Source: a virus
Lineage: Duplodnaviria; Heunggongvirae; Uroviricota; Caudoviricetes
DNA: 62,746 bases
IMG/VR virus record: IMGVR_UViG_3300046311_000202
Reading direction: 5' to 3' (one strand)
Program-made: the position numbers and the translations under genes
Shown here: positions 1 to 62,746 of the stretch, one piece after another
Numbering within the stretch: the stretch's first letter is position 1
Layout of the letters: each line of letters opens with the position of its first letter
The notes under the pieces: model-generated
The model's input: the letters and a program-made list of their open reading frames with translations, nothing else
Database searches by the model: none
Told to the model about the DNA's origin: nothing

Positions 1-79
1 CTTCCTCTATACTATGTATGATACATCCTATGTTTAGGAATTCTATCTTGCCTATGATTATTGTTCTTGTGTATTCCAT
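1..79 (-). CDS. Partial hypothetical protein (N-terminus, runs off window start)
   Basis: ATG at 77-79 (minus strand) after an A-rich leader; frame MEYTRTIIIGKIEF... stays open to position 1. Confidence 0.45.
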   Translation of the reverse strand, partial: MEYTRTIIIGKIEFLNIGCIIHSIEE

Positions 80-145
80 TGCTGTTTTTTTATTGTGGCT
101 TTTTAGGGGGAGAATTAACCCCCCCCCATACTTGCCTATCTGTTG

Positions 146-433
146 TTAGTTAATTACTCTCCACGCTCCGTTCCACTCTTCCCCATTCAAATACCATTGA
201 AAGTTCTTCTGCTTGATATGAACATTGTCTAGGGCATTAAGTCTTTCCTTTGTGGTATTACTATCCCAACCTGCATTGGATACTTTTAAAACCCCTCCCT
301 CTTTTACTGCAATTAGGTTACCGAAAAGGAATAGTTTTGTCTTACCCTCTTCTACTCTTACCTCTGTATTGCTTAACTTGATAGCCTTGTTATTGTTAAA
401 GGCTTGAACACTTTTTTGCGTGATGATTTTCAT
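146..433 (-). CDS. Hypothetical early protein (95 aa)
   Basis: ORF downstream of TATATTTG promoter box at 469-476, with A-rich leader. Confidence 0.75.
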   Translation of the reverse strand: MKIITQKSVQAFNNNKAIKLSNTEVRVEEGKTKLFLFGNLIAVKEGGVLKVSNAGWDSNTTKERLNALDNVHIKQKNFQWYLNGEEWNGAWRVIN

Positions 434-468
434 AATCTTGATTTTTTAGCTTGGCTTAATTGCCGTTA

Positions 469-476
469 CAAATATA
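469..476 (-). promoter_or_regulatory. Bacteroidota sigma70 -7 box (TATATTTG)
   Basis: Matches TAnnTTTG, 35 nt upstream of the ATG; -33 box weak. Confidence 0.65.
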
Positions 477-571
477 GTTATTATTCTAATACGAACCTAA
501 TGTTTTGATAATTATTTTTACTTTTTTTATTTCCCCCCTTGAACCTTACAACAAAGGGGGAGATTAATTTA

Positions 572-1153
572 CTAATACTCAATATCTGCCTCTTCTAGTA
601 GCCTAACTACTTCCCCCTCTTCTACTCCCAACAAACTAGCATCTATATAATCTAGCATACCATTGATAGCAAAGTCGTTTCCATAAAACCCGAAACAACT
701 ATCTAGCTGCTCCCCCTCTTCATCTTCTATAATAAAGCCGTACACTTCTCCCTCTAGGTATTGGCTATAAGTAGATACTTCACTTTCTAGTATAGATACT
801 ACTTTTTCTTTTGTCTTCTTTGTTAGTATCTTACCCCCAAACTCTTGCAGTATTTTTTTCTTGTCCGCAATTATAAAGCCTACTTGTCCGCTATCCCAAC
901 GGCAACTAAATGAACCCGTACTAATACTTACCCCCGAGTGGTCGTATAAATATAGGGGTAAAATTATTGTACCCTTGCCCTCTTCTTTGAGTATAGCCTT
1001 TTCCATTTCCTCCCAACTATTATAATCATCTACACTATAATTATGTTTGTCGCCTAGATCATAACGTTTGTGAAAACATATCATTGTACCTAGATTATCC
1101 CATTCTCTTGGACTATCATAACAACTATCTTGTACTACTCTTAACTTGTTCAT
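572..1153 (-). CDS. Conserved hypothetical protein (LPLYLYDHSG...WDSGQVG type)
   Basis: 193-aa ORF with its own promoter; motif recalled from phage/mobile-element hypothetical proteins. Confidence 0.75.
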   Translation of the reverse strand: MNKLRVVQDSCYDSPREWDNLGTMICFHKRYDLGDKHNYSVDDYNSWEEMEKAILKEEGKGTIILPLYLYDHSGVSISTGSFSCRWDSGQVGFIIADKKKILQEFGGKILTKKTKEKVVSILESEVSTYSQYLEGEVYGFIIEDEEGEQLDSCFGFYGNDFAINGMLDYIDASLLGVEEGEVVRLLEEADIEY

Positions 1154-1181
1154 ATAAATTGATTTTTAGATTAATGTTAAA

Positions 1182-1213
1182 CAAAGGTAGTTTTTTAAAT
1201 TGAAACTACCAAA
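1182..1213 (-). promoter_or_regulatory. Bacteroidota promoter TTTG-N20-TACCTTTG
   Basis: Both boxes at canonical spacing upstream of ORF 572..1153. Confidence 0.75.
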
Positions 1214-1224
1214 ACAATTTGCAA

Positions 1225-1572
1225 TTATTTTCTTAAAAAATATTGTTCTTCAAATAAACATTGCTCCCCCTTATAGTCTACCGCATACGCTAGTGTACAA
1301 GTATCCCCTAGACAATAAGCCATACCCTCTTGGTGCAATAAGAAACAAAGGCTTTGTATTACATTGCCAAAACTTTCTTCAGTCAATTCAGTACTCCCTT
1401 GTACTATTAGCGTTCTTTCAATACCCCAACAACCGCCATTATTTTTATCCTTAAGGATAGTTGTAGCTTGGTTATTAAATATTATACCTATATGATATAA
1501 GGTACTATCTAGTTGTGTTTTTGTCTCAATGTATCCTACATTCAAACCAATGTTAATAATGAAATTCTGCAT
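1225..1572 (-). CDS. Hypothetical early protein, weak SAM-lyase-like motif pattern
   Basis: 115 aa; NIGL...GCWGIERTLIV...LHQEGMAY; the ORF is solid but the function is inferred only. Confidence 0.5.
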   Translation of the reverse strand: MQNFIINIGLNVGYIETKTQLDSTLYHIGIIFNNQATTILKDKNNGGCWGIERTLIVQGSTELTEESFGNVIQSLCFLLHQEGMAYCLGDTCTLAYAVDYKGEQCLFEEQYFLRK

Positions 1573-1614
1573 AATAATATAAGGTTAAGTAACTGCTTCG
1601 TTGCAATTACAAGA

Positions 1615-1646
1615 CAAATGTACGCCAATAGTTTCATATATGCAAG
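1615..1646 (-). promoter_or_regulatory. Bacteroidota promoter (C)TTG-N20-TACATTTG
   Basis: Box match upstream of ORF 1225..1572. Confidence 0.65.
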
Positions 1647-1862
1647 GCTTATTTTAAATAGTTATTAACAATTTTGTGTTGATAAGTTTATTTGTTTTGT
1701 ATTGATTTTTTTCGTATCTTTACCCAAACGTTCCCCTCCCCAACCACTCACTATAAGGTAGGACGGAGTCTACTCTTCCGGTTCTATTTCAAAACCACGC
1801 CCTTTGTCAAATCCTTCCGCCTATTTAATTAATTCATCCATACCTTTCCCCTTTTGTTAAAA

Positions 1863-1894
1863 CAAAGATACGCCAAAGAATTTACATACGCAAG
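1863..1894 (-). promoter_or_regulatory. Bacteroidota promoter (C)TTG-N20-TATCTTTG
   Basis: Box match; no substantial ORF directly downstream. Confidence 0.55.
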
Positions 1895-1916
1895 TGTTTT
1901 AGTAATTATTTTGCAT

Positions 1917-1941
1917 AAAAAAAGAGGGCTTTCGCCCCCCC
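1917..1941 (-). terminator. Intrinsic terminator
   Basis: GGGC-GAAA-GCCC stem followed by a U-tract, directly after the stop of 1942..2181. Confidence 0.75.
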
Positions 1942-2181
1942 TTATTCTATACAAGTATCATAAAAATCTAAATCCGCTTCTGAATAATGTTTGTCTAGGT
2001 ATGCATTCAATCTATCTTTGCTTCTAAACCTTTTTATTGTTTCTTTATCCATCCAAGGGTTTTGATATTGATATTCCTTAATCAAAGCAATATAACCCCC
2101 ACTGAATACTTTACCTTTGCTAGGCACTTGTAGGATGTTATCGGTCAATACATTTTCTTTTAAAATAAATTGTCTTATCAT
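1942..2181 (-). CDS. Hypothetical early protein (79 aa)
   Basis: Promoter box at 2217-2224, CTCTCACA before the ATG, terminator after the stop. Confidence 0.75.
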   Translation of the reverse strand: MIRQFILKENVLTDNILQVPSKGKVFSGGYIALIKEYQYQNPWMDKETIKRFRSKDRLNAYLDKHYSEADLDFYDTCIE

Positions 2182-2216
2182 TGTGAGAGAGTTTTAGCTT
2201 GGCTTCATTGCCAATA

Positions 2217-2224
2217 CAAATATA
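2217..2224 (-). promoter_or_regulatory. -7 box TATATTTG
   Basis: Followed by a leader nearly identical to that at 443-468. Confidence 0.65.
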
Positions 2225-2257
2225 CAAAATAGTTTGGTATAAAAAAAATATTTGCAT

Positions 2258-2288
2258 AAAAAAAGAGGGAAACTTTCGCTCCCCCCTC
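2258..2288 (-). terminator. Intrinsic terminator
   Basis: G/C-rich stem with a GAAA-containing loop plus a U-tract. Confidence 0.6.
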
Positions 2289-2308
2289 CCATAAATAAGC
2301 TCTCACAC

Positions 2309-2467
2309 TTAATTTAAACTATATGTACTATATAAATTGATATCGTAAACTTGTAGTAAACTTTGTTGTAGGTTATCTAATGTAACCCCTAACAATTCCC
2401 CTACTGCAACCCCTCCCTTAAAGATAGTTGCCATAAAACCGAACTCTAAAATTTCTATCTCTACCAT
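2309..2467 (-). CDS. Small hypothetical protein (52 aa, not in ORF track)
   Basis: MVEIEILEFGFMATIFKGGVAVGELLG...; fills the gap between a hairpin and a terminator. Confidence 0.55.
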   Translation of the reverse strand: MVEIEILEFGFMATIFKGGVAVGELLGVTLDNLQQSLLQVYDINLYSTYSLN

Positions 2468-2473
2468 GGTGAT

Positions 2474-2536
2474 CTATCTTTGCAATGCTCTTAGAGTCAT
2501 TATTGATATTCCTGTAATGATCAAATATACTATCAT
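2474..2536 (-). CDS. Putative 20-aa hydrophobic peptide MIVYLIITGISIMTLRALQR
   Basis: Follows the GGCCAC/GTGGCC hairpin and an AC-rich leader; stop lies 6 nt before the next ATG. Confidence 0.35.
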   Translation of the reverse strand: MIVYLIITGISIMTLRALQR

Positions 2537-2586
2537 GTCTGTGTGTTATTTAAGGCCACCTGTTACAGTGGCCGAATTAGTATTTA

Positions 2587-3354
2587 TTAAGCTAGCTCCA
2601 GTTCTAAGACGTGGCTGGCGATTCTATCTATCTCTAGTTTCATGGTTCTAAGAACTAGGTCCGGATCCAGATGGCTAAATTCACTGTAGAAAGTTTGATC
2701 TACATCCAGGGTCTGATAGTTATCTCTGACATACTGTATTACCTCAGCGACAGACTCATCCAGTTCTGTAGTATCTACGAACTCAGAGTAATACAGGTCA
2801 CCATAGCAGGCATCTAGGAAGCCGTTCTGGATGTCTTCTATCTCATCACGGAATATAAATGTCAATACAGCTCCGATGCTCTGGATATTGTTATCAGCGA
2901 AGTCTTCCTTCCAGGCGTAGTAGTTATTAGCTGTGTGGCTATGGAAGCCGTCATAGCTGGTAAAGTGATCATGTAGGAACTGGTCAAACTCATCAGCATT
3001 AGCTGCAGCATACTGTTTAACACGGGTCTTATTAAATTTAACTGCTAGCTCTATCTGATCAGTGGCAAAGTTATAAGCCGAAGGACTGTAGATGTCTCCA
3101 GCAGTGATTTCAATTTCAATACCGTCTGCCTCATGAGCACCGTCTAGATAGTTCTGAGCTACCTGCTGGACCGCAGCAACATAAAGATCGTTTCTGAAGT
3201 TTTCATGAAAGTATTCACTGTCGTAGTTTATATGACCTTCCTGGTGATCCTGGTTGATCATGTAACTATCAAAGATGTAATCCGGATCTAATGAACTGCA
3301 GTACATGCCTACTGAAATGATCGGGAATAAGTTGGTGTTTAAATTTGCTACCAT
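2587..3354 (-). CDS. Acidic hypothetical protein (255 aa)
   Basis: Long ORF with its own promoter at 3390-3420; elevated GC. Confidence 0.75.
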   Translation of the reverse strand: MVANLNTNLFPIISVGMYCSSLDPDYIFDSYMINQDHQEGHINYDSEYFHENFRNDLYVAAVQQVAQNYLDGAHEADGIEIEITAGDIYSPSAYNFATDQIELAVKFNKTRVKQYAAANADEFDQFLHDHFTSYDGFHSHTANNYYAWKEDFADNNIQSIGAVLTFIFRDEIEDIQNGFLDACYGDLYYSEFVDTTELDESVAEVIQYVRDNYQTLDVDQTFYSEFSHLDPDLVLRTMKLEIDRIASHVLELELA

Positions 3355-3389
3355 GATATAAGGTTTTTAGTGTGGCACCGTTGCCGGTA

Positions 3390-3420
3390 CAAATATATAA
3401 ATAATTTTTTAATAAACAAA
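3390..3420 (-). promoter_or_regulatory. Bacteroidota promoter TTTG-N19-TATATTTG
   Basis: Both boxes present. Confidence 0.75.
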
Positions 3421-3447
3421 ATAAAGCCCCCCATTTTTTTGAGGGGC
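3421..3447 (-). terminator. Intrinsic terminator
   Basis: GCCCC...GGGGGC followed by TTTATTTT after ORF 3456..3857. Confidence 0.6.
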
Positions 3448-3455
3448 GTTGAATA

Positions 3456-3857
3456 CTATCTTTTGGTGAAGTACTTCAGGAATAACTTATTAGTCTCCTG
3501 CTCATCCAGTGGTCGGATCTTCACACAGGGACACATTAGACGGCAATTGTCATCATGCTCAAATCCTGTGAGAGTGTGGACCAGCTCATGGAATACTACG
3601 ACCCTGAGGTGTGCTTTCCATCGCTTCAGGCTGCTCAAGCTAATCCATATGATCCTGTCATTCAATCTCGCCATGCCCAGGGCACCGTTACCGGAGTCAT
3701 CAGTGATCCTTACATCAACCCGATCCATCTGGATACCTTGAGACCTCAACAGGTTCTTAGCTTCGTATACGTGACCCATCACCTGAGTTCTTAATGCATA
3801 CGTTTCAGGAGACATCTTTAGGTTTTTACCCATCTGGCAATCTAATCTTTTTTTCAT
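3456..3857 (-). CDS. Putative zincin-type metallopeptidase (SprT/matrixin-like)
   Basis: VFHELVHTLTGFEH = HExxH plus a third His. Confidence 0.6.
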   Translation of the reverse strand: MKKRLDCQMGKNLKMSPETYALRTQVMGHVYEAKNLLRSQGIQMDRVDVRITDDSGNGALGMARLNDRIIWISLSSLKRWKAHLRVVVFHELVHTLTGFEHDDNCRLMCPCVKIRPLDEQETNKLFLKYFTKR

Positions 3858-3899
3858 TGTGTGAGAGTATTAAGCCCCCCGTAGAGGGCCGGTTATTAA

Positions 3900-4055
3900 T
3901 TAAACGTTTCTGGTTTTGATCTTTGTCTGGAGAGTTCCGGATTTGATCGAGAGCATTATTTTACCATTTGGTGTTTGCTCATAAGGTCTGTCGTACTCAT
4001 CCCACTGGATGTTTTCAACTGGACAATGTACAATGTAATTTTCTAGGTTTCGCAT
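3900..4055 (-). CDS. Small hypothetical protein (51 aa, not in ORF track)
   Basis: MRNLENYIVHCPVENIQWDEYDRPY...; ATG 3 nt after the upstream stop. Confidence 0.6.
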   Translation of the reverse strand: MRNLENYIVHCPVENIQWDEYDRPYEQTPNGKIMLSIKSGTLQTKIKTRNV

Positions 4056-4058
4056 AGC

Positions 4059-4286
4059 TTAGTTTAGGTTTGCTGTTAGTAATATTTTTTGTGCTTTGAT
4101 CAGAGCCTTGCATTTTGTTAGAATGTCTTCTGCTGTCTTATAATCCTCTTCATCATCCTCCTCCAGGTAATCAATCTCCTGCAGTAGGTCATACATCCAA
4201 TCGTGGTAAGTATTAAAAAAAGGTCCTAGCTCAAGTTGCATGTACAACTTGTGGGCTTCAATCTGGATTTCTGTTAGTGTCTTCAT
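4059..4286 (-). CDS. Hypothetical acidic protein (75 aa)
   Basis: ORF in a tightly packed early cluster. Confidence 0.7.
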   Translation of the reverse strand: MKTLTEIQIEAHKLYMQLELGPFFNTYHDWMYDLLQEIDYLEEDDEEDYKTAEDILTKCKALIKAQKILLTANLN

Positions 4287-4287
4287 G

Positions 4288-4374
4288 TTAGTATAAAAAT
4301 CTAGTTAGAAAATAAAGTGCTACAATAATACAAAAAATGATTTGCGGTTTCTGATGCTGTAAAAAATATTTCAT
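4288..4374 (-). CDS. Putative 28-aa membrane peptide MKYFLQHQKPQIIFCIIVALYFLTRFLY
   Basis: Follows a hairpin and TAATCTAAAA leader; stop 1 nt before the next ATG; hydrophobic C-terminal half. Confidence 0.5.
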   Translation of the reverse strand: MKYFLQHQKPQIIFCIIVALYFLTRFLY

Positions 4375-4415
4375 GATGTTTAGATTAAGCCCCCCTTTCG
4401 AGGGGCTGATTAGTA

Positions 4416-4733
4416 TTAGTTTAATGTCTTCTTGAATGTCTTCAGAATAATCCCTAGAGTGTACTCTAGATGTTTCCTGCAGTAATCGTCCCCAAATGTG
4501 GAGACCTTGTTAACATTATACCTTTCCTTGCCTTCAATATAAGTCCCGTACTTACCGCCCTCGATGGTGACGAATTGGTTCTTAATAACTATAGGCTTGA
4601 TGTAAACTGCATAAGGCCAAGTACCACCTGCATAAGTGTAAGGTACAACTTCTGACTCGTTTATGCTTTCAATCATTGCGTTGATAGTGTCAATCTTCCT
4701 TTGAACCCCTATCGGAAATTTTTTTGCGTTCAT
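4416..4733 (-). CDS. Hypothetical early protein (105 aa)
   Basis: CTCTCAC motif before the ATG. Confidence 0.7.
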   Translation of the reverse strand: MNAKKFPIGVQRKIDTINAMIESINESEVVPYTYAGGTWPYAVYIKPIVIKNQFVTIEGGKYGTYIEGKERYNVNKVSTFGDDYCRKHLEYTLGIILKTFKKTLN

Positions 4734-4744
4734 ACTGTGAGAGT

Positions 4745-4930
4745 TTAAATTGTTACGTTAACAGGCTCCCTCTTACTATTAGAGGGTTCAACTTGAAAAT
4801 CCGAATTAGGAAAGCAGTCATATAAATGAGCAACTTCCTGTTTAGCTTCCTCTAGTGTTAGGTAATAGCCTTGGTAACCTACTTCCCCGTAGCTTCCGTA
4901 CTCTAAAATGTGGTAATAAGTCTTATTCAT
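4745..4930 (-). CDS. Hypothetical early protein (61 aa)
   Basis: Hairpin + CTCTCAC motif before the ATG. Confidence 0.7.
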   Translation of the reverse strand: MNKTYYHILEYGSYGEVGYQGYYLTLEEAKQEVAHLYDCFPNSDFQVEPSNSKREPVNVTI

Positions 4931-4974
4931 AATGTGAGAGTTAAATAGCCCCCCTTGCGAGGGGCTTGGTTAAT

Positions 4975-5214
4975 TTATCCTTTGTAATTTGCTCCAATCC
5001 AATCGGTCAACGTTTCTTTGTTGCCGTTGTCTAGCTCCATAAACCACCTGAAGAACCCGTTTGTCCCGTTGCCTTGCTGTTGGGCGTAGCTGTTGAACTT
5101 ACTTCTTAAGTGGTTTGCCATGTTAGGCTCGGATTTCCAAACTTCTTCAATGAAGTTGTAACCGAAGTTGTGGGCGAAGTACATGAACTTGTTAATTGCT
5201 TCAAAATTTGTCAT
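4975..5214 (-). CDS. Hypothetical early protein (79 aa)
   Basis: First ORF after the promoter at 5350-5380. Confidence 0.7.
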   Translation of the reverse strand: MTNFEAINKFMYFAHNFGYNFIEEVWKSEPNMANHLRSKFNSYAQQQGNGTNGFFRWFMELDNGNKETLTDWIGANYKG

Positions 5215-5349
5215 AGTATATAATGTGAGAGTGCCGGTAATCTTAGGCCTACTGGCTTAGCCTTGTAAGATAGTATTCAGTATTTCAAGGAACGTGCTGA
5301 TAATCAGCTAGTTAGGTAAAAAGCTAGTGCCTTTCTCTCTAACCCTTTG

Positions 5350-5380
5350 CAAATATACAACTATATATGATATAAACAAG
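5350..5380 (-). promoter_or_regulatory. Bacteroidota promoter (C)TTG-N19-TATATTTG heading the early cluster
   Basis: Box match; ~130-nt structured leader to the ATG at 5214. Confidence 0.7.
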
Positions 5381-5944
5381 CGTTTATGTAAAAAAGTTTA
5401 AATATTTTTTTATCCTAGTGTTTTCGGGGCTTCGCAAAGGATTATCATATAAGGCTAAATAAAGCGATTTAAGACACGATAACCCCTCCATGATATCGTA
5501 ACATTAAAACTCTGAGATAATGCAACAGGAGCAAAATAGGGGTATTTTTTGGCGACCTGTAAAAAGAATTTAATACACAAATAAAAATGTAGAAAGTTAT
5601 TAACAATTATATTATATGTAACTAGTCTAAATAAGCTGGCCTAGAACCTAGTCACCTGGACAGGACTACACTCTAGTATAAGCTAACACTATAACATACT
5701 AACATACTATAGACAAATAGTATAAAAATAAGTTGGAAAAGTCAAAAACTTTTAGAGGCTGTTTAAGGCACAAAGTAATCTGGCTGGACACATAGGGGGG
5801 GTGGGGTAAAATCCTCCGAATCTTGCCGGGGTTTTCTGTATGGTGGTTAGGGTGTCCCCCACATAAAATCAGTTTTAAAAAATTGATATAAAAAAATTTA
5901 TAATCCCTACTAAATCACTAGGGTATAAAAGGGTGGGGGGGTAT
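5381..5944. other. Long non-coding region with G-tracts (possible genome terminus or origin)
   Basis: No ORF of 60 aa or more; G-runs at ~5794-5806 and ~5921-5941. Confidence 0.4.
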
Positions 5945-5971
5945 AAAAAAAACCCCAGATCTCTCCGGGGT
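5945..5971 (-). terminator. Intrinsic terminator of the minus-strand middle operon
   Basis: CCCC-N10-GGGG followed by T8, about 20 nt after the stop at 5991. Confidence 0.7.
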
Positions 5972-5990
5972 GGTTTTTGGTTTGTGGTGC

Positions 5991-6224
5991 TTATGGGTTA
6001 CACCATATTGGGGTCTTCTCTCCAACATAGCTTCTAAGGACATTATAGTTGAAGTACTCTATTGCATCTTCCTCTGACATATCCTCTGTTAATATCTCTA
6101 TACACTTATTGACAGAATAGATCAGTCTCATTGTAGACTCTTCTACACCTATTACAGCTTGATTAAATCCATCGGCTATCAAGAACTCTTCGTCTTCGTA
6201 CTGTTCTAATATACTAGCTAACAT
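5991..6224 (-). CDS. Conserved phage hypothetical protein (ADGFxxAxIG type)
   Basis: 77-aa ORF overlapping the upstream stop. Confidence 0.7.
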   Translation of the reverse strand: MLASILEQYEDEEFLIADGFNQAVIGVEESTMRLIYSVNKCIEILTEDMSEEDAIEYFNYNVLRSYVGEKTPIWCNP

Positions 6225-6900
6225 ACTTAGAGAAATTATGTGCTGCTTTACGTGCTTCCTTAGGGGTCTTGATAAGTACAGATCCTCTTTTCTTGAAAGG
6301 TATTACATCTTTGATAGGTACAATGTACTCTTCTCCTAGATCGTTATGCTCTTTCTGTACTCTTACTTGGTCTTGTAAGAATCCTGCCCACTCCCACTCT
6401 TCATAGTCTAATTCTTGTGGCTCGTACTTAGGGTCAAACAGTTTGTCCCCTATCTTGAATATTTGTCTTGCTCTGTGTGAGTATCCTATATATCCTCCCT
6501 CTGTCTGAGAGTAGGCCACACCTGCTAGATTTTTATCAGCTACACAGTTATGGGTGAACATCCACTTAAGGTCGTCTATTCTTCCTAGCAAATCTCCCTC
6601 AATATTGTAACAGTACAGTGTTGGGTAATCTGTCTTGCAGAATAAGTCTAGATGGTCTTCATATTTATCTACTGCATCATACTTTTTAGTAAGTACTGGA
6701 CTTACATGCCCAAATACGTACTCTGCTTTTCTTACGTACTCTTCTTTATATCCTCTCTTTACCATTCTAGTAGCTAGGGACCAACCCCATACTGTAAAAT
6801 GATGCTTTAAGCAGAAGTCTTTTCCTCTGTTTGTGGTATACCATGGGGATGTACAATGCTCTAACTTTAGGTATTTCTTACCTTTCCAAATATTAATCAT
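6214..6900 (-). CDS. Hypothetical protein (228 aa)
   Basis: Long ORF tightly packed in the operon. Confidence 0.75.
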   Translation of the reverse strand: MINIWKGKKYLKLEHCTSPWYTTNRGKDFCLKHHFTVWGWSLATRMVKRGYKEEYVRKAEYVFGHVSPVLTKKYDAVDKYEDHLDLFCKTDYPTLYCYNIEGDLLGRIDDLKWMFTHNCVADKNLAGVAYSQTEGGYIGYSHRARQIFKIGDKLFDPKYEPQELDYEEWEWAGFLQDQVRVQKEHNDLGEEYIVPIKDVIPFKKRGSVLIKTPKEARKAAHNFSKYVS

Positions 6901-6901
6901 C

Positions 6902-7147
6902 TTACAAAGAGGCTAGTTTAGTTTCGTACTCTGCTTTAGTAATAAGTCCGGCATGTCTTGCTACCTCTTGGCCGTCTTTTACAAATACTATTGTAGGTAC
7001 ACTACGGATATTGTACTCTTTTGCTAATCCATCAACGTCTGTGTCAATGTCTACTTGTTTTAAGTCTACTCCTTCTAGAGCTTTACCTACTACTCGGCAT
7101 GGTCCACACCATGTTGCTGAAAATTTGATTGCTTCTACTGCTGCCAT
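6902..7147 (-). CDS. trxA: Thioredoxin
   Basis: FSATWCGPC active site and IRSVPT cis-Pro motif. Confidence 0.9.
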   Translation of the reverse strand: MAAVEAIKFSATWCGPCRVVGKALEGVDLKQVDIDTDVDGLAKEYNIRSVPTIVFVKDGQEVARHAGLITKAEYETKLASL

Positions 7148-7148
7148 T

Positions 7149-7421
7149 TTAGTCTACTACTTTTAAAAATTTACCGTTTTGATCATACAGGATAGTCAAT
7201 CCAAACTTCCTATCCATGTTTTGTATTAATTCCTCTTTTTTTCTAGGTATCTTATTTTCCATATACCCCCCTGGAACTTCTATCTTGTCTATTCTTTCAT
7301 ACTCAAAGGCTTCATAAAATAGACTTGGATCTGCATTCCCTCCCTCTTGCCTGAAATATTTAAAGAACCAATTAATATCCAAGTTTCCGGAATTTCTCAT
7401 TCTGATATAACTATCTCTCAT
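7149..7421 (-). CDS. Hypothetical protein (90 aa)
   Basis: Stop 1 nt before the thioredoxin ATG. Confidence 0.7.
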   Translation of the reverse strand: MRDSYIRMRNSGNLDINWFFKYFRQEGGNADPSLFYEAFEYERIDKIEVPGGYMENKIPRKKEELIQNMDRKFGLTILYDQNGKFLKVVD

Positions 7422-7434
7422 ACTTTAAAATTAG

Positions 7435-7505
7435 TAGCGTACTGTGGAATCGAACCACCCCGTGAACCTTATGAGAGTTCCATGCAACCATTACACCTTA
7501 ACGCA
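7435..7505 (-). tRNA. tRNA with CAT anticodon (Met or Ile2), degenerate; no encoded CCA
   Basis: D-arm GTGTAATGGTTGCAT, anticodon arm GAACT-CTCATAA-GGTTC, T-loop GGTTCGATTCC; several acceptor-stem mismatches. Confidence 0.75.
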
Positions 7506-7511
7506 ATATTA

Positions 7512-7722
7512 TGGGGGCTGTCCAGGTTCAGTTCTGTCCTTTGACCTCTCAAACAATATTACCCTGCCCCCAATTTTTATAGCTTTTCAAATATCCCCAG
7601 AGCTATAACTGTGCCGGCCTACGTTCCGGTGGGCTTCCTCGCCTATACGATAACTCCGAAGAGGTTTTTATTTCAATCGTATCAGTAATCCCCATCTTCG
7701 ATCCATACTGGTGCACCAGCAG
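7512..7722 (-). ncRNA. Candidate structured RNA upstream of the tRNA
   Basis: Series of hairpins including cUUCGg, GGC-GAGGAA-GCC, TTATAGCT/AGCTATAA and GGGGGC/GCCCCC; GC-richer than flanks; strand assumed from context. Confidence 0.4.
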
Positions 7723-7733
7723 AGGGCTTTTTC

Positions 7734-8063
7734 CTATAAGTATATCGAGTATATCTCTTTTAATACTTCTGTTTCTGGATCTATCACTCTACCTAATTGG
7801 CTCATAGCTGCTAGTTCAAAAGACACATCTGATTTTTGTTTTACCCAAAACTCTAGATCTACAGTAGAGTCTATAATAGCGTTTGTCTCTGGGTCTTTTA
7901 CTACTTTAAGTAGTACTGCTTTTACTTGTCTCATTTGGTTTTGATTTCCGTGATAATAAATTGTGTTTGGTGTTAGTGTTAGGCTTGAACCTAAAGTGTT
8001 ACAACTATTGGTGCTATAACCACTGATAGAAGTAGTACTTCCTGTTAATGATGATGAATTCAT
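7734..8063 (-). CDS. Hypothetical protein (likely start ATG 8063 rather than GTG 8099)
   Basis: A-rich leader TAAAAAATAAACATATC precedes ATG 8063. Confidence 0.65.
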   Translation of the reverse strand: MNSSSLTGSTTSISGYSTNSCNTLGSSLTLTPNTIYYHGNQNQMRQVKAVLLKVVKDPETNAIIDSTVDLEFWVKQKSDVSFELAAMSQLGRVIDPETEVLKEIYSIYL

Positions 8064-8082
8064 GATATGTTTATTTTTTAGA

Positions 8083-8170
8083 TTTGACCCTACAGCCACC
8101 TGTACCTTAACACCGCCTACGCCTTTTGGCTGGATTCAGAACTGCTGGGTATACCAACAGCGACAGGACT
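8083..8170 (-). ncRNA. Candidate structured cis-element / 5' leader
   Basis: CCTGT/ACAGG closing stem enclosing GCTG/CAGC and GCC-AAAA-GGC hairpins. Confidence 0.3.
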
Positions 8171-8197
8171 ATTAACTTGTGTTGTTTATAGGGGATT

Positions 8198-8458
8198 TTA
8201 GTAAGACATCAAAAGGTTTGTCTCGTGAGTTAATACTAATTTATGCTCCTCTGTCTCTTCTACCACCTCGGCAATAACACCATTAAACAGTACTTGACTA
8301 TTTAATAGGTTATGCAAAGATTCGTGACAGTCATCTGCTTTATCAACAAGGTATACTTTTGGTTTATCTTGCTCTTCACCGAATAACTCGGCTTCCTTTA
8401 ATACTTCTACTTTTAGTAGAACTCTTTGAAATAGTGGTTTCATATTATAGTCCGGCAC
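8198..8458 (-). CDS. groES: Divergent GroES-like co-chaperonin
   Basis: MKPLFQRVLLKV resembles the GroES N-terminus; ~86 aa; overlaps the groEL stop. Confidence 0.55.
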   Translation of the reverse strand: MPDYNMKPLFQRVLLKVEVLKEAELFGEEQDKPKVYLVDKADDCHESLHNLLNSQVLFNGVIAEVVEETEEHKLVLTHETNLLMSY

Positions 8459-9983
8459 TTGTGATTATACAATCTGTTTGTAGTACTAGTGAGGCTACTG
8501 AATTAGCATTCTCTAAAGAAACTTCTACTACTTTAGCTGAGTCAATAACTCCTCTTTCTAGTAAATTTTCTACTTTTCTAGTTTTGACATTGATACCTTT
8601 ACCGTAAACTCTAAGTCTAGGCTCGTATTTGTCTTTGTCTAACCCAGCATTCAACAAAATTTGCTCAAAAGGCTTCTGGATAGCTGCTTTCAACAACTCA
8701 TATCCATCTTTTTGGCCGCCTTTCAGCTTTTTCTTCATTTTGTACTTGGAAATATATAATAAAGTTGATCCTCCACCGGCAACAAATCCACCTTCTAGTG
8801 CAGATCGTACAGCACTAACAGCATCATCAATCCTATCTTTCTTTTCTTTAACTTCAAGATCGGTAACTCCACCAACTGTTACAATAGCCACGGCATTTCT
8901 CAAGTTTGACAACCTTTTTACCAGTTTAGCTTTGTCTACAACGTCTTCTGTGTTCTCAACTTGAGTTTTTAACACTTCAATTCTGTCTAAAAGCTCTTGG
9001 CTTCCGGTATCTGTAATTATAACTGTTCTACTTTTGTCTGAGATTGTTTTTGCAGCATGTCCTAGTACTACTTTTGTAGAGAACTTAGGCGTGAAAACTT
9101 CTCCTCCAGTAAATATTGCTAGGTCCTCTAAGATACTAGTTCTATTGGTTCCAAAATCTGGGTTCATAGTAACGGTAACTCTGAATGTACCTTGCATTTT
9201 ACTTTTGACAAGCATTGTCATAACACCTTCGTCTAAATCTTCAGCAAAAATGTGCAATCCTTTACCTTCTGTTTGGGCCTTTCTTACGTGTTCTGCAATA
9301 TCGTTTACTGCATTGATCTTACCATCGTAGATCAAGATATAAGTGTCATTAAGTTCTGCTGTTCCGGTACTTGTGTCAGATACAAAGTGTGGCAAAGCCC
9401 AACCTCTATCTAGTGACATACCTTCGATGTAATTAACTGTAGTGTCTTTTGCTACACCTTCTTGTACATCAACCGTTCCTTCTACGCCAATCTTCTTGTA
9501 TACGTCAGCTATAATTTCTCCTACTACGGCATCATTATTTGCAGAGATAGTAGCTATTTGCTTTACCTCTTTTTCACCAACCTCTTTCTTCAAGCCTTTC
9601 AGGGCAAGCTTTACATCTTCGATTGCAATAGCCATACCTTCTCTTAACTCTACGTGTGATACTCCGGATTCTAGTTTCTCTAAACCTCTGTTTATCAACT
9701 CTTGTGTGATAACCGTGGCTGTAGTTGTACCATCTCCTACTAAATCAACCGTTCTTCTTGCGGCTTCTTTGATCAACTTGGCACCAATCTCTTCGTAAGC
9801 ATCTTCTAGTAAGATACTCTCGGCTACTGTTACCCCATCTTTAGTAATGTGAGGTTTGAATCCCATTTTATTCTCGATAATAACTGTCTTACCTTCTGCC
9901 CCCATCGTTGTCTTGACTGCATCTGATACTACGTTAATACCCCTGATAAGAGATTCTTTTGCCTCTTTTCCTATTTTTAACAT
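8445..9983 (-). CDS. groEL: Phage chaperonin GroEL (Cpn60)
   Basis: ITKDGVTVA, VGDGTTTATV, GGGSTLL, VIDSAKV motifs; lacks the GGM tail. Confidence 0.95.
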   Translation of the reverse strand: MLKIGKEAKESLIRGINVVSDAVKTTMGAEGKTVIIENKMGFKPHITKDGVTVAESILLEDAYEEIGAKLIKEAARRTVDLVGDGTTTATVITQELINRGLEKLESGVSHVELREGMAIAIEDVKLALKGLKKEVGEKEVKQIATISANNDAVVGEIIADVYKKIGVEGTVDVQEGVAKDTTVNYIEGMSLDRGWALPHFVSDTSTGTAELNDTYILIYDGKINAVNDIAEHVRKAQTEGKGLHIFAEDLDEGVMTMLVKSKMQGTFRVTVTMNPDFGTNRTSILEDLAIFTGGEVFTPKFSTKVVLGHAAKTISDKSRTVIITDTGSQELLDRIEVLKTQVENTEDVVDKAKLVKRLSNLRNAVAIVTVGGVTDLEVKEKKDRIDDAVSAVRSALEGGFVAGGGSTLLYISKYKMKKKLKGGQKDGYELLKAAIQKPFEQILLNAGLDKDKYEPRLRVYGKGINVKTRKVENLLERGVIDSAKVVEVSLENANSVASLVLQTDCIITSAGL

Positions 9984-9995
9984 CTTGTTTACTTT

Positions 9996-10184
9996 TTATT
10001 TTTTGTAGAAACGCTCTGCTTCTTCTAGTAATCTTTGGTTTTCTTCCCAGATTTTTGTAAATCTAGCTTTGTCTTTTTCCCAATTTCCTGTAAGTTTAGG
10101 AAATAGCATTTTTAAATCCCCTGACTCTTTAAAAGAATTATACTGCTTCTGTATTTGACTCTCCTCGCTCATATATTTTTTCAT
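9996..10184 (-). CDS. Hypothetical protein (62 aa)
   Basis: Packed in operon. Confidence 0.6.
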   Translation of the reverse strand: MKKYMSEESQIQKQYNSFKESGDLKMLFPKLTGNWEKDKARFTKIWEENQRLLEEAERFYKK

Positions 10185-10446
10185 TTAAGTTATACAAAAG
10201 CGAATTGAAATCTGCAGCCTCTAACATATATAGGGGTTTTTCTATGCGGTATATAATTTTATCTTTTCCACCAAGATTGTTTTTAATCTTTGCAACAAAA
10301 GCATCATATTCTTCCAAAATGCCAGTATCCTTATTTACTGATTTCTCTTTTGAAAAAGAGAGGTACGTGCATACCTCTCCTAATTCTTTTTTAACTATAG
10401 ATAAGCTCTTCTTTAAGTAAGAAGAAAGTTCCTCTTCGTTATTCAT
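10138..10446 (-). CDS. Hypothetical protein (102 aa)
   Basis: Packed in operon. Confidence 0.6.
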   Translation of the reverse strand: MNNEEELSSYLKKSLSIVKKELGEVCTYLSFSKEKSVNKDTGILEEYDAFVAKIKNNLGGKDKIIYRIEKPLYMLEAADFNSLLYNLNEKIYERGESNTEAV

Positions 10447-10451
10447 AGCTG

Positions 10452-10850
10452 TTATTTTTTTGAAGCAGCTTCTAACTCCTCTTTAGTTTTAGCAATACCA
10501 GCCTCTACACTTCTTGTATGAATAGCCATGATAAGTTCTTGACCTTCAACCATATCTGGTGTAAGTTTGGTAGAATACTGAAATCTAACATTACGAGGGT
10601 TAAATGTAGCCTCTCTGTCTGTAACAGTTACTACTTTACCTGAAGTTAAGTCTTCATCAGAAGGGGATTCTACTATTGAAGAGTCTTCTGTGTTTATAAA
10701 TCTTAATACTTCTGGCATATAGCTCTCAGATGTAGCGTTAATACCGTGTTCAACAGCCGCTTTCAACATCATGAACTCTCTAGCAGAAATTGTAATCTGC
10801 TCATCTCCAAAGTAACCGTAGTTCATTGGGTTTTTTTCTTCTACTACCAT
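10452..10850 (-). CDS. Hypothetical protein (132 aa)
   Basis: Packed in operon. Confidence 0.7.
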   Translation of the reverse strand: MVVEEKNPMNYGYFGDEQITISAREFMMLKAAVEHGINATSESYMPEVLRFINTEDSSIVESPSDEDLTSGKVVTVTDREATFNPRNVRFQYSTKLTPDMVEGQELIMAIHTRSVEAGIAKTKEELEAASKK

Positions 10851-10854
10851 AATA

Positions 10855-11121
10855 TTACTCTGCTTTTTGGTCTTCTAATTCTACTTCTGTGTACTCACCA
10901 GTCTCAATGCTGATGTTTACTTTACCGTATGCTGTTTCCAACTCTTTTTGGAATTCTACAAAAGCTTCGTTTTTAGCTTTTACTTGAGATAAGATACTTT
11001 CCTTATCCGCCTCGTATCTAAGAGTAACTTCTCCTAGGATTGTTTTTGCATTTGTAAAGAATCCTGTAAATTCTTTTAATGATACTAAATGCTCTTCTGA
11101 AATCTTGTTTTGATCTGACAT
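10855..11121 (-). CDS. Hypothetical helical protein (88 aa)
   Basis: Packed in operon; ends YGKVNISIETGEY. Confidence 0.7.
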   Translation of the reverse strand: MSDQNKISEEHLVSLKEFTGFFTNAKTILGEVTLRYEADKESILSQVKAKNEAFVEFQKELETAYGKVNISIETGEYTEVELEDQKAE

Positions 11122-11150
11122 GTTATAAAATTTGTTGTTTATTATTAATA

Positions 11151-11882
11151 TTAAAAAGGTAAATCATCATCTTCCTCATCTGCGATATTTGGCATATCTG
11201 TCGGACTAGCGAAAGCCTCTTGTGGCGTAGCTACTGGAACATTCTCTTGTTCCGGAGCTTCGTCATTGGATTGGTCCGTGTTCTCCTTTTTCCAAGTTAG
11301 TCTCTTTTCTTCTTTTTCTAACAGCTCTAACAAGTATGCATCTTTTAATTCAAGAGATGCTGCAGAAGGTTTCTTTTTACCTAATTTCTCAACCCACACA
11401 ATTGGTGGTACATCTCCAGGAACTAACTCTCCATTTTTGTAATAACTGTTTGTGATAGTAGACTTCAATTTTTCACCGCTAACTTTTAAACTGAATCCAA
11501 TTTTTGAATATGGACTATCTTCTGGTTTAAAGTTATACCCTTGAACAGTTAGATTTTGACCTTTCTCTAAAAGAGGTAACAATTTGATCAAGCTTTCTGC
11601 ATACGTGTTATCTACTTGCCCTTTTTGGTCATAGATAGATACTGGTAAGTAGTAAACTTCGTCTCCGTCTTTTAAACTGATAGAAATCTGCTGTCCGTAT
11701 TTACCATCATAAATAGACACAGAGTCTAGCACACCGGTAACACCTTCATTGTAATACTTTCTGTAACTTTCGTTACCTTTTGTGGACATGTGTTTGTCAT
11801 ATCCATCTTTAGGCTCTTTTGAATAGTCAAAAAACTTTCCTGAACCAAACTCTAACTGCAAATAATTTTTACTTAACGCCAT
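11151..11882 (-). CDS. Putative single-stranded DNA-binding protein
   Basis: Acidic flexible C-tail ending DEEDDDLPF; beta-rich N-terminal domain; near recA and the helicase. Confidence 0.6.
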   Translation of the reverse strand: MALSKNYLQLEFGSGKFFDYSKEPKDGYDKHMSTKGNESYRKYYNEGVTGVLDSVSIYDGKYGQQISISLKDGDEVYYLPVSIYDQKGQVDNTYAESLIKLLPLLEKGQNLTVQGYNFKPEDSPYSKIGFSLKVSGEKLKSTITNSYYKNGELVPGDVPPIVWVEKLGKKKPSAASLELKDAYLLELLEKEEKRLTWKKENTDQSNDEAPEQENVPVATPQEAFASPTDMPNIADEEDDDLPF

Positions 11883-11894
11883 ACTTTACTTTTT

Positions 11895-12272
11895 TTATCT
11901 TAACTTATTAATTCTTAATTCAATCTCTTCTACTGATTCTTTTACTGAGGCACTATAATCCATATCTACATAGATTGTTGAACCTCCTTTTTCATCGGCC
12001 ACAAAAAACACTAGGTTTTCTACTTTAAATCGTGCCGGGCTTTCTACTACATCAAAGTCTTCATCCTTGATATCAAAAACCTGAGTTTCTTCTTCCTGAT
12101 CAAACTCTTCGGGTGGCTCTATTCCAAGATCTCTATAGAATTCGGCATCTCTACCGTAATCGTCCTTAGACTTGCTTGTATTAACTCCTCCTAAAAAGGT
12201 TTTCTTAATGTTATCATTTACTTCTTTCTTAAGCTTGTAGGTGATAACGGTCAATGCTACAAATTCACTCAT
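11895..12272 (-). CDS. Hypothetical protein (125 aa)
   Basis: Packed in operon. Confidence 0.7.
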   Translation of the reverse strand: MSEFVALTVITYKLKKEVNDNIKKTFLGGVNTSKSKDDYGRDAEFYRDLGIEPPEEFDQEEETQVFDIKDEDFDVVESPARFKVENLVFFVADEKGGSTIYVDMDYSASVKESVEEIELRINKLR

Positions 12273-12403
12273 TCTTTTTCTTTTTGTGTTATGAAAACAT
12301 CATTGTCAACAACTTTTACAGTTGTCTCTTTATCCCAATCGACATTTTCCTTTTCTACTTCTTTTCCGTTAAGAAAATAAGTGAATTCTACTTCTTTACT
12401 CAT
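12269..12403 (-). CDS. Small hypothetical protein (44 aa, not in ORF track)
   Basis: MSKEVEFTYFLNGKEVEKEN...; directly after the promoter; ATGA overlap with the next gene. Confidence 0.6.
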   Translation of the reverse strand: MSKEVEFTYFLNGKEVEKENVDWDKETTVKVVDNDVFITQKEKE

Positions 12404-12423
12404 AGTATTTCTTAATTTCTATG

Positions 12424-12455
12424 CAAAGGTACAAAAAATATTTTAAACTACCAAA
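12424..12455 (-). promoter_or_regulatory. Promoter TTTG-N20-TACCTTTG
   Basis: 20-nt block CAAAGGTACAAAAAATATTT is identical to 14634-14653. Confidence 0.75.
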
Positions 12456-12472
12456 TTTTTTATAAAAATAAT

Positions 12473-13159
12473 TTATTTTTTATTGTGTTCGTAGTTTAAT
12501 ATCTTTGAAATTAACTCTGATCTGTGGTTAGACTTAAGCTTGTGCCAACTTATTTCTGCAATAGCTTTTGACAAGTCTATAGCATAATGTAAACCGGTAT
12601 AACTCTCTTTTATATCACTCTGCTCATTATCTCCATTGATAATAATTTTACCCCCCTTACCTAGCCTGGTTAAAATAGCTAGCATTTCGTGCTTTGTTAA
12701 GTTCTGAGCTTCCTCTACAACAAGCACTTGGCCTTGGTCAATGGTCTTACCTCTAATGTACTGAACAGGTAACCCTTGTATTTGACCATCCTTTATATGC
12801 TTATCTACTTTATCCTTATCGTAGCACTTATAAAGGTTATCTCTAAAGGCTTCTATGTATGGATCAAACTTTGAGTCTAATTCTCCAGGTAAAAATCCAA
12901 GGGACTTACCAACCTCAACTGCAGCTCTCGTTACAAAAACTTGGGTAACTTCTTTTTTGAATATTAAGTCTAATACAGACTGGGCTGTTACTAAAGACTT
13001 ACCTGATCCAGCATAGCCTGTTATAACTATAAGCTCGCTATTGTAAATAGATTCTTTTACTCTTTTTTGATCCTCGTCAAGAGTTATCTTGTATTTAATA
13101 TCATTCTTCAAAGCCCTCGTTGGTTTTACTGGAACTCTTTTTTCCCTTGCTGTTTGCAT
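12473..13159 (-). CDS. phoH: PhoH-like ATPase
   Basis: GYAGSGKS Walker A, ITRAAVE, LGFLPG, YIRGKT, EEAQN, GDNEQSD. Confidence 0.92.
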   Translation of the reverse strand: MQTAREKRVPVKPTRALKNDIKYKITLDEDQKRVKESIYNSELIVITGYAGSGKSLVTAQSVLDLIFKKEVTQVFVTRAAVEVGKSLGFLPGELDSKFDPYIEAFRDNLYKCYDKDKVDKHIKDGQIQGLPVQYIRGKTIDQGQVLVVEEAQNLTKHEMLAILTRLGKGGKIIINGDNEQSDIKESYTGLHYAIDLSKAIAEISWHKLKSNHRSELISKILNYEHNKK

Positions 13160-13163
13160 AGTG

Positions 13164-13625
13164 TTATATTATTTTTTTACCAAATCTTCTAATCGAAACT
13201 CCGTCATTCAAAAACCTACAATCTTCTAAGGCCCCGGAGCAAATAATCTCTTTTGCTTCTTGATATGTTAAGTCATAGTCGTTAGTACAAAAAGTTAGAA
13301 TCTCTCTTGAGATATCGAACTGAGAACTATTCGCTTTTATGAACTTATTACTAGAAACATACTTTTTCCAATCGGATTCCTTTATAACGTACTCGTAAGA
13401 TTTTTTTCTTTTGTCGTTTAAGGCAGCTGTTTCTTTTTTACCAAACACTCTTTTCCTTTTTGTGTACACATTCTTTTTCCCAATGTACTCAAACTCTACA
13501 GTTCGTGTTCCTTTTTTATATAACGTTAGCTTGTAAACAAAGCCCCATACTTTGGGGCAATGTTTTTGCATATCTGGCAGACTATTGATGTCGTGACCAT
13601 TATGTATCCAATTAAATACTGACAT
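13164..13625 (-). CDS. GIY-YIG-like nuclease (putative)
   Basis: WGFVYKL...EYIGKK motif pair. Confidence 0.5.
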   Translation of the reverse strand: MSVFNWIHNGHDINSLPDMQKHCPKVWGFVYKLTLYKKGTRTVEFEYIGKKNVYTKRKRVFGKKETAALNDKRKKSYEYVIKESDWKKYVSSNKFIKANSSQFDISREILTFCTNDYDLTYQEAKEIICSGALEDCRFLNDGVSIRRFGKKII

Positions 13626-13627
13626 AT

Positions 13628-14611
13628 CTAGATATTAAAGTGTTCTCTAATCTTAGCCTCTATCTCCTCAGAAAGTTCTGGATTATCCTTTAGCAATTGC
13701 TTAACGTTTCCTCCACCTTGTCCTAACTTAGTTTCTCCGTAGTTAAACCAAGATCCTTTCTTCTCAATTATTCCAAGATTTTCTCCAATAGCTAAAATCT
13801 CACTAGATCTATCAATACCTTCTCCAAAAACTATATCAAAAGTGGTTAATTGGAAAGGCGGTGCTAACTTATTCTTAATAGTCTTTACCTTAACGTGGCT
13901 ATTGATAACATTTCCGGCATCATCTTTATCTCCAGCACTCTTTCTAATATCAATCCTAGTTGATGCGTAAAACTTAAGTGCTTCTCCTCCTGGAACTGTC
14001 TCTGGGCTACCAAACATAACTCCAATCTTCATTCTTATCTGATTTGTCCACAAAAGTACAGTGTTTGTTTTATTAACAACTCCTGTAAGCTTTCTACAAG
14101 CTTGTGACATCAATCGAGCATGTAATCCCATTTTAGAATCCCCCATCTCGCCTTCAATCTCTGCTTTTGGTGTAAGTGCCGCAACTGAATCAATCACACA
14201 AACTGAAATTTTACCTGATGCTATCAAAGCTTCTGCAATTTCTAACGCTTGTTCTCCACTATCTGGCTGTGATATGATTACTTGTGACATATCTAATCCA
14301 AGGTGTTCAGCGTAGTTTCTATCAAATGCGTGCTCTGCATCTATAAAGGCAACTCTTTTATTTGGGTTATCCCTCTGTGCTTGTATCATTGTATGGATAC
14401 AAAGGGTTGTTTTTCCAGAACTTTCTGGCCCAAATATCTCAACCATTCTACCTCTTCCCCAACCACCACCGGTGATTATATCAACCCCTAGGGATCCAGT
14501 GCTTTGCCGTTCTGTTTGAATAACAGTATCTCCAACAATAACAGCACCTTTTCCAAATCTTTTATCCATGCTAGATAATACATCTAATAACGGATCTTTT
14601 TCTTCTGCCAT
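13628..14611 (-). CDS. recA: RecA recombinase
   Basis: GPESSGKTT, FIDAEHA, VIDSVAAL, NQIRMKIGVMFG, GGEALKFY; no intein. Confidence 0.97.
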   Translation of the reverse strand: MAEEKDPLLDVLSSMDKRFGKGAVIVGDTVIQTERQSTGSLGVDIITGGGWGRGRMVEIFGPESSGKTTLCIHTMIQAQRDNPNKRVAFIDAEHAFDRNYAEHLGLDMSQVIISQPDSGEQALEIAEALIASGKISVCVIDSVAALTPKAEIEGEMGDSKMGLHARLMSQACRKLTGVVNKTNTVLLWTNQIRMKIGVMFGSPETVPGGEALKFYASTRIDIRKSAGDKDDAGNVINSHVKVKTIKNKLAPPFQLTTFDIVFGEGIDRSSEILAIGENLGIIEKKGSWFNYGETKLGQGGGNVKQLLKDNPELSEEIEAKIREHFNI

Positions 14612-14633
14612 ACTTTACTTTTTAAATTTTTTA

Positions 14634-14665
14634 CAAAGGTACAAAAAATATTTATTATATGCAAA
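14634..14665 (-). promoter_or_regulatory. Promoter TTTG-N20-TACCTTTG (recA)
   Basis: Canonical boxes and spacing. Confidence 0.75.
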
Positions 14666-14668
14666 TAT

Positions 14669-16054
14669 TTATGATAAATTTAACAACTTTGCTATATCAT
14701 TTTTTAACCATTTTTGATTAGGGTAGAATGTGAACTTTTCGTACATCCAAACTAGGTAACCTTTATCCTTTTTTAGGACATCTGATAAAGCCATATCTTT
14801 GTATTTTCCAAAAGGCATAATGTTAACTCCTGGATTACTCACTGCTACAGCTATATTTTTATTATGCTTGTTTAAAAGATTAGTTTTTGTTGGTCTATGC
14901 TTTGCTTCTATAGGATAATTACTTATTAAGTCTTCTCCTCTAAATAAACCCCATCCATAACCTTCTAAATAGTCAATTGTAAAATCCTCTACTTTACCAA
15001 ACCTTTTGTAGTTCTCACTTAGATCTATAACAACAGTTTTATTTTTGTTATCGTGTATACGTACACCACGACCTACCATTTGGTAGTATAATGCAAAAGA
15101 CATCGTAGACCTTGCTAGAATAATAGTCTCTAATTCTGGATAATCAAAACCTGTTGTCAAAATACCAACGTTTATTACAACTGATATACTTCTATCCTTA
15201 AATCCTGATATAATTTCGTCTCTTTCTTTTTTTGGTGTTAAAGAACTTACAGATCTAGATCCTTTTATTTTAGTAGACAAATCGTCTGCTTCTGAGATAC
15301 TAGGCACAAAGATAAGTATTGACCTAGAGCCTTCACTAAGGCAGTACTCAACATTATCTATAATTTGAGATTGTACATCATTATTCTGATAGAAGCTTTG
15401 CATACTATCTTCTGTGTAGTCTGATCCGGAAGAGTTTATTTTTAAAAAGGTGTCGTCTTGCTCCACAATTCTATACTCTAAAGGTGTCCAATAGCTGTTT
15501 TTTAGCATGCTGTTTATTTGACTAACATAGCAAATGTTTGTGAAAAGCTTATGTTGAATCTTGGTTAGCATTTTTAACTCTGCTCCATTCATAGAGCTAG
15601 CTAGTATAAAAGGGGTGGCCGTAAGTCCTATTACGTTCTTAATGCCTAGGTTATTCAAAAACACACGTAGTTGAGACCCTCCTTTAACTCCTATATGAGC
15701 TTCGTCTATAATTATTTTGGTAACTTTGAGTCTTTTTAGCTCGTTAACTGCTTTCTTTATAGAACCTATTGTCGCAAATGTTACGTGGCCTATTTCTTTT
15801 TGACCTGCAGATGCCGAGTAAATAGAGGCTTGGCCGCCAACGTTAATAAACTTTTGGTGGTTCTGTTCAAGCAACTCTTTTGAGGGCTGTAGCACAACAA
15901 TAGGTTCACCTAGTTGCTTTACTATTTCAGCAATAACAATAGATTTACCTGCACCTGTAGGTAATACTAATAACTCACGTCTTGGTTTTTCACTATTAAG
16001 TACCTCTAATCCCTTTACTACAGAAATACTTTGGTAATCTCTTAACTTATACAT
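14669..16054 (-). CDS. SF2 DEAH-box helicase (YejH/RadD/UvsW-like)
   Basis: LPTGAGKS, IIDEAH, GLTATP, LTTGFDYP, QMVGRGVR; C-terminal MPFGKYK domain. Confidence 0.9.
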   Translation of the reverse strand: MYKLRDYQSISVVKGLEVLNSEKPRRELLVLPTGAGKSIVIAEIVKQLGEPIVVLQPSKELLEQNHQKFINVGGQASIYSASAGQKEIGHVTFATIGSIKKAVNELKRLKVTKIIIDEAHIGVKGGSQLRVFLNNLGIKNVIGLTATPFILASSMNGAELKMLTKIQHKLFTNICYVSQINSMLKNSYWTPLEYRIVEQDDTFLKINSSGSDYTEDSMQSFYQNNDVQSQIIDNVEYCLSEGSRSILIFVPSISEADDLSTKIKGSRSVSSLTPKKERDEIISGFKDRSISVVINVGILTTGFDYPELETIILARSTMSFALYYQMVGRGVRIHDNKNKTVVIDLSENYKRFGKVEDFTIDYLEGYGWGLFRGEDLISNYPIEAKHRPTKTNLLNKHNKNIAVAVSNPGVNIMPFGKYKDMALSDVLKKDKGYLVWMYEKFTFYPNQKWLKNDIAKLLNLS

Positions 16055-16068
16055 ACTTATATTTTTTG

Positions 16069-16099
16069 CAAAGTTACAAATAATATATGAGACTACAAA
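16069..16099 (-). promoter_or_regulatory. Promoter TTTG-N19-TAACTTTG (helicase)
   Basis: Canonical boxes. Confidence 0.7.
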
Positions 16100-16264
16100 A
16101 TAATATACTAATTATTTTTACGGTTTTTTAGTTATTACTGTAATTTTTTTACAGTAATTTTTAAAGTCTGTACTAATTTCAACTGTAAAACCCACGCTAT
16201 GGATATTCTTAAGTGTTAAAACACCCCCTTACCCCCTCTTAAAAATTTATAAGAGAAGATAAAG

Positions 16265-16510
16265 AGTCCAGCAGCGGAAAAACACCGAATCCAAAGACCT
16301 GCTGTAAGTTTTTTTGATTTACCACTGGAATCCTTATTGATTATTCGATGAAGTATTTTATTTATTCATCTACATACGTGGTATTGGCTAGAACCTTAAC
16401 TAGCCATCCTCTGGCGGTCTCCATTACAAACAGTAATGTCCTCTTCCATTGAGCATTGGTATTTCTACCTCAGCGTGAATCTTTTCAGATAGCCACACGC
16501 CATTATAATT
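16265..16510 (-). ncRNA. Candidate structured ncRNA (~245 nt)
   Basis: Own -7 box (16518-16525), two GAAA-tetraloop hairpins and five further stems, no long ORF. Confidence 0.5.
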
Positions 16511-16626
16511 ATTTTTGCAAAGTTACAACTAATATTTCAATAAAAAAAATAAAATGTCAAAAACTTTTTGCAAAGGTAAAAATAATAATTCTATTTTCCA
16601 AATTTGTTAATTATTTTTTTAACTTA

Positions 16627-16658
16627 TTTGTTTTTTACAAAACTTTTTTGTAAATTTG
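16627..16658 (+). promoter_or_regulatory. Promoter TTTG-N20-TAAATTTG starting the plus-strand block
   Basis: Canonical boxes upstream of 16684. Confidence 0.75.
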
Positions 16659-16683
16659 CAGCTAAAACCAAAACACACAAATT

Positions 16684-16971
16684 ATGTCAGTAAAAGATTT
16701 TACATACTCGGAATTTCAAGAGTTAACTTATGAAGAGTTCTACGATTTATTATGGGAGGATGTCTCAGAAAAAGTTGTATCAACAACATACCTTGACGAA
16801 AATGAAGATTTTATTAGTAACCTAACATTTGATTTTTACAGATTGTACCAAATGAACCCGGTATTAACTATAAGAATATTGTCTAGACTAACAGAATCAT
16901 TCATGTTTAACGTATTCAGATTGCAGCCTATGACAAAGAACATAAAAGAGATTGTTGATAATTATCGTTAA
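16684..16971 (+). CDS. Hypothetical protein (95 aa)
   Basis: First gene after the promoter. Confidence 0.7.
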   Translation: MSVKDFTYSEFQELTYEEFYDLLWEDVSEKVVSTTYLDENEDFISNLTFDFYRLYQMNPVLTIRILSRLTESFMFNVFRLQPMTKNIKEIVDNYR

Positions 16972-16986
16972 ATAATTGTTAAAAAA

Positions 16987-17018
16987 TTTGGATATCTCAA
17001 ATAATGGTTGTATCTTTG
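16987..17018 (+). promoter_or_regulatory. Promoter TTTG-N20-TATCTTTG
   Basis: Canonical boxes upstream of 17036. Confidence 0.75.
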
Positions 17019-17035
17019 CATAAAAATATAAGCCA

Positions 17036-17392
17036 GTGAGTTTTCCAACATTAAAAACAAAGTACAAAAACGAGATAGATCTTATTGATAAGATACTTCG
17101 TGTTTATTCTATATCACAAGAGGTTCCACTAAGAAATTTTGAAAGACTTATCTTAGTCTACTACATTAGGAGTGGTTATAGCAAGGATACAAAAGAGTAC
17201 ATTAAAGAGGATACAGGTAAGAAAGATGGTGACATAAGAGTAGCAGATGTACACTTGAGAGAAAAAGGTTATCTGATGTCTAGCGAGAAAAACTTAAGAA
17301 TGAGTAAATTATCACCGGACATGGAGAGTATAAGAGATAGTTTTATCAAGAATAAAAAACAAATATATGTACTCGCCTTCCAAAAACCCTGA
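17036..17392 (+). CDS. Hypothetical basic protein, possibly DNA-binding (GTG start)
   Basis: 118 aa, directly after the promoter. Confidence 0.6.
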   Translation: MSFPTLKTKYKNEIDLIDKILRVYSISQEVPLRNFERLILVYYIRSGYSKDTKEYIKEDTGKKDGDIRVADVHLREKGYLMSSEKNLRMSKLSPDMESIRDSFIKNKKQIYVLAFQKP

Positions 17393-17831
17393 TAAACCAA
17401 TTTGTTTTACAGATGACATTCTAGAGGAGTTATCATCTAGGACAGGTAAGGATGTAAAACTATTAAGGGACATACTCAAGCATAACATATCTTATCTAAA
17501 AAAGGCTATTCTATCAAATGAGGAGCTAGTACTTATAAATTTTCCAAATCTTGGAAAGATGAGGTTTAATTATTACTTAGGGGGTTGTGCCTTAGCCAGT
17601 AAGGAGGGGCAGACAAAGAAGTATAAGTATTTGTCAGACAAGCTTAAGTATCTGAGAGAGATCCTTAAAAAACCTGAGGGTAACGACATAAAGAATTTTA
17701 ATAAGCCTCTATTATTTATATCAATAAGAAAAAAAGAAGAGAATGTTGAAAAAAACATAATGCATTCCTTTTATAAATATTGGAAAATTTTAGAAACAAT
17801 ACATAATAAAGACCATGAGAAGTATATTTAA
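17367..17831 (+). CDS. Hypothetical protein with HU/IHF-like N-terminal pattern
   Basis: Helix-helix then INFPNLGKMRFN beta motif resembling HU/IHF. Confidence 0.45.
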   Translation: MYSPSKNPDKPICFTDDILEELSSRTGKDVKLLRDILKHNISYLKKAILSNEELVLINFPNLGKMRFNYYLGGCALASKEGQTKKYKYLSDKLKYLREILKKPEGNDIKNFNKPLLFISIRKKEENVEKNIMHSFYKYWKILETIHNKDHEKYI

Positions 17832-18123
17832 AATACCATACTTAGCTATAAAAAGTAGGTTAGAGTACTCTTCAGAGTTAACTGACTTGCAAATAAAAAG
17901 ACTTGAGTTTTGCAGGAAGTGCCCATTTAATTCTGATAATGATAAAAATCACTCAATAAAAACATTATTGATGTACAGAGTTAATAAGATACTTAATTTT
18001 ATTATGCGAGTTAAGGTAACAGATGATGCAATATGTACAGTTTGTACATGCAATTTGATTTTTAAAAGTTCTCAAGAAGACCCTGAGAATATGTGCCCAA
18101 AAAATAAATGGAATAATTTATAA
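17815..18123 (+). CDS. Cys-rich putative metal-binding protein
   Basis: CxxC...CxxCxC...CPxxKW. Confidence 0.65.
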   Translation: MRSIFKIPYLAIKSRLEYSSELTDLQIKRLEFCRKCPFNSDNDKNHSIKTLLMYRVNKILNFIMRVKVTDDAICTVCTCNLIFKSSQEDPENMCPKNKWNNL

Positions 18124-18132
18124 TAGAACAAA

Positions 18133-18453
18133 ATGGAAATAAAAGGAACAAACCAATTAAAAGAGGTAGTAAAAAACCAAGAGTATTTAATAGACTATGG
18201 TACTATAGAGCAAGGAAGTGATACAAATGTTACAATTGACATCTTAGGTGTGGAGCACTTATCAGTATCAAAGTCATGTGGATGTACACAACCAATAGTT
18301 GAAATAAGACCTGGATCAATACAGTTAAGGATATCATATGATAATAACAAACTAGGTACAATAAACCAAAGAGTTACAGAAAGATGTACTGATAGTACAG
18401 GCGAACAGAAAACAATAATTTTTAACCTTAAAGGTAACATAACACAAAAATAA
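18133..18453 (+). CDS. Ig-like protein (DUF1573-like)
   Basis: VSKSCGCT motif, beta-rich. Confidence 0.6.
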   Translation: MEIKGTNQLKEVVKNQEYLIDYGTIEQGSDTNVTIDILGVEHLSVSKSCGCTQPIVEIRPGSIQLRISYDNNKLGTINQRVTERCTDSTGEQKTIIFNLKGNITQK

Positions 18454-18650
18454 TGAATTTTAAAAATAACGCAGTAAGAGAATTACAAGAGTTTGCAAAA
18501 GAATTTCCAGAGTACACTTTAGGAGAGTTATTGTACAGTGCAATAAGACTGACTTCTGCAAAAAAGATATCTGATATTATGCTCTTAACAGACGAGGATA
18601 TATTTTCAGCAATAGAAAAAACAAGACAAGAAGAAAAAGAAATACAATAA
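18453..18650 (+). CDS. Hypothetical protein (65 aa)
   Basis: TAATG overlap with the upstream gene. Confidence 0.7.
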   Translation: MNFKNNAVRELQEFAKEFPEYTLGELLYSAIRLTSAKKISDIMLLTDEDIFSAIEKTRQEEKEIQ

Positions 18651-18651
18651 C

Positions 18652-19092
18652 ATGGAAGCAATAAAAAGTAAAGTAATCTCTTTGTATTCAGAATATAAAG
18701 AGTTTGAAAGCGTGGTTAAAAAGAAAAACGAGGAGCTTACAAATAACAAAGCTAACCTAAAAGAAGTTATTCAAGGTAAAAAAGTAGAAGAACTGCAAGA
18801 TGTATTAGTACATGTTTACGTAGATACTATACTATATAACAAGGACTTACAAATATTATTTTTAAAACTTGTAAATGCAGTAGAACTTTATAATGAGTTT
18901 TCAAACGATGCTTTACCAGAAGAGGTGTTAAAGTTTTATTCAGATATGAAAACCTGGGCACCAAAAAGAGTGTTTGTAGTTGAAAAAGGAGCTTTAGTAG
19001 AGACCGAAAGCGGATTACTAGAGGAGGAGCGAACTAAGTTTTTAGAAAGTGATTTCTTCAAAGATTTACTTGCTAAAACAAAAGAAGCGTAA
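18652..19092 (+). CDS. Hypothetical coiled-coil protein (possible small terminase)
   Basis: Immediately upstream of and coupled to terL; function from position only. Confidence 0.5.
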   Translation: MEAIKSKVISLYSEYKEFESVVKKKNEELTNNKANLKEVIQGKKVEELQDVLVHVYVDTILYNKDLQILFLKLVNAVELYNEFSNDALPEEVLKFYSDMKTWAPKRVFVVEKGALVETESGLLEEERTKFLESDFFKDLLAKTKEA

Positions 19093-21857
19093 TGTCTGAA
19101 TACATTGATAATTTTATAAAAAACCATAAAGAATACTTTAGGAGAAATAGGAAAGTTATCGAATCAAATACTTGGAATGATACATCTAAGTATGAAGAAA
19201 GAATGACAGAGTTTTCTCAGGAAATATTAAGTCTACAATCTCAAGATAGTGATACGTCAGGAACTGACAAGAAGCTAAAAGATGTCGAGAAAAGAGTTAA
19301 AGATTTATCTGAGTACACTAAAAAAACTAAAGAGTCTTTATTTAAACAGGAAAATGAGCTTACCACGTCAATACTTGGTAGGCTTTCTGTGTTTATATCA
19401 GAGGCAGATAGTGATAGAGGCTTAAAAAAGACGCAAGACTTTATAGACGAGACTGTAGAGATAATAAATCTCCATCTAGATAAATGTGATGATTACTTGA
19501 AGTACAACATGGATGTACTTACACAAGAGGTTGAAACAGAGATGGAAATAGATTATAAAACAAATGAGATAGTTTTTCAGGATGCAGTATTTAATGAAAA
19601 AATAAAAATACAAGAGAAACTAGCAAAGTTAAATATAAAAAATGAAGTAGACAATACAGTAATAAAATTTTTCAAAGATGAGAAGGCATCTCTATTAATG
19701 AGAGAGCCTCTTATGTTACTAAGAGAAGATGCGAAAGAGGCAATAGAAAGAGTACCAGTAGATTGGCATATAAGAACATCAAAAGAGATGTTTATTAATA
19801 TGAACCCTAAGGATGTACCAAAGTGGAATGCTAAAAAGCACTTTTTTGATCAGGACCCAGTTGTTTTACAATTCTGGTCAGAGGAGATAAATAAGATAAC
19901 TTATGGTGTGACTATAGGAGGATACTTTATGCATCCTTGGTTATACTTTCACTTAAATTTCTTTAGAACACCTATACCTCAACCAAATGGATCAGAGCCA
20001 AACATACAACCAGATCTTAGGGATAATGAGTGGTTCTTTGCAGAGAATCTAAAAGCAGCAATTAATCCGGAAAATGAAAATTACTATTCTAAAGCATTGC
20101 TTATGTATGGTACTAGACGTTTTGGGAAGTCTGTAATCTTAGCATCCCTAGCACATTGGAGAACAATTACTAAGTTTAACTCATACGGTTCAATTATTGG
20201 GGGTAGCTCTTCGGATATTAATGCACTAACAAGCAAGATTAAAACTTCAATGACTTATATTGATAAGCCATTAAGTATTGACATCCTTAAACAAGAGTGG
20301 GACAACGGTGAAACAACCTTTGGTATTAAAGAGGATGCCTCAAACCCTATTGTTTTTTCTACACTAATTGTACAAAACTTAGAGTCTGGTGCCAAATCAA
20401 AAACACAAAAGACGGCAGGTCTAGCACCATCAGTATCTATTTATGATGAGATAGGTAAGTACGCCTTCTTAAAACCTTACCTAGCAGCACTACCATCATT
20501 TAAGACACCTTACGGATTTAAGTGTGTGACAGTATTGGCAGGAACTGGTGGGGAGGCTGATTTATCAAAAGATGCTGTGGATGTATTATCAAACCCTGAA
20601 GCATATGATTTACTACCTATGGATTGGGACCTATTAGAAAATAAAATAGACCCAGAATACATAAGTTGGAAAAGAAGAAAGTTTGCAACATTTTTCCCAG
20701 GACAAATGGCATACGAAGACGGCTTTATAAAAAAGGAGCAAGCATTTTCAAGATTCTTAGGAGTAGATGATTCAGACGAGCTTGATAAAATAATGATACA
20801 TACAACAAACTGGGAGAACAACACAAAGATGCTAAAAAAATCTTTAGAGGATTCTAAGTCAGTTGGTGGATCAAAAGGACAGCTATTAGAGCAACAAAGA
20901 AGAGTTCAGTACCCTTTGGATCCAGAAGATTGTTTTATGTCATCTGAAGAAAACCCATTTCCTGCATTAGAAGCAAAAAGACACAAAGACTATTTGCTAG
21001 AATCAGGGGAGTGTGGTAAAAAGGTTACCCTTATGCAAGATGGTGCAGGTAGGATTTTCTATGAAATGAATAATAAAGATCTAGCAGAATACCCACATAG
21101 TGGAGGTTTTGTAGATGCACCAGTTGTTCTATATGAAGAGTTACCTACAACTAAACCAGTAGCCTACTTGTATGTGGGGGGATTTGATGATTATAAGCAA
21201 GAAGAATCAGGGACAGACTCTGTAGGATCTTTTCATATCTACAAGGTAAACATAGGAATGGATAAGTGGTGTGGTAGAATAGTTGCATCAGTAGCTTCTA
21301 GACCGGATCCACATAATAAACTTTACAGACAGATATTCTTATTGATGCAAGCATATAATGCAAGAACATTTATGGAGAATGCCGATATGGGATTTAAGGA
21401 ATACCTTGATAGAAAAAGAGCAACAGATCTTTGGTTAGTAGAATCTATGGACTTTAAATCAGACATGACACAGGGCTCAAATGGAAGAAGAAGATATGGA
21501 TGGAACCCAAGCCCAGAAAATAAAAAGTTTCTGTTAGGGCTAGTAAAAAACTATCTCAGACAAGAGTTTGTTATACAAGATGAAGAGGGCCAAGAGAAAA
21601 CCATACTAGGAGTACAAATGGTGAATGATATAGGGCTTCTCGATGAGATTATATCTTATAAAAAGGATAATAACGTAGATAGGATAACATCCTTTATGTC
21701 ATGCCTTGGATATGAGTTCTACTTATTTAATAACTACATGTTACCAACGATAAGTAATAAAAAACAGAACAGAGAAGAAACTAATGTAAGAAAACCAGAA
21801 AGAAGCCTTGCGGAAAGGTTATATGGATCTTCAAGCAGGACAAAAAAGTTTTACTAA
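19092..21857 (+). CDS. terL: Terminase large subunit with ~200-aa N-terminal extension
   Basis: GTRRFGKS Walker A, IYDEIGK Walker B, GGFDDY and DNNVDRI nuclease acidic motifs; precedes the portal. Confidence 0.85.
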   Translation: MSEYIDNFIKNHKEYFRRNRKVIESNTWNDTSKYEERMTEFSQEILSLQSQDSDTSGTDKKLKDVEKRVKDLSEYTKKTKESLFKQENELTTSILGRLSVFISEADSDRGLKKTQDFIDETVEIINLHLDKCDDYLKYNMDVLTQEVETEMEIDYKTNEIVFQDAVFNEKIKIQEKLAKLNIKNEVDNTVIKFFKDEKASLLMREPLMLLREDAKEAIERVPVDWHIRTSKEMFINMNPKDVPKWNAKKHFFDQDPVVLQFWSEEINKITYGVTIGGYFMHPWLYFHLNFFRTPIPQPNGSEPNIQPDLRDNEWFFAENLKAAINPENENYYSKALLMYGTRRFGKSVILASLAHWRTITKFNSYGSIIGGSSSDINALTSKIKTSMTYIDKPLSIDILKQEWDNGETTFGIKEDASNPIVFSTLIVQNLESGAKSKTQKTAGLAPSVSIYDEIGKYAFLKPYLAALPSFKTPYGFKCVTVLAGTGGEADLSKDAVDVLSNPEAYDLLPMDWDLLENKIDPEYISWKRRKFATFFPGQMAYEDGFIKKEQAFSRFLGVDDSDELDKIMIHTTNWENNTKMLKKSLEDSKSVGGSKGQLLEQQRRVQYPLDPEDCFMSSEENPFPALEAKRHKDYLLESGECGKKVTLMQDGAGRIFYEMNNKDLAEYPHSGGFVDAPVVLYEELPTTKPVAYLYVGGFDDYKQEESGTDSVGSFHIYKVNIGMDKWCGRIVASVASRPDPHNKLYRQIFLLMQAYNARTFMENADMGFKEYLDRKRATDLWLVESMDFKSDMTQGSNGRRRYGWNPSPENKKFLLGLVKNYLRQEFVIQDEEGQEKTILGVQMVNDIGLLDEIISYKKDNNVDRITSFMSCLGYEFYLFNNYMLPTISNKKQNREETNVRKPERSLAERLYGSSSRTKKFY

Positions 21858-21863
21858 TATTTA

Positions 21864-21900
21864 ACTAATTTTGTGTTCTCAAAAATTTTAACTAATTTTG
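21864..21900 (+). promoter_or_regulatory. Tandem ACTAATTTTG late promoter (27-bp period)
   Basis: Two copies give TTTG-N19-TAATTTTG. Confidence 0.7.
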
Positions 21901-21917
21901 CCATTTAAAAATATATA

Positions 21918-24698
21918 ATGGATAGTCATAACTTACACTCTTTTTATAATGGGGTTGGAACATCAGTTTCCTCAACTCACTCAATTCCAACGCAAACAAT
22001 TTCTGACGCAAAGAAAGAAAAGCTTGCATGGAAGAAAAAAAATATGGATGCCCTTGAATCAATAGGGGTATCTCAATTAGGCGAGAATGTTAAATTTAGA
22101 GATCTTTATAAGATGCTTGAAGGGAGACTTGCGTACTCAGACTACGAGACTGATAATCAAGTATTAAATAGAGTAAGGGATCTAGGAGACAGTGTAGGAA
22201 TACCTACATTTGTTAAGCACTACGACTTCATAGGTATTATAACAAGACAGTTAGTAGGAGAGTGGCTAGAGCAAAAAGACGACTTCAAAGTAGATACAAT
22301 AGATGATATATCTCAAAATGAGTACCTTAGAGAAAGAACAGGTAGAGTAAGAGAGTATGCATTAGAGACATTCAAGAAAGAGCTAGAAATAGAGCTTGCT
22401 AAAATGGGCATAGACCCTAATAAACAAAATTTCAGTAGCGAAGAAGAGCAGCAGCAGTATATGCAGATGCTTGAGGAAGAAAAAGCCAAGATAATTACTC
22501 CTGCTCAGATCGAGAAGGAAATGAAAGATTGGAAAACAAAAGCAGCTGAGTGGGCAGAGCATGTTATTGAAAAGGATCAAGAAAGATTCTACATGGACAA
22601 GCTTGATAAGCAAGAGATGGAAGATTTCCTAGTAACAGGTAGATTTTTTAGAAACTATTACATAGGCTATGATTTCTACAAACCAGAGAGATGGTCACCG
22701 TTAGAAACGTTTTTCTCACAAGACGTAACTGCAGAAAACCCACAAGACTGTGAGTATGTAGGTAGAGTTTTTTATATATCACCTTCTGATATTATCAAAA
22801 GATACTCTCACTTATTAACACCAAGTGAAATAAAAAGGCTAAATACAAACTATGCAGAAACAGATGGAGGAAATGCAGATTCACAAGTAAGTTCTTGGAA
22901 GAATGCAATGAATAATGGTATGTTTGGTCAAGTTCAAACAATACCATTCCACAACTATTACAATTACGACATGGGGTTACAAATACAAGATGCATTGGAT
23001 ATACCAATGGGTGAAGTACTTGTAGACACACCAGACGGACAACAAAGAATACCAAACTGGCTTAGCCCATTCCAAAACAACAACACAAACCTAGGCTTTA
23101 ACTACAGTAGAATCCAAAGAGATGATATAAATGTAAGAAAAGATTTATTACAGGTTACAGAAGCGTATTGGAGAAGCTGGAAAAGAATGTGGTTCATAAA
23201 CTACACTACAGAGAGTGGTTATGAGGATACAACTATTGTAACAGACGATATCTTACAAGATTTTGTTACAGACAACAACATTAAAAAAATAACAACAAAG
23301 GCCCTAAAAGATATACAAAGAGATCTAGAGCCTAACTGTATGTATGAATTTTGGGTACCAGAAATTTGGCAAGGTACTAAAATCAATGCAGGTAATTCAT
23401 ATTTAACAGAGAATTTATACTTAGGAGTAGAACCACTACCTTATCAAATAAGAGGTGAGTCAAACATCTTTGATGTAAAAATACCTGTTGGTGGAGTTAT
23501 AGCATCTTCTGTAGCACAAAAACTTAGACCTTACCAAATAGGGTATAACATATGTCTTAACCAAATCTTTAACTTGTTAGAGAAAGAGATAGGTATGTTC
23601 TTCTTATTTGATATTAACTTCTTACCATCTGAATATAAAGATCACGGTACAATAGAGGAGTCATTAGGTAAATTAAGAGACTTAGCTAAGGATGTTGGAC
23701 TTGTACCATTAGATACAACAAAACAAAACATGGCAGGGGCAAATGGGCAAATGAATACATTCATGACCCAGGACATATCCTTTGACAAACAGATCAATAG
23801 TAGAATACAGCTTTCAGAGTACTACCAAAGAAAAGCCCTAGAGCAAATAGGTATTACACCGCAAAGACTTGGACAACCAAGCGTATACGAAACAGCAACC
23901 GGTGTAAAACAGGGAACAGAGGCTTCATATATGCAGACAGCAGACATATTTAATACGATGTCAGTTGCAAGGAGAAAAGCAATGGAACTGCATTTATCAA
24001 TAGCACAGTATTGCCAAAAAGAATATTTAGATGTAGACTTTGTATTCTCAAATTCTGATGGTGATAAAATATTTATGCACTTATCGGATCCAGATTTCCC
24101 ACTAAGAAGAATTGGAGTATTCCCAGTAAATGATCCTAAGAAACGTAGAGAGTTAGAGACAATGAAACAAGCATTGTTAAACATGAACACTCTAGGAAGT
24201 GATTTACTTGACTATGCACAGTTATTCTCAGCAGATACAATAGTTGAGCTTGTTGACATAGGTAAGAGAGGAAGAGTTGAGAAGCAAAAAGAAGTTGAAG
24301 CACAAAGAGCTCACGAACAAGAACTTGCTGACAAACAAATACAAGGAGCTTCTGCAGAGAAGAATGCAGACAGAGCTTGGCAGGCTGATCAAAATCAAAG
24401 AGATAGAGAAGCTAGAATCTTACAAGAAGAAATACAAGCACAAGGTAGAGCAGCAGATAAACAAGCAGATGCACAATCATTCAAGAATATTAGTGCACAA
24501 GCAGATATGGCATTGAAGGAGCTTAAGACTAGTAGTGATATAGAAAGCGGAAACAAAAAGCTTCAACTACAAGAACAACAAGTATCTGATAAGGCAGCAG
24601 CAATGAGCAAGGACTTAGAGATAAAACTTAAGCAAATTGAACAGAAAGATAGAGCTATAATGAACGATAGATATATAGCAGAGATAAACAAAAATTAA
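21918..24698 (+). CDS. Portal protein (crAss-like, long coiled-coil C-terminus)
   Basis: 926 aa between terL and the capsid genes; KHYDFIG, GITPQRLGQ, ATGVKQ motifs. Confidence 0.8.
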   Translation: MDSHNLHSFYNGVGTSVSSTHSIPTQTISDAKKEKLAWKKKNMDALESIGVSQLGENVKFRDLYKMLEGRLAYSDYETDNQVLNRVRDLGDSVGIPTFVKHYDFIGIITRQLVGEWLEQKDDFKVDTIDDISQNEYLRERTGRVREYALETFKKELEIELAKMGIDPNKQNFSSEEEQQQYMQMLEEEKAKIITPAQIEKEMKDWKTKAAEWAEHVIEKDQERFYMDKLDKQEMEDFLVTGRFFRNYYIGYDFYKPERWSPLETFFSQDVTAENPQDCEYVGRVFYISPSDIIKRYSHLLTPSEIKRLNTNYAETDGGNADSQVSSWKNAMNNGMFGQVQTIPFHNYYNYDMGLQIQDALDIPMGEVLVDTPDGQQRIPNWLSPFQNNNTNLGFNYSRIQRDDINVRKDLLQVTEAYWRSWKRMWFINYTTESGYEDTTIVTDDILQDFVTDNNIKKITTKALKDIQRDLEPNCMYEFWVPEIWQGTKINAGNSYLTENLYLGVEPLPYQIRGESNIFDVKIPVGGVIASSVAQKLRPYQIGYNICLNQIFNLLEKEIGMFFLFDINFLPSEYKDHGTIEESLGKLRDLAKDVGLVPLDTTKQNMAGANGQMNTFMTQDISFDKQINSRIQLSEYYQRKALEQIGITPQRLGQPSVYETATGVKQGTEASYMQTADIFNTMSVARRKAMELHLSIAQYCQKEYLDVDFVFSNSDGDKIFMHLSDPDFPLRRIGVFPVNDPKKRRELETMKQALLNMNTLGSDLLDYAQLFSADTIVELVDIGKRGRVEKQKEVEAQRAHEQELADKQIQGASAEKNADRAWQADQNQRDREARILQEEIQAQGRAADKQADAQSFKNISAQADMALKELKTSSDIESGNKKLQLQEQQVSDKAAAMSKDLEIKLKQIEQKDRAIMNDRYIAEINKN

Positions 24699-24757
24699 AG
24701 ATTGTTTAACTAATTAAATATAATTTAACAACAGAATAATACCAAAAGCAAATTTTA

Positions 24758-24794
24758 ACTAATTTTGCAGTTACAAAAAAAACCACTAATTTTG
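24758..24794 (+). promoter_or_regulatory. Tandem ACTAATTTTG late promoter (27-bp period)
   Basis: Two exact copies. Confidence 0.7.
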
Positions 24795-24802
24795 CACAAG
24801 AA

Positions 24803-25954
24803 ATGAAAACAGAACAAAACCAACAAGAGCTGTCATTTGAACAATTATTAGAATTCAACGACTTTTCATTAGAAGATGGAGGGACACCACCAAAAGAAGA
24901 AATTGATATTAACTTATCAGATGAAACGGATGAAGGTGCAATCGATGATCTAGATTTAGATGATACAGCAAAAGGCGAAGAAGACGATAAATCTGAAGAG
25001 CCTGCCAAGGAAGTTAAGGAAACTAAAGAGCCTAAAAAAGAGGAAGTAGTCTTTAATAATAATGATGCAGTATATTACGACATCATTAAAGACAGACTAG
25101 ACTCTGGAGAATGGGAAGACTTATTAATTGAGACAGAAGACGGAGAAGAGAAATTACTTTCTGAACTAGATACAATTGATAAAGAAACTTTTAAAAGTAT
25201 TGAAAAAGCTTTAAAAGAACAAAAAGAAGAAGAGTTTAAAACTAAGTATGTAGAAGTAGATGGATTAGACGAAGTAAAAAAACGACTAATAAACATCGTA
25301 AAATCTGGAGACTTAGATTTAGCAAAAGCTTTGTTTGAAAACCCAGACTCTATTAAGGAACCTTTCCAAGGGTATGATGGTGATAATGACACACACAATA
25401 CAGATGTATTAGCTTGGTACTACACTCAGGTAATGGGCCATAGTAACTCTGAAGCAAAAGCTTTAGTAGACGCATCTAAAAAAGACTTAACTCTAGACGT
25501 AAAAGCACAGAAGATAGTTGACTACCAAAGACAACAATTCTATAAAGGCTTAGAGAATAAAGAAAAAGAACTTATAGAGAGTCAAAAACAAGAAGAAGAA
25601 AGAATCAAGCAGTATAGAAAAGGATTAGCCTCTGAGTTCAAAGGAGAGGGCTTATCTGATACTTTAACTAGAAAGTTTGTAGATGTAGCAACAAAGAAAG
25701 ACGAGAACGGAGCTTTTGAAATTGATAATATCTATGAAGAGTGGATGAACGATCCTAAGAAAGCTAGAGAGCTTATACAGTTTATGCTTGATAAAGAAAC
25801 TTATATTAAAAAGGTAACTTCTGAAACTAAGAAAAATGTACAACTAGATAACTTGAAGAAAGTTAAAATTGTACAAGACACTACAAAAGTTTCTAGAGTT
25901 AAGAAAGAGGAGAGCCCAATTATCTCACCTCTTGAATCATTGAATTTCGATTAA
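24803..25954 (+). CDS. Acidic scaffolding-like protein
   Basis: Very acidic, helical, between the portal and MCP. Confidence 0.55.
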   Translation: MKTEQNQQELSFEQLLEFNDFSLEDGGTPPKEEIDINLSDETDEGAIDDLDLDDTAKGEEDDKSEEPAKEVKETKEPKKEEVVFNNNDAVYYDIIKDRLDSGEWEDLLIETEDGEEKLLSELDTIDKETFKSIEKALKEQKEEEFKTKYVEVDGLDEVKKRLINIVKSGDLDLAKALFENPDSIKEPFQGYDGDNDTHNTDVLAWYYTQVMGHSNSEAKALVDASKKDLTLDVKAQKIVDYQRQQFYKGLENKEKELIESQKQEEERIKQYRKGLASEFKGEGLSDTLTRKFVDVATKKDENGAFEIDNIYEEWMNDPKKARELIQFMLDKETYIKKVTSETKKNVQLDNLKKVKIVQDTTKVSRVKKEESPIISPLESLNFD

Positions 25955-25985
25955 AAATAAACAATAAATTAAATTAAATTAAAAA

Positions 25986-27680
25986 ATGGTAACACAACAA
26001 AACATTCCTTTCGTTGTAAATGGAGACCAAGTAATAATGTTCACAGATAAGAAAACAGTTTCTTCAATCGGTGGTGCACAAGACTTACCTTCACTTTACT
26101 CATGGTACAAAGAAGACCCAAATAAACATCACTTAGGTTTGATGAACTTATGGGGAAAACAAGCAGTAAGAAGCTACGGTATTCTTAGAGAATTATTACA
26201 AAACAAAGCTATCCTTGAAGTTAATGGATGGGACGGTGGATTTACTTACGATATTGCTGTAGAAGAGTACAAAGGATGCTACACAACTCGTGATACTTCT
26301 AGCCAAGCTTACCCAGGTGTTGATGGTAGTACTTTCAAAATTGTATTAAACAGAGCATTCACAACAGGAGATGTATTATCTAACGATAAATACTACGGAC
26401 AACAAATCATCGTTTCAGGTGAAGAGCCAGTAGTTTCTGTAGGTGAAGGTTTTGAACACACAGTTAAATTAGCAGATAACGATAAGAGCACTTGGTTCTT
26501 AGCATCTAACTTGGCAAAAGGTATTCAGTACTTTAAAGTTGGTCACGCTATCTTAGGAGAAAGAGGTACTAACTTCTCTCACTTTGATTTACCAGATACA
26601 GTAGGAACAATGAGATGTGAATTCCGTTTAGGATCTGCATCAGGAGTTGAAGCATACATCACAGGTATGGCTGACTCTAAATCATTCTCTGGAGCTGATG
26701 CTCAATCTAAAGCTTATTTAGACAAATTGCAATCAGAATTCGGTGGAAATGACTACGCTGTCTTGACTAACTTAGTTACTAAAGGTGGTAAGAAAGTTCC
26801 AGACATGAAAAATGCAAAAATTGGAGCTACAATGGAATTCTTGACAATGAGAGAATTAGAGCGTTTAACTGCTCAAAAATTGTTATTCCAACGTGCTGCT
26901 ACAGTTCGTGATTCAAATGGAGTTGCTAGATTAAACGAAGGTTTATGGCACCAATTGAGACGTGGAAAACTTGTTAAGTATGGTCGTCCAGGTGGAATCA
27001 CTCGTGATCACTTGAAAGAAGCTGCAGAATATGTATTCCGTATTAACCCATTCAAACAAGATGTTGAAAGACGTTTGAAATTCAAATGTGGTAAATATGC
27101 ATACCAAAACATTTTAGAGATCTTCTCTGATGAAGTTAACTCTCAAAATGCAGCATTGAACACGTTCTTAGGAGCAGATAGAACTATCCCTAACCCAGTT
27201 CGTGGTAATGATCCATTTAACTTGGAGTATGTGCCAATTCGTTTCACTAAAGTTTTCATTCCTGGAATAGGAAGTGTTGAAATCGAAGAAGATACATCAT
27301 TGAACATGATGGAAGGTACTGATCGTTTGGCAGGTGGATTCCACCCAGAAAACTTATCACCAACTGCTTACTCAATGGTTATTTGGGATGTTGAGGATCA
27401 AATGTACTCAAACAATAAAGCTTTACCAAAAGGTGCTACTTTAGTAGACGGTGGTAACTCTGGAGCTAACATTTATTTAGTAAAACCACAAGGTGAGATG
27501 ACTTACTGGGGAACTACTAATGGACGTTACGATTACAGAAAAGCTGGAGATGTAATGTCATCTATGAAACAAATCGGACAAGAATTCTGGGCTTTCAATA
27601 TCGCAGATATTCACGTTAGAGATTTAACTCGTTTCGTAATGATTGAATTAGACGAAGCTGGAAGAAAAGGCTTTAACTAA
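25986..27680 (+). CDS. Major capsid protein
   Basis: 564 aa, high-expression codon bias, position after the scaffold, followed by a terminator. Confidence 0.8.
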   Translation: MVTQQNIPFVVNGDQVIMFTDKKTVSSIGGAQDLPSLYSWYKEDPNKHHLGLMNLWGKQAVRSYGILRELLQNKAILEVNGWDGGFTYDIAVEEYKGCYTTRDTSSQAYPGVDGSTFKIVLNRAFTTGDVLSNDKYYGQQIIVSGEEPVVSVGEGFEHTVKLADNDKSTWFLASNLAKGIQYFKVGHAILGERGTNFSHFDLPDTVGTMRCEFRLGSASGVEAYITGMADSKSFSGADAQSKAYLDKLQSEFGGNDYAVLTNLVTKGGKKVPDMKNAKIGATMEFLTMRELERLTAQKLLFQRAATVRDSNGVARLNEGLWHQLRRGKLVKYGRPGGITRDHLKEAAEYVFRINPFKQDVERRLKFKCGKYAYQNILEIFSDEVNSQNAALNTFLGADRTIPNPVRGNDPFNLEYVPIRFTKVFIPGIGSVEIEEDTSLNMMEGTDRLAGGFHPENLSPTAYSMVIWDVEDQMYSNNKALPKGATLVDGGNSGANIYLVKPQGEMTYWGTTNGRYDYRKAGDVMSSMKQIGQEFWAFNIADIHVRDLTRFVMIELDEAGRKGFN

Positions 27681-27700
27681 TATTAAATAGTTAAATAATA

Positions 27701-27729
27701 CTTACCCCATCTTAATCGGTGGGGTAAGA
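27701..27729 (+). terminator. Hairpin/terminator after the MCP gene
   Basis: CTTACCCCA...TGGGGTAAG then ATATTT. Confidence 0.6.
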
Positions 27730-27740
27730 TATTTAACGAA

Positions 27741-27772
27741 TTTGCAAAATCTAAATATTATTTGTAATTTTG
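27741..27772 (+). promoter_or_regulatory. Promoter TTTG-N20-TAATTTTG
   Basis: Canonical boxes. Confidence 0.65.
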
Positions 27773-27852
27773 CATAATAATACAACCAACCAAACCAACC
27801 AAAGAATACCACCCAACACAGAAAAAAGTTAAGTAACCAAAAATAAAGTATT

Positions 27853-28824
27853 ATGGCAGTAAAAAGCAAAGATACAGATAATGTTATCCTTAAGATCTAT
27901 GACTTTGAACTTAAGAAAGATACACTGTATGAAATAAAAGAGAAGTTAGATACCTCTGCACCAGACGGTTTTAAAGAGTACAATACCACAAAAGTATTGA
28001 GCGATACAGTAGTAGACACTTTTCCAGGAGCAGTTTTTGATAGAGAGAGAGGTATTTGGGATACAGGTTTGTACCCTACATCTAGCTCTTTCATGAGAGC
28101 TGTACAAGTAGACAATAGAGCAGCAGCTCTTAAATCTATAAAAGATAATATTGTTAAGCCAATTGAGGCAGAAAAAGGAGTAGATGTTCTTGACCAAAAT
28201 TCAAACAACAACCGTTTTTGGGACTCATTTAGAATTGACTTACAAAGAGGTAAAATCTTTGACACTTCAAAAGCAGAAGATTTACTAAGGTTGTACCTAC
28301 TTTTGATACACAAAAGAGTTACACCAAAGCACATGGAATCTCATCCAGAATTCAAACAGCCTATTTCAATGTATTGCATTGTAGATAAAGAAAGCTCTGT
28401 AAGTAGAGAGGCTGAAAAAGAAATGAGACAAGCAAAAGCATCAGCTTTATTCTACAACTTATTAAGTACAGATAGAAAAGGTTTAATCAGAGTTTTAGAC
28501 TACTTAGGAATAAGTGCTTCAGACTCTACAGAAGATGCAGTTCTTTACACAATATTTGGTAACTATATTAAGTCAAAAGAAGATAAGTATCAAAATGATA
28601 AGATCTTTATTGAGACAGTAGAGAGATACCAAACAGAGGATGGAGAAGAAGAAATTTTTATCCACTCTAAGTTAAAAGAATTATACCTAAAAGGTAAAGT
28701 AAAAAATAAAAAAGGAGAGATCTGGATTGACGATGTATTCTTAGAAAGCGGATGGAAAAATGCTGCTAGAAAAGTAAAAGAAGACAAAGAGTTAAAGCAG
28801 ATTTTTACAGGACTTCTTGAGTAA
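27853..28824 (+). CDS. Conserved head-module protein (323 aa)
   Basis: Position after the MCP as in crAss-like synteny. Confidence 0.6.
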   Translation: MAVKSKDTDNVILKIYDFELKKDTLYEIKEKLDTSAPDGFKEYNTTKVLSDTVVDTFPGAVFDRERGIWDTGLYPTSSSFMRAVQVDNRAAALKSIKDNIVKPIEAEKGVDVLDQNSNNNRFWDSFRIDLQRGKIFDTSKAEDLLRLYLLLIHKRVTPKHMESHPEFKQPISMYCIVDKESSVSREAEKEMRQAKASALFYNLLSTDRKGLIRVLDYLGISASDSTEDAVLYTIFGNYIKSKEDKYQNDKIFIETVERYQTEDGEEEIFIHSKLKELYLKGKVKNKKGEIWIDDVFLESGWKNAARKVKEDKELKQIFTGLLE

Positions 28825-28833
28825 TATAAATAC

Positions 28834-28862
28834 GGGGGTATTTAAAGTACCCCCATTTTTTA
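28834..28862 (+). terminator. Intrinsic terminator
   Basis: GGGGGTA-N7-TACCCCC followed by a T-run. Confidence 0.7.
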
Positions 28863-28868
28863 AAAAAA

Positions 28869-29534
28869 ATGACTACAGAACAAGCTTACATAAAATTTTT
28901 ATTAAAAGTAAATGACAACTTTGAAAATTCAAATGTTGCAGGCGATAGAGGTAGGTTTGTAATCGTATTTAACGAAGCTCAAAATAAGATGATAGAATAC
29001 ATCTTAGACAACAAAAAAAGTGATGAGATCAGGTATATACAACAAATAATAGTACCTAACCACAAGATAATAAAAACAGCGTCTGTAGAATATGCAGACA
29101 CATTCTTACTACCAAAAAATTATTTCGACTTCTCTTCTGCATATACAAAGGCATCTAATAAAACATGTAAAGATCAAAAAATAAATCTTTACGAAATAAA
29201 AGATGATAATAAGGTAGAGATACTACAAGACGAATTTAATAAGCCTTCTTTCTTAGCTAGAGAGGCACCTTTCTCAATTTCATCCAATAACTTACACGTT
29301 TACAAAGACGGATTCTCAAATGATGAACTGTATGTAACATATTACAGATACCCTGTTCAGATTAAAACATTAGTAGATGACGATCCAGAAAGCCCATTTG
29401 ATGAGACTTTTTCACCAGAATTTGATGATAAATTTCTAGACAGAATACTATCAATGGCAGCAAGCTTGTTTGAAGGTAACTCTTCAGACCCAAAATATCA
29501 AATGGATATGCAAAGAGCTTTACAAAAAGTATAA
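28869..29534 (+). CDS. Head-tail connector / ring protein
   Basis: MTTEQAYIKF...FNEAQ...YYRYP...ILSMAA pattern and synteny. Confidence 0.55.
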   Translation: MTTEQAYIKFLLKVNDNFENSNVAGDRGRFVIVFNEAQNKMIEYILDNKKSDEIRYIQQIIVPNHKIIKTASVEYADTFLLPKNYFDFSSAYTKASNKTCKDQKINLYEIKDDNKVEILQDEFNKPSFLAREAPFSISSNNLHVYKDGFSNDELYVTYYRYPVQIKTLVDDDPESPFDETFSPEFDDKFLDRILSMAASLFEGNSSDPKYQMDMQRALQKV

Positions 29535-29571
29535 TAACAATAAATAAATAATAACTAAATTAAAATTAAAA

Positions 29572-31281
29572 ATGGCAAGTCACGCACCACAAACAATTTT
29601 ATTTGTTACTAACGAAGGTTCAGTAATGAGTAATGGCTACTCTACAAGATTAGCAAAAGGACAGTTTGGTATCGTTGATAAAGGAGCTACACCATCTGCA
29701 TTAGGTATGGCGGTAGTAGACACTTTTCCAGCAACACCAAAAGATAGATTATTTGAGTTGAAATTAGGTATCGCACCTTTGACACCAACTCGTTCTCAAT
29801 CTAACAAAGCATATTCTTCAATGCCTTTCAAACTTTCAGAAGTTGTAGACATTAAAGTTAACGCTCCAAAATTAGGAGTATCTGTAGATGAGTTCATCAT
29901 CGGTTACGATGGGATTAACTGGGATACAGCATTAACATTACAACCGGGGGATAATGAAGTTATCGATATCACATTAGCTGGAGAAGCTATTGGTATGTTA
30001 GGTTACCCAGAAGCAAAAGTAACAGTAAAACTTTACTTAGAAGCACCAAACGCTATTCCAGGACAAATGGTATCTGTTAACATGGAGAAAATTGTTCAAG
30101 AAGGTGTTGAAAGATTGAAAAAAGTAACTTTACTAGGAGGAGTTCCTATTACTGAGTATATTGATATTACTCCAGTAAATAGCTCAAACCCACAAACTGT
30201 AACAGGTACTGAATACACTTTCTTTGGTTTAAAAGTACAAGATGCAGGTAATGCAAGTGCATTAGGATTAGTGCAAGCACAATATCCAGCACACATTGTT
30301 AAGAGAGAAGGTTACAAAGGAGGAGTTTCTGAGTATGCAATCTTAGCACCAACATCTACAACTTTGGCATCTTTTGCTCAAATATTGTCTTCTCAAGACT
30401 CTGATTGTGCAGGATCACCTGATTGTACAGATACAGTAACAAACATTGCATGGACTGCAGGAGCAACTGCTACAGCAGTAGCTAAAACTTTTACTTTACA
30501 ATTGGCAGATGACAACTGTGGAGATAATAAATTAGAAGCTATCCAAGCAGCATACCCAGAATTAACTATCACTGCAGGAGACTCTCAAGCATGTCAAACA
30601 ATTTATACTACTACAGTATTATCTAACATTGTTTCAGAAGAGTGTTCACCAATCTTAAGAGACTTGTTCTCAGCAGAGGCACCATATTCTTACGAATTCG
30701 TAAGTTGGGAAGCAGCACCAGTACAATACAACGGTATGAGTTCTATGGGTATTCACTTGAAAAGTAAAGTTAATATCTTTGCTGGATCAGAAGAATACAG
30801 AGATGATTTACCATTCGTTTACTCTTCTACAAGAATCTCTATTGCTAATGCAGCTCCAGGACTTGTTTCTGAGTCATTCAAAATGGGATCTAATGGAAGA
30901 TTCAGTGTAAAAGTTCTTTCTATTGGAACAGAACCAGAAGCAGCAGGTGGACAATTCTATGACTTAGAAGAGCGTACTAGAGTATACTTTGAAAATCGTC
31001 AAAGATTAGCAGGTAATAACTACGGTAAATTAGTATTAGGACAGGAATCACACTTGAAACCAACAGTACAATACGTAGATTACTCTATCAGAATTAGAAC
31101 AAATCGTTTTGCTCAATCATTCTCAGGAGAAGTAGTAGAAAATATTGATTACCACATCTTAGTAGATGCTTGTAAATACCAAGGAGTAGAAGCTTTAGTT
31201 AATGCATTAGCAACAGCAGCTGGTTTACCAACTGTAGAAGCTTATCCAGTAGCTTCAGTAACTACAACTACTGGTGCTTGA
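29572..31281 (+). CDS. Abundant structural protein (auxiliary capsid protein-like, 569 aa)
   Basis: MCP-like codon bias, synteny; ends in TGA inside a Thr-rich linker. Confidence 0.65.
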   Translation: MASHAPQTILFVTNEGSVMSNGYSTRLAKGQFGIVDKGATPSALGMAVVDTFPATPKDRLFELKLGIAPLTPTRSQSNKAYSSMPFKLSEVVDIKVNAPKLGVSVDEFIIGYDGINWDTALTLQPGDNEVIDITLAGEAIGMLGYPEAKVTVKLYLEAPNAIPGQMVSVNMEKIVQEGVERLKKVTLLGGVPITEYIDITPVNSSNPQTVTGTEYTFFGLKVQDAGNASALGLVQAQYPAHIVKREGYKGGVSEYAILAPTSTTLASFAQILSSQDSDCAGSPDCTDTVTNIAWTAGATATAVAKTFTLQLADDNCGDNKLEAIQAAYPELTITAGDSQACQTIYTTTVLSNIVSEECSPILRDLFSAEAPYSYEFVSWEAAPVQYNGMSSMGIHLKSKVNIFAGSEEYRDDLPFVYSSTRISIANAAPGLVSESFKMGSNGRFSVKVLSIGTEPEAAGGQFYDLEERTRVYFENRQRLAGNNYGKLVLGQESHLKPTVQYVDYSIRIRTNRFAQSFSGEVVENIDYHILVDACKYQGVEALVNALATAAGLPTVEAYPVASVTTTTGA

Positions 31282-31638
31282 GGAGAAACTACCACCACAT
31301 CTAGTGCACCTGTACACAATGTTATAACTAGTGCACAAGTATACAACAATGCTTTAATGTCAGCATGGCCTTCTCCAAATGAAGGAACTGTATGTACAGA
31401 CGGATTCTATCCAAATAGCATAAGTATACAATTAGTAGGTGGAGACAACGTATGTAATGCGACAGCAGCAATAATTACAAACTTAGAACAATTCCAAACA
31501 ACTATTAATCACACAATAGCAGTTGGAGAAAATGTACAAGTACTTGCTTCTGACGGAGTTCAAAATACATTTAGAAACTTTGCATATAACGGAGATGGTT
31601 ATATGACAGCAAGTTCACAATGTAATACGTGTCAATAA
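31282..31638 (+). CDS. In-frame extension of 29572..31281 (readthrough segment; ORF track calls 31357..31638)
   Basis: Same frame, 25 sense codons between the TGA and ATG 31357; Thr linker continues across the stop. Confidence 0.6.
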   Translation, partial: GETTTTSSAPVHNVITSAQVYNNALMSAWPSPNEGTVCTDGFYPNSISIQLVGGDNVCNATAAIITNLEQFQTTINHTIAVGENVQVLASDGVQNTFRNFAYNGDGYMTASSQCNTCQ

Positions 31639-31654
31639 TAAATTAAACTTAAAT

Positions 31655-31686
31655 AGGGAGGAGAAAAACTCCTCCCTTTTTTTTTT
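31655..31686 (+). terminator. Strong intrinsic terminator
   Basis: AGGGAGGAG-AAAAA-CTCCTCCCT followed by a long T-tract. Confidence 0.9.
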
Positions 31687-31723
31687 ATCTAAATCTATAT
31701 ATAATACAATAAAAACAAAATAA

Positions 31724-32155
31724 ATGAAGACTTATGCACTATATATAGTTACATCTTTATTGGTGTTTTTTGCACCGGTTGTTGGAATATTAATAGCAGT
31801 AGGAGTTGCTATAGCACTAGACACAGTGCTAGGTATAGCTAAAGCTGTAATGATAAAAGATAAAGTTACATCTAGGAAACTTAGTAATATAGTATCGAAG
31901 TTTGTACTTTACCAATCTGCAGTATTATTACTGTATGTAATAGACCAATTTTTAATAGGTGAGTTTTTTAAGTTATGGTTTAGTATACCATTCTTTTTCA
32001 CAAAATGTGTAGCTTTGGTTATCATATTTATAGAACTTACTAGCATGAAAGAAAATTTTGAAGCGGCTTTTCAAATTGACGTTTTTCAAAAAATAAAAGA
32101 ATTACTTAGAAGATCTAAAGAGTTGAAAGACGACATAGACGAAATAAAAGGTTAA
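31724..32155 (+). CDS. Holin (phage_holin_4_1/TcdE-like)
   Basis: Three hydrophobic segments, IELTSMKENF motif, upstream of the endolysin. Confidence 0.8.
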   Translation: MKTYALYIVTSLLVFFAPVVGILIAVGVAIALDTVLGIAKAVMIKDKVTSRKLSNIVSKFVLYQSAVLLLYVIDQFLIGEFFKLWFSIPFFFTKCVALVIIFIELTSMKENFEAAFQIDVFQKIKELLRRSKELKDDIDEIKG

Positions 32156-32158
32156 AAA

Positions 32159-32623
32159 ATGACAACAGCACAAATAACAAAAAAGTACGGTACACCAAAT
32201 GAAACAGGTAATGGATATCTAACAAAGATCACTTTGCCTTATCCTATGAGATTAGCTTGGGATACAGATACTAAAGTTAAAACAATGATGTGCCACAGTC
32301 TAGTAGCAAATAACTTTATAGCAGTATTTAATGAGTTGCTAAAAGAGTATGGTTACGAAAAAATAGTAGAACTAGGCATAGACCTTTTTGGGGGATGCTT
32401 TAACTACAGAAAAATGAGAGGTGGATCAGCATGGTCTACACACTCTTGGGGAATAGCAATAGATTTAGATCCTGCTAGAAACCAACTAAAAGAGACATCA
32501 AAGACTGCAAGATTTGCAAGACCAGAATACAAAAAAATGATTGATATATTTTATAAGCATGGTTTTGAATCCTTAGGGAGAGAAAAGAATTATGACTGGA
32601 TGCATTTCCAAATAAAAAGCTAA
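32159..32623 (+). CDS. Endolysin, M15-family (L-Ala-D-Glu-type) peptidase
   Basis: [20 protein letters not shown]...DWMHFQ zinc motifs. Confidence 0.85.
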
Positions 32624-32626
32624 ATT

Positions 32627-32959
32627 ATGGACATCATAAAAATCATTAAGTTTTTTAAAGAACAGTGGTTAGGCTCATTATTAATTATACTATGGTTTAT
32701 TTCTATAGTATTCTACCAAAATAAAAGAGAGCAACTAATACTAGAGGCAGAGAACTTAAAAACAAAAATAGAAAAATTAGAAGAAAAAGAAGCTACATAT
32801 AAAAAAGAGATAGTCTTACTTAAAAAGACAGATACTTTAATAGTAGAGAAAATAAAAAAGATAAAAGAAAAAGAGTATGTGCAAATTAAAATTATTGATA
32901 GCTTTACTGTTAGTGAGTTACAGCAGTTTTTCACAGATAGATACTCAGAAAAAAGATAG
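32627..32959 (+). CDS. Putative inner-membrane spanin (Rz-like)
   Basis: N-terminal TM segment + coiled coil, after the endolysin. Confidence 0.6.
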   Translation: MDIIKIIKFFKEQWLGSLLIILWFISIVFYQNKREQLILEAENLKTKIEKLEEKEATYKKEIVLLKKTDTLIVEKIKKIKEKEYVQIKIIDSFTVSELQQFFTDRYSEKR

Positions 32960-33353
32960 CTTAGTAATACTATCAGAAAGACAAGCTAAACTAGTAGCAA
33001 TAGACTTAGTAAAATATGACTCTTGTAAAGAGTTGTTAAAGGAGCAAGATTCTAGAATAGCAAATTTTAAAAGCATAGTAACTAACTTAGAAGGGCAGCT
33101 TTCAATAAAAAATGAAGTCTTACTAGAAAAAGACTTATACATTGAAGCACAAGATAAATTACTAAACAAGCCAAAGAAGATAGAACTACACGGGTACGCA
33201 GGTATTAGATCAAACGGTCTATCAATATTAAACCCCTCTATTTACGGTAATTTATTACTAGAGTATAGTAAATGGTCAACAGGTTTAAATTATAGCGTTA
33301 GCAGCCAGGAAAAAGCTATCTGGGGCATAGTTGTACAATATAAACTATTTTAA
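32877..33353 (+). CDS. Putative outer-membrane spanin partner (signal peptide, coiled coil, beta-rich C-terminus)
   Basis: Overlaps the i-spanin; signal peptide ...SFS|Q; ends VQYKLF; no lipobox. Confidence 0.5.
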   Translation: MCKLKLLIALLLVSYSSFSQIDTQKKDSLVILSERQAKLVAIDLVKYDSCKELLKEQDSRIANFKSIVTNLEGQLSIKNEVLLEKDLYIEAQDKLLNKPKKIELHGYAGIRSNGLSILNPSIYGNLLLEYSKWSTGLNYSVSSQEKAIWGIVVQYKLF

Positions 33354-33366
33354 AAATATAAACAAG

Positions 33367-33915
33367 ATGTCACAAATAGTAGGAGAAATAAAAATAGACT
33401 TTGATGTAATACAAACTACAGTACAAACACTTTGGATAGGTGATAATAGTGACTGGGTACATGCAGAGACTTTACCGGCAAACATACTTATAACACTACC
33501 AGGATCAAAAAAAGCACTAGTATTTTCATTTAAGAAGAACTCGATAAATGCATTTAATAGCCACAACTTAGGTATAACCTGCTTTACTAATGATTGTAAA
33601 GATGAGGTATATGCAGATCTACCAGATGGTGTATACACAATAAACTTAAAAAGTGGATATAGTAATTTTGAAAAAACAAAGTACTACCTTAAGACAGATA
33701 GAACAGAATTAGAATTATCAAAAGTAATAGTAAAACATGGCTTTGAGTATTCTAAAAACGATAAAGGTTTTAGAGAGAAAGCTTATGACATAGACTGGTT
33801 AATAAAAGTAGCCAAGGCCCATGCAAAATTAGGTGACTTTGTAAAAGCAGATCGCTTCTTTACTGAAGCAAAGGCGTTACTAAAAGGATTTGGAGAATGT
33901 TTAGACTGTATATAA
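33367..33915 (+). CDS. Tail hub-like structural protein (likely start 33367)
   Basis: DLPDGVYTI...YLKTD motif and synteny before the fibres. Confidence 0.5.
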   Translation: MSQIVGEIKIDFDVIQTTVQTLWIGDNSDWVHAETLPANILITLPGSKKALVFSFKKNSINAFNSHNLGITCFTNDCKDEVYADLPDGVYTINLKSGYSNFEKTKYYLKTDRTELELSKVIVKHGFEYSKNDKGFREKAYDIDWLIKVAKAHAKLGDFVKADRFFTEAKALLKGFGECLDCI

Positions 33916-33916
33916 G

Positions 33917-34264
33917 ATGGCAGGACAACAAAATTACTTAGAACTAAGTCAGGAAAATTACTTTGATAAATTTGAAAAAGATGTATTAATTAATGCTGAC
34001 TTATATTACCTAAACAAAAGATTTGGAGTAGGTAATGAATTAGACAGGGATAAGTTAAAACACGCTCAGATGTTTTACAACATGCTTTGTACAGACGAGT
34101 GTGAACTAATTGACTGGGTATTTAAAAAAATTAATGGTGATTTAGAAGGTTCTAAACACAAAATAAAAATTAAGGATTTTAAATTATACGATATACCATA
34201 CGGTATTGATCAACTAAACTCAATGGCCAACGAATGTTGTGATTGGGAAAAACTAGAATGGTAA
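33917..34264 (+). CDS. Hypothetical structural protein (115 aa)
   Basis: Packed in the tail module. Confidence 0.6.
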   Translation: MAGQQNYLELSQENYFDKFEKDVLINADLYYLNKRFGVGNELDRDKLKHAQMFYNMLCTDECELIDWVFKKINGDLEGSKHKIKIKDFKLYDIPYGIDQLNSMANECCDWEKLEW

Positions 34265-34265
34265 T

Positions 34266-34625
34266 ATGCAAGAAGTAAAACATTATAAAGTAAAAGTTTT
34301 ACCTACTAATCCAAGACCAAATTCAGTATACTACGTAAAAAATACTGGGGATGAAGATGTAACAACATTCATTACAGATCTAAATGGAGTACCAGTACCT
34401 CTAGTAGATACGTCAGGAGCACCAGTAGGAGATAAGAACTATGTTCATATACAATTAGCAGCATCTAATGTTTGGGAAATACAGCACAACCTAGATAAGT
34501 TTGTAGCAGTATTTGTAGTAGACTCAGGAGAAAGCGTAGTTATAGGGGATATTGAATACAACGACACTAATAAAATAACAATAAGATTCCAAGCATCTTT
34601 CTCAGGGAAGGCTTACTTAAATTAA
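34266..34625 (+). CDS. Tail-fibre-associated protein
   Basis: C-terminal WEIQHNL...VIGDIEY...ITIRF...SGKAYLN domain, similar to the C-terminus of the next gene. Confidence 0.55.
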   Translation: MQEVKHYKVKVLPTNPRPNSVYYVKNTGDEDVTTFITDLNGVPVPLVDTSGAPVGDKNYVHIQLAASNVWEIQHNLDKFVAVFVVDSGESVVIGDIEYNDTNKITIRFQASFSGKAYLN

Positions 34626-34637
34626 AAAACCTAAATT

Positions 34638-36296
34638 ATGAAATTTTTAGCTCACATTGACTTAAGCAAAAATCAATTACAGAATGCTGTAATTCACCCA
34701 CTAGGTACACCTCCAACTGGGGTAGAGGGGCAAATTTATTATAATTCTACAGTAGGGGATAAAAAATTATACATACACGATGGGACATCTTGGACACCAG
34801 TAGGTGACATAACAAGTGTAGCATCAACAACTTCACAATTAACTGTAACAAGTGGAACAACTGGAGCAGTATCATTAGCTCTAGACATAGCATCTACAGT
34901 AGCAAATGGAGGTACTGGCCTTGTAACATCAGATTTACTTTTTGATTATATTGCAGGAGGTACAGCCTCTGTAACATCAATTACAGCAGGAACTGGAGTT
35001 TCAGTAAGCGGGTCAACAGGGGCAGTAACAATAACAAACACAGATCTTGGATCTTCTCAAAACATATTTAAGAACTTTGCAGTAGCAGGTCAAAATACAG
35101 TTATAGCAGATACTAATAATGACACATTAACATTAGTAGCAGGATCAAATGTAACCATAACTACAGACGACTTAACAGATACTATTACAATAGCATCTAC
35201 AGATACAAACACAACTTACACAGCAGGTACAGGATTAACTTTATCTGGAACTACTTTCAACCACTCTAATGCTATAACAGCAAGTAACTTTGGAGACACA
35301 GGTGCTACAAGAACATTAGCTTTTGGTGGTACATTTATTGTACCTTACGTTACATATGATGCACAAGGTCACCTTGTAACAAAAAGTAACCTTACTTTAA
35401 CTTTACCAGCTACACCAGCAAACTGGTACCCTACAGCGTTCTCATGGACAGGAGGAACTTCAGCAGGACCAACTGGGTCATTAACTGGAGTAGGTATGTC
35501 AGCAGTAGCATACGGAGCCATACCATCGGCATCAGCTACAGCTTCAGGTATTGTTACAACAAATGGACAAACTTTTGCAGGAGATAAGACGTTCTCAAAC
35601 AACGTAATTATAACAGGTAATCTAACCATAAACGGTACTACAACTACAGTAAATACAGAGACCATTAACCTTGCTGATAATATAATAACATTAAACAGTA
35701 ATTATACTGGTTCAGCACCAACTGAAAATGGCGGTATTGAAGTAGAAAGGGGAACAATAGCAAATGTATCTCTTGTTTGGAATGAGAGTACAGATAGATG
35801 GACCTTTACAAATGACGGTACCAACTTCTATAACATACCTATATCAGGTGATGCTACTGTAACAAGTGTAGCACTTACACAAGGTAATGGTATAACTATC
35901 ACAGATACTTCATCAGGCACAGCAGAATCCTTTACAATCGCAGCAAACAATGCTTCAGAGACAGCAGTCGGAGTAATTGAGATAGCTACACAAGCAGAGG
36001 TAAATACTGGAACAGATACAGTTAGAGCTGTAACACCAGCAACACTTTCAACATATGTAGCAGCACAACTCTCAGCAGAGTCTTACGCATCGACACTAAC
36101 AGCTACATCAGGAGCACAAACAGTAACACATGGATTAGGTACATCAGATGTAATAGTACAACTATTTGACACTATTAATGGAGAAGTAATTTACGCAGAT
36201 ATAGCTAGATCAATGACTACTCCATTCGCAGTAACTGTAACTTTTGTAACAGCACCAACAAATCCAGTAAGAGCATTAGTTCAAAAAATTGACTAA
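34638..36296 (+). CDS. Tail fibre / fibre-like structural protein (552 aa)
   Basis: T/G/S-rich beta repeats, TTTTVNT..LADNIITLN, GGIEVERG motifs. Confidence 0.7.
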   Translation: MKFLAHIDLSKNQLQNAVIHPLGTPPTGVEGQIYYNSTVGDKKLYIHDGTSWTPVGDITSVASTTSQLTVTSGTTGAVSLALDIASTVANGGTGLVTSDLLFDYIAGGTASVTSITAGTGVSVSGSTGAVTITNTDLGSSQNIFKNFAVAGQNTVIADTNNDTLTLVAGSNVTITTDDLTDTITIASTDTNTTYTAGTGLTLSGTTFNHSNAITASNFGDTGATRTLAFGGTFIVPYVTYDAQGHLVTKSNLTLTLPATPANWYPTAFSWTGGTSAGPTGSLTGVGMSAVAYGAIPSASATASGIVTTNGQTFAGDKTFSNNVIITGNLTINGTTTTVNTETINLADNIITLNSNYTGSAPTENGGIEVERGTIANVSLVWNESTDRWTFTNDGTNFYNIPISGDATVTSVALTQGNGITITDTSSGTAESFTIAANNASETAVGVIEIATQAEVNTGTDTVRAVTPATLSTYVAAQLSAESYASTLTATSGAQTVTHGLGTSDVIVQLFDTINGEVIYADIARSMTTPFAVTVTFVTAPTNPVRALVQKID

Positions 36297-36319
36297 TAAC
36301 CCAATAGACTAAAACCAAC

Positions 36320-39300
36320 ATGTCTCAAAAAATATATTCAAATTTAGATATAAAAGGTAACGCTACAATTGGCGACATAACCAACGCTACATCAGATACA
36401 GACAAGTTTCTAGTATCTGATGCTGGCGTTGTTAAGTATAGAACAGGTTCAGAAATGCTATCTGACTTAGGTGTAGCTCCTGGAGTAGCATCTAACATAC
36501 AACACCAAGTAAAAGCAGGTGTCGCTATCAATAAAGGGCAAGCTGTTTATGTAACAGGAGCAGATGGTACTAACATGATTGTTGGACTAGCTTCAAATGC
36601 AGCTGAAGTAAGCTCTTCTAAGACAATGGGGCTAATGGCCTCAACAGTTGCAATCAACGGTTTTGGTAATGTAATAGCAGAGGGATTACTTGCAGGATTA
36701 AATACAAGTACAGCTAATGCAGGAGATCCTGTATGGTTAGGTACTGGAGGTAACTTAATATATGGTATAGTAAACAAACCATACGCACCATCACATTTAG
36801 TTTTCATTGGTATTGTTACTAGATCTAATACTAATAACGGAGAAATATTTGTAAAAGTACAAAACGGTTTTGAGCTCGATGAGCTACATGACGCAGACTT
36901 AAAAACTACAACTCCTATTAATGGACATATCTTAGGTTACAATGGTACCCTATGGGTTAATAAAACTATTGCAGGTTGGCTAGGTTATACACCAGCTAAT
37001 GCAAATGGTACAGCAAACTACATATCTAAGTTTACAGGAGCAACTACATTAGGTAATAGCTTAATATACGATAATGGTACTAATATACTTATTGGTACAA
37101 CTACAGATGATAACTACGCAAAGCTTAAAATAAGTGGAGGTGCTATAAGCATAGGGAACAACCAACAATTTATTTCCTATAGAGCTGATGGATTACCTTT
37201 GTCTATATTTAAAGTAAATACATCAAATCAATTAGTATTTAACCCATCTTGGGGACAAGCAGTAACAGGATACTCATTTACAACTAGCGGCTCTGAAAAA
37301 TTAGGAGTTAGCTCAGGTGGTAGTGTTACAGCTAGTGGAGACATGCGAGCTCCAATATTTTACGACTCTGATAATACAGCTTACTACTTAAACCCAGCAG
37401 ACTCATCAAACTTATATGATATAACAGCTAATAAGTTTGTTAAATCAGGAGGAACGTCTGCTCAAATATTAGCTGCTGATGGTTCTGTAATTACAGCAGG
37501 TTCAGGAATAACCATTAGTGGGGGCACTATATCTTCTACAGGAGGAACATTTACAGAAACGGATACATTAGCAACAGTTACAGGAAGAGGAAACACTACA
37601 ACATCTAACATAACTGTAGGATCATTAATTATACCTAGTTTTGAAACAGCTACAAATGTTTTATCTTTTAGATCTGGAATACCAGATGGTACAAACGTAG
37701 GTATTAGAGCAAAAGCTATTGTTACAGCAAACAGAGACGCGTTAGAGTTACTTGGATATAACGGAATTGATTTCACAACAAATAATGGAGCAACTGTAGC
37801 GATGCGTATTAGCATAAACGGTAATATCCATGTTGGGGGTTCAAGCTCTTCTTACAAATTTCATGTAGCAGGTGGTCAATACGGAACATACTTAAAAGGG
37901 GGTGACCTTGGGACTGGCTCAGATATATTAAGACTTGTTGATGCTTCAAATAATACAAAGTATTTAGCCAGAGGGGATGGTAAACATTTCTTTACTGGGG
38001 ATACAGAAGTTTCAGGAGCTTTAACTGTTTCTGGTACTTTAACCGCATCAGGGTATAATAAAACAAACTGGGATACAGCTTTTGGATGGGGTAATCATGC
38101 TTCTGCAGGGTACTTGACTTCAGAAACAAATACTTTTTTAGGTGATGGTGGTAATGCAGATACACATCCTGGAACAGACAGAATAATATTTACAGGACAA
38201 ATTAGTACAGGAGCTGCTCTTTTAGGTATGCCTGCTACTGATAATTCTAATGCTATTTTAAATATTAACAGACATCCTGGAGAATATAATAGTCAGTTAG
38301 GATTTAGTTCTAATGGTAGTATGTATTATAGAAGCTTTAGTGCTACAGCTATAAATTCATCACAAGCGTGGAGACAAGTTTGGGATTCTGGTAATTTTAC
38401 TAATAATTCTACTAACTGGAATACAGCATACTCTTGGGGTAATCACGCTTCAGCTGGATATGTGCCTCAAGCAAGAACAATAACTATTAATGGTACATCT
38501 TACGATTTGTCAGCTAATAGAAGTTGGACAGTTAGTGGAACCGATTCAACAAAATGGCCTTTAGAAGGTAGCTGGAAGCCAGCTTCTTTAGCTTCTTCCA
38601 CTAGATTACGTGGAGCAACATCACCAGACGGTGGGGAATTTGCATTGGCATACTCTGGAGGGCAAATACATCCATACGCAGACGGGTTCTTTTACCAAAA
38701 TGAAGGAGCTTATAGAGTAATGGATTCAAATAGTATTGGAGACTATACAGTAGGAAATTACAGAACAATAGCTGATTACTCAAGTGATTCAACTTGGTAT
38801 ATGAGACCAAACGGTAGGTTTGTATTTGCCAACGCACATGACTGGACACAAACATTTGAATTATATTTACCGTCAGGTGGATCAAATAACAATACTTGGG
38901 CTCATTTTGGACAAAGACAATCAAACGCAACAAATGGTAATTTTACAGGCGTTAGTATAAGAAGATATATTAGTGGAGCCTCTAATTTAGGAGATTTACA
39001 AGCTGGTAATGTATACGGTAGAATTTTCTACGATGATGATAATACTGGTTATTACCTAAACCCAGCATCAACGAGTAATCTATCTGGACTAACTGTAGCG
39101 AATACAATAAGCGGAAGCGTTAGTGGATCAGCTGCATCAGCATTTAGCATGCCTTATGACGGAAACGCAATTAGCGGTATGGGTCCAATATCAACCTGGG
39201 ATTCAAGACCTGGCGTTGGCATGGCTGGATTTGGTATAAACTGGCACACTGGTGTATCTATATCTGGATACCCAGGATATGGAGGTGTAAGATTATATGC

Positions 39301-40477
39301 TTCTGGATATCCAACACACTCTAGTTCTGTATTAAGGCTAGAGGCCTCTGATTCTATAAAAACATATGGGATACTTTATAATAATGAAAGTGTAAGATCT
39401 CCTGTATTTTACGATTCAAATAACACGGGTTATTACGTAGATCCTAGCTCAATAAGCTATTTAAGTTCATTAAGAATATCTGATGCATCAAGTGGAGCTT
39501 CGTTAATAGTCGGAACAAATGATACTTCAAGAGTATATAGTGATGACCCTAGAAAGCAATTAGCGGTTAATGCTGATTACTACCCTTGTTTATACGTAAA
39601 TGCTCTATCAAATAATGGTAATACAACACATGGGGCCGTAATATCTATGTCTGGTAACTTAAACAGCGGAGGTTATAGAAGATGGGGTATGGGTATTGCT
39701 AATACAAACCCTGGAGTATTTAGTATAGGTTATGCTGATAATAATAGTAATCCACACTATGGAGTTGGGGGTAGTGGATGGTCTCAATTTTGGATAGGAA
39801 CTGGAGGGGATGTATATGCTACTGATTCTTTTAGGTCCCCTATCTTCTATGATTCTAACAATACAGGAAGATATGTAGATCCAGCAGGAACTTCTTCTGT
39901 AGCTGATATATCACTAAACGGTGCTATATACTTCCCAGGATCAGGTACGACAGTAAGAATACAGGAATCTTACGGAGTATTGGTTAACTGTATAAGTACT
40001 CCTTGGAACTTCCAAGTTATAAATGGATCATCATTAGTAGGACTTAGTGCTAGTGGAGGAAACTATGGAATAGGTAATGGGTATTTTACAGGAGATGTAA
40101 CAGCATACTACTCAGATAGAAGATTGAAGCACAATTTAGTTTCAATTGATAATGCAGTAGAGAAGGTAAAATCATTAAACGGATATACTTATCAACACAA
40201 TGAGTTAGGTCAAGAGTTATTAAACGAAAACGCTTATAAAGTACATGCTGGGTTAATCGCTCAAGAAGTACAAGCAGTACTACCAGAAGTAGTAACAATT
40301 GCTCCTTTTGACTTAGATGGATATGATGAGCAAGGAAATGGAATAAGTAAAAGCGGAGAAAATTATCTAACAATTAAGTATGAAAGAATTGTACCTTTGC
40401 TTATAGAAGCAATAAAAGAACAACAAACTCAAATAGAAGAACTAAAACAATTAATAAACCAATTAACAAATAAGTAA
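36320..40477 (+). CDS. Long tail fibre with C-terminal S74 intramolecular chaperone
   Basis: YSDRRLKHN...YERIVPLLIEAIKEQQ..IEELK; internal FYDSxNTxYYxxP repeats. Confidence 0.85.
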   Translation: MSQKIYSNLDIKGNATIGDITNATSDTDKFLVSDAGVVKYRTGSEMLSDLGVAPGVASNIQHQVKAGVAINKGQAVYVTGADGTNMIVGLASNAAEVSSSKTMGLMASTVAINGFGNVIAEGLLAGLNTSTANAGDPVWLGTGGNLIYGIVNKPYAPSHLVFIGIVTRSNTNNGEIFVKVQNGFELDELHDADLKTTTPINGHILGYNGTLWVNKTIAGWLGYTPANANGTANYISKFTGATTLGNSLIYDNGTNILIGTTTDDNYAKLKISGGAISIGNNQQFISYRADGLPLSIFKVNTSNQLVFNPSWGQAVTGYSFTTSGSEKLGVSSGGSVTASGDMRAPIFYDSDNTAYYLNPADSSNLYDITANKFVKSGGTSAQILAADGSVITAGSGITISGGTISSTGGTFTETDTLATVTGRGNTTTSNITVGSLIIPSFETATNVLSFRSGIPDGTNVGIRAKAIVTANRDALELLGYNGIDFTTNNGATVAMRISINGNIHVGGSSSSYKFHVAGGQYGTYLKGGDLGTGSDILRLVDASNNTKYLARGDGKHFFTGDTEVSGALTVSGTLTASGYNKTNWDTAFGWGNHASAGYLTSETNTFLGDGGNADTHPGTDRIIFTGQISTGAALLGMPATDNSNAILNINRHPGEYNSQLGFSSNGSMYYRSFSATAINSSQAWRQVWDSGNFTNNSTNWNTAYSWGNHASAGYVPQARTITINGTSYDLSANRSWTVSGTDSTKWPLEGSWKPASLASSTRLRGATSPDGGEFALAYSGGQIHPYADGFFYQNEGAYRVMDSNSIGDYTVGNYRTIADYSSDSTWYMRPNGRFVFANAHDWTQTFELYLPSGGSNNNTWAHFGQRQSNATNGNFTGVSIRRYISGASNLGDLQAGNVYGRIFYDDDNTGYYLNPASTSNLSGLTVANTISGSVSGSAASAFSMPYDGNAISGMGPISTWDSRPGVGMAGFGINWHTGVSISGYPGYGGVRLYASGYPTHSSSVLRLEASDSIKTYGILYNNESVRSPVFYDSNNTGYYVDPSSISYLSSLRISDASSGASLIVGTNDTSRVYSDDPRKQLAVNADYYPCLYVNALSNNGNTTHGAVISMSGNLNSGGYRRWGMGIANTNPGVFSIGYADNNSNPHYGVGGSGWSQFWIGTGGDVYATDSFRSPIFYDSNNTGRYVDPAGTSSVADISLNGAIYFPGSGTTVRIQESYGVLVNCISTPWNFQVINGSSLVGLSASGGNYGIGNGYFTGDVTAYYSDRRLKHNLVSIDNAVEKVKSLNGYTYQHNELGQELLNENAYKVHAGLIAQEVQAVLPEVVTIAPFDLDGYDEQGNGISKSGENYLTIKYERIVPLLIEAIKEQQTQIEELKQLINQLTNK

Positions 40478-40478
40478 A

Positions 40479-40847
40479 ATGGCAATCACTTACACATTTT
40501 TAACAGATAACACGATGAAACTGGAGATAGCTCCAGAACTAAATGGATTAGAAAAAGTAATTACTAGAGTAAGATACAACTACGTTGGAGTAGATGAAGA
40601 AGGTAATGAAGGTACTTTTGCAGGGGTAACACCAATGCCAGCACCTAACACTGAAAGTTATAAACCTTTTGAAGAACTAACTCCAGAAGATGTAACTGCA
40701 TGGTTAGAAGCTACAGCTGACAAACCCCATATGCAAGAGCGTATAGCAAAACAGATAGAAGCTAAGATAACACCTAAGTATGTTGAAACAACATCACCAT
40801 GGGCTCCACCAGTTGAAGAAGAAGTAACTATTGAACCAACACCTTAA
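40479..40847 (+). CDS. Small fibre-associated protein
   Basis: Follows the fibre; YKPFEELTPEDVTAWL motif. Confidence 0.55.
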   Translation: MAITYTFLTDNTMKLEIAPELNGLEKVITRVRYNYVGVDEEGNEGTFAGVTPMPAPNTESYKPFEELTPEDVTAWLEATADKPHMQERIAKQIEAKITPKYVETTSPWAPPVEEEVTIEPTP

Positions 40848-40858
40848 AAAAATAACAA

Positions 40859-41392
40859 ATGGGATTTATAGTAAAACAACCAATAGAGACATTTGAAGGT
40901 AATCATTTAGAGGAGTTCTATGTAAGAATAGAACATTATCAATTAGATAAACTAAGAGGTACTATTGGTGTGTCATTCGCACATTATGAATCTACAGAAG
41001 CTGCTAATGCAAACTTCCCTAAATATTTAGAAGATACACCAAACCCTTACGGGAGAGTTGCTACAACAATGACATACAACGGAGAGACTAAAGAGTATCC
41101 AATGTGGTATTCTTTTAACATACACACTCCGGAAGTTATAGTAGAGCACTACCCAGTATCTAAGTGGCACTCAGAGATGGTTGACTACATAGATTTTGAT
41201 GAAGACGGTAACGAGATAGTTAAGCAAAAAGAAGAATGGTTTGAAACTATCACAACAGAAACTAGAGAAATAACAAAGACACTTTTAGACATAGGATCTA
41301 TTACAGGTAGTATATACGACTTCTGCTATAGCAAACTGAAAGAGGTGTATAGTGAAATGTTTGGAAGCGAAAACATAATAGATATATTATAA
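40859..41392 (+). CDS. Hypothetical protein (177 aa)
   Basis: Packed in the tail module. Confidence 0.65.
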   Translation: MGFIVKQPIETFEGNHLEEFYVRIEHYQLDKLRGTIGVSFAHYESTEAANANFPKYLEDTPNPYGRVATTMTYNGETKEYPMWYSFNIHTPEVIVEHYPVSKWHSEMVDYIDFDEDGNEIVKQKEEWFETITTETREITKTLLDIGSITGSIYDFCYSKLKEVYSEMFGSENIIDIL

Positions 41393-41850
41393 TGGGAAGA
41401 GTAGCAATGTCGGCCAACAATAGAGGACTAATATCAACTTTTGGTCAATACACCAACAGGACATCTAGTAGCTTCAGTGGTATTTTTGGTTCTGCAACTT
41501 ACCCAAATCGTGCATTAAGTAGTTTGAATATAAACTATTACGGAGGAGCTCCAAGTGTATATGTGTATTGGGTTAATATAGCCTCTAGTAATTCAACAAA
41601 AGGATCTGTATCTATAACTTATCCATGGAGCGAAACCTCTTCAGGGACAGGTCTTATAGGACACAATAGACAATCATTTTCAGGAGCATATAACTACATA
41701 AGCATTCAATGCAATGTTACATACGGATACAGTTTTAAAGGGTGGTATACACTACCTTCAGGGGGAACACTAATCACAAGTGCTAACAATGTAAATATAT
41801 ATCCGACAGATGGTTATATAAGCACAGTATGGTATGCACAATTTTACTAG
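41392..41850 (+). CDS. Hypothetical beta-rich protein with InlB-B-repeat-like C-terminus
   Basis: GYSFKGWYT..SGG...YAQF pattern. Confidence 0.5.
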   Translation: MGRVAMSANNRGLISTFGQYTNRTSSSFSGIFGSATYPNRALSSLNINYYGGAPSVYVYWVNIASSNSTKGSVSITYPWSETSSGTGLIGHNRQSFSGAYNYISIQCNVTYGYSFKGWYTLPSGGTLITSANNVNIYPTDGYISTVWYAQFY

Positions 41851-41853
41851 TTT

Positions 41854-42741
41854 ATGGAATCAATTTGGGTTTTAGAAAATGTAAAGGGGGATGAAACATT
41901 TTATAGCAAATTAGAGTTACTTATATTAGTAGCATCTATTTCTTTATGGAGGAAGCATCATCCAGCACACAAAACAGTTTTGTACTGTGATGGAATGACA
42001 AATAATGTATTATCTAAGCTAGGTGTTATTAATTTGTGGAATGAGGTAAGACATTTATCTTATCCAGAAAAAATAAATAGAAAAGTGTTTTGGTCAAGCT
42101 GTAAAACAAAAGTTATAAGCAACACTAAGATACCATTAGTAATAGTAGATCATGATTTTTTAATCTATACAAATATAGATGAACATTTAAAAGATGAGCT
42201 AGTATTTACATACAATGAAAAATCAAACAACTGGTACCCAAAGGAAAACAACAAAGCTAATAGAGCTCTTTCAAAACCTATAGAGTACGTAAATGATTTA
42301 GCAGCTAATGTAAGTTTATTTTATTTACCGGACCCTGAATTTGCTAGAGAATACGCAAACCAGACTTTACAAAATCACATAGAGATATCAGCAATGGACA
42401 TCCATGACTTATCTGCAAACTATATGATACTATCTGAGCAATTAATGCTCAAACAATGGTTAAGTAAAAGAGAGATACCACATAAGGCTCTATGTAGAAA
42501 TATTTGGGATTGCAAAAGTATAAAGTACACGTTAGATGAAGTAGACAACGGTATTTGGGGACACAGAGAAATAGAAAAGTACTGTAAGCATTATGGGTTA
42601 GATAAAACTCGTATTAAGGAAAATCAGGAAGGGTTTGATTACAATCAAGAGATAGAATTTCTATACAGATGTATTAAATCGACAAAGCTACAAAACGTAG
42701 AGGAGCTGAAACAGAAAATAGAAGTTATACAAAATGTATAA
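41854..42741 (+). CDS. GT-A-like putative glycosyltransferase (DUF6734-like)
   Basis: VLYCD...FWSSCK...LVIVDHDFLI DxD motif; paralog of the next gene. Confidence 0.55.
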   Translation: MESIWVLENVKGDETFYSKLELLILVASISLWRKHHPAHKTVLYCDGMTNNVLSKLGVINLWNEVRHLSYPEKINRKVFWSSCKTKVISNTKIPLVIVDHDFLIYTNIDEHLKDELVFTYNEKSNNWYPKENNKANRALSKPIEYVNDLAANVSLFYLPDPEFAREYANQTLQNHIEISAMDIHDLSANYMILSEQLMLKQWLSKREIPHKALCRNIWDCKSIKYTLDEVDNGIWGHREIEKYCKHYGLDKTRIKENQEGFDYNQEIEFLYRCIKSTKLQNVEELKQKIEVIQNV

Positions 42742-42743
42742 TT

Positions 42744-43727
42744 ATGAAAGCGATACATGTAAATTGGACAGCACCTTTCTTTAACAAAGAAAGACTTAGA
42801 GGTCACGGGTTTGATACCACAAGAAATATTACCTCTAGCACTTATGACATACCTGATTACCAATTACTGTATATAATACTGTCAGCACTAAGATGGAAGT
42901 TACACAATGGGCCTATCAAACTTTACACAGATTCTATAGGTTTAAGTGCATACAAGATGTGGGGATTACTTAGTCTGTATGATGAAGTAGACACTGATTT
43001 TTTAGACAACTTAAAAGAAGTAGATGCTGCATATTTTTGGACTAGTGGTAAGATACAAGCTTTACAAAATGAAAAAGAACCATTTGTATTTCTAGATCAA
43101 GACTTTATAATAAGAGGAAAGATACCTCAGAAGTTCTACGAAAATGATTTAGGAATAGGACACTGGGAAATACCAAGAGGTTACTATTACTTTAGAGAGC
43201 AAGATTGGAAAAAAGAAATAAAGCATATTGATTTTCCTAAGGATTACAATGTAAATGCATATTCACCAAACACATCTTTTTTGTATTTTAATAATAAAGA
43301 TATAGTAAACGAATATGTAAGCTGGCACAAGAAGCTAATAAAGACAGAAGGACAAGAAGTACCGGAATGGTTTTGGTTAGCAACTGATCAAGGAATACTA
43401 GGACATGTTATTAGAGAGGGGAACTATAATACAAACACTCTAACAGACAAAGTATTTCTTGCAGATAGTGATTACGGTAACAAAGGTACAAGGTATAAAG
43501 GCTTATCTGAGCAATGGTACTACCCACAAGGAGCCGACTTGAACAAAGGGCTATTAGAATGGGAACATGTATGGTTAGCAAAAGTGGTGTTTAAGTCAGA
43601 CAAAGATTTTGAAAAAGCAGAATGCCAAAGATACTACGATGAGATACATAGTTTAGGAGGAAAAAATTACTTATACAATCTTAGGCTTTTTAAATATTGG
43701 AACGAAGAGAAACATGGCGATAGATAA
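42744..43727 (+). CDS. GT-A-like putative glycosyltransferase (DUF6734-like)
   Basis: KLYTDSIG...FWTSGKI...EPFVFLDQDFII...NTSFLYF. Confidence 0.6.
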   Translation: MKAIHVNWTAPFFNKERLRGHGFDTTRNITSSTYDIPDYQLLYIILSALRWKLHNGPIKLYTDSIGLSAYKMWGLLSLYDEVDTDFLDNLKEVDAAYFWTSGKIQALQNEKEPFVFLDQDFIIRGKIPQKFYENDLGIGHWEIPRGYYYFREQDWKKEIKHIDFPKDYNVNAYSPNTSFLYFNNKDIVNEYVSWHKKLIKTEGQEVPEWFWLATDQGILGHVIREGNYNTNTLTDKVFLADSDYGNKGTRYKGLSEQWYYPQGADLNKGLLEWEHVWLAKVVFKSDKDFEKAECQRYYDEIHSLGGKNYLYNLRLFKYWNEEKHGDR

Positions 43728-44520
43728 TAAGATACCAATAGTAAGAGCTTTATGGGGTAACCAAGAAAGAACACTATCAGAAGTGCCACCTAAACCACTA
43801 TTCAAAAACGAAACAGTAATTGTATGGGGGTCGAATAACAAAAAGTATTTAGAAGCATTAGGATACAATGTAAAATGTTTATCTATAGAAGATACTGATA
43901 AAAAGTATTCAACACTACATAAGCATTACATGCATAAACTAGAAGCTATAAAGGTAGCAGGAGTTTTGCACAAAGAGTATATTTTTTTAGATTGGGACTG
44001 TTTTCCACTAAGACCTTTTGATAGTAATTTTTACAACCACTTGCAAAAAGGAAACGAAGTACAAATACCAATATATGCTTACCCTGATAAAGAAGGACTA
44101 GGTATAATTGATATGATAGACGAGAGCACACCATGGGGTCCTTTACAACTAACGGACAACTTAAAAGAATACGTTAAGTCACATGAAGACCAGTTGAGAA
44201 AATACAGCTGGAAACATAATGAAATGTTAGTAAGCCCTAATTTTGGGTTTGTGTATTCTAGAAGAAGCAGCTTAGGCAAAGAGTTGATTGATATAGCAGA
44301 TAGCAATAACGTATTGAATTGTATAGAAGAACATTCATTTTATATCTGGGCCAATTGCACATTAGATGAATACATAAATAAGTATGAACCTAAAGTATTA
44401 CAAGGTACATCAGATGACGTAAGAATATACAACAAAGATTCAAAACAAGATGCTGTAATAAAAATAAACAAGTATGTCAACGCAATAGCAAAAAAAGACA
44501 TATACTTAAAACACATCTAG
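43714..44520 (+). CDS. GT-A-like putative glycosyltransferase
   Basis: HKLEAI...EYIFLDWDCFP DxD motif. Confidence 0.55.
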   Translation: MAIDNKIPIVRALWGNQERTLSEVPPKPLFKNETVIVWGSNNKKYLEALGYNVKCLSIEDTDKKYSTLHKHYMHKLEAIKVAGVLHKEYIFLDWDCFPLRPFDSNFYNHLQKGNEVQIPIYAYPDKEGLGIIDMIDESTPWGPLQLTDNLKEYVKSHEDQLRKYSWKHNEMLVSPNFGFVYSRRSSLGKELIDIADSNNVLNCIEEHSFYIWANCTLDEYINKYEPKVLQGTSDDVRIYNKDSKQDAVIKINKYVNAIAKKDIYLKHI

Positions 44521-44521
44521 G

Positions 44522-45229
44522 ATGCATTTTAAAAAACCTCTTATAGAGACACAAGATGAACACATCTTTCAATTAGCACCAATACCAGTATACCAGAGAG
44601 TTTACGAAGATGTGTTGACTGATAAAGTATACAAGCTAGGATTAGAGACTCTTACAGATACTCAAAAGAGAATGGGGCAAGAGTTACCAAAGCAGTATGA
44701 TACAGAAAGACAAGGTCATTATGATATTAATTACGATAGACAAGATCAGTGGGTAGAAGACCACGAATTTCCTCCAATAGGAAGTAGGTTCTACACACCA
44801 CCAAATAACTTCTTAGATAATCCCGATGAGGATGTACAAGTTATAAGAAGAAGAATAGAGGGAGGGTTTTTACAACTACTAAAAGCAATGCAGCTAGAAG
44901 TAGAAGGTAAGCCAATCATAACAGAAAGTTGGTTACAGTACTATGATCCATTCTCAGGAAGAGGGCATAATGCACATAACCATTGCAGATGGCACCATGA
45001 AGAAGCTAAGCCAATCATGTTTTCGGGAGGCTACTACTTATCTGATGGCGAACCTATACAAGATCACCCATATAGCGGAGTATTTGCTTTTCATGTCAGA
45101 GGAATGAAATATTATATAAGACCTAAAAAAGGCATGCTGATTATTTGGCCTTATGATATAATACACTCAGTGGAACCATTTTATGGTAAAGAACATAGAG
45201 CAGTGATTAATTTTAATATACAAGTTTAG
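44522..45229 (+). CDS. 2OG-Fe(II) oxygenase (2OG-FeII_Oxy_5/TIGR02466-like)
   Basis: HNAHNH...SGGYY...GMLIIWPYDIIHSVEP...RAVINFN. Confidence 0.8.
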   Translation: MHFKKPLIETQDEHIFQLAPIPVYQRVYEDVLTDKVYKLGLETLTDTQKRMGQELPKQYDTERQGHYDINYDRQDQWVEDHEFPPIGSRFYTPPNNFLDNPDEDVQVIRRRIEGGFLQLLKAMQLEVEGKPIITESWLQYYDPFSGRGHNAHNHCRWHHEEAKPIMFSGGYYLSDGEPIQDHPYSGVFAFHVRGMKYYIRPKKGMLIIWPYDIIHSVEPFYGKEHRAVINFNIQV

Positions 45230-45259
45230 TAAAAAAACAAATAACACATATATATCAAA

Positions 45260-45394
45260 ATGGCAAAAATCAAAAACGAAACTACAAAATTAGAAAAGAA
45301 AAAAGTAAGTCGACCTGGCATACATGCTAAGTCTAAAACTTCACTATCTAAAAATTCAAAAAATTATAAAAAACTAAATAGAGGACAAGGATGA
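45260..45394 (+). CDS. 44-aa highly basic peptide (not in ORF track)
   Basis: MAKIKNETTKLEKKKVSRPGIHAKSKTSLSKNSKNYKKLNRGQG; ATGA overlap with the next gene. Confidence 0.7.
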   Translation: MAKIKNETTKLEKKKVSRPGIHAKSKTSLSKNSKNYKKLNRGQG

Positions 45395-45828
45395 AAAATT
45401 GCGGAAACAAAATCAAAAACATGTGTGGAGAAAAAACTTATGCCACATGTACTTATTACGAACTAGAGGTACCAACATTTTCTAGCCTAGTAGGACAAGA
45501 CTGTATTACCATAGAGGAAACAACAGAAGACTTATATGACCTAGTTTCAGGAATAAAGTCAGAGATTGATTTGTCAGCTCTTGGAGACTTGTGCCTTACT
45601 TATGTTCAAGAAGATAATAAAAACATTGTAAAAAATGTATTAATTAAGTATGAAGAGGAAATATGTTCACTAAAACAAAGAGTGGAGTACTTAGAGAATG
45701 AAGCAATATGCGACAAAATCATAACAGAGTGCTTAGACCTTTCTGGATTAGTAGACCAATGTAATTCCCCTATAAATACTTTAGGAGAACTTCTTCAATA
45801 TTTATTAGACAACACACAAACACCTTAA
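45391..45828 (+). CDS. Cys-rich/coiled-coil structural protein
   Basis: Cys-rich N-terminal domain shared with the next three genes. Confidence 0.6.
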   Translation: MKNCGNKIKNMCGEKTYATCTYYELEVPTFSSLVGQDCITIEETTEDLYDLVSGIKSEIDLSALGDLCLTYVQEDNKNIVKNVLIKYEEEICSLKQRVEYLENEAICDKIITECLDLSGLVDQCNSPINTLGELLQYLLDNTQTP

Positions 45829-45832
45829 TACT

Positions 45833-46150
45833 ATGGGAACATGCAGTCAAATGACCACTCCGGTTATAGTACAACAAGAAGATCCATGTAATGGACTACA
45901 CACTTCAACAGATTGTGTTGTACACACGGAGCCAATAACATATCTTTTTATAGAGGATAATCAAAACTTGACCTCTATCATACAAGCAATAGTTTTATCT
46001 TTGCAAAGTAACAATACTGGAGTTACACAACTACAAGAAGAGAATGCACAACAAGCAATTCAAATAACAAATCTTCAAGAACAAGTAACTCAAATACAAG
46101 AAGTAATCTTTGATATACAAGCTATCTTAGCTACTTGTTGTCCAGAATAA
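45833..46150 (+). CDS. Cys-rich/coiled-coil structural protein
   Basis: DPC...STDCV...coiled coil...CCPE. Confidence 0.6.
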   Translation: MGTCSQMTTPVIVQQEDPCNGLHTSTDCVVHTEPITYLFIEDNQNLTSIIQAIVLSLQSNNTGVTQLQEENAQQAIQITNLQEQVTQIQEVIFDIQAILATCCPE

Positions 46151-46180
46151 AAATAATATTAAAAAAACCTAGAAGTAACC

Positions 46181-47395
46181 ATGGAAGGATGTAATCAAAC
46201 AAATATACCAATTTTAAATACACAAGAGGATCCCTGCATTCAGGGGTCCTTACTAACAAATTGTATCTTTTATGGTCTAGCAATAGAATACTTAGGTACA
46301 CAAAATACTGCAAGTTTAGCAGTGATATTAGAATACATAGTTAGAAGTCTTGTAGCAGCTAATTCAGATATAGTAGCTTTAGAAGAAGAAAACAGAGACC
46401 AACAACTTCTTATAGAACAGTTGCAAGTAGCTTTAGAACAAAGCTTAGTAACACTAGAAGTTATACAATCACAAGTAGAAGCTTGTTGTCCTACAACCAC
46501 TACAACTACTACTACTCCTATTACCACTAGTACAACAACTACAGATCCATTTTATTACTATGTAGCTAATCAGTATGCATGCCCAAATTGTGATTATGTT
46601 GTTGGCACTAATGTGATAATAAAAACGGTAACACCTTTATCTATTGGGGATTGGGTACCCCGTGCTATTAACGGTAATATCTTTTTCTTTAATATACTAT
46701 CTTCATCAGCACCTTTCTATATGGCAACATTAGTTGATGCTGGAGGAGCCTCTCAAAGCTGTGGTTGCCCAGGCACAACAAGTACAACAACTAGTACAAC
46801 AACCAATATGATAAATCCTACGTTATATTCTCGTATAATGGATAACCCAGTAGGAACAGCACTTTATAACATAGATGGACCAGAAGCAGGTAAGTATTGG
46901 ACAGTTGCATATGACTATAGCCAATACACACATATACCAAACGGTCAATTCTTAGGTGTAGGTACAACAATTTACATGGATCAACAATGTACACAACAAT
47001 GGACTTTTCCTTTAAAATATCTAATTGCAAACGTACCAGATCAATATAACATAAACCCATATACATGGATTTGGAAAGTAGAAAATGGTGTTATTACAGA
47101 TAACATAGGCCGGTTTGTAGATACTGCACGTTATCTCTTACACTCTACAAAAGTTAGAAATGAGTTATTACCTTGTAGCGAATTTTATCTAAATGGTATA
47201 ACCTTAGATACTGGTCACACTTCTTTGATGCCTGGGGTTAGTGTATACAGTGCAACAGTAGATACAAATCAACCAATACCATTGAATTACACTTATTTAA
47301 CAGATAACGTAAACGTATACACAGTTTCTAATGGTGTCATAACATCATCACAACCATGTAGCGGTATAACAACTAGCACAACAACAATATTATAA
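46181..47395 (+). CDS. Mucin-like Thr-rich fibre/decoration protein
   Basis: Paralogous Cys/coiled-coil N-terminus, then Thr-rich linkers between small Cys-containing domains. Confidence 0.65.
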   Translation: MEGCNQTNIPILNTQEDPCIQGSLLTNCIFYGLAIEYLGTQNTASLAVILEYIVRSLVAANSDIVALEEENRDQQLLIEQLQVALEQSLVTLEVIQSQVEACCPTTTTTTTTPITTSTTTTDPFYYYVANQYACPNCDYVVGTNVIIKTVTPLSIGDWVPRAINGNIFFFNILSSSAPFYMATLVDAGGASQSCGCPGTTSTTTSTTTNMINPTLYSRIMDNPVGTALYNIDGPEAGKYWTVAYDYSQYTHIPNGQFLGVGTTIYMDQQCTQQWTFPLKYLIANVPDQYNINPYTWIWKVENGVITDNIGRFVDTARYLLHSTKVRNELLPCSEFYLNGITLDTGHTSLMPGVSVYSATVDTNQPIPLNYTYLTDNVNVYTVSNGVITSSQPCSGITTSTTTIL

Positions 47396-47416
47396 ACAAA
47401 TAAAAAATAAATAAAA

Positions 47417-48514
47417 ATGTGTAACTGCGGAAGAACAACGAATACAATATGTACATCATCATGTCAAACAGTTGATTGTGCTTGTCCAATTAAAGACTTA
47501 AGCACAGATTGTGTACTTTATACAGGTGAGGATTTACCTTGCACTGAAATAAAAACAGGAACGCTTTTAACAGAAGCCTTTGGTCAATTAGACACATACC
47601 TTTGTGATTTATCAAATCAATTAGCAAACTCTTTCAGTTTAATAAGTGTTGGTCAAGGAACTAGAGTATATAAAGGAGTAGATGGAATTGGTAGAAAAGA
47701 GATTAGATCTATTACACCATCAAACACTATTATAACAGTAGATTTGTCAACAGACGATAAAGAAATAGAAATAGGACTAGATGTAGTAATACTAAAAGAC
47801 TTTATACAAGATAACCAGATAACATACTCTGCATCAAATGTAGGTACAGGAGCTGGTGTATACAAAAATGCAATTAGAACTGGAGACAATGTAAACTTAA
47901 GCTTTAAAAGACTAAAATCTCAAAATGGTACAATAACTATTACAGAAGAGGCAAACGAAATAGATTTTGCAGTATCAGTAGATGGAAGCGAAACAAAAGT
48001 TACAGCAGGTACAGCAATATCTGTTTCAGGAACTGGTACAATAGCTTCTCCTTATGTAGTAACAAATACAGCACCAGACCAAGTAGTTGCAATAGCAGGT
48101 TCAGGGGCTACAACAGTTAGCGGATCTTATCCTAACTTCACTGTTAGCTCAACTGACACTGATACAACATACTCAGCAGGACTGGGCTTGTATTTATCAG
48201 GTACAACCTTTGGAGTAAGAAACTTACAAAAAGTTATTACCGGAGACTATACCTTAACAAATGGCGATGTAGAACATACAATATTTATAGATAATGGAAC
48301 TTCACCTGTAACAATTACAGTACCTGCAGGATTATCAATAGGCTTTGAAGTGGGTTTTGTACAAGAAGGTACAGGATTAGTTACATTTGTTGCCTCAGGC
48401 ACTACAATAAACACCGCTACAGGGCTTAAAATAAAAGGGCAAAACTATCAAGCTTTTCTTGAAAAGAAACTTTCATCAGAAACTTTTTATTTACTAGGTA
48501 ATGTAATAGCATAA
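47417..48514 (+). CDS. Fibre-like structural protein with C-terminal adaptor domain
   Basis: STDCVLYTGEDLPC N-terminus; fibre-type repeats. Confidence 0.65.
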   Translation: MCNCGRTTNTICTSSCQTVDCACPIKDLSTDCVLYTGEDLPCTEIKTGTLLTEAFGQLDTYLCDLSNQLANSFSLISVGQGTRVYKGVDGIGRKEIRSITPSNTIITVDLSTDDKEIEIGLDVVILKDFIQDNQITYSASNVGTGAGVYKNAIRTGDNVNLSFKRLKSQNGTITITEEANEIDFAVSVDGSETKVTAGTAISVSGTGTIASPYVVTNTAPDQVVAIAGSGATTVSGSYPNFTVSSTDTDTTYSAGLGLYLSGTTFGVRNLQKVITGDYTLTNGDVEHTIFIDNGTSPVTITVPAGLSIGFEVGFVQEGTGLVTFVASGTTINTATGLKIKGQNYQAFLEKKLSSETFYLLGNVIA

Positions 48515-48516
48515 CT

Positions 48517-49743
48517 ATGAAAAATTTCAAAAGAAATATATACAGATTATCTGAGGAAATACCTGCTACTACGACTACTAGTACTACTAGTACAACTAGT
48601 ACGACAACTGTACCACCTACAACAACCACAACTAGTACAACGACTACAACAACTAGTACTACAACTAGCACAACTACGGCTGCACCAGCTTCTATTTACA
48701 TAGCAACAGGTACACCAATTTGTAGATCAACAGGAAATTGTAATGATAATGCAACATGTGGTATCATATTCCCAGTTAATATAACAGGAGCACCTGTTGG
48801 TTACTACGTAGAAGCATCTACAGTTGCATCTTCAGGAGCTACAGCAATGTATACACCAACACAAGTAGAGTATACAGAGACGAATGCATCTGGAACAGTT
48901 ACTATAAGATTAGAGTTGTATGATTATTTTGGAGGTACAATGATTGCTCTTACTGAGCAAACAATAACTCACCAAGCATCATATCCATTTGTAATAGCTT
49001 GTTCAGGTAATACAACCACTACTACGACTAGTACAACAACAGCTGCACCTACGACTACTACAACTAGTACAACAACAGCTGCACCTACGACTACTACAAC
49101 TAGTACAACAACAGCTGCACCTACGACTACTACAACTAGTACAACAACAACCACAGCTCCACCTGCACAATGCCTTGAGTACTTATTAGGCACAAATACA
49201 AATGGAGGAGCTAATTATACAGATTGTGGAGGAAACCCTCAATCAATTAGCATAGGAGGTACAAGCGGTTATGACTCTACAACGTTCTGTGCTTTAGACG
49301 GTACCGTAGTGACTAATGGTGATGCAACCTTGAATGTAACAGGAGTATGTCCAGAAGAGACTACAACTACAACAACTACAACAACTAGTACAACAACAGC
49401 TGCACCAAGCCAAGGAAACATAAGTGTTTATAACTTAAATTCTCCAGGTGCTAATGCATATTTGAACAATGTACAAGTAGATGGAACAGATATTATAGTA
49501 CCACTAGGCACTTTCCCACTTTCACCAGGAGCATCAGCAATAGGTGTATATGCCGGAACATCTTTTTCTACAATAGTAGTATTCTCTTCTCATGGAGCAG
49601 ATACTCCAGTAAGAGTATCAACATCTGCAGGATATAGCCAATGTCAAGTAAGCAGTGGTTATGTAGAGTTTACGGGAGTAGATTTATCTACAGATCCATC
49701 AATAAGTGTAACTCTTGATCAAGAAGGCTCAGGTTGTATTTAA
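48517..49743 (+). CDS. Mucin-like Thr-rich multidomain protein
   Basis: Three long TTTTSTTT(AAP) tracts separating three small domains. Confidence 0.7.
   Translation: MKNFKRNIYRLSEEIPATTTTSTTSTTSTTTVPPTTTTTSTTTTTTSTTTSTTTAAPASIYIATGTPICRSTGNCNDNATCGIIFPVNITGAPVGYYVEASTVASSGATAMYTPTQVEYTETNASGTVTIRLELYDYFGGTMIALTEQTITHQASYPFVIACSGNTTTTTTSTTTAAPTTTTTSTTTAAPTTTTTSTTTAAPTTTTTSTTTTTAPPAQCLEYLLGTNTNGGANYTDCGGNPQSISIGGTSGYDSTTFCALDGTVVTNGDATLNVTGVCPEETTTTTTTTTSTTTAAPSQGNISVYNLNSPGANAYLNNVQVDGTDIIVPLGTFPLSPGASAIGVYAGTSFSTIVVFSSHGADTPVRVSTSAGYSQCQVSSGYVEFTGVDLSTDPSISVTLDQEGSGCI
49027..49149 (+). repeat. 36-bp tandem repeat (~3.4 copies) encoding TTTTTSTTTAAP
   Basis: Unit ACGACTACTACAACTAGTACAACAACAGCTGCACCT repeated exactly. 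Confidence 0.9.
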
Positions 49744-49760
49744 TAAATAAATAAATAAAA

Positions 49761-50444
49761 ATGAAAGTACTAATATTTACCCCCTCACATTTCAAGAGGG
49801 GGGCAATGTTAAGATACACTTTACTAGATGTACTTAACCAAACATATAAAGATTTTACATTTGCACTAAGTCTTAAAATTGATGACTTTCAACAAGTTTT
49901 TAATAATGTATTGATAGATGATATAAAAGATCCAAGAGTAGTTTATACAGAGCAGATAAACCACAAAGTTTGCTTCACTCACTATAATGCTATGGACACT
50001 ATAAAATCAGTACCTAATTATCAAGATTATGATTTATTCATAAAGATGGATGACGATGATATCTATAAAAAAGATTATATAAAAAACTTAGTAGACTTTT
50101 TTAAAAGTAACCCAGATGCAGACATTGCCTCTTCTAAAGTAGGAACACAGTTAAATGGGTTCACAGTTATAAAAAATAAGAGTGGTTATACTACCTTAGG
50201 AAGAATATCTAAAGAGGATAACTCACACATGCCTATGACTTTTGCCTTTACTAAAAAAGCATTAGATCAAATTATTAATTTGACAAGAAAAGAATTAGGA
50301 AATGATTGGGAAGATGTAGCTTGGAGAAAGGCATGGATGAAAGCTGGTCTTATTCACAAGGAAATAGACAATGCAGATCAAACTATTTGGAATGTGCATG
50401 GTAAAAATACCACTACTAATAATTATTTAATAAAAAGAAATTAA
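49761..50444 (+). CDS. Glycosyltransferase family 2
   Basis: IFTP...VLNQTYKDF...FIKMDDDDIY. Confidence 0.8.
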   Translation: MKVLIFTPSHFKRGAMLRYTLLDVLNQTYKDFTFALSLKIDDFQQVFNNVLIDDIKDPRVVYTEQINHKVCFTHYNAMDTIKSVPNYQDYDLFIKMDDDDIYKKDYIKNLVDFFKSNPDADIASSKVGTQLNGFTVIKNKSGYTTLGRISKEDNSHMPMTFAFTKKALDQIINLTRKELGNDWEDVAWRKAWMKAGLIHKEIDNADQTIWNVHGKNTTTNNYLIKRN

Positions 50445-50449
50445 TAGTT

Positions 50450-51373
50450 ATGAGATACATATGTGCACAACCAGCCAGCAATTATTATACCTGGCAAGTA
50501 GAAGTACTTATAAACAACTTCAAAAAGCATGGGGTAAACCCTAATAAAATTGACATTCTTTGTGCAACACAAAATAATCACATACCACAAGATTGGATAA
50601 AACTACAACAGCATTATAACACAGTAAGATTCTTTTTCTATAATGATAGTAGGGCAGATAAGAGCTATGTACCATCAGTGTACTTCAACCTTATGAGCAG
50701 TCACATGAAAGCTCACCCAGAATTAAAAGAAGAGAGATTATTTTTACACGATAGTGATATAGTTTTTACAAGACCACCGGAAGTTCAATGGGTAGTAGAT
50801 AAGAAAATATGGTACATGAGTGATACAAACTCATACATAAACTACGACTACATACAACAGAAAGGGAACGAGGTATACGAAAGCATGTGCGAAATAGTAG
50901 GTATAGATAAAACAATACCTAAGCTAATGAATAGTAATTCAGGAGGGGCACAGTATATAATAATTGGTGAGGGATATGAATTTTGGGAAAAAGTAGAAAA
51001 AGACAGTGTAGAACTATACAAATACTTTTGCAAACAAGAACCATTACATGTAAAAAAACACCCTGCTGATTACCCTATACAAAAGTGGACAGCCGGCATG
51101 TGGTCATTACTTTGGAACGCTTGGCTAAGTGGTCATGAGACAAAGGTAGATCCTAGACTTGACTTTGGATGGACCATACATGGTTTAGAGTCCATTGATA
51201 AATATTGGATATTACATAATGCAGGTGTTGGACCAGATCATAAAGATCTTTTTTACAAGGCCGCTTATATAAATAAACTACCTTACAAAGATAACTTACA
51301 AATAAGAGAGAATAGTGCTAGTATGTATTACTGGCAACAAGTACAAGAAGCCGCAAAGGTTTCTGTACTATAA
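50450..51373 (+). CDS. Glycosyltransferase resembling plant peptidyl-Ser/Hyp O-glycosyltransferases (GT96/GT95-like)
   Basis: YYTWQVEVLINNF N-terminal motif, LFLHDSDIVF DxD, WTAGMWSLLW, ILHNAG. Confidence 0.55.
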   Translation: MRYICAQPASNYYTWQVEVLINNFKKHGVNPNKIDILCATQNNHIPQDWIKLQQHYNTVRFFFYNDSRADKSYVPSVYFNLMSSHMKAHPELKEERLFLHDSDIVFTRPPEVQWVVDKKIWYMSDTNSYINYDYIQQKGNEVYESMCEIVGIDKTIPKLMNSNSGGAQYIIIGEGYEFWEKVEKDSVELYKYFCKQEPLHVKKHPADYPIQKWTAGMWSLLWNAWLSGHETKVDPRLDFGWTIHGLESIDKYWILHNAGVGPDHKDLFYKAAYINKLPYKDNLQIRENSASMYYWQQVQEAAKVSVL

Positions 51374-51377
51374 CGAT

Positions 51378-51404
51378 AAGAGGTTTTTGGTTTTCCTCTT
51401 TTTT
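51378..51404 (+). terminator. Intrinsic terminator 1
   Basis: AAGAGG...CCTCTT + T-tract. Confidence 0.6.
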
Positions 51405-51414
51405 CTGTTGGGTG

Positions 51415-51443
51415 AGGGGGGGCTTCGGCCCCTCTTCTTTTTT
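51415..51443 (+). terminator. Intrinsic terminator 2 (cUUCGg)
   Basis: GAGGGG-GGC-TTCG-GCC-CCTC + T-rich tail. Confidence 0.75.
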
Positions 51444-51453
51444 AAAATCTTTA

Positions 51454-51490
51454 ACTAATTTGGTAAACACAAAAAATTTTACTAATTTTG
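51454..51490 (+). promoter_or_regulatory. Tandem ACTAATTT(T/G)G late promoter (27-bp period)
   Basis: Copies at 51454 and 51481. Confidence 0.65.
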
Positions 51491-51510
51491 TAACCTTAAA
51501 ACATATAAAA

Positions 51511-52179
51511 GTGACTAATTCAGAATTTACATCAAGAGTACTAAATGGACTAAATTCGTTATCTAAGGATGACAGGATTTCACGTAGATATATACTTCAT
51601 GTTGGAAAACAAAAATCAACATTTTATATATCACAAAAGCTTAATGACAGGAGTTTATTTAGAGAAGATAACCTATATACAACACTAGATTGTTTTGAGC
51701 TAGAAAGAATAGAATCAGTAAAATGTGATATCATAGAGTTTAGAAAGTGTAACTCTATAATGAAGTCAAAAAAGAAACTACCTAAACTTATTTACAGCAG
51801 ATACGGTAACACTCTTAAAGAGGTTACAACAGTTGACGATGTAAAAGAGTTTAAATCTACTACACCATCACAGTATAGAAGAGATAAAGCTAGGGTTTCT
51901 GGAACAGACTACATAAACTACTACGTAAAAGACGGCTATCTATACTTATTAGATACAGAAATACAAATTGTAAACTTATACCTACTTACAGTAGACCTAG
52001 ACCAAATAGATGATGCATCAGCATGCAGCGAACCAGGATGTAAAAGCCTATGGGAATATGATTTTGTAGTCCCAGATAAGTTAGAAGAGCTAATAATATC
52101 AGAGACTGTAAAAGAAGTATCTATGAAAAAACAAGTAGCATTAGACGAAAACCCTAATTTAAACAATAACGAGAAGTAA
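51511..52179 (+). CDS. Ring/connector-like structural protein (likely GTG start 51511)
   Basis: The ORF-track start at 51412 runs through terminators and promoter; GTG follows an A-rich leader. Confidence 0.55.
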   Translation: MTNSEFTSRVLNGLNSLSKDDRISRRYILHVGKQKSTFYISQKLNDRSLFREDNLYTTLDCFELERIESVKCDIIEFRKCNSIMKSKKKLPKLIYSRYGNTLKEVTTVDDVKEFKSTTPSQYRRDKARVSGTDYINYYVKDGYLYLLDTEIQIVNLYLLTVDLDQIDDASACSEPGCKSLWEYDFVVPDKLEELIISETVKEVSMKKQVALDENPNLNNNEK

Positions 52180-52181
52180 GA

Positions 52182-52724
52182 ATGAAGACACCTAGTAAAC
52201 CTTTTACTAAGGAAGCCTTTAGATATATTTTTAGAAGCAGGGGTAGAAAGAAATCTCTTGGTGATCTTGGAAGCAGTTTCTCTTTAAGAGACTACAAAGC
52301 TTATCAATACTACAGAGATAACTCTAAACTTGCAAACCTAGAAGACGTAGAGAATTACATAGAGCACGGAAAGATAGTGTCTAAATTTTACGAGATAGTA
52401 GGTGAAAAAATAGCAGAGTCTTCAGGTGGAGTCTTTGTAGATGGTCTAGGGTATTTTGGGGTAATACAAGAAATGGATAATAAAAGCTCCCACAACCCAG
52501 TTGATGGATCAATAAAGCTAAATCCAAGGACAGACAATAAGATATATAACTTAGCCTTTGTACCTATCGAAACAGACAACATATTTAAACCGTGGGTATT
52601 TGATTATAGCTTTTCTAGGAAAGTTAAGAAAGCCTTGTCTATTAGCTTAAAGGCAGGTAAAAAATATACATTTAACGCATCTCTATTTTTTAATAAACTA
52701 AGAAAACAAGGTAACGACCTGTAA
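52182..52724 (+). CDS. IHF/HU-like protein
   Basis: ...GGVFVDGLGYFGV beta-arm pattern; position as in crAss-like tail modules. Confidence 0.45.
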   Translation: MKTPSKPFTKEAFRYIFRSRGRKKSLGDLGSSFSLRDYKAYQYYRDNSKLANLEDVENYIEHGKIVSKFYEIVGEKIAESSGGVFVDGLGYFGVIQEMDNKSSHNPVDGSIKLNPRTDNKIYNLAFVPIETDNIFKPWVFDYSFSRKVKKALSISLKAGKKYTFNASLFFNKLRKQGNDL

Positions 52725-52739
52725 TAAAAAATATAAGTA

Positions 52740-53603
52740 ATGACTAGAAAGCAACTAATAGCAGAAATACTATCCGACTTAAGACAGTACGATGAATCAG
52801 GTCTTATTGATTATAGATCAGTAAATCTATGGATAAAAAGCGAGCTTAAGAGATTTGGTGCGAACATAACAACTCTTACAGAAAAAGTCTTAGAGGTAGA
52901 AGATGGTAAAGTAGATTTACCGGAAGACTTCTGGAGCTTACACTTAGCTGTAAAATGCACACAGGATAGCCACGAGTTTGAAAAAGGCACAAGACAAGAC
53001 GTGCAAGATTCACAATACTACACACAAAGGATAGAGAATACCTATACTTGGGATAACTTGTCTGGTACACATAAGAAGACAGACTACAAAGAAATAATAG
53101 AAAAGAAATATTATAACAATACTGTTATAAACTTTAGATATACTAATCCAATTATACTAAAGCTTACAAAAGGTATAAAAAAAGAATACTGTAGCCCAGG
53201 CTGCAAAAACTTACAAAGTCAACTAACACACTCTGCAGAACATGAGATAAACATAGTTGGTAATAAGATACAAGCTAACTTCAAGAAGGGGTATATATAC
53301 ATGCAGTATAACGCAATACCATCAGATGAGACCGGTGATCTTTATATCCCAGATGTGGTAAGTTTACAGGAATACCTTATGTACTTTGTAAAAAGAAAGA
53401 TACTAGAAAGTTTATGGATGAATGACGATGATGTCAACTTAATAAACAAACTTACGTATATAAAACAGCAAGAAAGAGAGTACTTTGGACTTGCAATGAC
53501 ACAAGTAAAATTTGAAGGTCTAGGAAGAAATTGGCAGGATAAGTTGAAGATGAAAATGATCCAAGAGACTAATAGATTTGAAAGAATGTTTCCTAATTTA
53601 TAA
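52740..53603 (+). CDS. Tail ring / tubular protein
   Basis: MTRKQLIAEILSDL...VDLPEDF...GYIYMQY..IP...LYIPD pattern. Confidence 0.55.
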   Translation: MTRKQLIAEILSDLRQYDESGLIDYRSVNLWIKSELKRFGANITTLTEKVLEVEDGKVDLPEDFWSLHLAVKCTQDSHEFEKGTRQDVQDSQYYTQRIENTYTWDNLSGTHKKTDYKEIIEKKYYNNTVINFRYTNPIILKLTKGIKKEYCSPGCKNLQSQLTHSAEHEINIVGNKIQANFKKGYIYMQYNAIPSDETGDLYIPDVVSLQEYLMYFVKRKILESLWMNDDDVNLINKLTYIKQQEREYFGLAMTQVKFEGLGRNWQDKLKMKMIQETNRFERMFPNL

Positions 53604-53614
53604 TAAAAACCATA

Positions 53615-56600
53615 ATGGCACAACAACAGAATAAGAAAATAAATTTAAGTTCTGCTAAGACAGGAATGGTGAAGGATACTCATCCGTCACAATTAACAGA
53701 TGCTCAATATACACATGCCTTAAATGCTAACATAGAAAGTGAATCTGGAGACAGTTTTAACCTAACGAATGAGAAATCTAACATACTTGCTTCTAAGTTT
53801 AAAGCAGGTTTTAAAGTTATAGGTTTTGAAAACGACATTGATTCTAACTCTACTTTTTTCTTTTTAACAAATCCCTCTACTGGCGTAGGGGAATTTGGCG
53901 TTATAGAGGATAACCAAAATACTAACGATATATCTGATATCCTGGTTGACTGCAAAGACTGTAATAAAGCAAACCAGTTGGCCGAGCCATTAGAGAACTT
54001 AGTTCAATTACCACTACAAACATACACAACATTACTTACAGATGCGGATGGATACTTAAACCCAACCACAAATATCTGCATGCCTTTTGTTAAAGGATCC
54101 GGCTTTAATTTTAGCGTAGATCATCCAATAAAAAAGATAGTTATAAAAAATGAGAAGTGTGGAAAAAATATCTACTTCTCAGATGACTACAATGTACCAA
54201 GACACATAAACATCACAGATTTATTAGACGGTAAGTACCATGACCAAAACGTACCTTGTAACGACAATGTTACAACCCCTTGTATAAACTATGATGAACT
54301 AAGAATCTTCAAACTTTTTAACATACCTAAAATTGAACCAGCTACTATAGAGTTAGGTGGTAGATTACCTATGGGTATGTACGAGTTCTTGATAGCTTAC
54401 TCAGATGCAGCAGGTAATGAAATATCCCCATACTATTCTATAACAAACCCAATAGCGATATTTGATAAAAACAATAGAATACTAGAGCAAAAGAACTTAG
54501 CTGACAGAACGAACTTAGCTATAAGACTTGTTGTATCAGGATTAGATAAAAAGTACTCTCACTATAAAGTTGCTGTAATACAGACAGCTGACATTGAGGG
54601 GGCTTCTAGATACTTCATAGAGGGGATACACACAATTAATGACAACACTGTAGTTTATACTACTGAGCAAAATAAATTAGCTACAAGCTTTGATAAACTA
54701 CTCATAGACCAACTAAATGTAGAAAGATCAGAAGGACTTACAGCATCAAATAATATACTGTTTCAATACGGTATAACTCAAAAGAAAGAGATAAACTTAC
54801 AACCAGTAATGAACTTACTTGGTGAGTTTATGCAATGGCAAACACACATTGCACCAGAAAGCCTATATGAAAATGGAGTACTAAGCTCTAAATTCTTAGG
54901 TTATAATAGAGATGAAGTAGTACCATTTTCAATACGATTTTTATTAGATGGTGGATATGAGACATCTATATTTCCATTGATAAGCAGAAAAATGTTATTG
55001 TTTGAAGACGAGCTAGTAGTAAATGAAGCTGGAGTCGGCATAAACGATGATATAGAATCTATAATAAAAAACAAGCAAGAGTGTAATACAGTAAATAGAA
55101 ACAAAAGATGGCAGTTTTATAACACAGCCTTTTTGGATGATAGTACTGTATGCGAAGGAAATGATAGTATAGAAACAGTAGTAGTTACGGAACCTATTAC
55201 AAAAACTTGCATTGTAGAAGAGGTAGAAACAGTAGCATCAGGTACGATAAGCATCGAACTTGATAACGAAGACTATATAGACTTAGCTCAATACATAGAA
55301 GATAATAAAGGCAATTGTCCATCAGAATTTATAGGTACAGACATATGTGCAGCTTTAGGAGCAGATTACTCTGCTGTAGAGTGCGACATTGATCCGTTTT
55401 TAGATATGGATTGCAGCGATATTACAGTTGTTCCAGAAATAGTTATAGGAGATATAACCAATGAAGTAACAGAGAAAATAGAGAAAATATTCCCTTCAAA
55501 CTACGTAGTGGCTAGAGCACCAAAAAATTGTAATGTATACCCAAATAACGACTCAACTCAACCGGCACAGGATCCAAACAACATATTGGGCTATCAGCCA
55601 GGACAGCAAGATCAACCACTAACTGTATATGTAAGGGATTCAGATTTTGAAAATGAAGATTGTGCATATGCAACAGAGATAGTTAACTATACAAATACTT
55701 CAGATAATCTAAATTTAGGAGCAGTTAATAATTATTATGTAGCATCTTCACAAAACTCCTTACTGACTAGTAAAACACCTGCAGCTTCTGGTATATCTGG
55801 AAACTTCTTAAATAAGATACACAAAGGTGGGCTATGGTTTAAGGGGGATACTGAAGGTAAAAGTAAGTTTATAGTTGACATAAGTAAACAAAAAGTTACA
55901 GCATATACAGACGACTTAAATTCAGGGTCACAAGTAAGGGTTTCTATATTCAAAAGTTGCTCAGATGCAACAGCTATATACTCAAAGATAGTAGATCTAT
56001 CTTCTGGGGAGATGTTGCTTTTTGAAAAAGACGGAACAACTTTAAAAATAAAAGATTCATCAGGCACAGCTATACCACCTATACCTAATGGCTGGCCTTC
56101 AAATAAAAAATACTTTGTAGTAGTAGATGCACCTATCACAACTAGATCTATAGATACAGATCCAGACATGCTTATTACAACACTAGAAACTGTATACCTA
56201 GTTACCCCAACAAAGAGTTGCTACACAGTTACAAAAAGAGATATAGAGTTTAGCAGAATAGATGTATCTTGGGACGCTATAAGAATAGATAAAAAATTAG
56301 TATACCAAGCAACTTGTAACTTTAATCAACCAATAGTACAAAGTTGTAAAGCAATACCATTTAAAAAAGGTAATTTTGCGTACTGGGAAAGTGAAGAAAC
56401 TTATCCAGACAATCCTGAGTTGTATGACTCAAGAAGTTTATCAATACCTCAAAACTTTATACCAGTTGATTTAAGAAGTGAGTTTGAGGACGCTTTTGTA
56501 AAAAGTATAGCTAATGGTAAATACATACTAAATGATAATGCAAACTTTACTTGTGCCAATATAAGACACTTTAAGTTTCCAGATAATCAATTAGTACCTT

Positions 56601-59600
56601 TTATGTCAAATGCTCAACAGAGTCCATTTGGTAGTAGTATTATTTATCCACTAGGTATAACTATAAATGAAGAACTAATAAATTCATTCTTAGATATAGC
56701 AGTGTTTAATGGCTTGCTTACACAAGAGGATAGAAATAAGATATCTGGATACGAAATATTTAGAGGGGATATCTCTCTAGATAGAAGTGTAGTAGCCTCA
56801 GGGTTGTTATACGATATGAGAAAGTACAAGGAGAACAACACTAAAACAGTGTACTACCCTAACTACCCTTTTAATAGTTACCAGAATGATGTAATGAACC
56901 TAGATGAAGACTTATCTTCAGAAAATGGTGTTACATTTGGACAATCAAATAGAAACTACACATTTCATTCACCAGAAACAGATTACTACAGACAAGGACT
57001 ACCTTCAGAATTAAGTATTCAAGGTTACATGTTTGGTAATTCTAGAGGGCACTTTGATGAAGTACAAGGACACCCTAAGTGGGTTATCTTATCAGATAAA
57101 GCAAGAAACCTTGCAGATGTACTTGCAGGACTACAAGTTACAGCAGAGGCGGTAATAAAAACTGCAGAAATAGCAGCAGCAGGATCTGGAAGTTATGCTT
57201 TTGGTTGGTGGGCTTTTGGTGGAATGACAAATGGTGGTGGAGCTACTCAAAATATAGTTGGAGGAGCTATAGCAACAGCAGCAACTATAGCAGCAGCTAT
57301 TCTTGAAACAGCCACAGCTATAGTGTTCAAATTTGGACAATATAGATATGAATGGTTAAAAATATTTAGAGATTTTGGAAGCCCACATAATTTTGCTTAC
57401 TACTACTATGCAGATGGATTCTACAACTACATACAAAATTCACAAGAAGTAGGTAATAAGATAAGAGGATTACATGTAACTAAATACCTAAAGGATGGTA
57501 GATTTGTAACTACAAATGAAGTTACAGGAGAGCGATTAAATATCAATAACATTGATAGAGAAAACTCTGTACTAGTATCTTTTGGAGACATGCCAATATC
57601 TTACCCAAACAGTGGTTACAAAACTTATGACAAAGGATCAGATGCTAGTATAACGTACCAATCACAAGCAGGATATAATACTATTGGTCGTAGCCCAGAA
57701 GTGGTAAAGAATATTGCTTCTCCTTATGCAGCTATAAAAAACTATTTGCCTACACAGTACGGTACAATAAGTTCTATCAAATGGTTATCTACAGGTTTTA
57801 GAGGAGATTTAAGAAATGCCTCTACAGGATGTCTATCTATTTTTGGAGGAGATACTTATATATCTAGACATACTCTTAAAAGAAAGATGCCGTTGTTTTT
57901 AGTAACTGCAATGAAACAAGCAGATTTAACACCTTATAACTATTTCTTTTATAGTAACATAGGTAAAAATCCTAAATTCTATTGTAGCTATGAGCAAAAC
58001 AAAGATTTCTCAAGCGGTGGAAAAGCTTTCCCAGATATTGTTAGTGATTATGTGTTTGACAACCTTGCAGACTCAGGTAACTATATAGTACCACCTTCAA
58101 AGTTCTACTTATACTACTATGGTATAACAAACTTTTTAGCAGAGACTAGAATAAACACAAACTACAGATACGGAGGAAAAGAACTAAATAGAAACTTTTA
58201 CCCACTAGTAGGAGACTTAGGAGCATGGACACAAGAAGAGTCAGTATCTATTAGAGAGCCTAATGTATTTTTGTACAACACAGAGTACTCAAAACAGATA
58301 TCGCTTACTAGAAGAAGAACATTGTCAGACACTTACGAAAGAGCTTTTAACGAGTGTACACAAGATATGCCAAATGGTATTATTGCAAGTTTACCGGATA
58401 GTACTGAGAATTCTCTATACGATCCTTGGTTAATATATAGACCATTAGATATTTTTGAATTTCCTTCAAACTATGGTAAACTAAAAGATATCATTGATAT
58501 AGAAGGACAAGCAATACTTGCTAGATTTGCAAATACAGCAGTACTATACAACAAAGTAGATAGTAAAGTAGATGACGGGTCAAACCCTACACTTTCTTTA
58601 TTGGGGGGTAACTCTTTCTTTCAAAGAAGATCTACATCTTTCCATAACACTAGATTAGGATATGGTGGTACACAAAATGCTACGTTTATATCTAATGAGT
58701 ACGGACATTTCTATGCGGATGCACAGAGAGGACAGGTATTAATGGTACCATCTAATGGAGAAGGTATGGTAGAAATATCTTCTATGGCAGGTGACAAACA
58801 AAGTGGAATGAGAAACTGGTTTAAAGAGCACTTACCATTTAAGATACTAAACCACTTACCTAATGTAGATATAGACAACCCTTATAACGGAGTTGGTCTT
58901 ACAATGGGTTGGGATAGTAGATATAGAAGAGTGTTCTTGACTAAGAAAGACTACATACCTAAAAATGATTGTATACAATATATTGAAGGTCAAGGTTTTG
59001 TAATAGACGACACTGTTTGTAATGGTGAACCAGCAACAATCTCTTGCCCAGCAGGTTATACATTAGTCGGGAATGTTTGTCAGAGAAATTCTGAAACTGT
59101 TAACCTTTGTCCAGACGGATGGGAATATGATTCAGAAAATAAGACATGTGTATTAATAGAGACTGTAGAAGCAGAGTGTATATGTGCAGCAAATGTAGAG
59201 GTAAGTCCTCAAACAATATGTAGTGGAGATACTACAAGCGTAGCACTTACAAGCACAGAACCAGGAGTAAGTTTCTCATGGACAGCTTCAGCTTCTGGAG
59301 TAACAGGAGCATCATCTGGATCAGGCCTAGCAATAGCACAAACATTATCAGGAGCAGGTACTGTAACATATACAGTAACACCTTTTGAAATAGTTAGCGG
59401 ATGTCAAGGAGTACCTGTACAAGTAATAGTTACAGTGAATGCACAACCAAACATAATAGTTACACCTACTTCCCCACAAGGAATAGAAAGTGGAGATACA
59501 ACTAATATAGCGATAAGCAGCAGTTTGTCTGGAACAACATTCTCATGGACTGTCTCACAAACAACAGGTATAACAGGAGCTACAGCAGGTACAGGTAACT

Positions 59601-60196
59601 CAATAACAGATACAATATCTGCTACAGAAGCAGGTTCAGCAACGTATACTATAACAGCTACTGCACCTAATGGATGTACAAATGTAACAACCTTTATAGT
59701 AGAAGTAACACCACCTATAACAGCTTGTTTAAATAGCTTTATGATAGATGTGGAAACACTTGATGGAGGATGTTCAGGACACTCTTGTAGCCATGCTACA
59801 TTTAAACTTATTGCAAATGGTGTAGACTTAGGGTTTGCATATTTGTCTAACACTGGAGGACCATCTGACATGGGTGATGCAGGAAGTGTACCAAACTTAA
59901 ATATAAACCCAGCTACAGGATTGCCTGGAAGTAATGGAAATAGATATAACAGGTTTACACTTACACCTACACAAGTTACAGCATTATTAGCTACAACTAC
60001 AACTGGTGATGTATCTTTCTCACTAAATTGTGATCAAACAACTGGATGGAATAATTATGGTGGAGTAACCGGTGCATGTCATACAAGTGCAGCGAATATG
60101 AAAATTTATGTAGGGGGAAGTACAACACCAATATATAACAATTGTCCAAACGGTAATTCTATAACAATAAATGTCTGTACTGGTCAAATAGTATAG
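53615..60196 (+). CDS. Tail stabilization/muzzle protein, N-terminal part, with C-terminal Cys-rich and Ig-like repeats
   Basis: KTGMVKD..PSQL...ALNA N-terminus; TFHSPET; IFGGDTYI; QTICSG...SWT PKD-like repeats. Confidence 0.7.
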   Translation: MAQQQNKKINLSSAKTGMVKDTHPSQLTDAQYTHALNANIESESGDSFNLTNEKSNILASKFKAGFKVIGFENDIDSNSTFFFLTNPSTGVGEFGVIEDNQNTNDISDILVDCKDCNKANQLAEPLENLVQLPLQTYTTLLTDADGYLNPTTNICMPFVKGSGFNFSVDHPIKKIVIKNEKCGKNIYFSDDYNVPRHINITDLLDGKYHDQNVPCNDNVTTPCINYDELRIFKLFNIPKIEPATIELGGRLPMGMYEFLIAYSDAAGNEISPYYSITNPIAIFDKNNRILEQKNLADRTNLAIRLVVSGLDKKYSHYKVAVIQTADIEGASRYFIEGIHTINDNTVVYTTEQNKLATSFDKLLIDQLNVERSEGLTASNNILFQYGITQKKEINLQPVMNLLGEFMQWQTHIAPESLYENGVLSSKFLGYNRDEVVPFSIRFLLDGGYETSIFPLISRKMLLFEDELVVNEAGVGINDDIESIIKNKQECNTVNRNKRWQFYNTAFLDDSTVCEGNDSIETVVVTEPITKTCIVEEVETVASGTISIELDNEDYIDLAQYIEDNKGNCPSEFIGTDICAALGADYSAVECDIDPFLDMDCSDITVVPEIVIGDITNEVTEKIEKIFPSNYVVARAPKNCNVYPNNDSTQPAQDPNNILGYQPGQQDQPLTVYVRDSDFENEDCAYATEIVNYTNTSDNLNLGAVNNYYVASSQNSLLTSKTPAASGISGNFLNKIHKGGLWFKGDTEGKSKFIVDISKQKVTAYTDDLNSGSQVRVSIFKSCSDATAIYSKIVDLSSGEMLLFEKDGTTLKIKDSSGTAIPPIPNGWPSNKKYFVVVDAPITTRSIDTDPDMLITTLETVYLVTPTKSCYTVTKRDIEFSRIDVSWDAIRIDKKLVYQATCNFNQPIVQSCKAIPFKKGNFAYWESEETYPDNPELYDSRSLSIPQNFIPVDLRSEFEDAFVKSIANGKYILNDNANFTCANIRHFKFPDNQLVPFMSNAQQSPFGSSIIYPLGITINEELINSFLDIAVFNGLLTQEDRNKISGYEIFRGDISLDRSVVASGLLYDMRKYKENNTKTVYYPNYPFNSYQNDVMNLDEDLSSENGVTFGQSNRNYTFHSPETDYYRQGLPSELSIQGYMFGNSRGHFDEVQGHPKWVILSDKARNLADVLAGLQVTAEAVIKTAEIAAAGSGSYAFGWWAFGGMTNGGGATQNIVGGAIATAATIAAAILETATAIVFKFGQYRYEWLKIFRDFGSPHNFAYYYYADGFYNYIQNSQEVGNKIRGLHVTKYLKDGRFVTTNEVTGERLNINNIDRENSVLVSFGDMPISYPNSGYKTYDKGSDASITYQSQAGYNTIGRSPEVVKNIASPYAAIKNYLPTQYGTISSIKWLSTGFRGDLRNASTGCLSIFGGDTYISRHTLKRKMPLFLVTAMKQADLTPYNYFFYSNIGKNPKFYCSYEQNKDFSSGGKAFPDIVSDYVFDNLADSGNYIVPPSKFYLYYYGITNFLAETRINTNYRYGGKELNRNFYPLVGDLGAWTQEESVSIREPNVFLYNTEYSKQISLTRRRTLSDTYERAFNECTQDMPNGIIASLPDSTENSLYDPWLIYRPLDIFEFPSNYGKLKDIIDIEGQAILARFANTAVLYNKVDSKVDDGSNPTLSLLGGNSFFQRRSTSFHNTRLGYGGTQNATFISNEYGHFYADAQRGQVLMVPSNGEGMVEISSMAGDKQSGMRNWFKEHLPFKILNHLPNVDIDNPYNGVGLTMGWDSRYRRVFLTKKDYIPKNDCIQYIEGQGFVIDDTVCNGEPATISCPAGYTLVGNVCQRNSETVNLCPDGWEYDSENKTCVLIETVEAECICAANVEVSPQTICSGDTTSVALTSTEPGVSFSWTASASGVTGASSGSGLAIAQTLSGAGTVTYTVTPFEIVSGCQGVPVQVIVTVNAQPNIIVTPTSPQGIESGDTTNIAISSSLSGTTFSWTVSQTTGITGATAGTGNSITDTISATEAGSATYTITATAPNGCTNVTTFIVEVTPPITACLNSFMIDVETLDGGCSGHSCSHATFKLIANGVDLGFAYLSNTGGPSDMGDAGSVPNLNINPATGLPGSNGNRYNRFTLTPTQVTALLATTTTGDVSFSLNCDQTTGWNNYGGVTGACHTSAANMKIYVGGSTTPIYNNCPNGNSITINVCTGQIV

Positions 60197-60214
60197 TAAT
60201 AAAAAAATATAAAA

Positions 60215-61144
60215 ATGAATTGTAATTGTCCAAGTGAAGATTATGTAATGTCTACAGTAGACGGTATAGTAATATGTACAAAAACAACAGTGTTAAGTGA
60301 AATAGAGTGTCCACCAGGATGTGCATTAGTTGTACATCCTGATGGCAATGCTCATTGCAACTGTGTAGAAACAGTGCCTGTAATAGTAACTAATTCAATT
60401 GTACCAATAGAGATAACGCCTGAAAACTTTGAAGATGTTTCTTGGACTGTGGCTTTCTCGCCTGTACTTGGTTCTTGGATGAGTTTTTACAGCTTTAAGC
60501 CTAACTATTACATTAGCCACAACAACTATTTCCAAACCGGTATAAATGATTCATCAGATGTATCTGAATTTGGTTTATGGTCACACTTACTTACAAACAA
60601 ATCTTATCAAGTATTCTACGGTAAAAAACAACCTTTTATGATAGAATACCCTATAAAAGAAGAGTTTGCAACTAAGACTTTAAACAATGTCCAAATATGG
60701 ACAGAGGCTAAAAGGTACCACAATGATTATGACTATGCTACTAGTATAGGATTAACATTTAATAAGTCTATGATCTACAATAATATAGTATGTTCAGGTA
60801 ATCTAAACTTAATACCGGAGAAAACAAAAACAGCTAACTCTAAGAACTATCCTAAGACTAATATAAACAATACTCAGGATATTATGATAACTAACCCAGA
60901 TGGTTTTAAATGGAACTATGATTATTTCTATAACAGGGTAAAAAGCAATACTAGCAATATACCATTTTTATTACAAGATAAGAATCAAATAGAAAAATTT
61001 GTAAACACAACATCAGTTAGTTTTAAAGGAAAAGCTTTACTAGAAAGAATGGTAGGAGACTGGTTTTTAAATAGACTTACTTACGACAAAGATAGTAGAT
61101 ATAGCTTAGCTTTAAAGTTCACTATTAATGAGTCAGAAATTTAA
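60215..61144 (+). CDS. Tail stabilization/muzzle protein, C-terminal part
   Basis: WTVAFSP...WMSFYSFKPNYY...LWSH...YG...PFMIEY motifs typical of muzzle C-termini. Confidence 0.6.
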   Translation: MNCNCPSEDYVMSTVDGIVICTKTTVLSEIECPPGCALVVHPDGNAHCNCVETVPVIVTNSIVPIEITPENFEDVSWTVAFSPVLGSWMSFYSFKPNYYISHNNYFQTGINDSSDVSEFGLWSHLLTNKSYQVFYGKKQPFMIEYPIKEEFATKTLNNVQIWTEAKRYHNDYDYATSIGLTFNKSMIYNNIVCSGNLNLIPEKTKTANSKNYPKTNINNTQDIMITNPDGFKWNYDYFYNRVKSNTSNIPFLLQDKNQIEKFVNTTSVSFKGKALLERMVGDWFLNRLTYDKDSRYSLALKFTINESEI

Positions 61145-61180
61145 CTAATTTTGTAAATTCAATAAATTTTCTTAATTTTG
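61144..61180 (+). promoter_or_regulatory. Tandem (A/C)(C/T)TAATTTTG late promoter (27-bp period)
   Basis: Copies at 61144 and 61171. Confidence 0.65.
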
Positions 61181-61218
61181 CCCCTTAATACAATTAGGGG
61201 GCATAACTTTTTTACAAT

Positions 61219-62746
61219 ATGGCAGACAATATAACTAGGCCGGGTAATGTTAGTGATCAGCAGTGGGTAAAAGCACAACAACTATACAATACAGCTAAAA
61301 ATAGAGGGGATAGATATCCAGAGCTAACTGTAGCACAAGCTGCGTTAGAGACAGGCTGGTTTAAAAGCCCTGCTGGAAAATATAATTACTTTGGACAAAA
61401 GGCTTCAAGTAGCCAACAAGGTTCTTTAAAATCAACCACAGAGGTTTCTGGGGGGTCTTCCTATAGAACAAAGGCAAAGTTTAGAGATTATAATACATTA
61501 GATGAAGCAGTAGATGATAGGATAAAAAAATGGGGTAGTAAATATAAAAATGCAAACACTGTAGACGAAGCAATAAGCAGTATTTGGAGATACAACCCAA
61601 AAACAAGATCTGGAGAAGGTTATGCAACAGATGATCAATACGGACAAAAACTAAAAAGCATTCTTGGTTCTATGGGGGTTAGTACTTCAGACCAAGGTAA
61701 TTTAGGAGGAGCAAGATTTCAAGGATATGATATGCCAGACTATGGTGTAAATACAAATGTAAACTTAAACACAAATACAGGAGAATACACAACAGCTCCA
61801 GAATACCAAGAATCTGCTAAAAACACAGAAGCCCAAGCAGCAAAAGAGGAACTTTTACAAAAACAAAACGAAAAAGATTTCCTAGCTGAAATACAAGCTT
61901 CACAACAGCAGCAACAAGAACAACAACAAGATCCAGGCATTGATCAATCATACTACCAAATGCCAGGTATAGCTTTACCAGAATACCAACAAATAGCCGC
62001 AGAACAAGCACAGAGTCAAAGCCAATTTCAATTCCAAGTAGGAGGAAAAAAGGTATCAGATGAACAGCAATGGACTATAGATTATATACAATCACCAAAA
62101 TACAGAGAGAGACTAAAGAACAGTGGGTATAAGGATGTAGATAAAGAGATACAAACTAGGCTTAGCAATGTAAAAAATACAGGAGTAAGCAACTTAAAGA
62201 AGGGGCTATGGGAAAACCTAAAAGAGTTTAGATTACCGCCTGAATCAGGTAGCCAATTTAACTACAAAGAAGTTCTAATAGATTACCCAAGTGATCTTGA
62301 ATATACAAATAAAACTTACCCAGAACTTACTCCACCTACAAGAAGTGAGATAGTAACTCACGAAATTGGTCATGGAGAAACTTCTTATGGAGGGGCAGAT
62401 AAACTAAGACTTAACGATTACGATAAGAGAAACTTAGAAAAAAGAGCTCGTAATGTGGGTTGGATAAATGACCATGACAAAGAGGCAGACGAAAATAAGT
62501 CTGATATAAATGCTTTTAGATACCAGTTAAAAAAACAAGGTATATATGATGCAGGTAAAGAAGAGTTTACAAAAGAGCATCTTAAAAAAGCAAAAGAAAC
62601 TTTTACAAAAGGCAGATTAGGAAGAAACTACTCAGACAAGAGTTTGATATGGTTAATGAATAACATTGCACAGAATGATGATGTAAATGAGGAAGAGATA
62701 GCTTATGCACAAAATGGTATGACATTCTTTCCACAAGTGAATACAC
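61219..62746 (+). CDS. Virion/ejection protein: GH73 glucosaminidase + Gln-rich linker + zincin domain (3'-truncated, not in ORF track)
   Basis: Translated by hand, open to the window end: AQAALETGW, NYFGQKA, FRDY, GYATD..Y; later THEIGH (62359-62373). Confidence 0.85.
   Translation, partial: MADNITRPGNVSDQQWVKAQQLYNTAKNRGDRYPELTVAQAALETGWFKSPAGKYNYFGQKASSSQQGSLKSTTEVSGGSSYRTKAKFRDYNTLDEAVDDRIKKWGSKYKNANTVDEAISSIWRYNPKTRSGEGYATDDQYGQKLKSILGSMGVSTSDQGNLGGARFQGYDMPDYGVNTNVNLNTNTGEYTTAPEYQESAKNTEAQAAKEELLQKQNEKDFLAEIQASQQQQQEQQQDPGIDQSYYQMPGIALPEYQQIAAEQAQSQSQFQFQVGGKKVSDEQQWTIDYIQSPKYRERLKNSGYKDVDKEIQTRLSNVKNTGVSNLKKGLWENLKEFRLPPESGSQFNYKEVLIDYPSDLEYTNKTYPELTPPTRSEIVTHEIGHGETSYGGADKLRLNDYDKRNLEKRARNVGWINDHDKEADENKSDINAFRYQLKKQGIYDAGKEEFTKEHLKKAKETFTKGRLGRNYSDKSLIWLMNNIAQNDDVNEEEIAYAQNGMTFFPQVNT

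Follow-up and report, generated by a model that had tools for sequence, protein, structure and literature searches.

How does a phage capsid gene come to end at a TGA codon inside a flexible linker, with the same reading frame standing open beyond it? This question is raised by a locus of a tailed dsDNA phage of Bacteroidota, which presumably infects a freshwater member of the Flavobacteriia and belongs to an abundant freshwater (lake) type of relatives of the crAss-like phages and of which a stretch of 62,746 nucleotides (in the following, the window) was analysed. Judging from the sequence, we consider programmed UGA readthrough of an auxiliary capsid gene, by which a minority of the subunits would be decorated, to be the probable answer (roughly 55%). 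Most ribosomes would end at the UGA within the flexible, Thr-rich linker and release a 569-aa core protein, while some would decode the UGA, stay in frame and produce a 688-aa form. The latter would add a further Thr/Ser stalk together with a small, predictedly disulfide-capable β-barrel domain that would protrude from the surface of the capsid and may serve in binding. The stop would thus keep decorated subunits few in relation to plain ones, and the UGA would be decoded, presumably with low efficiency, either by a near-cognate host tRNA, which would be expected to insert Trp, or possibly by a tRNA-Leu-like RNA of the phage with UCA at the anticodon position. If this reading is true, stop readthrough joins the recoding repertoire of tailed phages; a limited literature search returned no described case of stop readthrough in a tailed-phage structural gene.

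Architecture of the gene around the in-frame TGA

The capsid gene is located on the plus strand. A sequence check bore out the description given in the earlier note. The ORF 29572..31281 encodes 569 aa, with the last residues ...PVASVTTTTGA followed by TGA at 31279-31281; past this codon, the same frame comprises 118 open codons, starting GETTTTSSAPVHNV..., and reaches a TAA at 31636-31638, resulting in a read-through form of 688 aa. The first part of this frame encodes the core of the auxiliary capsid protein (29572..31248), which is crAss001 gp36-like and combines PH-like and FliD-like domains with additional inserted ones. It is followed by a Thr-rich linker that does straddle the TGA, as had been observed, with VASVTTTTGA before the stop (31249..31278) and a Thr/Ser run after it. 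The candidate readthrough site itself (31279..31281) is found in the context GCT TGA GGA G, within a stretch that encodes neither Lys nor Arg. The post-stop linker (31282..31356) spans 25 codons, in which the Thr/Ser run precedes PVHNVITSAQVYNNAL and no start codon is contained; the first in-frame ATG after the TGA, at 31357, opens a 93-aa ORF corresponding to the small Cys-containing C-terminal domain (31357..31635; 93 codons), and a tandem TAA TAA (31636..31641) closes the extended frame. Gene callers annotate two units here, a protein of 569 aa and an orphan ORF of 93 aa.

Motif scans of the window found neither a promoter nor a terminator between the core and the extension. The Bacteroidota-type promoter motif TTTG-N20-TAnnTTTG, for which there are 21 matches in the window versus 2.4 expected, has its last plus-strand match before the terminator at 27741..27772, and the plus strand is empty of it between 27772 and 34471; hence, the capsid gene and its extension are without a promoter of their own. 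The sole terminator-like site after the capsid gene, an intrinsic terminator with a 9-bp G+C stem and a T-run (31655..31687, plus strand), lies 3′ of the extension, as the earlier note had it.

Since three other genes of the window run in frame into the next gene, an open frame beyond a stop is by itself nothing unusual. What goes beyond chance at this locus is the open gap of 25 codons devoid of ATG, the Thr/Ser run across the stop, the existence of fused homologues (see below), and the fact that the capsid gene alone among the genes of the window (1 of 66) is terminated by TGA.

The core protein, its C-terminal domain and their relatives

The proposal that the ORF encodes an abundant structural protein holds by homology, in that the core resembles the surface-exposed auxiliary capsid protein gp36 of phicrAss001; it is, however, not the major capsid protein. 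The assignment as a gp36 homologue is based on the predicted (AF2) model of the core, which aligns with 7qof_a over 312 of 333 residues (model residues 3..557; VIA-align Z 16.4, rmsd 4.9) and matches the same chain by Foldseek (E 5.9e-8), while FliD D2-D3 chains align with residues 102..455 (Z 6.1-6.5). The predicted model shows the two-domain fold of gp36, with a PH-like domain formed from the N- and C-terminal parts and a FliD-like domain inserted, and immediately ahead of the linker, the C-terminus of the core aligns with that of gp36. Core fold and gene neighbourhood are, thus, common to both proteins; unlike gp36, the window protein is longer (569 aa vs 333 aa), contains extra inserted domains and is only about 12% identical.

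The core protein matches phrog_32037, and the capsid gene is located downstream of all three head-module PHROG matches, namely terminase (19092), portal (21918) and MCP homologue (25986). The gene order of the capsid module is the same in Cellulophaga phi17:2 and csAssE-Sib, the Cellulophaga homologue being annotated as "structural protein". Pfam returned no family for either core or extension, and a nucleotide search of the phage collection with the window returned no match. In crAss001, gp36 and the major capsid protein occur in a 1:1 ratio; gp36 sits on the outside of the capsid, where it makes up much of the exposed area, with nine copies per asymmetric unit of the T=9 capsid (PMC10172136). 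By homology to gp36, the window protein would likewise coat the outer surface at 1:1, with its C-terminus presumably exposed to the exterior.

In the read-through AF2 model, residues 561-617 have a pLDDT below 50, and the C-terminal domain is predicted as a small β-barrel (pTM 0.68). Assignment of the domain to a fold family was abandoned; the best PDB matches, PilZ-like and split-barrel chains, reach only Z 5-6.3, which corresponds to a generic small β-barrel. The domain has no family in PHROG, and an exhaustive HMMER search of 1.8 billion representatives, with the 118-aa extension as query, yielded only the cluster of its own 93-aa ORF and a spurious repeat protein; a word-index search with the 93-aa ORF returned two clusters only.

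Closer relatives encode the long form without any recoding. In P0001-P0007 and L004-L007, the core is 90-93% identical, and linker and domain are contained in one ORF of 636-658 aa. These fused relatives carry either a homologous (type A) or a different small domain, with no interrupting stop; the type A domain is 22% identical to that of the window, and the Cys positions are conserved. Other lineages are devoid of the domain through a clean deletion, leaving a linker stub that ends with TAA or TAG, and the same terminator hairpin as in the window follows directly after the stop of the core. A natural comparison results between sister lineages in which all subunits, a minority (according to the readthrough reading) or none carry the domain, so that what capsid decoration costs and yields can be tested directly.

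A conserved stop and an extension under selection

The position and frame of the TGA are conserved; each of the 9 distinct contigs bearing this type of domain has the codon at the same place in the linker. These fall into two divergent lineages, the first comprising the window-like group (97-100% identical) and the second the L031/L049 group, whose core is 76% identical to that of the first lineage (core dS 0.72); the local context GCT/GTT TGA GGA G is kept in both. A tree-based count of three backbones was reduced to two, L050 being a window-like gene with swapped internal patches. A sequencing error, against which the earlier note had cautioned, is excluded by the presence of the TGA in independent IMG/VR, JGI, Logan and ENA assemblies (L003/L014, L047, L048, L050, L051, L031/L032, L049). 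The TGA is also contained in public-run contigs matched to the window, and RNA-library contigs cross the stop with 0 mismatches, contigs as such saying nothing on translation; depth in the public runs derives from contigs and does not rank expression. The lineage was found in freshwater runs from 19 studies between 2019 and 2025, according to which the stop is stably maintained. Against readthrough stands that the independent lineages with the stop are two only; the conservation could go back to a single inherited event.

The extension has been kept along with the stop. Between the two groups, it differs by 27 synonymous and 48 non-synonymous changes (dN/dS 0.43), and across its 118-120 codons neither lineage has acquired a stop or a frameshift; dN/dS is 0.46 for the C-terminal domain in comparison to the L031 lineage and 0.34, at small counts, for the piece from TGA to ATG. 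This substitution pattern indicates purifying selection. It is difficult to reconcile with a dead remnant, in which a nonsense mutation would have truncated the protein at the linker and left the downstream domain as an unexpressed, decaying pseudogene. A truncation is evidently tolerated, considering that many relatives are without any C-terminal domain; however, two lineages that are about 0.5-0.7 in dS apart both retain an intact extension, and the arrangement persists in the 2019-2025 samples. Furthermore, the lineages that truly lost the domain have deleted it, which implies that an unexpressed domain is not kept. Taken together, decay is very improbable.

The part of the extension that precedes any start codon is of particular relevance. 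The gap between TGA and ATG (25-27 codons) is open in both lineages, while the other two frames are closed; indels in the post-stop linker comprise whole codons, and all six of its Thr/Ser codons (seven in the second lineage) stay Thr/Ser. In a neutral simulation at the observed divergence, a gap that is open and keeps its Thr/Ser codons occurred with P = 0.002-0.02. By these signatures, the whole extension, with the stretch ahead of the ATG included, evolves like a coding region. What speaks against readthrough is that, where the post-stop linker varies, the alignment shows only a weak bias by codon position.

These same features bear on the possibility that the locus consists of two genes, an ancestral fusion having been split by the stop, with ATG 31357 now giving the domain solely as a free protein of 93 aa. 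This would involve internal initiation, or re-initiation after termination 75 nt upstream, and the free domain would act alone, e.g., as a small protein that binds the capsid or the host. All carriers have kept ATG 31357, and in the alignment with the fused relatives it falls exactly where the domain core starts, which makes a separate 93-aa product structurally plausible; the ORF is annotated by gene callers, and the crAss001 head fibres, at 97 and 118 aa comparable in length, are proteins in their own right (PMC10172136). The earlier note had held against this ATG that it lacks an A-rich context, which is only weakly true. The 20 nt upstream contain 9 A versus a mean of 10.5 ± 2.8 at true starts, and the start-context score lies inside the range of true starts, albeit in their lowest 7%, and in the top 13% of internal ATGs. 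However, two separate genes leave unexplained why the domain is in frame with the upstream ORF, why the 25-27 codons before the ATG are open, why indels come as whole codons and why the Thr/Ser stalk persists; the 75-nt gap is without a promoter, and the free domain would lose the tether that is present in all fused relatives. We, therefore, regard a split into two genes as unlikely, though well worth considering, and favour readthrough of the UGA into the extension.

Proposed decoding of the UGA and comparison with known systems

Many eukaryotic viruses depend for readthrough on a stimulatory 3′ sequence context or RNA structure; the ssRNA phage Q-beta, whose A1 protein arises from leakage at the UGA that closes the coat gene, does without a strong RNA structure. 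Among the bacterial stop codons, TGA is the one that leaks most. At the window locus, a stimulatory stem had been proposed to form from the self-complementary CTAGTGCAC, of which two copies are present (31301-31309 and 31328-31336). This hairpin is not supported; the region 31270-31380 folds at -20.4 kcal/mol versus -22.0 ± 3.5 for shuffles (z-score +0.45), and the stem is not conserved, the first copy being mutated without compensation in the L031 lineage. That no stimulatory structure emerged counts against readthrough. A search of the whole window against Rfam at gathering threshold returned nothing.

In some crAss-like phages, TGA is recoded with the aid of suppressor tRNAs (PMC12386605; PMC9523058), and the TGA of the capsid gene could, in principle, encode Trp or Gly by a reassignment throughout the genome, or direct the insertion of selenocysteine. 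Both options are disfavoured and extremely improbable. The TGA stands alone between long open coding-strand stretches in 62.7 kb; it ends 10 of 130 genes in G004, a 90%-complete relative, and another 2 in G001, the nearest record, and this use as an ordinary stop in a relative argues that the code is not reassigned. A bacterial SECIS is not supported either, with no hairpin beyond shuffled controls in 31270-31380.

A candidate for a dedicated decoder is a tRNA-Leu-like RNA with UCA at the anticodon position, which was recovered on a contig also encoding an RNR protein (L132:1318-1420). Its D arm is of the Leu type, its variable arm is long and its discriminator is A, with the loop CCUCAAA yielding A36-A37-A38. 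Efficient suppression by this RNA would mean that it reads the lone TGA and inserts Leu, with most or all subunits extended late in infection; the stop would then be a switch for timing or host dependence rather than setting a ratio. In line with this, the UCA version is absent from four relatives without a TGA in the capsid gene (G004, G005, G006, G007). However, position 33, which in tRNAs is near-universally U, is C in this RNA, and neither ARAGORN at default settings nor the Rfam tRNA model RF00005 called it. In an unrelated T4-like tRNA cluster, a copy with 96% identity has a G in place of the U of the loop, the co-occurrence with the TGA rests on one lineage, and other TGA-ended genes of the lineage would be read through, too. 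No tRNA genes are contained in the window or in G001, and relatives possess only tRNA-Met and a permuted tmRNA-like gene; a metagenome scan with the neighbouring RNR protein returned distant phages only (≤62% identical). A role of the RNA as UGA suppressor is, overall, possible but doubtful, and its efficient, dedicated form is improbable. Similarly doubtful is a two-part display system, in which the conserved linker UGA would be combined with the phage's own UCA RNA as a weak dedicated opal suppressor, setting the decorated share of roughly 500 subunits. If true, such a system would reveal what one member of a widespread, undescribed family of tRNA-Leu-shaped phage RNAs does, none of which has a known function, and the link to the UCA-bearing RNA provides a concrete test for this family.

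For RNA phages and plant viruses, coat proteins extended through a leaky stop are textbook cases. With A1 of Q-beta, the window locus shares an in-frame UGA ending an abundant capsid protein, of which a minority form would add a surface-located C-terminal domain. Unlike Q-beta, the window phage is tailed and has a dsDNA genome, the protein concerned is auxiliary to the capsid instead of being the coat protein itself, the long form is a predicted product, the stop lies inside a Thr-rich linker, and sister phages encode the fusion without a stop.

Among dsDNA phages, capsid or tail proteins are extended C-terminally by programmed frameshifting, as in 10A/10B of T7 and in the Listeria phages PSA, A118 and A500 (PMC5009743). 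As in these, a fixed minority of a major structural protein would gain a display domain by recoding at the 3′ end of the gene; what is proposed here, in contrast, is readthrough of an in-frame stop and not a -1 or +1 shift. Like the crAss001 head fibres gp21/gp29 (PMC10172136), the appended domain would be a small capsid projection, but it is tied to the auxiliary protein by the Thr linker, whereas the crAss001 fibres are separate proteins. The recoded crAss-like and other gut phages (PMC9523058, PMC12386605) are similar in belonging to a related group, in having a stop in a late structural gene and, possibly, in a phage RNA with UCA. In these phages, many in-frame stops are distributed across many genes; in the window phage, there is one site, and TGA is otherwise a working stop.

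An auxiliary capsid protein with an open frame behind its stop codon

The window, AT-rich phage DNA with a G+C content of 35%, carries on its plus strand an ORF of 569 aa (29572..31281) with the C-terminus ...PVASVTTTTGA, which is closed by the stop codon TGA at 31279-31281. Behind the TGA, the same frame (GETTTTSSAPVHNVITSAQVYNNAL-M...) stays open for 118 codons up to a TAA TAA pair at 31636-31641; the sole terminator-like site 3' of the gene is a hairpin on the plus strand (31655-31687). Upon re-reading, ORF and frame were found at the coordinates given in the earlier note, as were two CTAGTGCAC copies (31301-31309 and 31328-31336). TGA closes only this capsid ORF among the 66 probable genes of the window, the others ending in TAA (55) or TAG (10). 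Immediately 3' of the terminator lie the genes (31724-32623) for a holin (PF05105) and for an endolysin of the M15 peptidase type (PF13539); in some relatives, a GIY-YIG/NUMOD3 gene is inserted 3' of the lysis genes (L031:6172-6756).

Based on PHROG profiles and synteny, the head module comprises, in this order, the large terminase (19092), the portal (21918), a 564-aa homologue (25986) of the annotated major capsid protein, a gene for a ring/adaptor-like protein (28869) and the capsid ORF, which matches phrog_32037 and, judged from sequence, belongs to a crAss-like head module. Among cultured relatives, the nearest, with 38% identity, are proteins of the Cellulophaga phages phi17:2 and phi4:1 that carry the annotation "structural protein". 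The AlphaFold model of the ORF (73 sequences in the alignment; mean pLDDT 68.5) matches PDB 7QOF chain a, with a Foldseek E of 5.9e-8 and a VIA-align Z of 16.4 (312/333 residues aligned; model residues 3..557). This chain is the auxiliary capsid protein gp36 of phicrAss001, composed of a PH-like and a FliD-like domain, which is present in nine copies per asymmetric unit of the T=9 capsid and accounts for a large part of the surface that is exposed (PMC10172136). The previous designation "abundant structural protein" is, thus, sustained by homology to gp36, but the protein is not the major capsid protein. In the alignment, gp36 ends immediately before the Thr-rich linker, which is predicted to be disordered on both sides of the TGA (pLDDT <50, residues 561-617).

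C-terminal states among relatives and the appended domain

Relatives were drawn from IMG/VR, JGI, Logan and ENA and can be sorted into four states: (i) TGA plus the window's domain, found in the window and the contigs L046, L003/L014, L047/L048 and L050/L051 (97-100% identical), and in a second group of contigs, L031/L032 and L049 (core 76% identical); (ii) fused type A (proteins P0001, P0002 and P0006, contigs L004-L007; core 92-93% identical), a single ORF of 636-658 aa comprising core, TTTTT linker and a domain 22% identical to that of the window with matching Cys positions; (iii) fused type B (P0003-P0005 and P0007; core 88-91% identical), likewise a single ORF, with an unrelated small domain; and (iv) no domain, in the other relatives, where the stop follows directly after the core or a short linker stub, and a terminator hairpin as in the window comes next. 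All members of the first state have the TGA at one linker site and in one frame, with 118 or 120 codons open and a GCT or GTT, TGA, GGA G context; position and frame, whose conservation had been proposed as a check on readthrough, are, hence, kept down to a core identity of 76%.

When the window is compared with a fused relative, nucleotide identity is 83-97% up to the linker and drops, precisely there, to about 40%; the linker is therefore regarded as the junction for domain exchange. The maximum-likelihood tree of the core pairs the window group with fused type A as sisters (SH-aLRT 99) and sets the L031 group far apart; at the sequence level, the TGA arrangement is present in two independent backgrounds. 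L050 was rejected as a third backbone, since its gene resembles that of the window, with internal patches exchanged. The auxiliary capsid gene is mosaic: between the window and L050, phages that are otherwise 98-100% identical, identity is 68-89% in 29918-30218 and 30518-30968 of the window, which suggests an exchange of surface-exposed inserted domains.

Pfam, PHROG, sequence and structure searches returned no family or clear fold for the C-terminal domain, which is modelled as a small beta-barrel and has four conserved Cys. From the head fibres of crAss001 and other capsid decorations, we infer, by analogy, that the domain serves in binding or adhesion, carried on a flexible stalk. The Thr stalk might be O-glycosylated. 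In the late region, Pfam matches were obtained for DUF6734 (42744-43724), a 2OG-Fe(II) oxygenase (44522-45226) and a family 2 glycosyltransferase (49761-50441), and none for other glycosyltransferase candidates. The Bacteroidota-type promoter motif TTTG-N18-21-TAnnTTTG occurs 21 times in the window versus 2.4 expected, mostly ahead of gene blocks (e.g., on the plus strand at 21870, 24764, 27741, 51459 and 61150); this enrichment supports a Bacteroidota host.

Route of expression and selection on the extension

Programmed UGA readthrough, by which a minority of capsid-surface subunits would be extended, is the best-supported reading, with a probability of roughly 0.55. It would account for the frame common to core and extension, for the open, Thr/Ser-rich segment after the TGA, and for the choice of TGA, a stop to which this genome hardly ever resorts. 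Since no Bacteroidota-type promoter motif was found between 27772 and the terminator, core and extension share one transcript. RNA-library contigs span the TGA with 0 mismatches (2198 nt from 31207 on in one run; 188 nt and 425 nt in two other runs), contigs being no proof of transcription or translation; the one from 31207 crosses the terminator into the holin/endolysin genes.

The main rival, a separately initiated 93-aa protein from ATG 31357, is less likely. This ATG is conserved and placed where the domain core starts; its context score of -0.28 lies within the lowest 7% of true starts, but within the top 13% of internal ATGs; the preceding 20 nt contain 9 A versus a mean of 10.5 at true starts. 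Readthrough and initiation at this ATG could also operate side by side. The stimulatory stem that the earlier note had envisaged from the CTAGTGCAC copies was not supported: the fold z-score is +0.45, and the pairing is not kept in the L031 lineage, where the first copy is CTAGTGGAC and a compensating change is absent. Reassignment of TGA was rejected, because a relative that is 90% complete has it as the terminal stop of 10 of its 130 genes, and the nearest record has it at the end of two further genes. Elsewhere in the window, no TGA on a coding strand divides long open stretches.

Between the window and L031, dN/dS is 0.22 for the core (dS 0.72) and 0.43 for the whole extension (dS 0.46; 27 synonymous, 48 non-synonymous), with values of 0.34 for the TGA-to-ATG piece, based on small counts, and 0.46 for the part after the ATG. 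No stops or frameshifts were found across the extension in this comparison. In the TGA-to-ATG piece, indels are whole codons, the other two frames are closed, and 6/6 Thr/Ser codons stay Thr/Ser (one ACC to TCG), L031 having seven; neutral simulation at 30-46% per-site difference retained the open frame and Thr/Ser codons with P 0.002-0.02. Domain-less lineages deleted the domain cleanly; therefore, one would not expect a domain without expression to be kept. Freshwater runs belonging to 19 studies (2019 to 2025) contain the TGA arrangement.

A tRNA-Leu-like RNA as candidate decoder

Contig L132, placed in the TGA lineage, encodes a 103-nt tRNA-Leu-shaped RNA (L132:1318-1420) in which the variable arm measures 35 nt and UCA takes the anticodon position; the RNR protein of the contig and the 93-aa ORF of the lineage have a sample series in common. 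The Leu-type D arm, long variable arm and discriminator A fit a Leu-type suppressor, as does the loop CCUCAAA, in which UCA occupies positions 34-36 and A37 and A38 come next. Against a suppressor count the C instead of U at position 33 and the fact that an unrelated T4-like tRNA cluster (L136, L137) contains a 96% identical copy that has G34 and discriminator T. Neither ARAGORN (default settings) nor the Rfam tRNA model called the RNA, which likewise speaks against a suppressor. None of the four relatives whose capsid gene is without TGA (G004-G007) has a UCA version: G004 and G007 are without any copy, G005 has a tRNA-like RNA of another kind, and G006 shares the acceptor and D chassis, but its insert is not an anticodon. 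This co-occurrence, one lineage against four, is weakly suggestive of a tie between UCA RNA and TGA.

Beside the RNR genes lies an RNA island (L132:803-1170 in the TGA lineage, L024:906-1278 in G005, and L020 in G004), in which a tRNA-Met(CAT) is accompanied by a permuted two-piece tmRNA-like gene, which scores 51-65 bits on Rfam RF04321 (gathering score 47); ARAGORN called it as permuted tmRNA with tag peptides in G004 and G005, and not on L132. A two-piece tmRNA borne by a Bacteroidota phage would be unusual. The RNR alpha proteins of some relatives (P0192, P0194 and P0201; 915-922 aa) contain an insert of ~370 aa with the intein/LAGLIDADG families PF14528 and PF14890.

Follow-up and report, generated by a model that had tools for sequence, protein, structure and literature searches.

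The window analysed here, a stretch of 62,746 nucleotides, comes from a Cellulophaga-phi4:1-like phage that is distantly crAss-like, with Cellulophaga phages phi4:1 and phi17:2 as its closest cultured relatives; the phage is of marine origin. An earlier sequence-only reading had described the genes from 41854 to 51373 as one candidate virion O-glycosylation system, and all of the open reading frames that it named are present on the plus strand at the same coordinates (Table 1). Its label "crAss-like" is acceptable in a broad sense, as CrAss_Ring_1 and CrAss_Ring_2 proteins lie just 3' of the block. By these ring proteins (R2 and R1), the locus can be assigned to the tail module; R2 probably starts at the TTG at 51460, based on a 239-aa gene call in locus L002.

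Table 1. Features of the locus (all on the plus strand).
Position	Strand	Feature	Evidence
36320..40477	+	Tail fibre, 1385 aa, C-terminal Peptidase_S74 intramolecular chaperone	PF13884 E 2e-15; tail-fibre PHROGs
40479..41850	+	Three small genes: 40479 (DUF7936), 40859, 41392 (Ser-rich, beta-rich)	PF25590 E 3e-14
41854..42741	+	Enzyme 1: DUF6734-like paralogue, putative GT-A glycosyltransferase, VDHDF motif	
42744..43727	+	Enzyme 2: DUF6734 (PF20508), putative GT-A glycosyltransferase, LDQDF motif	
43714..44520	+	Enzyme 3: separate family, predicted GT-A-like fold, LDWDC motif	
44522..45229	+	2OG-Fe(II) oxygenase, PF13759/P4H-like	
45261..45395	+	Small Lys-rich ORF, 44 codons, unlisted	Read from sequence
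45391..46150	+	Two small Cys-containing genes, 45391 and 45833	
46181..47395	+	Poly-Thr protein T1, 404 aa, proposed glycan acceptor	
47417..48514	+	Fibre-like virion protein	phi4:1 homology, phrog_18179
48517..49743	+	Poly-Thr protein T2, 408 aa, proposed main glycan acceptor	
49761..50444	+	GT2-family glycosyltransferase, proposed glycan extender	
50450..51373	+	SGT1/HPAT-like GT-A glycosyltransferase, 307 aa, candidate initiating poly-Thr O-glycosyltransferase	phrog_4417
51379..51443	+	Transcription-unit end: weak hairpin, then strong GC-rich terminator and T-run	
51460..53603	+	crAss-type tail ring proteins R2 (51460) and R1 (52740)	PF25702 E 2e-25, PF24228 E 1e-17

Gene content of the two modules

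The block is made up of genes of two independent modules, here called Module A (40479-45229) and Module B (45391-51373). The gap between them is filled by the small Lys-rich ORF, the stop of which overlaps the ATG of 45391, and a 44-aa gene is called at the equivalent position in loci L002 and L003. Of the tandem terminators previously reported at 51378-51443, one is strong (51414-51437, with a 10-bp stem, 7 GC pairs and a T-run); the other, AAGAGG...CCTCTT at about 51379-51401, forms a weak hairpin with a 6-bp stem and is absent from the calls of the terminator scan.

Module A directly follows the S74-terminated fibre, as it does in about 24 other loci, and begins with three small genes that are possibly fibre accessories or substrates, their homologues preceding the enzyme genes in many other phage loci. 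The next three genes had been described as paralogues, which holds for 41854 and 42744 (BLASTP E 8e-12). The product of 42744 is an above-threshold member of DUF6734 (44 bits, cutoff 27), and that of 41854 is a divergent paralogue (hhalign probability 99% against the family profile, E 2.8e-18); both aspartates of the DxD are invariant in each (D118 and D120 in 25 homologues of 42744; D99 and D101 among the homologues of 41854). DUF6734 is a Pfam family without assigned function, and we infer that it is a GT-A glycosyltransferase from its conserved hydrophobic-DxD motif together with weak structural leads in the Atlas. The third gene, 43714, shares with the other two only a predicted GT-A-like shape, and no relation to 41854, 42744 or DUF6734 was detected by sequence or profile comparison. 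Its Atlas model (pTM 0.69, pLDDT 0.62) has a TM of about 0.6 to DUF6734, GT8, GT6 and Nucleotid_trans clusters, its residues D93, W94 and D95 are invariant among homologues, and its family is present in 1 to 3 copies in other phages. Motif and predicted fold suggest that it may also be a glycosyltransferase. Sequence searches of PDB and NCBIfam for an activity of DUF6734 or 43714 returned no matches.

The identification of 44522 as a 2OG-Fe(II) oxygenase is supported by phrog_81 (E 1.4e-16), by PF13759 (27.3 bits, cutoff 27) and by a double-stranded beta-helix model of moderate quality (pLDDT 70). It is the best-conserved gene of Module A, with 58-86% identity between phages. The model comes closest to prolyl hydroxylases (P. 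putida P4H, PHD2, B. anthracis P4H, PBCV-1 vCPH and P3H1), with PF13759 proteins without known function also among the nearest matches, and its conserved motif reads H149-N-A-H152-N-H154, with no obvious canonical HxD.

In Module B, long poly-Thr/Ser tracts occur as described in 46181 (T1) and 48517 (T2), the only 2 of the window's 70 ORFs to carry them. Both had been taken to be structural genes; their neighbours and architecture suggest that they encode virion proteins. For example, 45391 is homologous to phi4:1 gp054, a structural protein verified by MS, and the Cys-rich N-terminus of 47417 is homologous to phi4:1 gp046 and gp047, both MS-verified virion proteins, with its C-terminus matching a virion structural protein family (phrog_18179). 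T1 consists of an N-terminal anchor, a coiled coil and globular parts linked by Thr runs (residues 105-121 and 197-208, plus a C-terminal TTSTTT), and 45833 is a paralogue of its N-terminal part (Cys and coiled coil). T2 has a beads-on-a-string layout; its five Thr/Ser tracts include (TTTTTSTTTAAP)x3.7. At the nucleotide level, one tract consists of 3.7 copies of a 36-nt tandem repeat at 98% identity. The GT2 assignment of 49761 is borne out by PF00535 (26.4 bits, cutoff 23.3) and a DDDD motif.

Distribution of Modules A and B among phages

Module A is a mobile cassette. Of the 40 loci that the DUF6734 query retrieved, about 35 keep its gene order, those of T4-like myoviruses included. Collagen-like (G-P/A-T/K/Q)n long fibres precede it in five loci, and variants elsewhere carry extra GT25 and radical-SAM/SPASM genes. 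About 35 other loci have the cassette and no poly-Thr genes, and two complete genomes that encode it lack both 50450 homologues and runs of 8 Thr codons. In 79 of 80 loci, no homologue of the three GT-A-like genes or of the oxygenase lies within 6 kb of the 50450 homologue. Module A is also absent from relatives at 91% identity, which retain a poly-Thr gene (392 aa, the equivalent of T2), the GT2 and 50450 in that order. The sequence-only reading had combined five glycosyltransferases, the oxygenase and the mucin-like genes into one system, and had named their independent distribution among relatives as an outcome that would speak against it. This outcome is seen for the Module A half, a separate conserved cassette distributed apart from 50450; the pairing of the Module B enzyme with poly-Thr holds.

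We therefore consider it probable that the block comprises two functionally separate modules in a variable tail-fibre region, with Module B O-glycosylating the phage's own poly-Thr virion proteins and Module A modifying another virion component. Gene content, folds, motifs and genomic linkage are the observed part of this explanation. One integrated pathway, in which 44522 hydroxylates Pro in TTTAAP/TTVPP, 50450 glycosylates the hydroxyproline and the four other glycosyltransferases extend a mucin- or extensin-like glycan, would agree with the single plus-strand unit ending at the terminator, the HPAT-like fold of 50450, the P4H-like oxygenase and the Thr tracts, which here and elsewhere often finish in xxP. 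It is nonetheless unlikely given the distributions above, the conservation of Thr, not Pro, as the acceptor feature, and a top fold match of 50450 to the Ser-specific SGT1. Since Module A is present in genomes without the 50450 family or poly-Thr runs, the oxygenase is most likely not the partner of the HPAT-like enzyme.

The best candidate substrates of Module A would be the S74-type tail fibre that it follows or the small proteins travelling with it, and most likely it would hydroxylate and glycosylate a virion component other than the Module B acceptors. As both modules share one operon here, enzymes of Module A might nevertheless help to build the proposed Module B glycan in this one phage. 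Production of hydroxyproline for 50450 by the oxygenase is unlikely, the Module A genes and the 50450 family occurring independently.

Enzyme 50450 and its linkage to poly-Thr tracts

The likeness of 50450 to plant-type protein O-glycosyltransferases, remarked on previously, is evident in its AF2 model (pLDDT 88.9). The top 8 Swiss-Prot fold matches are all SGT1 (GT96) or HPAT1-3/RDN/PLENTY/NOD3 (GT95), at TM 0.61-0.68, with GT8 ranking lower. Atlas clusters that are 99-100% PF23452 HPAT match at TM 0.74-0.76 and PqqD(peptide-binding)-HPAT fusions at TM 0.72-0.73, and the PDB fold neighbours (UGGT, glycogenin and Skp1 alpha-GalT) are GT-A enzymes with protein or glycoprotein substrates. Across 33 homologues of 30-80% identity, D103 of the DxD (H100-D101-S-D103) is invariant and D101 nearly so. 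The Pfam HPAT model gave no match to 50450 at E <= 1, so its tie to GT95/GT96 rests on predicted structures, and it is best regarded as a look-alike of the plant enzymes.

In 80 IMG/VR loci with 44-97% identity to 50450, which are its best-scoring relatives and not phylogenetically independent, 57 of the 79 ORFs immediately 5' of the homologue on the same strand bear a poly-Thr/Ser tract, compared with 16/74 at position -2 and 3/416 downstream. Among background ORFs the rate is about 0.7%, and in the Module A control loci 4 of 598 ORFs are positive; the Fisher p for the upstream enrichment is 6e-42. At least one tract is present in 68 of the 80 loci, and none was seen within 6 kb of the homologue in 12; after de-replication, 21 of 33 clusters of upstream proteins are positive. 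The linkage is directional and spans phages of other host phyla, and the pairing is present in 7/7 further phages checked. For instance, poly-Thr forms the C-terminus of the annotated major tail protein in phiFL1A and Staphylococcus phage PMBT8, of gp18 in phiCTP1, and of the ORF following a scaffold-like gene in Lacticaseibacillus phage R3.3, each directly before the enzyme gene; all four tag-bearing proteins are annotated or placed as major tail/capsid protein. Lactobacillus phage Semele, Chryseobacterium phage MA9V-3 and contig G006 also have the pairing. In the window itself the proposed acceptor 48517 is two genes 5' of 50450 and not adjacent, with the GT2 between them. The GT2 accompanies 50450 in 11 of the 88 fetched loci that have a 50450 homologue; these are loci of the window's own lineage and of three contigs that are more distant. 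The phi4:1 structural region, as read, contains no 50450 homologue and no poly-Thr tract, and the 75 records matching 50450 include no Cellulophaga phages. We found no description of this enzyme/poly-Thr pairing in the literature.

Because the enzyme gene directly follows a poly-Thr virion protein gene in many unrelated phages, these phages most likely glycosylate their own particles, with 50450 most likely O-glycosylating the poly-Thr tags. The central proposal of the sequence-only reading, phage-encoded O-glycosylation of Thr-rich virion proteins, is thus most likely correct. Thr-rich linkers are common among Bacteroidota proteins, and the tracts might instead be unmodified flexible linkers, with the glycosyltransferases acting on host envelope polysaccharide/LPS, a nucleotide sugar or phage DNA bases. 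Such targets would be in keeping with DNA glucosylation and serotype conversion as the best-known roles of phage glycosyltransferases (review, PMC12619734). This is rather improbable, however, as the directional, immediate adjacency far exceeds background in unrelated phages and host phyla, and the nearest folds are protein O-glycosyltransferases. The genes also belong to late structural operons, where they are flanked by fibre and ring genes here, and Gram-positive siphoviruses have the gene between the major tail protein and tail chaperones; as regards DNA bases, the top matches of the oxygenase model include neither TET/JBP nor AlkB.

Alternatively, the 50450 family may bind or modify poly-Thr as an assembly factor (e.g., a disordered-linker chaperone) or as a non-glycosyl modifier with a nucleotide-activated donor. 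The family is unannotated and under Pfam thresholds, and methyltransferase or radical-SAM domains occur as fusions in some of its members. Most fusions, however, are with bona fide glycosyltransferase families (GT2, GT6, GT25, DXD-GT, GT7C), the DxD is conserved within a GT-A fold, and a GT2 adjoins 50450 here, making such a role very unlikely.

Proposed mechanism and known systems

What we infer in the two-module explanation is the acceptor, the sugar, the sequence of the steps and the consequence, if any, for the virion. Module B would produce fibre-like virion proteins, of which T1 and T2 bear the poly-Thr/Ser tracts. Soluble, cytoplasmic 50450 would recognise these tracts and transfer a first sugar to Thr/Ser hydroxyls, with a nucleotide sugar as the donor at the DxD site; the GT2 would attach a further sugar, and the sugar-bearing proteins would then be assembled into the virion. 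Hydroxyproline would be dispensable.

The closest predicted folds (TM 0.61-0.76) are the plant/algal peptidyl-serine alpha-galactosyltransferase SGT1/SERGT1 (GT96) and the hydroxyproline O-arabinosyltransferases HPAT1-3, RDN1/2, PLENTY and NOD3 (GT95, PF23452). Like 50450, these are GT-A enzymes with a DxD motif, and they place the first sugar on hydroxyls of extended, repetitive Ser/Hyp-rich structural proteins (extensins). In contrast, 50450 has no Pfam-level sequence match to them (12-14% identity in structural alignments), has no membrane anchor, must work in the cytoplasm of the bacterium, and is associated with poly-Thr as acceptor motif, with no accompanying hydroxylase in most phages.

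Phage-encoded glycosyltransferases of mycobacteriophages Che8, Corndog and Myrna glycosylate capsid and tail-tube subunits at their C-termini (Freeman et al. 2023, Cell Host Microbe, as presented in PMC12619734). The C-terminal poly-Thr tags of phiFL1A, PMBT8, phiCTP1 and R3.3, as putative acceptors, resemble the modified C-termini of that system in their position. The phages considered here infect Bacteroidota and Bacillota, whereas those are actinobacteriophages, and the tags in the window link parts within fibre-like proteins instead of forming C-terminal tails.

Collagen Hyl-Gal-Glc is made by lysyl hydroxylase, the GT25 enzyme COLGALT and LH3, with mimivirus L230 as a similar hydroxylase-plus-glycosyltransferase case; the cytoplasmic Skp1 Hyp-pentasaccharide is built by the P4H PhyA and GT-A enzymes, and (GPT)n glycosylation is found in Bacillus BclA. 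Module A is like the collagen, L230 and Skp1 systems in joining a P4H-superfamily 2OG oxygenase to several GT-A-like enzymes, and its variants with GT25 or behind collagen-like fibres recall the collagen modification. In contrast, the window's fibre is not collagen-like and GT25 is absent, and 44522, with its atypical metal motif, is a member of the PF13759 group, which is uncharacterised. As mentioned above, the Skp1 galactosyltransferase is one of the PDB fold neighbours of 50450.

Setting of the locus in the phage genome

The window covers a large piece of a phage genome, whose late block on the plus strand contains genes for a terminase, a portal, a capsid protein and a tail fibre of 1385 aa that ends in an S74 chaperone. 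The locus of enzymes and Thr-rich proteins is bounded by this tail fibre and by crAss ring proteins, and the glycosyltransferase (GT) genes are thus located within or next to structural genes. Downstream of the locus are two tail ring proteins of crAss type (PF25702 and PF24228) and also a virion protein of 2193 aa. Genes are named here by their start coordinates, and two groups are distinguished: Module A, which runs from gene 40479 to the oxygenase gene 44522, and Module B, which holds fibre-like genes, the Thr-rich genes 46181 and 48517, the GT2 gene 49761 and gene 50450. When ORFs were read from the window, all of those named in the sequence-only reading were recovered where it had placed them.

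The capsid protein shares 47% identity with its counterpart in Cellulophaga phages phi4:1 and phi17:2. The equivalent slot of phi4:1 is occupied by fibre and pectate-lyase genes only, with no annotated glycosyltransferase, and the part of the phi4:1 structural region that was read contains neither a 50450 homologue nor a poly-Thr tract; none of the 75 phage records that 50450 matches belongs to a Cellulophaga phage. When the 9.5-kb block was searched by megablast in a set of 50,697 phage records, it matched none of them. Three phi4:1 structural proteins verified by mass spectrometry have counterparts in Module B: gp054 is matched by 45391, and gp046 and gp047 by the N-terminal part of 47417. 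In addition, 45833 is a paralogue of the N-terminal part of 46181 (Cys and coiled coil). Through these neighbours, 46181 and 48517 are presumably tied to the virion.

Two details of the gene calls may be recorded here. The mechanical call for ring protein 2 begins inside the terminator hairpin, and the 239-aa product in related contigs matches a TTG start at 51460, just past the terminator. An unlisted Lys-rich ORF between the oxygenase gene and 45391 has a stop codon that overlaps the following start codon, and a 44-aa gene is called at the equivalent place in two related contigs (L002 and L003).

Features of the window and of compared phages and loci
Feature	Genome or locus	Coordinates	Strand	Remark
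Module A	window	40479-45229	+	
Module B	window	45391-51373	+	
GroEL-type chaperonin gene	window	8445-9983	-	phrog_5725, E 5e-125
Region of the TGA of ORF 29572-31281 and the open frame beyond it	window	31180-31641	+	GETTTTSSAPVH...
Lys-rich ORF	window	45261-45395	+	44 codons, MAKIKNETTKLEKKK...
Ring protein 2 ORF, mechanical call	window	51412-52179	+	GTG start at 51412
Repeat sequence of the poly-Thr tag type				TTTTTSTTTAAP
Poly-Thr tract	Enterococcus phiFL1A			C-terminus of annotated major tail protein
Poly-Thr tract	Clostridium phiCTP1			gp18
Poly-Thr tract	Staphylococcus PMBT8			annotated major tail protein
Tract	Lacticaseibacillus R3.3			C-terminus, ORF following scaffold-like gene
Tract	Lactobacillus Semele			positive
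Tract	Chryseobacterium MA9V-3			positive
Tract	G006, uncultured contig			positive
Collagen/GT25 observation	L104	7127-7996		
Collagen/GT25 observation	L114	11552-12145		

Poly-Thr tracts and the 50450 enzyme family

Among the 70 ORFs of the window, poly-Thr/Ser tracts occur in 46181 and 48517 alone, and one of these tracts is a near-perfect tandem repeat with a 36-nt unit. To measure their linkage to 50450, ORFs were called and tracts were scored in 80 IMG/VR loci carrying 50450 homologues at 44-97% identity; these loci are the best-scoring relatives among at least 594 and are related by descent. At least one tract was present in 68 of the 80 loci. The same-strand ORF immediately upstream of the homologue was tract-positive in 57/79 loci, compared with 16/74 at the second upstream position, 8/61 at the third and 3/416 downstream. 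When the upstream proteins were clustered, 21 of 33 clusters were positive, and in an independent control set 4 of 598 ORFs were. Chance adjacency of poly-Thr genes to 50450 homologues was rejected because the control rate is 0.7%. Seven of seven further phages, six cultured on other hosts and one uncultured contig, were also tract-positive. In phiFL1A, the 50450 homologue is flanked by the genes for the major tail protein and the chaperones. The close relatives of the window (91% identity) retain the gene order poly-Thr gene, GT2, 50450. A Pfam scan of 43 upstream poly-Thr proteins named few of them (Phage_tail_2 twice, SprB once and Gly_rich_2 once), and their structural role is therefore mostly positional. 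Taken together, the gene neighbourhoods are strong comparative evidence that the poly-Thr tags of virion proteins are the target of the 50450 family.

The enzyme itself belongs to phrog_4417, a family of 823 representative clusters at 50% identity with relatives encoded on at least 594 IMG/VR viral contigs. The predicted structure of 50450 (pLDDT 88.9) has SGT1 and HPAT-type enzymes as its top eight Swiss-Prot Foldseek matches (TM 0.61-0.68). In the Atlas, a structure-cluster resource, clusters in which 99-100% of members carry PF23452 match it at TM 0.74-0.76, and PF23452 is carried by just 10% of members in some near clusters. Its neighbours among solved structures are GT-A enzymes, e.g., UGGT, glycogenin and the Skp1 galactosyltransferase. 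The DxD motif, H100-D101-S-D103, directly follows a beta strand, and across 33 homologues D103 never varies, while conservation of D101 is 90% or higher. 50450 had been described as resembling plant-type protein O-glycosyltransferases, and this likeness to GT95/GT96 (SGT1, HPAT) holds for the predicted fold and the DxD motif but does not extend to sequence: no Pfam family matches at E <= 1, and the family-model test for GT95/GT96 (PF23452) fails. Unlike those enzymes, 50450 also has no N-terminal hydrophobic segment; it begins straight away with strand 1 of the fold (residues 2-8), and the signature of a type II membrane anchor is absent. We read 50450 as an enzyme that would operate in the manner of GT95/GT96, but for these reasons we do not count it as a member.

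Members of the 50450 family are fused to other glycosyltransferase domains, methyltransferases and radical-SAM domains; four homologous proteins (P0123, P0007, P0089 and P0146) carry radical-SAM/SPASM or SAM-methyltransferase domains. In Pseudomonadota, Atlas entries include HPAT-like domains fused to the RiPP recognition element PqqD, which binds peptides. The PqqD and radical-SAM/methyltransferase fusions hint at peptide glycosylation outside phages as well.

The assignment of 49761 as a GT2 was borne out by a PF00535 match above the gathering cutoff (26.4 bits against 23.3, residues 91-163) and by the D-rich motif KMDDDDIY. The proposal of poly-Thr glycosylation, made originally for six enzymes, is well supported as a reading of 50450 and 49761, but does not carry over to the other four.

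In L093 and L094, two loci from nearly the same phage, the enzymes are 97-100% identical to those of the window and the acceptor genes are divergent: 46181 encodes 308 aa instead of 404, 48517 is 87% identical and there is an additional 250-aa ORF. The Thr-rich genes thus change faster than the enzymes.

Module A as a separate cassette

The sequence-only reading had joined five glycosyltransferases and the oxygenase into one system acting on the Thr-rich proteins. In all but one of the 80 loci, no homologue of 41854, 42744, 43714 or 44522 lies 6 kb or less from the 50450 homologue, the single exception being a contig of the same phage as the window, and relatives at 91% identity lack all four genes. 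A single six-enzyme system is not supported by this distribution. The acceptors of GT95/GT96 enzymes are Hyp, for which a prolyl hydroxylase is required, or Ser in extensin motifs. The motif associated with the 50450 family is poly-Thr, and a homologue of the window oxygenase occurs beside it in just 1/80 loci; indirectly, this makes a partnership between the oxygenase and the HPAT-like enzyme unlikely. In loci retrieved with DUF6734, the seven genes 40479, 40859, 41392, 41854, 42744, 43714 and 44522 keep a conserved order in about 35 of 40 cases, with T4-like myoviruses among the carriers and the oxygenase as the best conserved gene (58-86% identity). Co-occurrence of the GT block with Thr-rich ORFs had been named as a check; poly-Thr ORFs are at background level in Module A loci, and two complete genomes with Module A contain neither the 50450 family nor any run of eight Thr codons. 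Overall, the original observation was partly confirmed and its interpretation is partly supported.

The cassette lies behind an S74-terminated fibre in about 24 loci, and five of these have a long fibre of collagen-like type, (G-P/A-T/K/Q)n. Variants of the cassette have added GT25 and radical-SAM/SPASM genes. The combination of collagen-like fibre, cassette and GT25 in other phages resembles collagen hydroxylysine galactosylation or BclA-type glycosylation. From its independent distribution, its S74- and collagen-fibre context and its variants, Module A is read as a separate module that probably modifies the fibre or a fibre accessory protein. The collagen-like fibres precede the cassette in L111, L113, L114, L117 and L118, with G-X-Y repeats in which X is Pro or Ala and Y is Thr, Lys or Gln. 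A GT25 gene is present in 5/5 collagen-fibre loci and in eight loci with no collagen-like fibre in view.

Three DxD genes of GT-A type had been described as paralogues. The hydrophobic-DxD motif is indeed kept in 41854, 42744 and 43714, and the first two are paralogous: 42744 is a DUF6734 protein (PF20508, 44 bits against a cutoff of 27), and 41854 is a divergent paralogue tied to that profile by hhalign alone (probability 99%). The third, 43714, has no sequence or profile relation to the DUF6734 pair. The idea of three paralogues was dropped because hhalign of the 43714 family against both DUF6734 and the 50450 family was negative, and 43714 is treated as a separate family. Its Atlas model is akin to DUF6734, GT8, GT6 and Nucleotid_trans clusters at TM of about 0.6, and an Atlas feature search with 42744 gave weak GT8 leads only. 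Sequence searches of PDB chains with single proteins and profiles (50450, oxygenase, GT2, DUF6734 and 43714) yielded nothing usable, and NCBIfam yielded zero matches above threshold.

Identification of 44522 as a 2OG-Fe(II) oxygenase was upheld by PF13759 (27.3 bits against a cutoff of 27), phrog_81 (E 1.4e-16) and a double-stranded beta-helix fold. The model (pLDDT 70) is nearest to prolyl hydroxylases, PF13759 proteins without assigned function and some sugar-acting oxygenases, with fold matches to P4H, PHD2, vCPH, P3H1, 3bvc and 2rg4. Distal H215 and R226 are invariant, as are D181-H182. The proximal segment H149-N-A-H152-N-H154 shows no obvious HxD, and the model is weak there (pLDDT <50, residues 148-153). 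A role in DNA modification was rejected because 44522 carries no TET/JBP or AlkB signal: there is no PF12851 or AlkB family match, and neither group appears in the first 50 fold matches from PDB or the first 30 from Swiss-Prot.

Proposed roles and their significance

Beyond the gene content, folds, motifs and linkage observed, we infer the acceptor, sugar and effect of both modules as follows. In Module B, 50450 would act in the cytoplasm, binding the extended poly-Thr tract and using its DxD site to transfer the first sugar from a nucleotide sugar; the GT2 49761 would then lengthen the glycan, and the decorated fibre-like proteins would be assembled near the tail. In Module A, by analogy, the oxygenase may hydroxylate a residue of a fibre-associated protein, which the GT-A-like enzymes may then glycosylate. 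The model for this is hydroxylation followed by glycosylation in collagen, mimivirus L230 and Skp1.

We give even chances to the joint proposal of a portable poly-Thr tag/SGT1-HPAT-like enzyme system together with a second cassette for hydroxylation-dependent fibre glycosylation. The first would combine a tag on a capsid, tail-tube or fibre protein with a cytoplasmic initiating enzyme encoded directly downstream, and many phages with tails, from Bacteroidota, Bacillota and uncultured aquatic lineages, would share it; the enzyme would represent a new family for bacterial-virus protein glycosylation, distantly akin to plant extensin enzymes. The second would consist of the PF13759 oxygenase, DUF6734 proteins and GT-A enzymes, joined in some versions by GT25 and radical SAM, and would target S74-type and collagen-like tail fibres.

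To our knowledge, virion glycosylation by phage-encoded enzymes has been proven experimentally in a few mycobacteriophages only. There it alters antibody recognition. In mycobacteriophage virions glycosylated by phage enzymes, the glycans are reported to be carried on the C-terminal ends of capsid and tail-tube subunits (Freeman et al. 2023, as cited in PMC12619734). In mycobacteriophage-type systems GT genes are located within or next to structural genes, and the same arrangement is known here, from genes, for the window and phiFL1A. A literature search found no description of either the family of 50450 or phage poly-Thr tags, and a further search brought up a chlorovirus review only; both the family and the tag appear undescribed.

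If the tag/enzyme pair works as proposed, phage self-glycosylation would be widespread, given the size of the family, and would reach phages that infect gut, dairy and staphylococcal hosts and are in use or under consideration for therapy or food. In these it would matter for immune clearance, adherence to mucus, stability and the masking of receptors. For glycoengineering, the interest would lie in a minimal soluble enzyme and a short tag that can be encoded genetically, which together would allow O-glycosylation in the cytoplasm. The relation of plant extensin glycosyltransferases (GT95/GT96) to bacterial and viral enzymes becomes testable, and Module A suggests that phage fibres, some of them collagen-like, may undergo a further modification of a kind so far unexplored.

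A further Thr-containing feature was seen upstream in the window. ORF 29572-31281 ends in ...ASVTTTTGA followed by TGA, and the frame stays open for about 118 codons more; with Thr runs on either side of the TGA, short runs thus flank the stop. From the sequence, a readthrough extension with a Thr linker, and hence a third acceptor, is possible.
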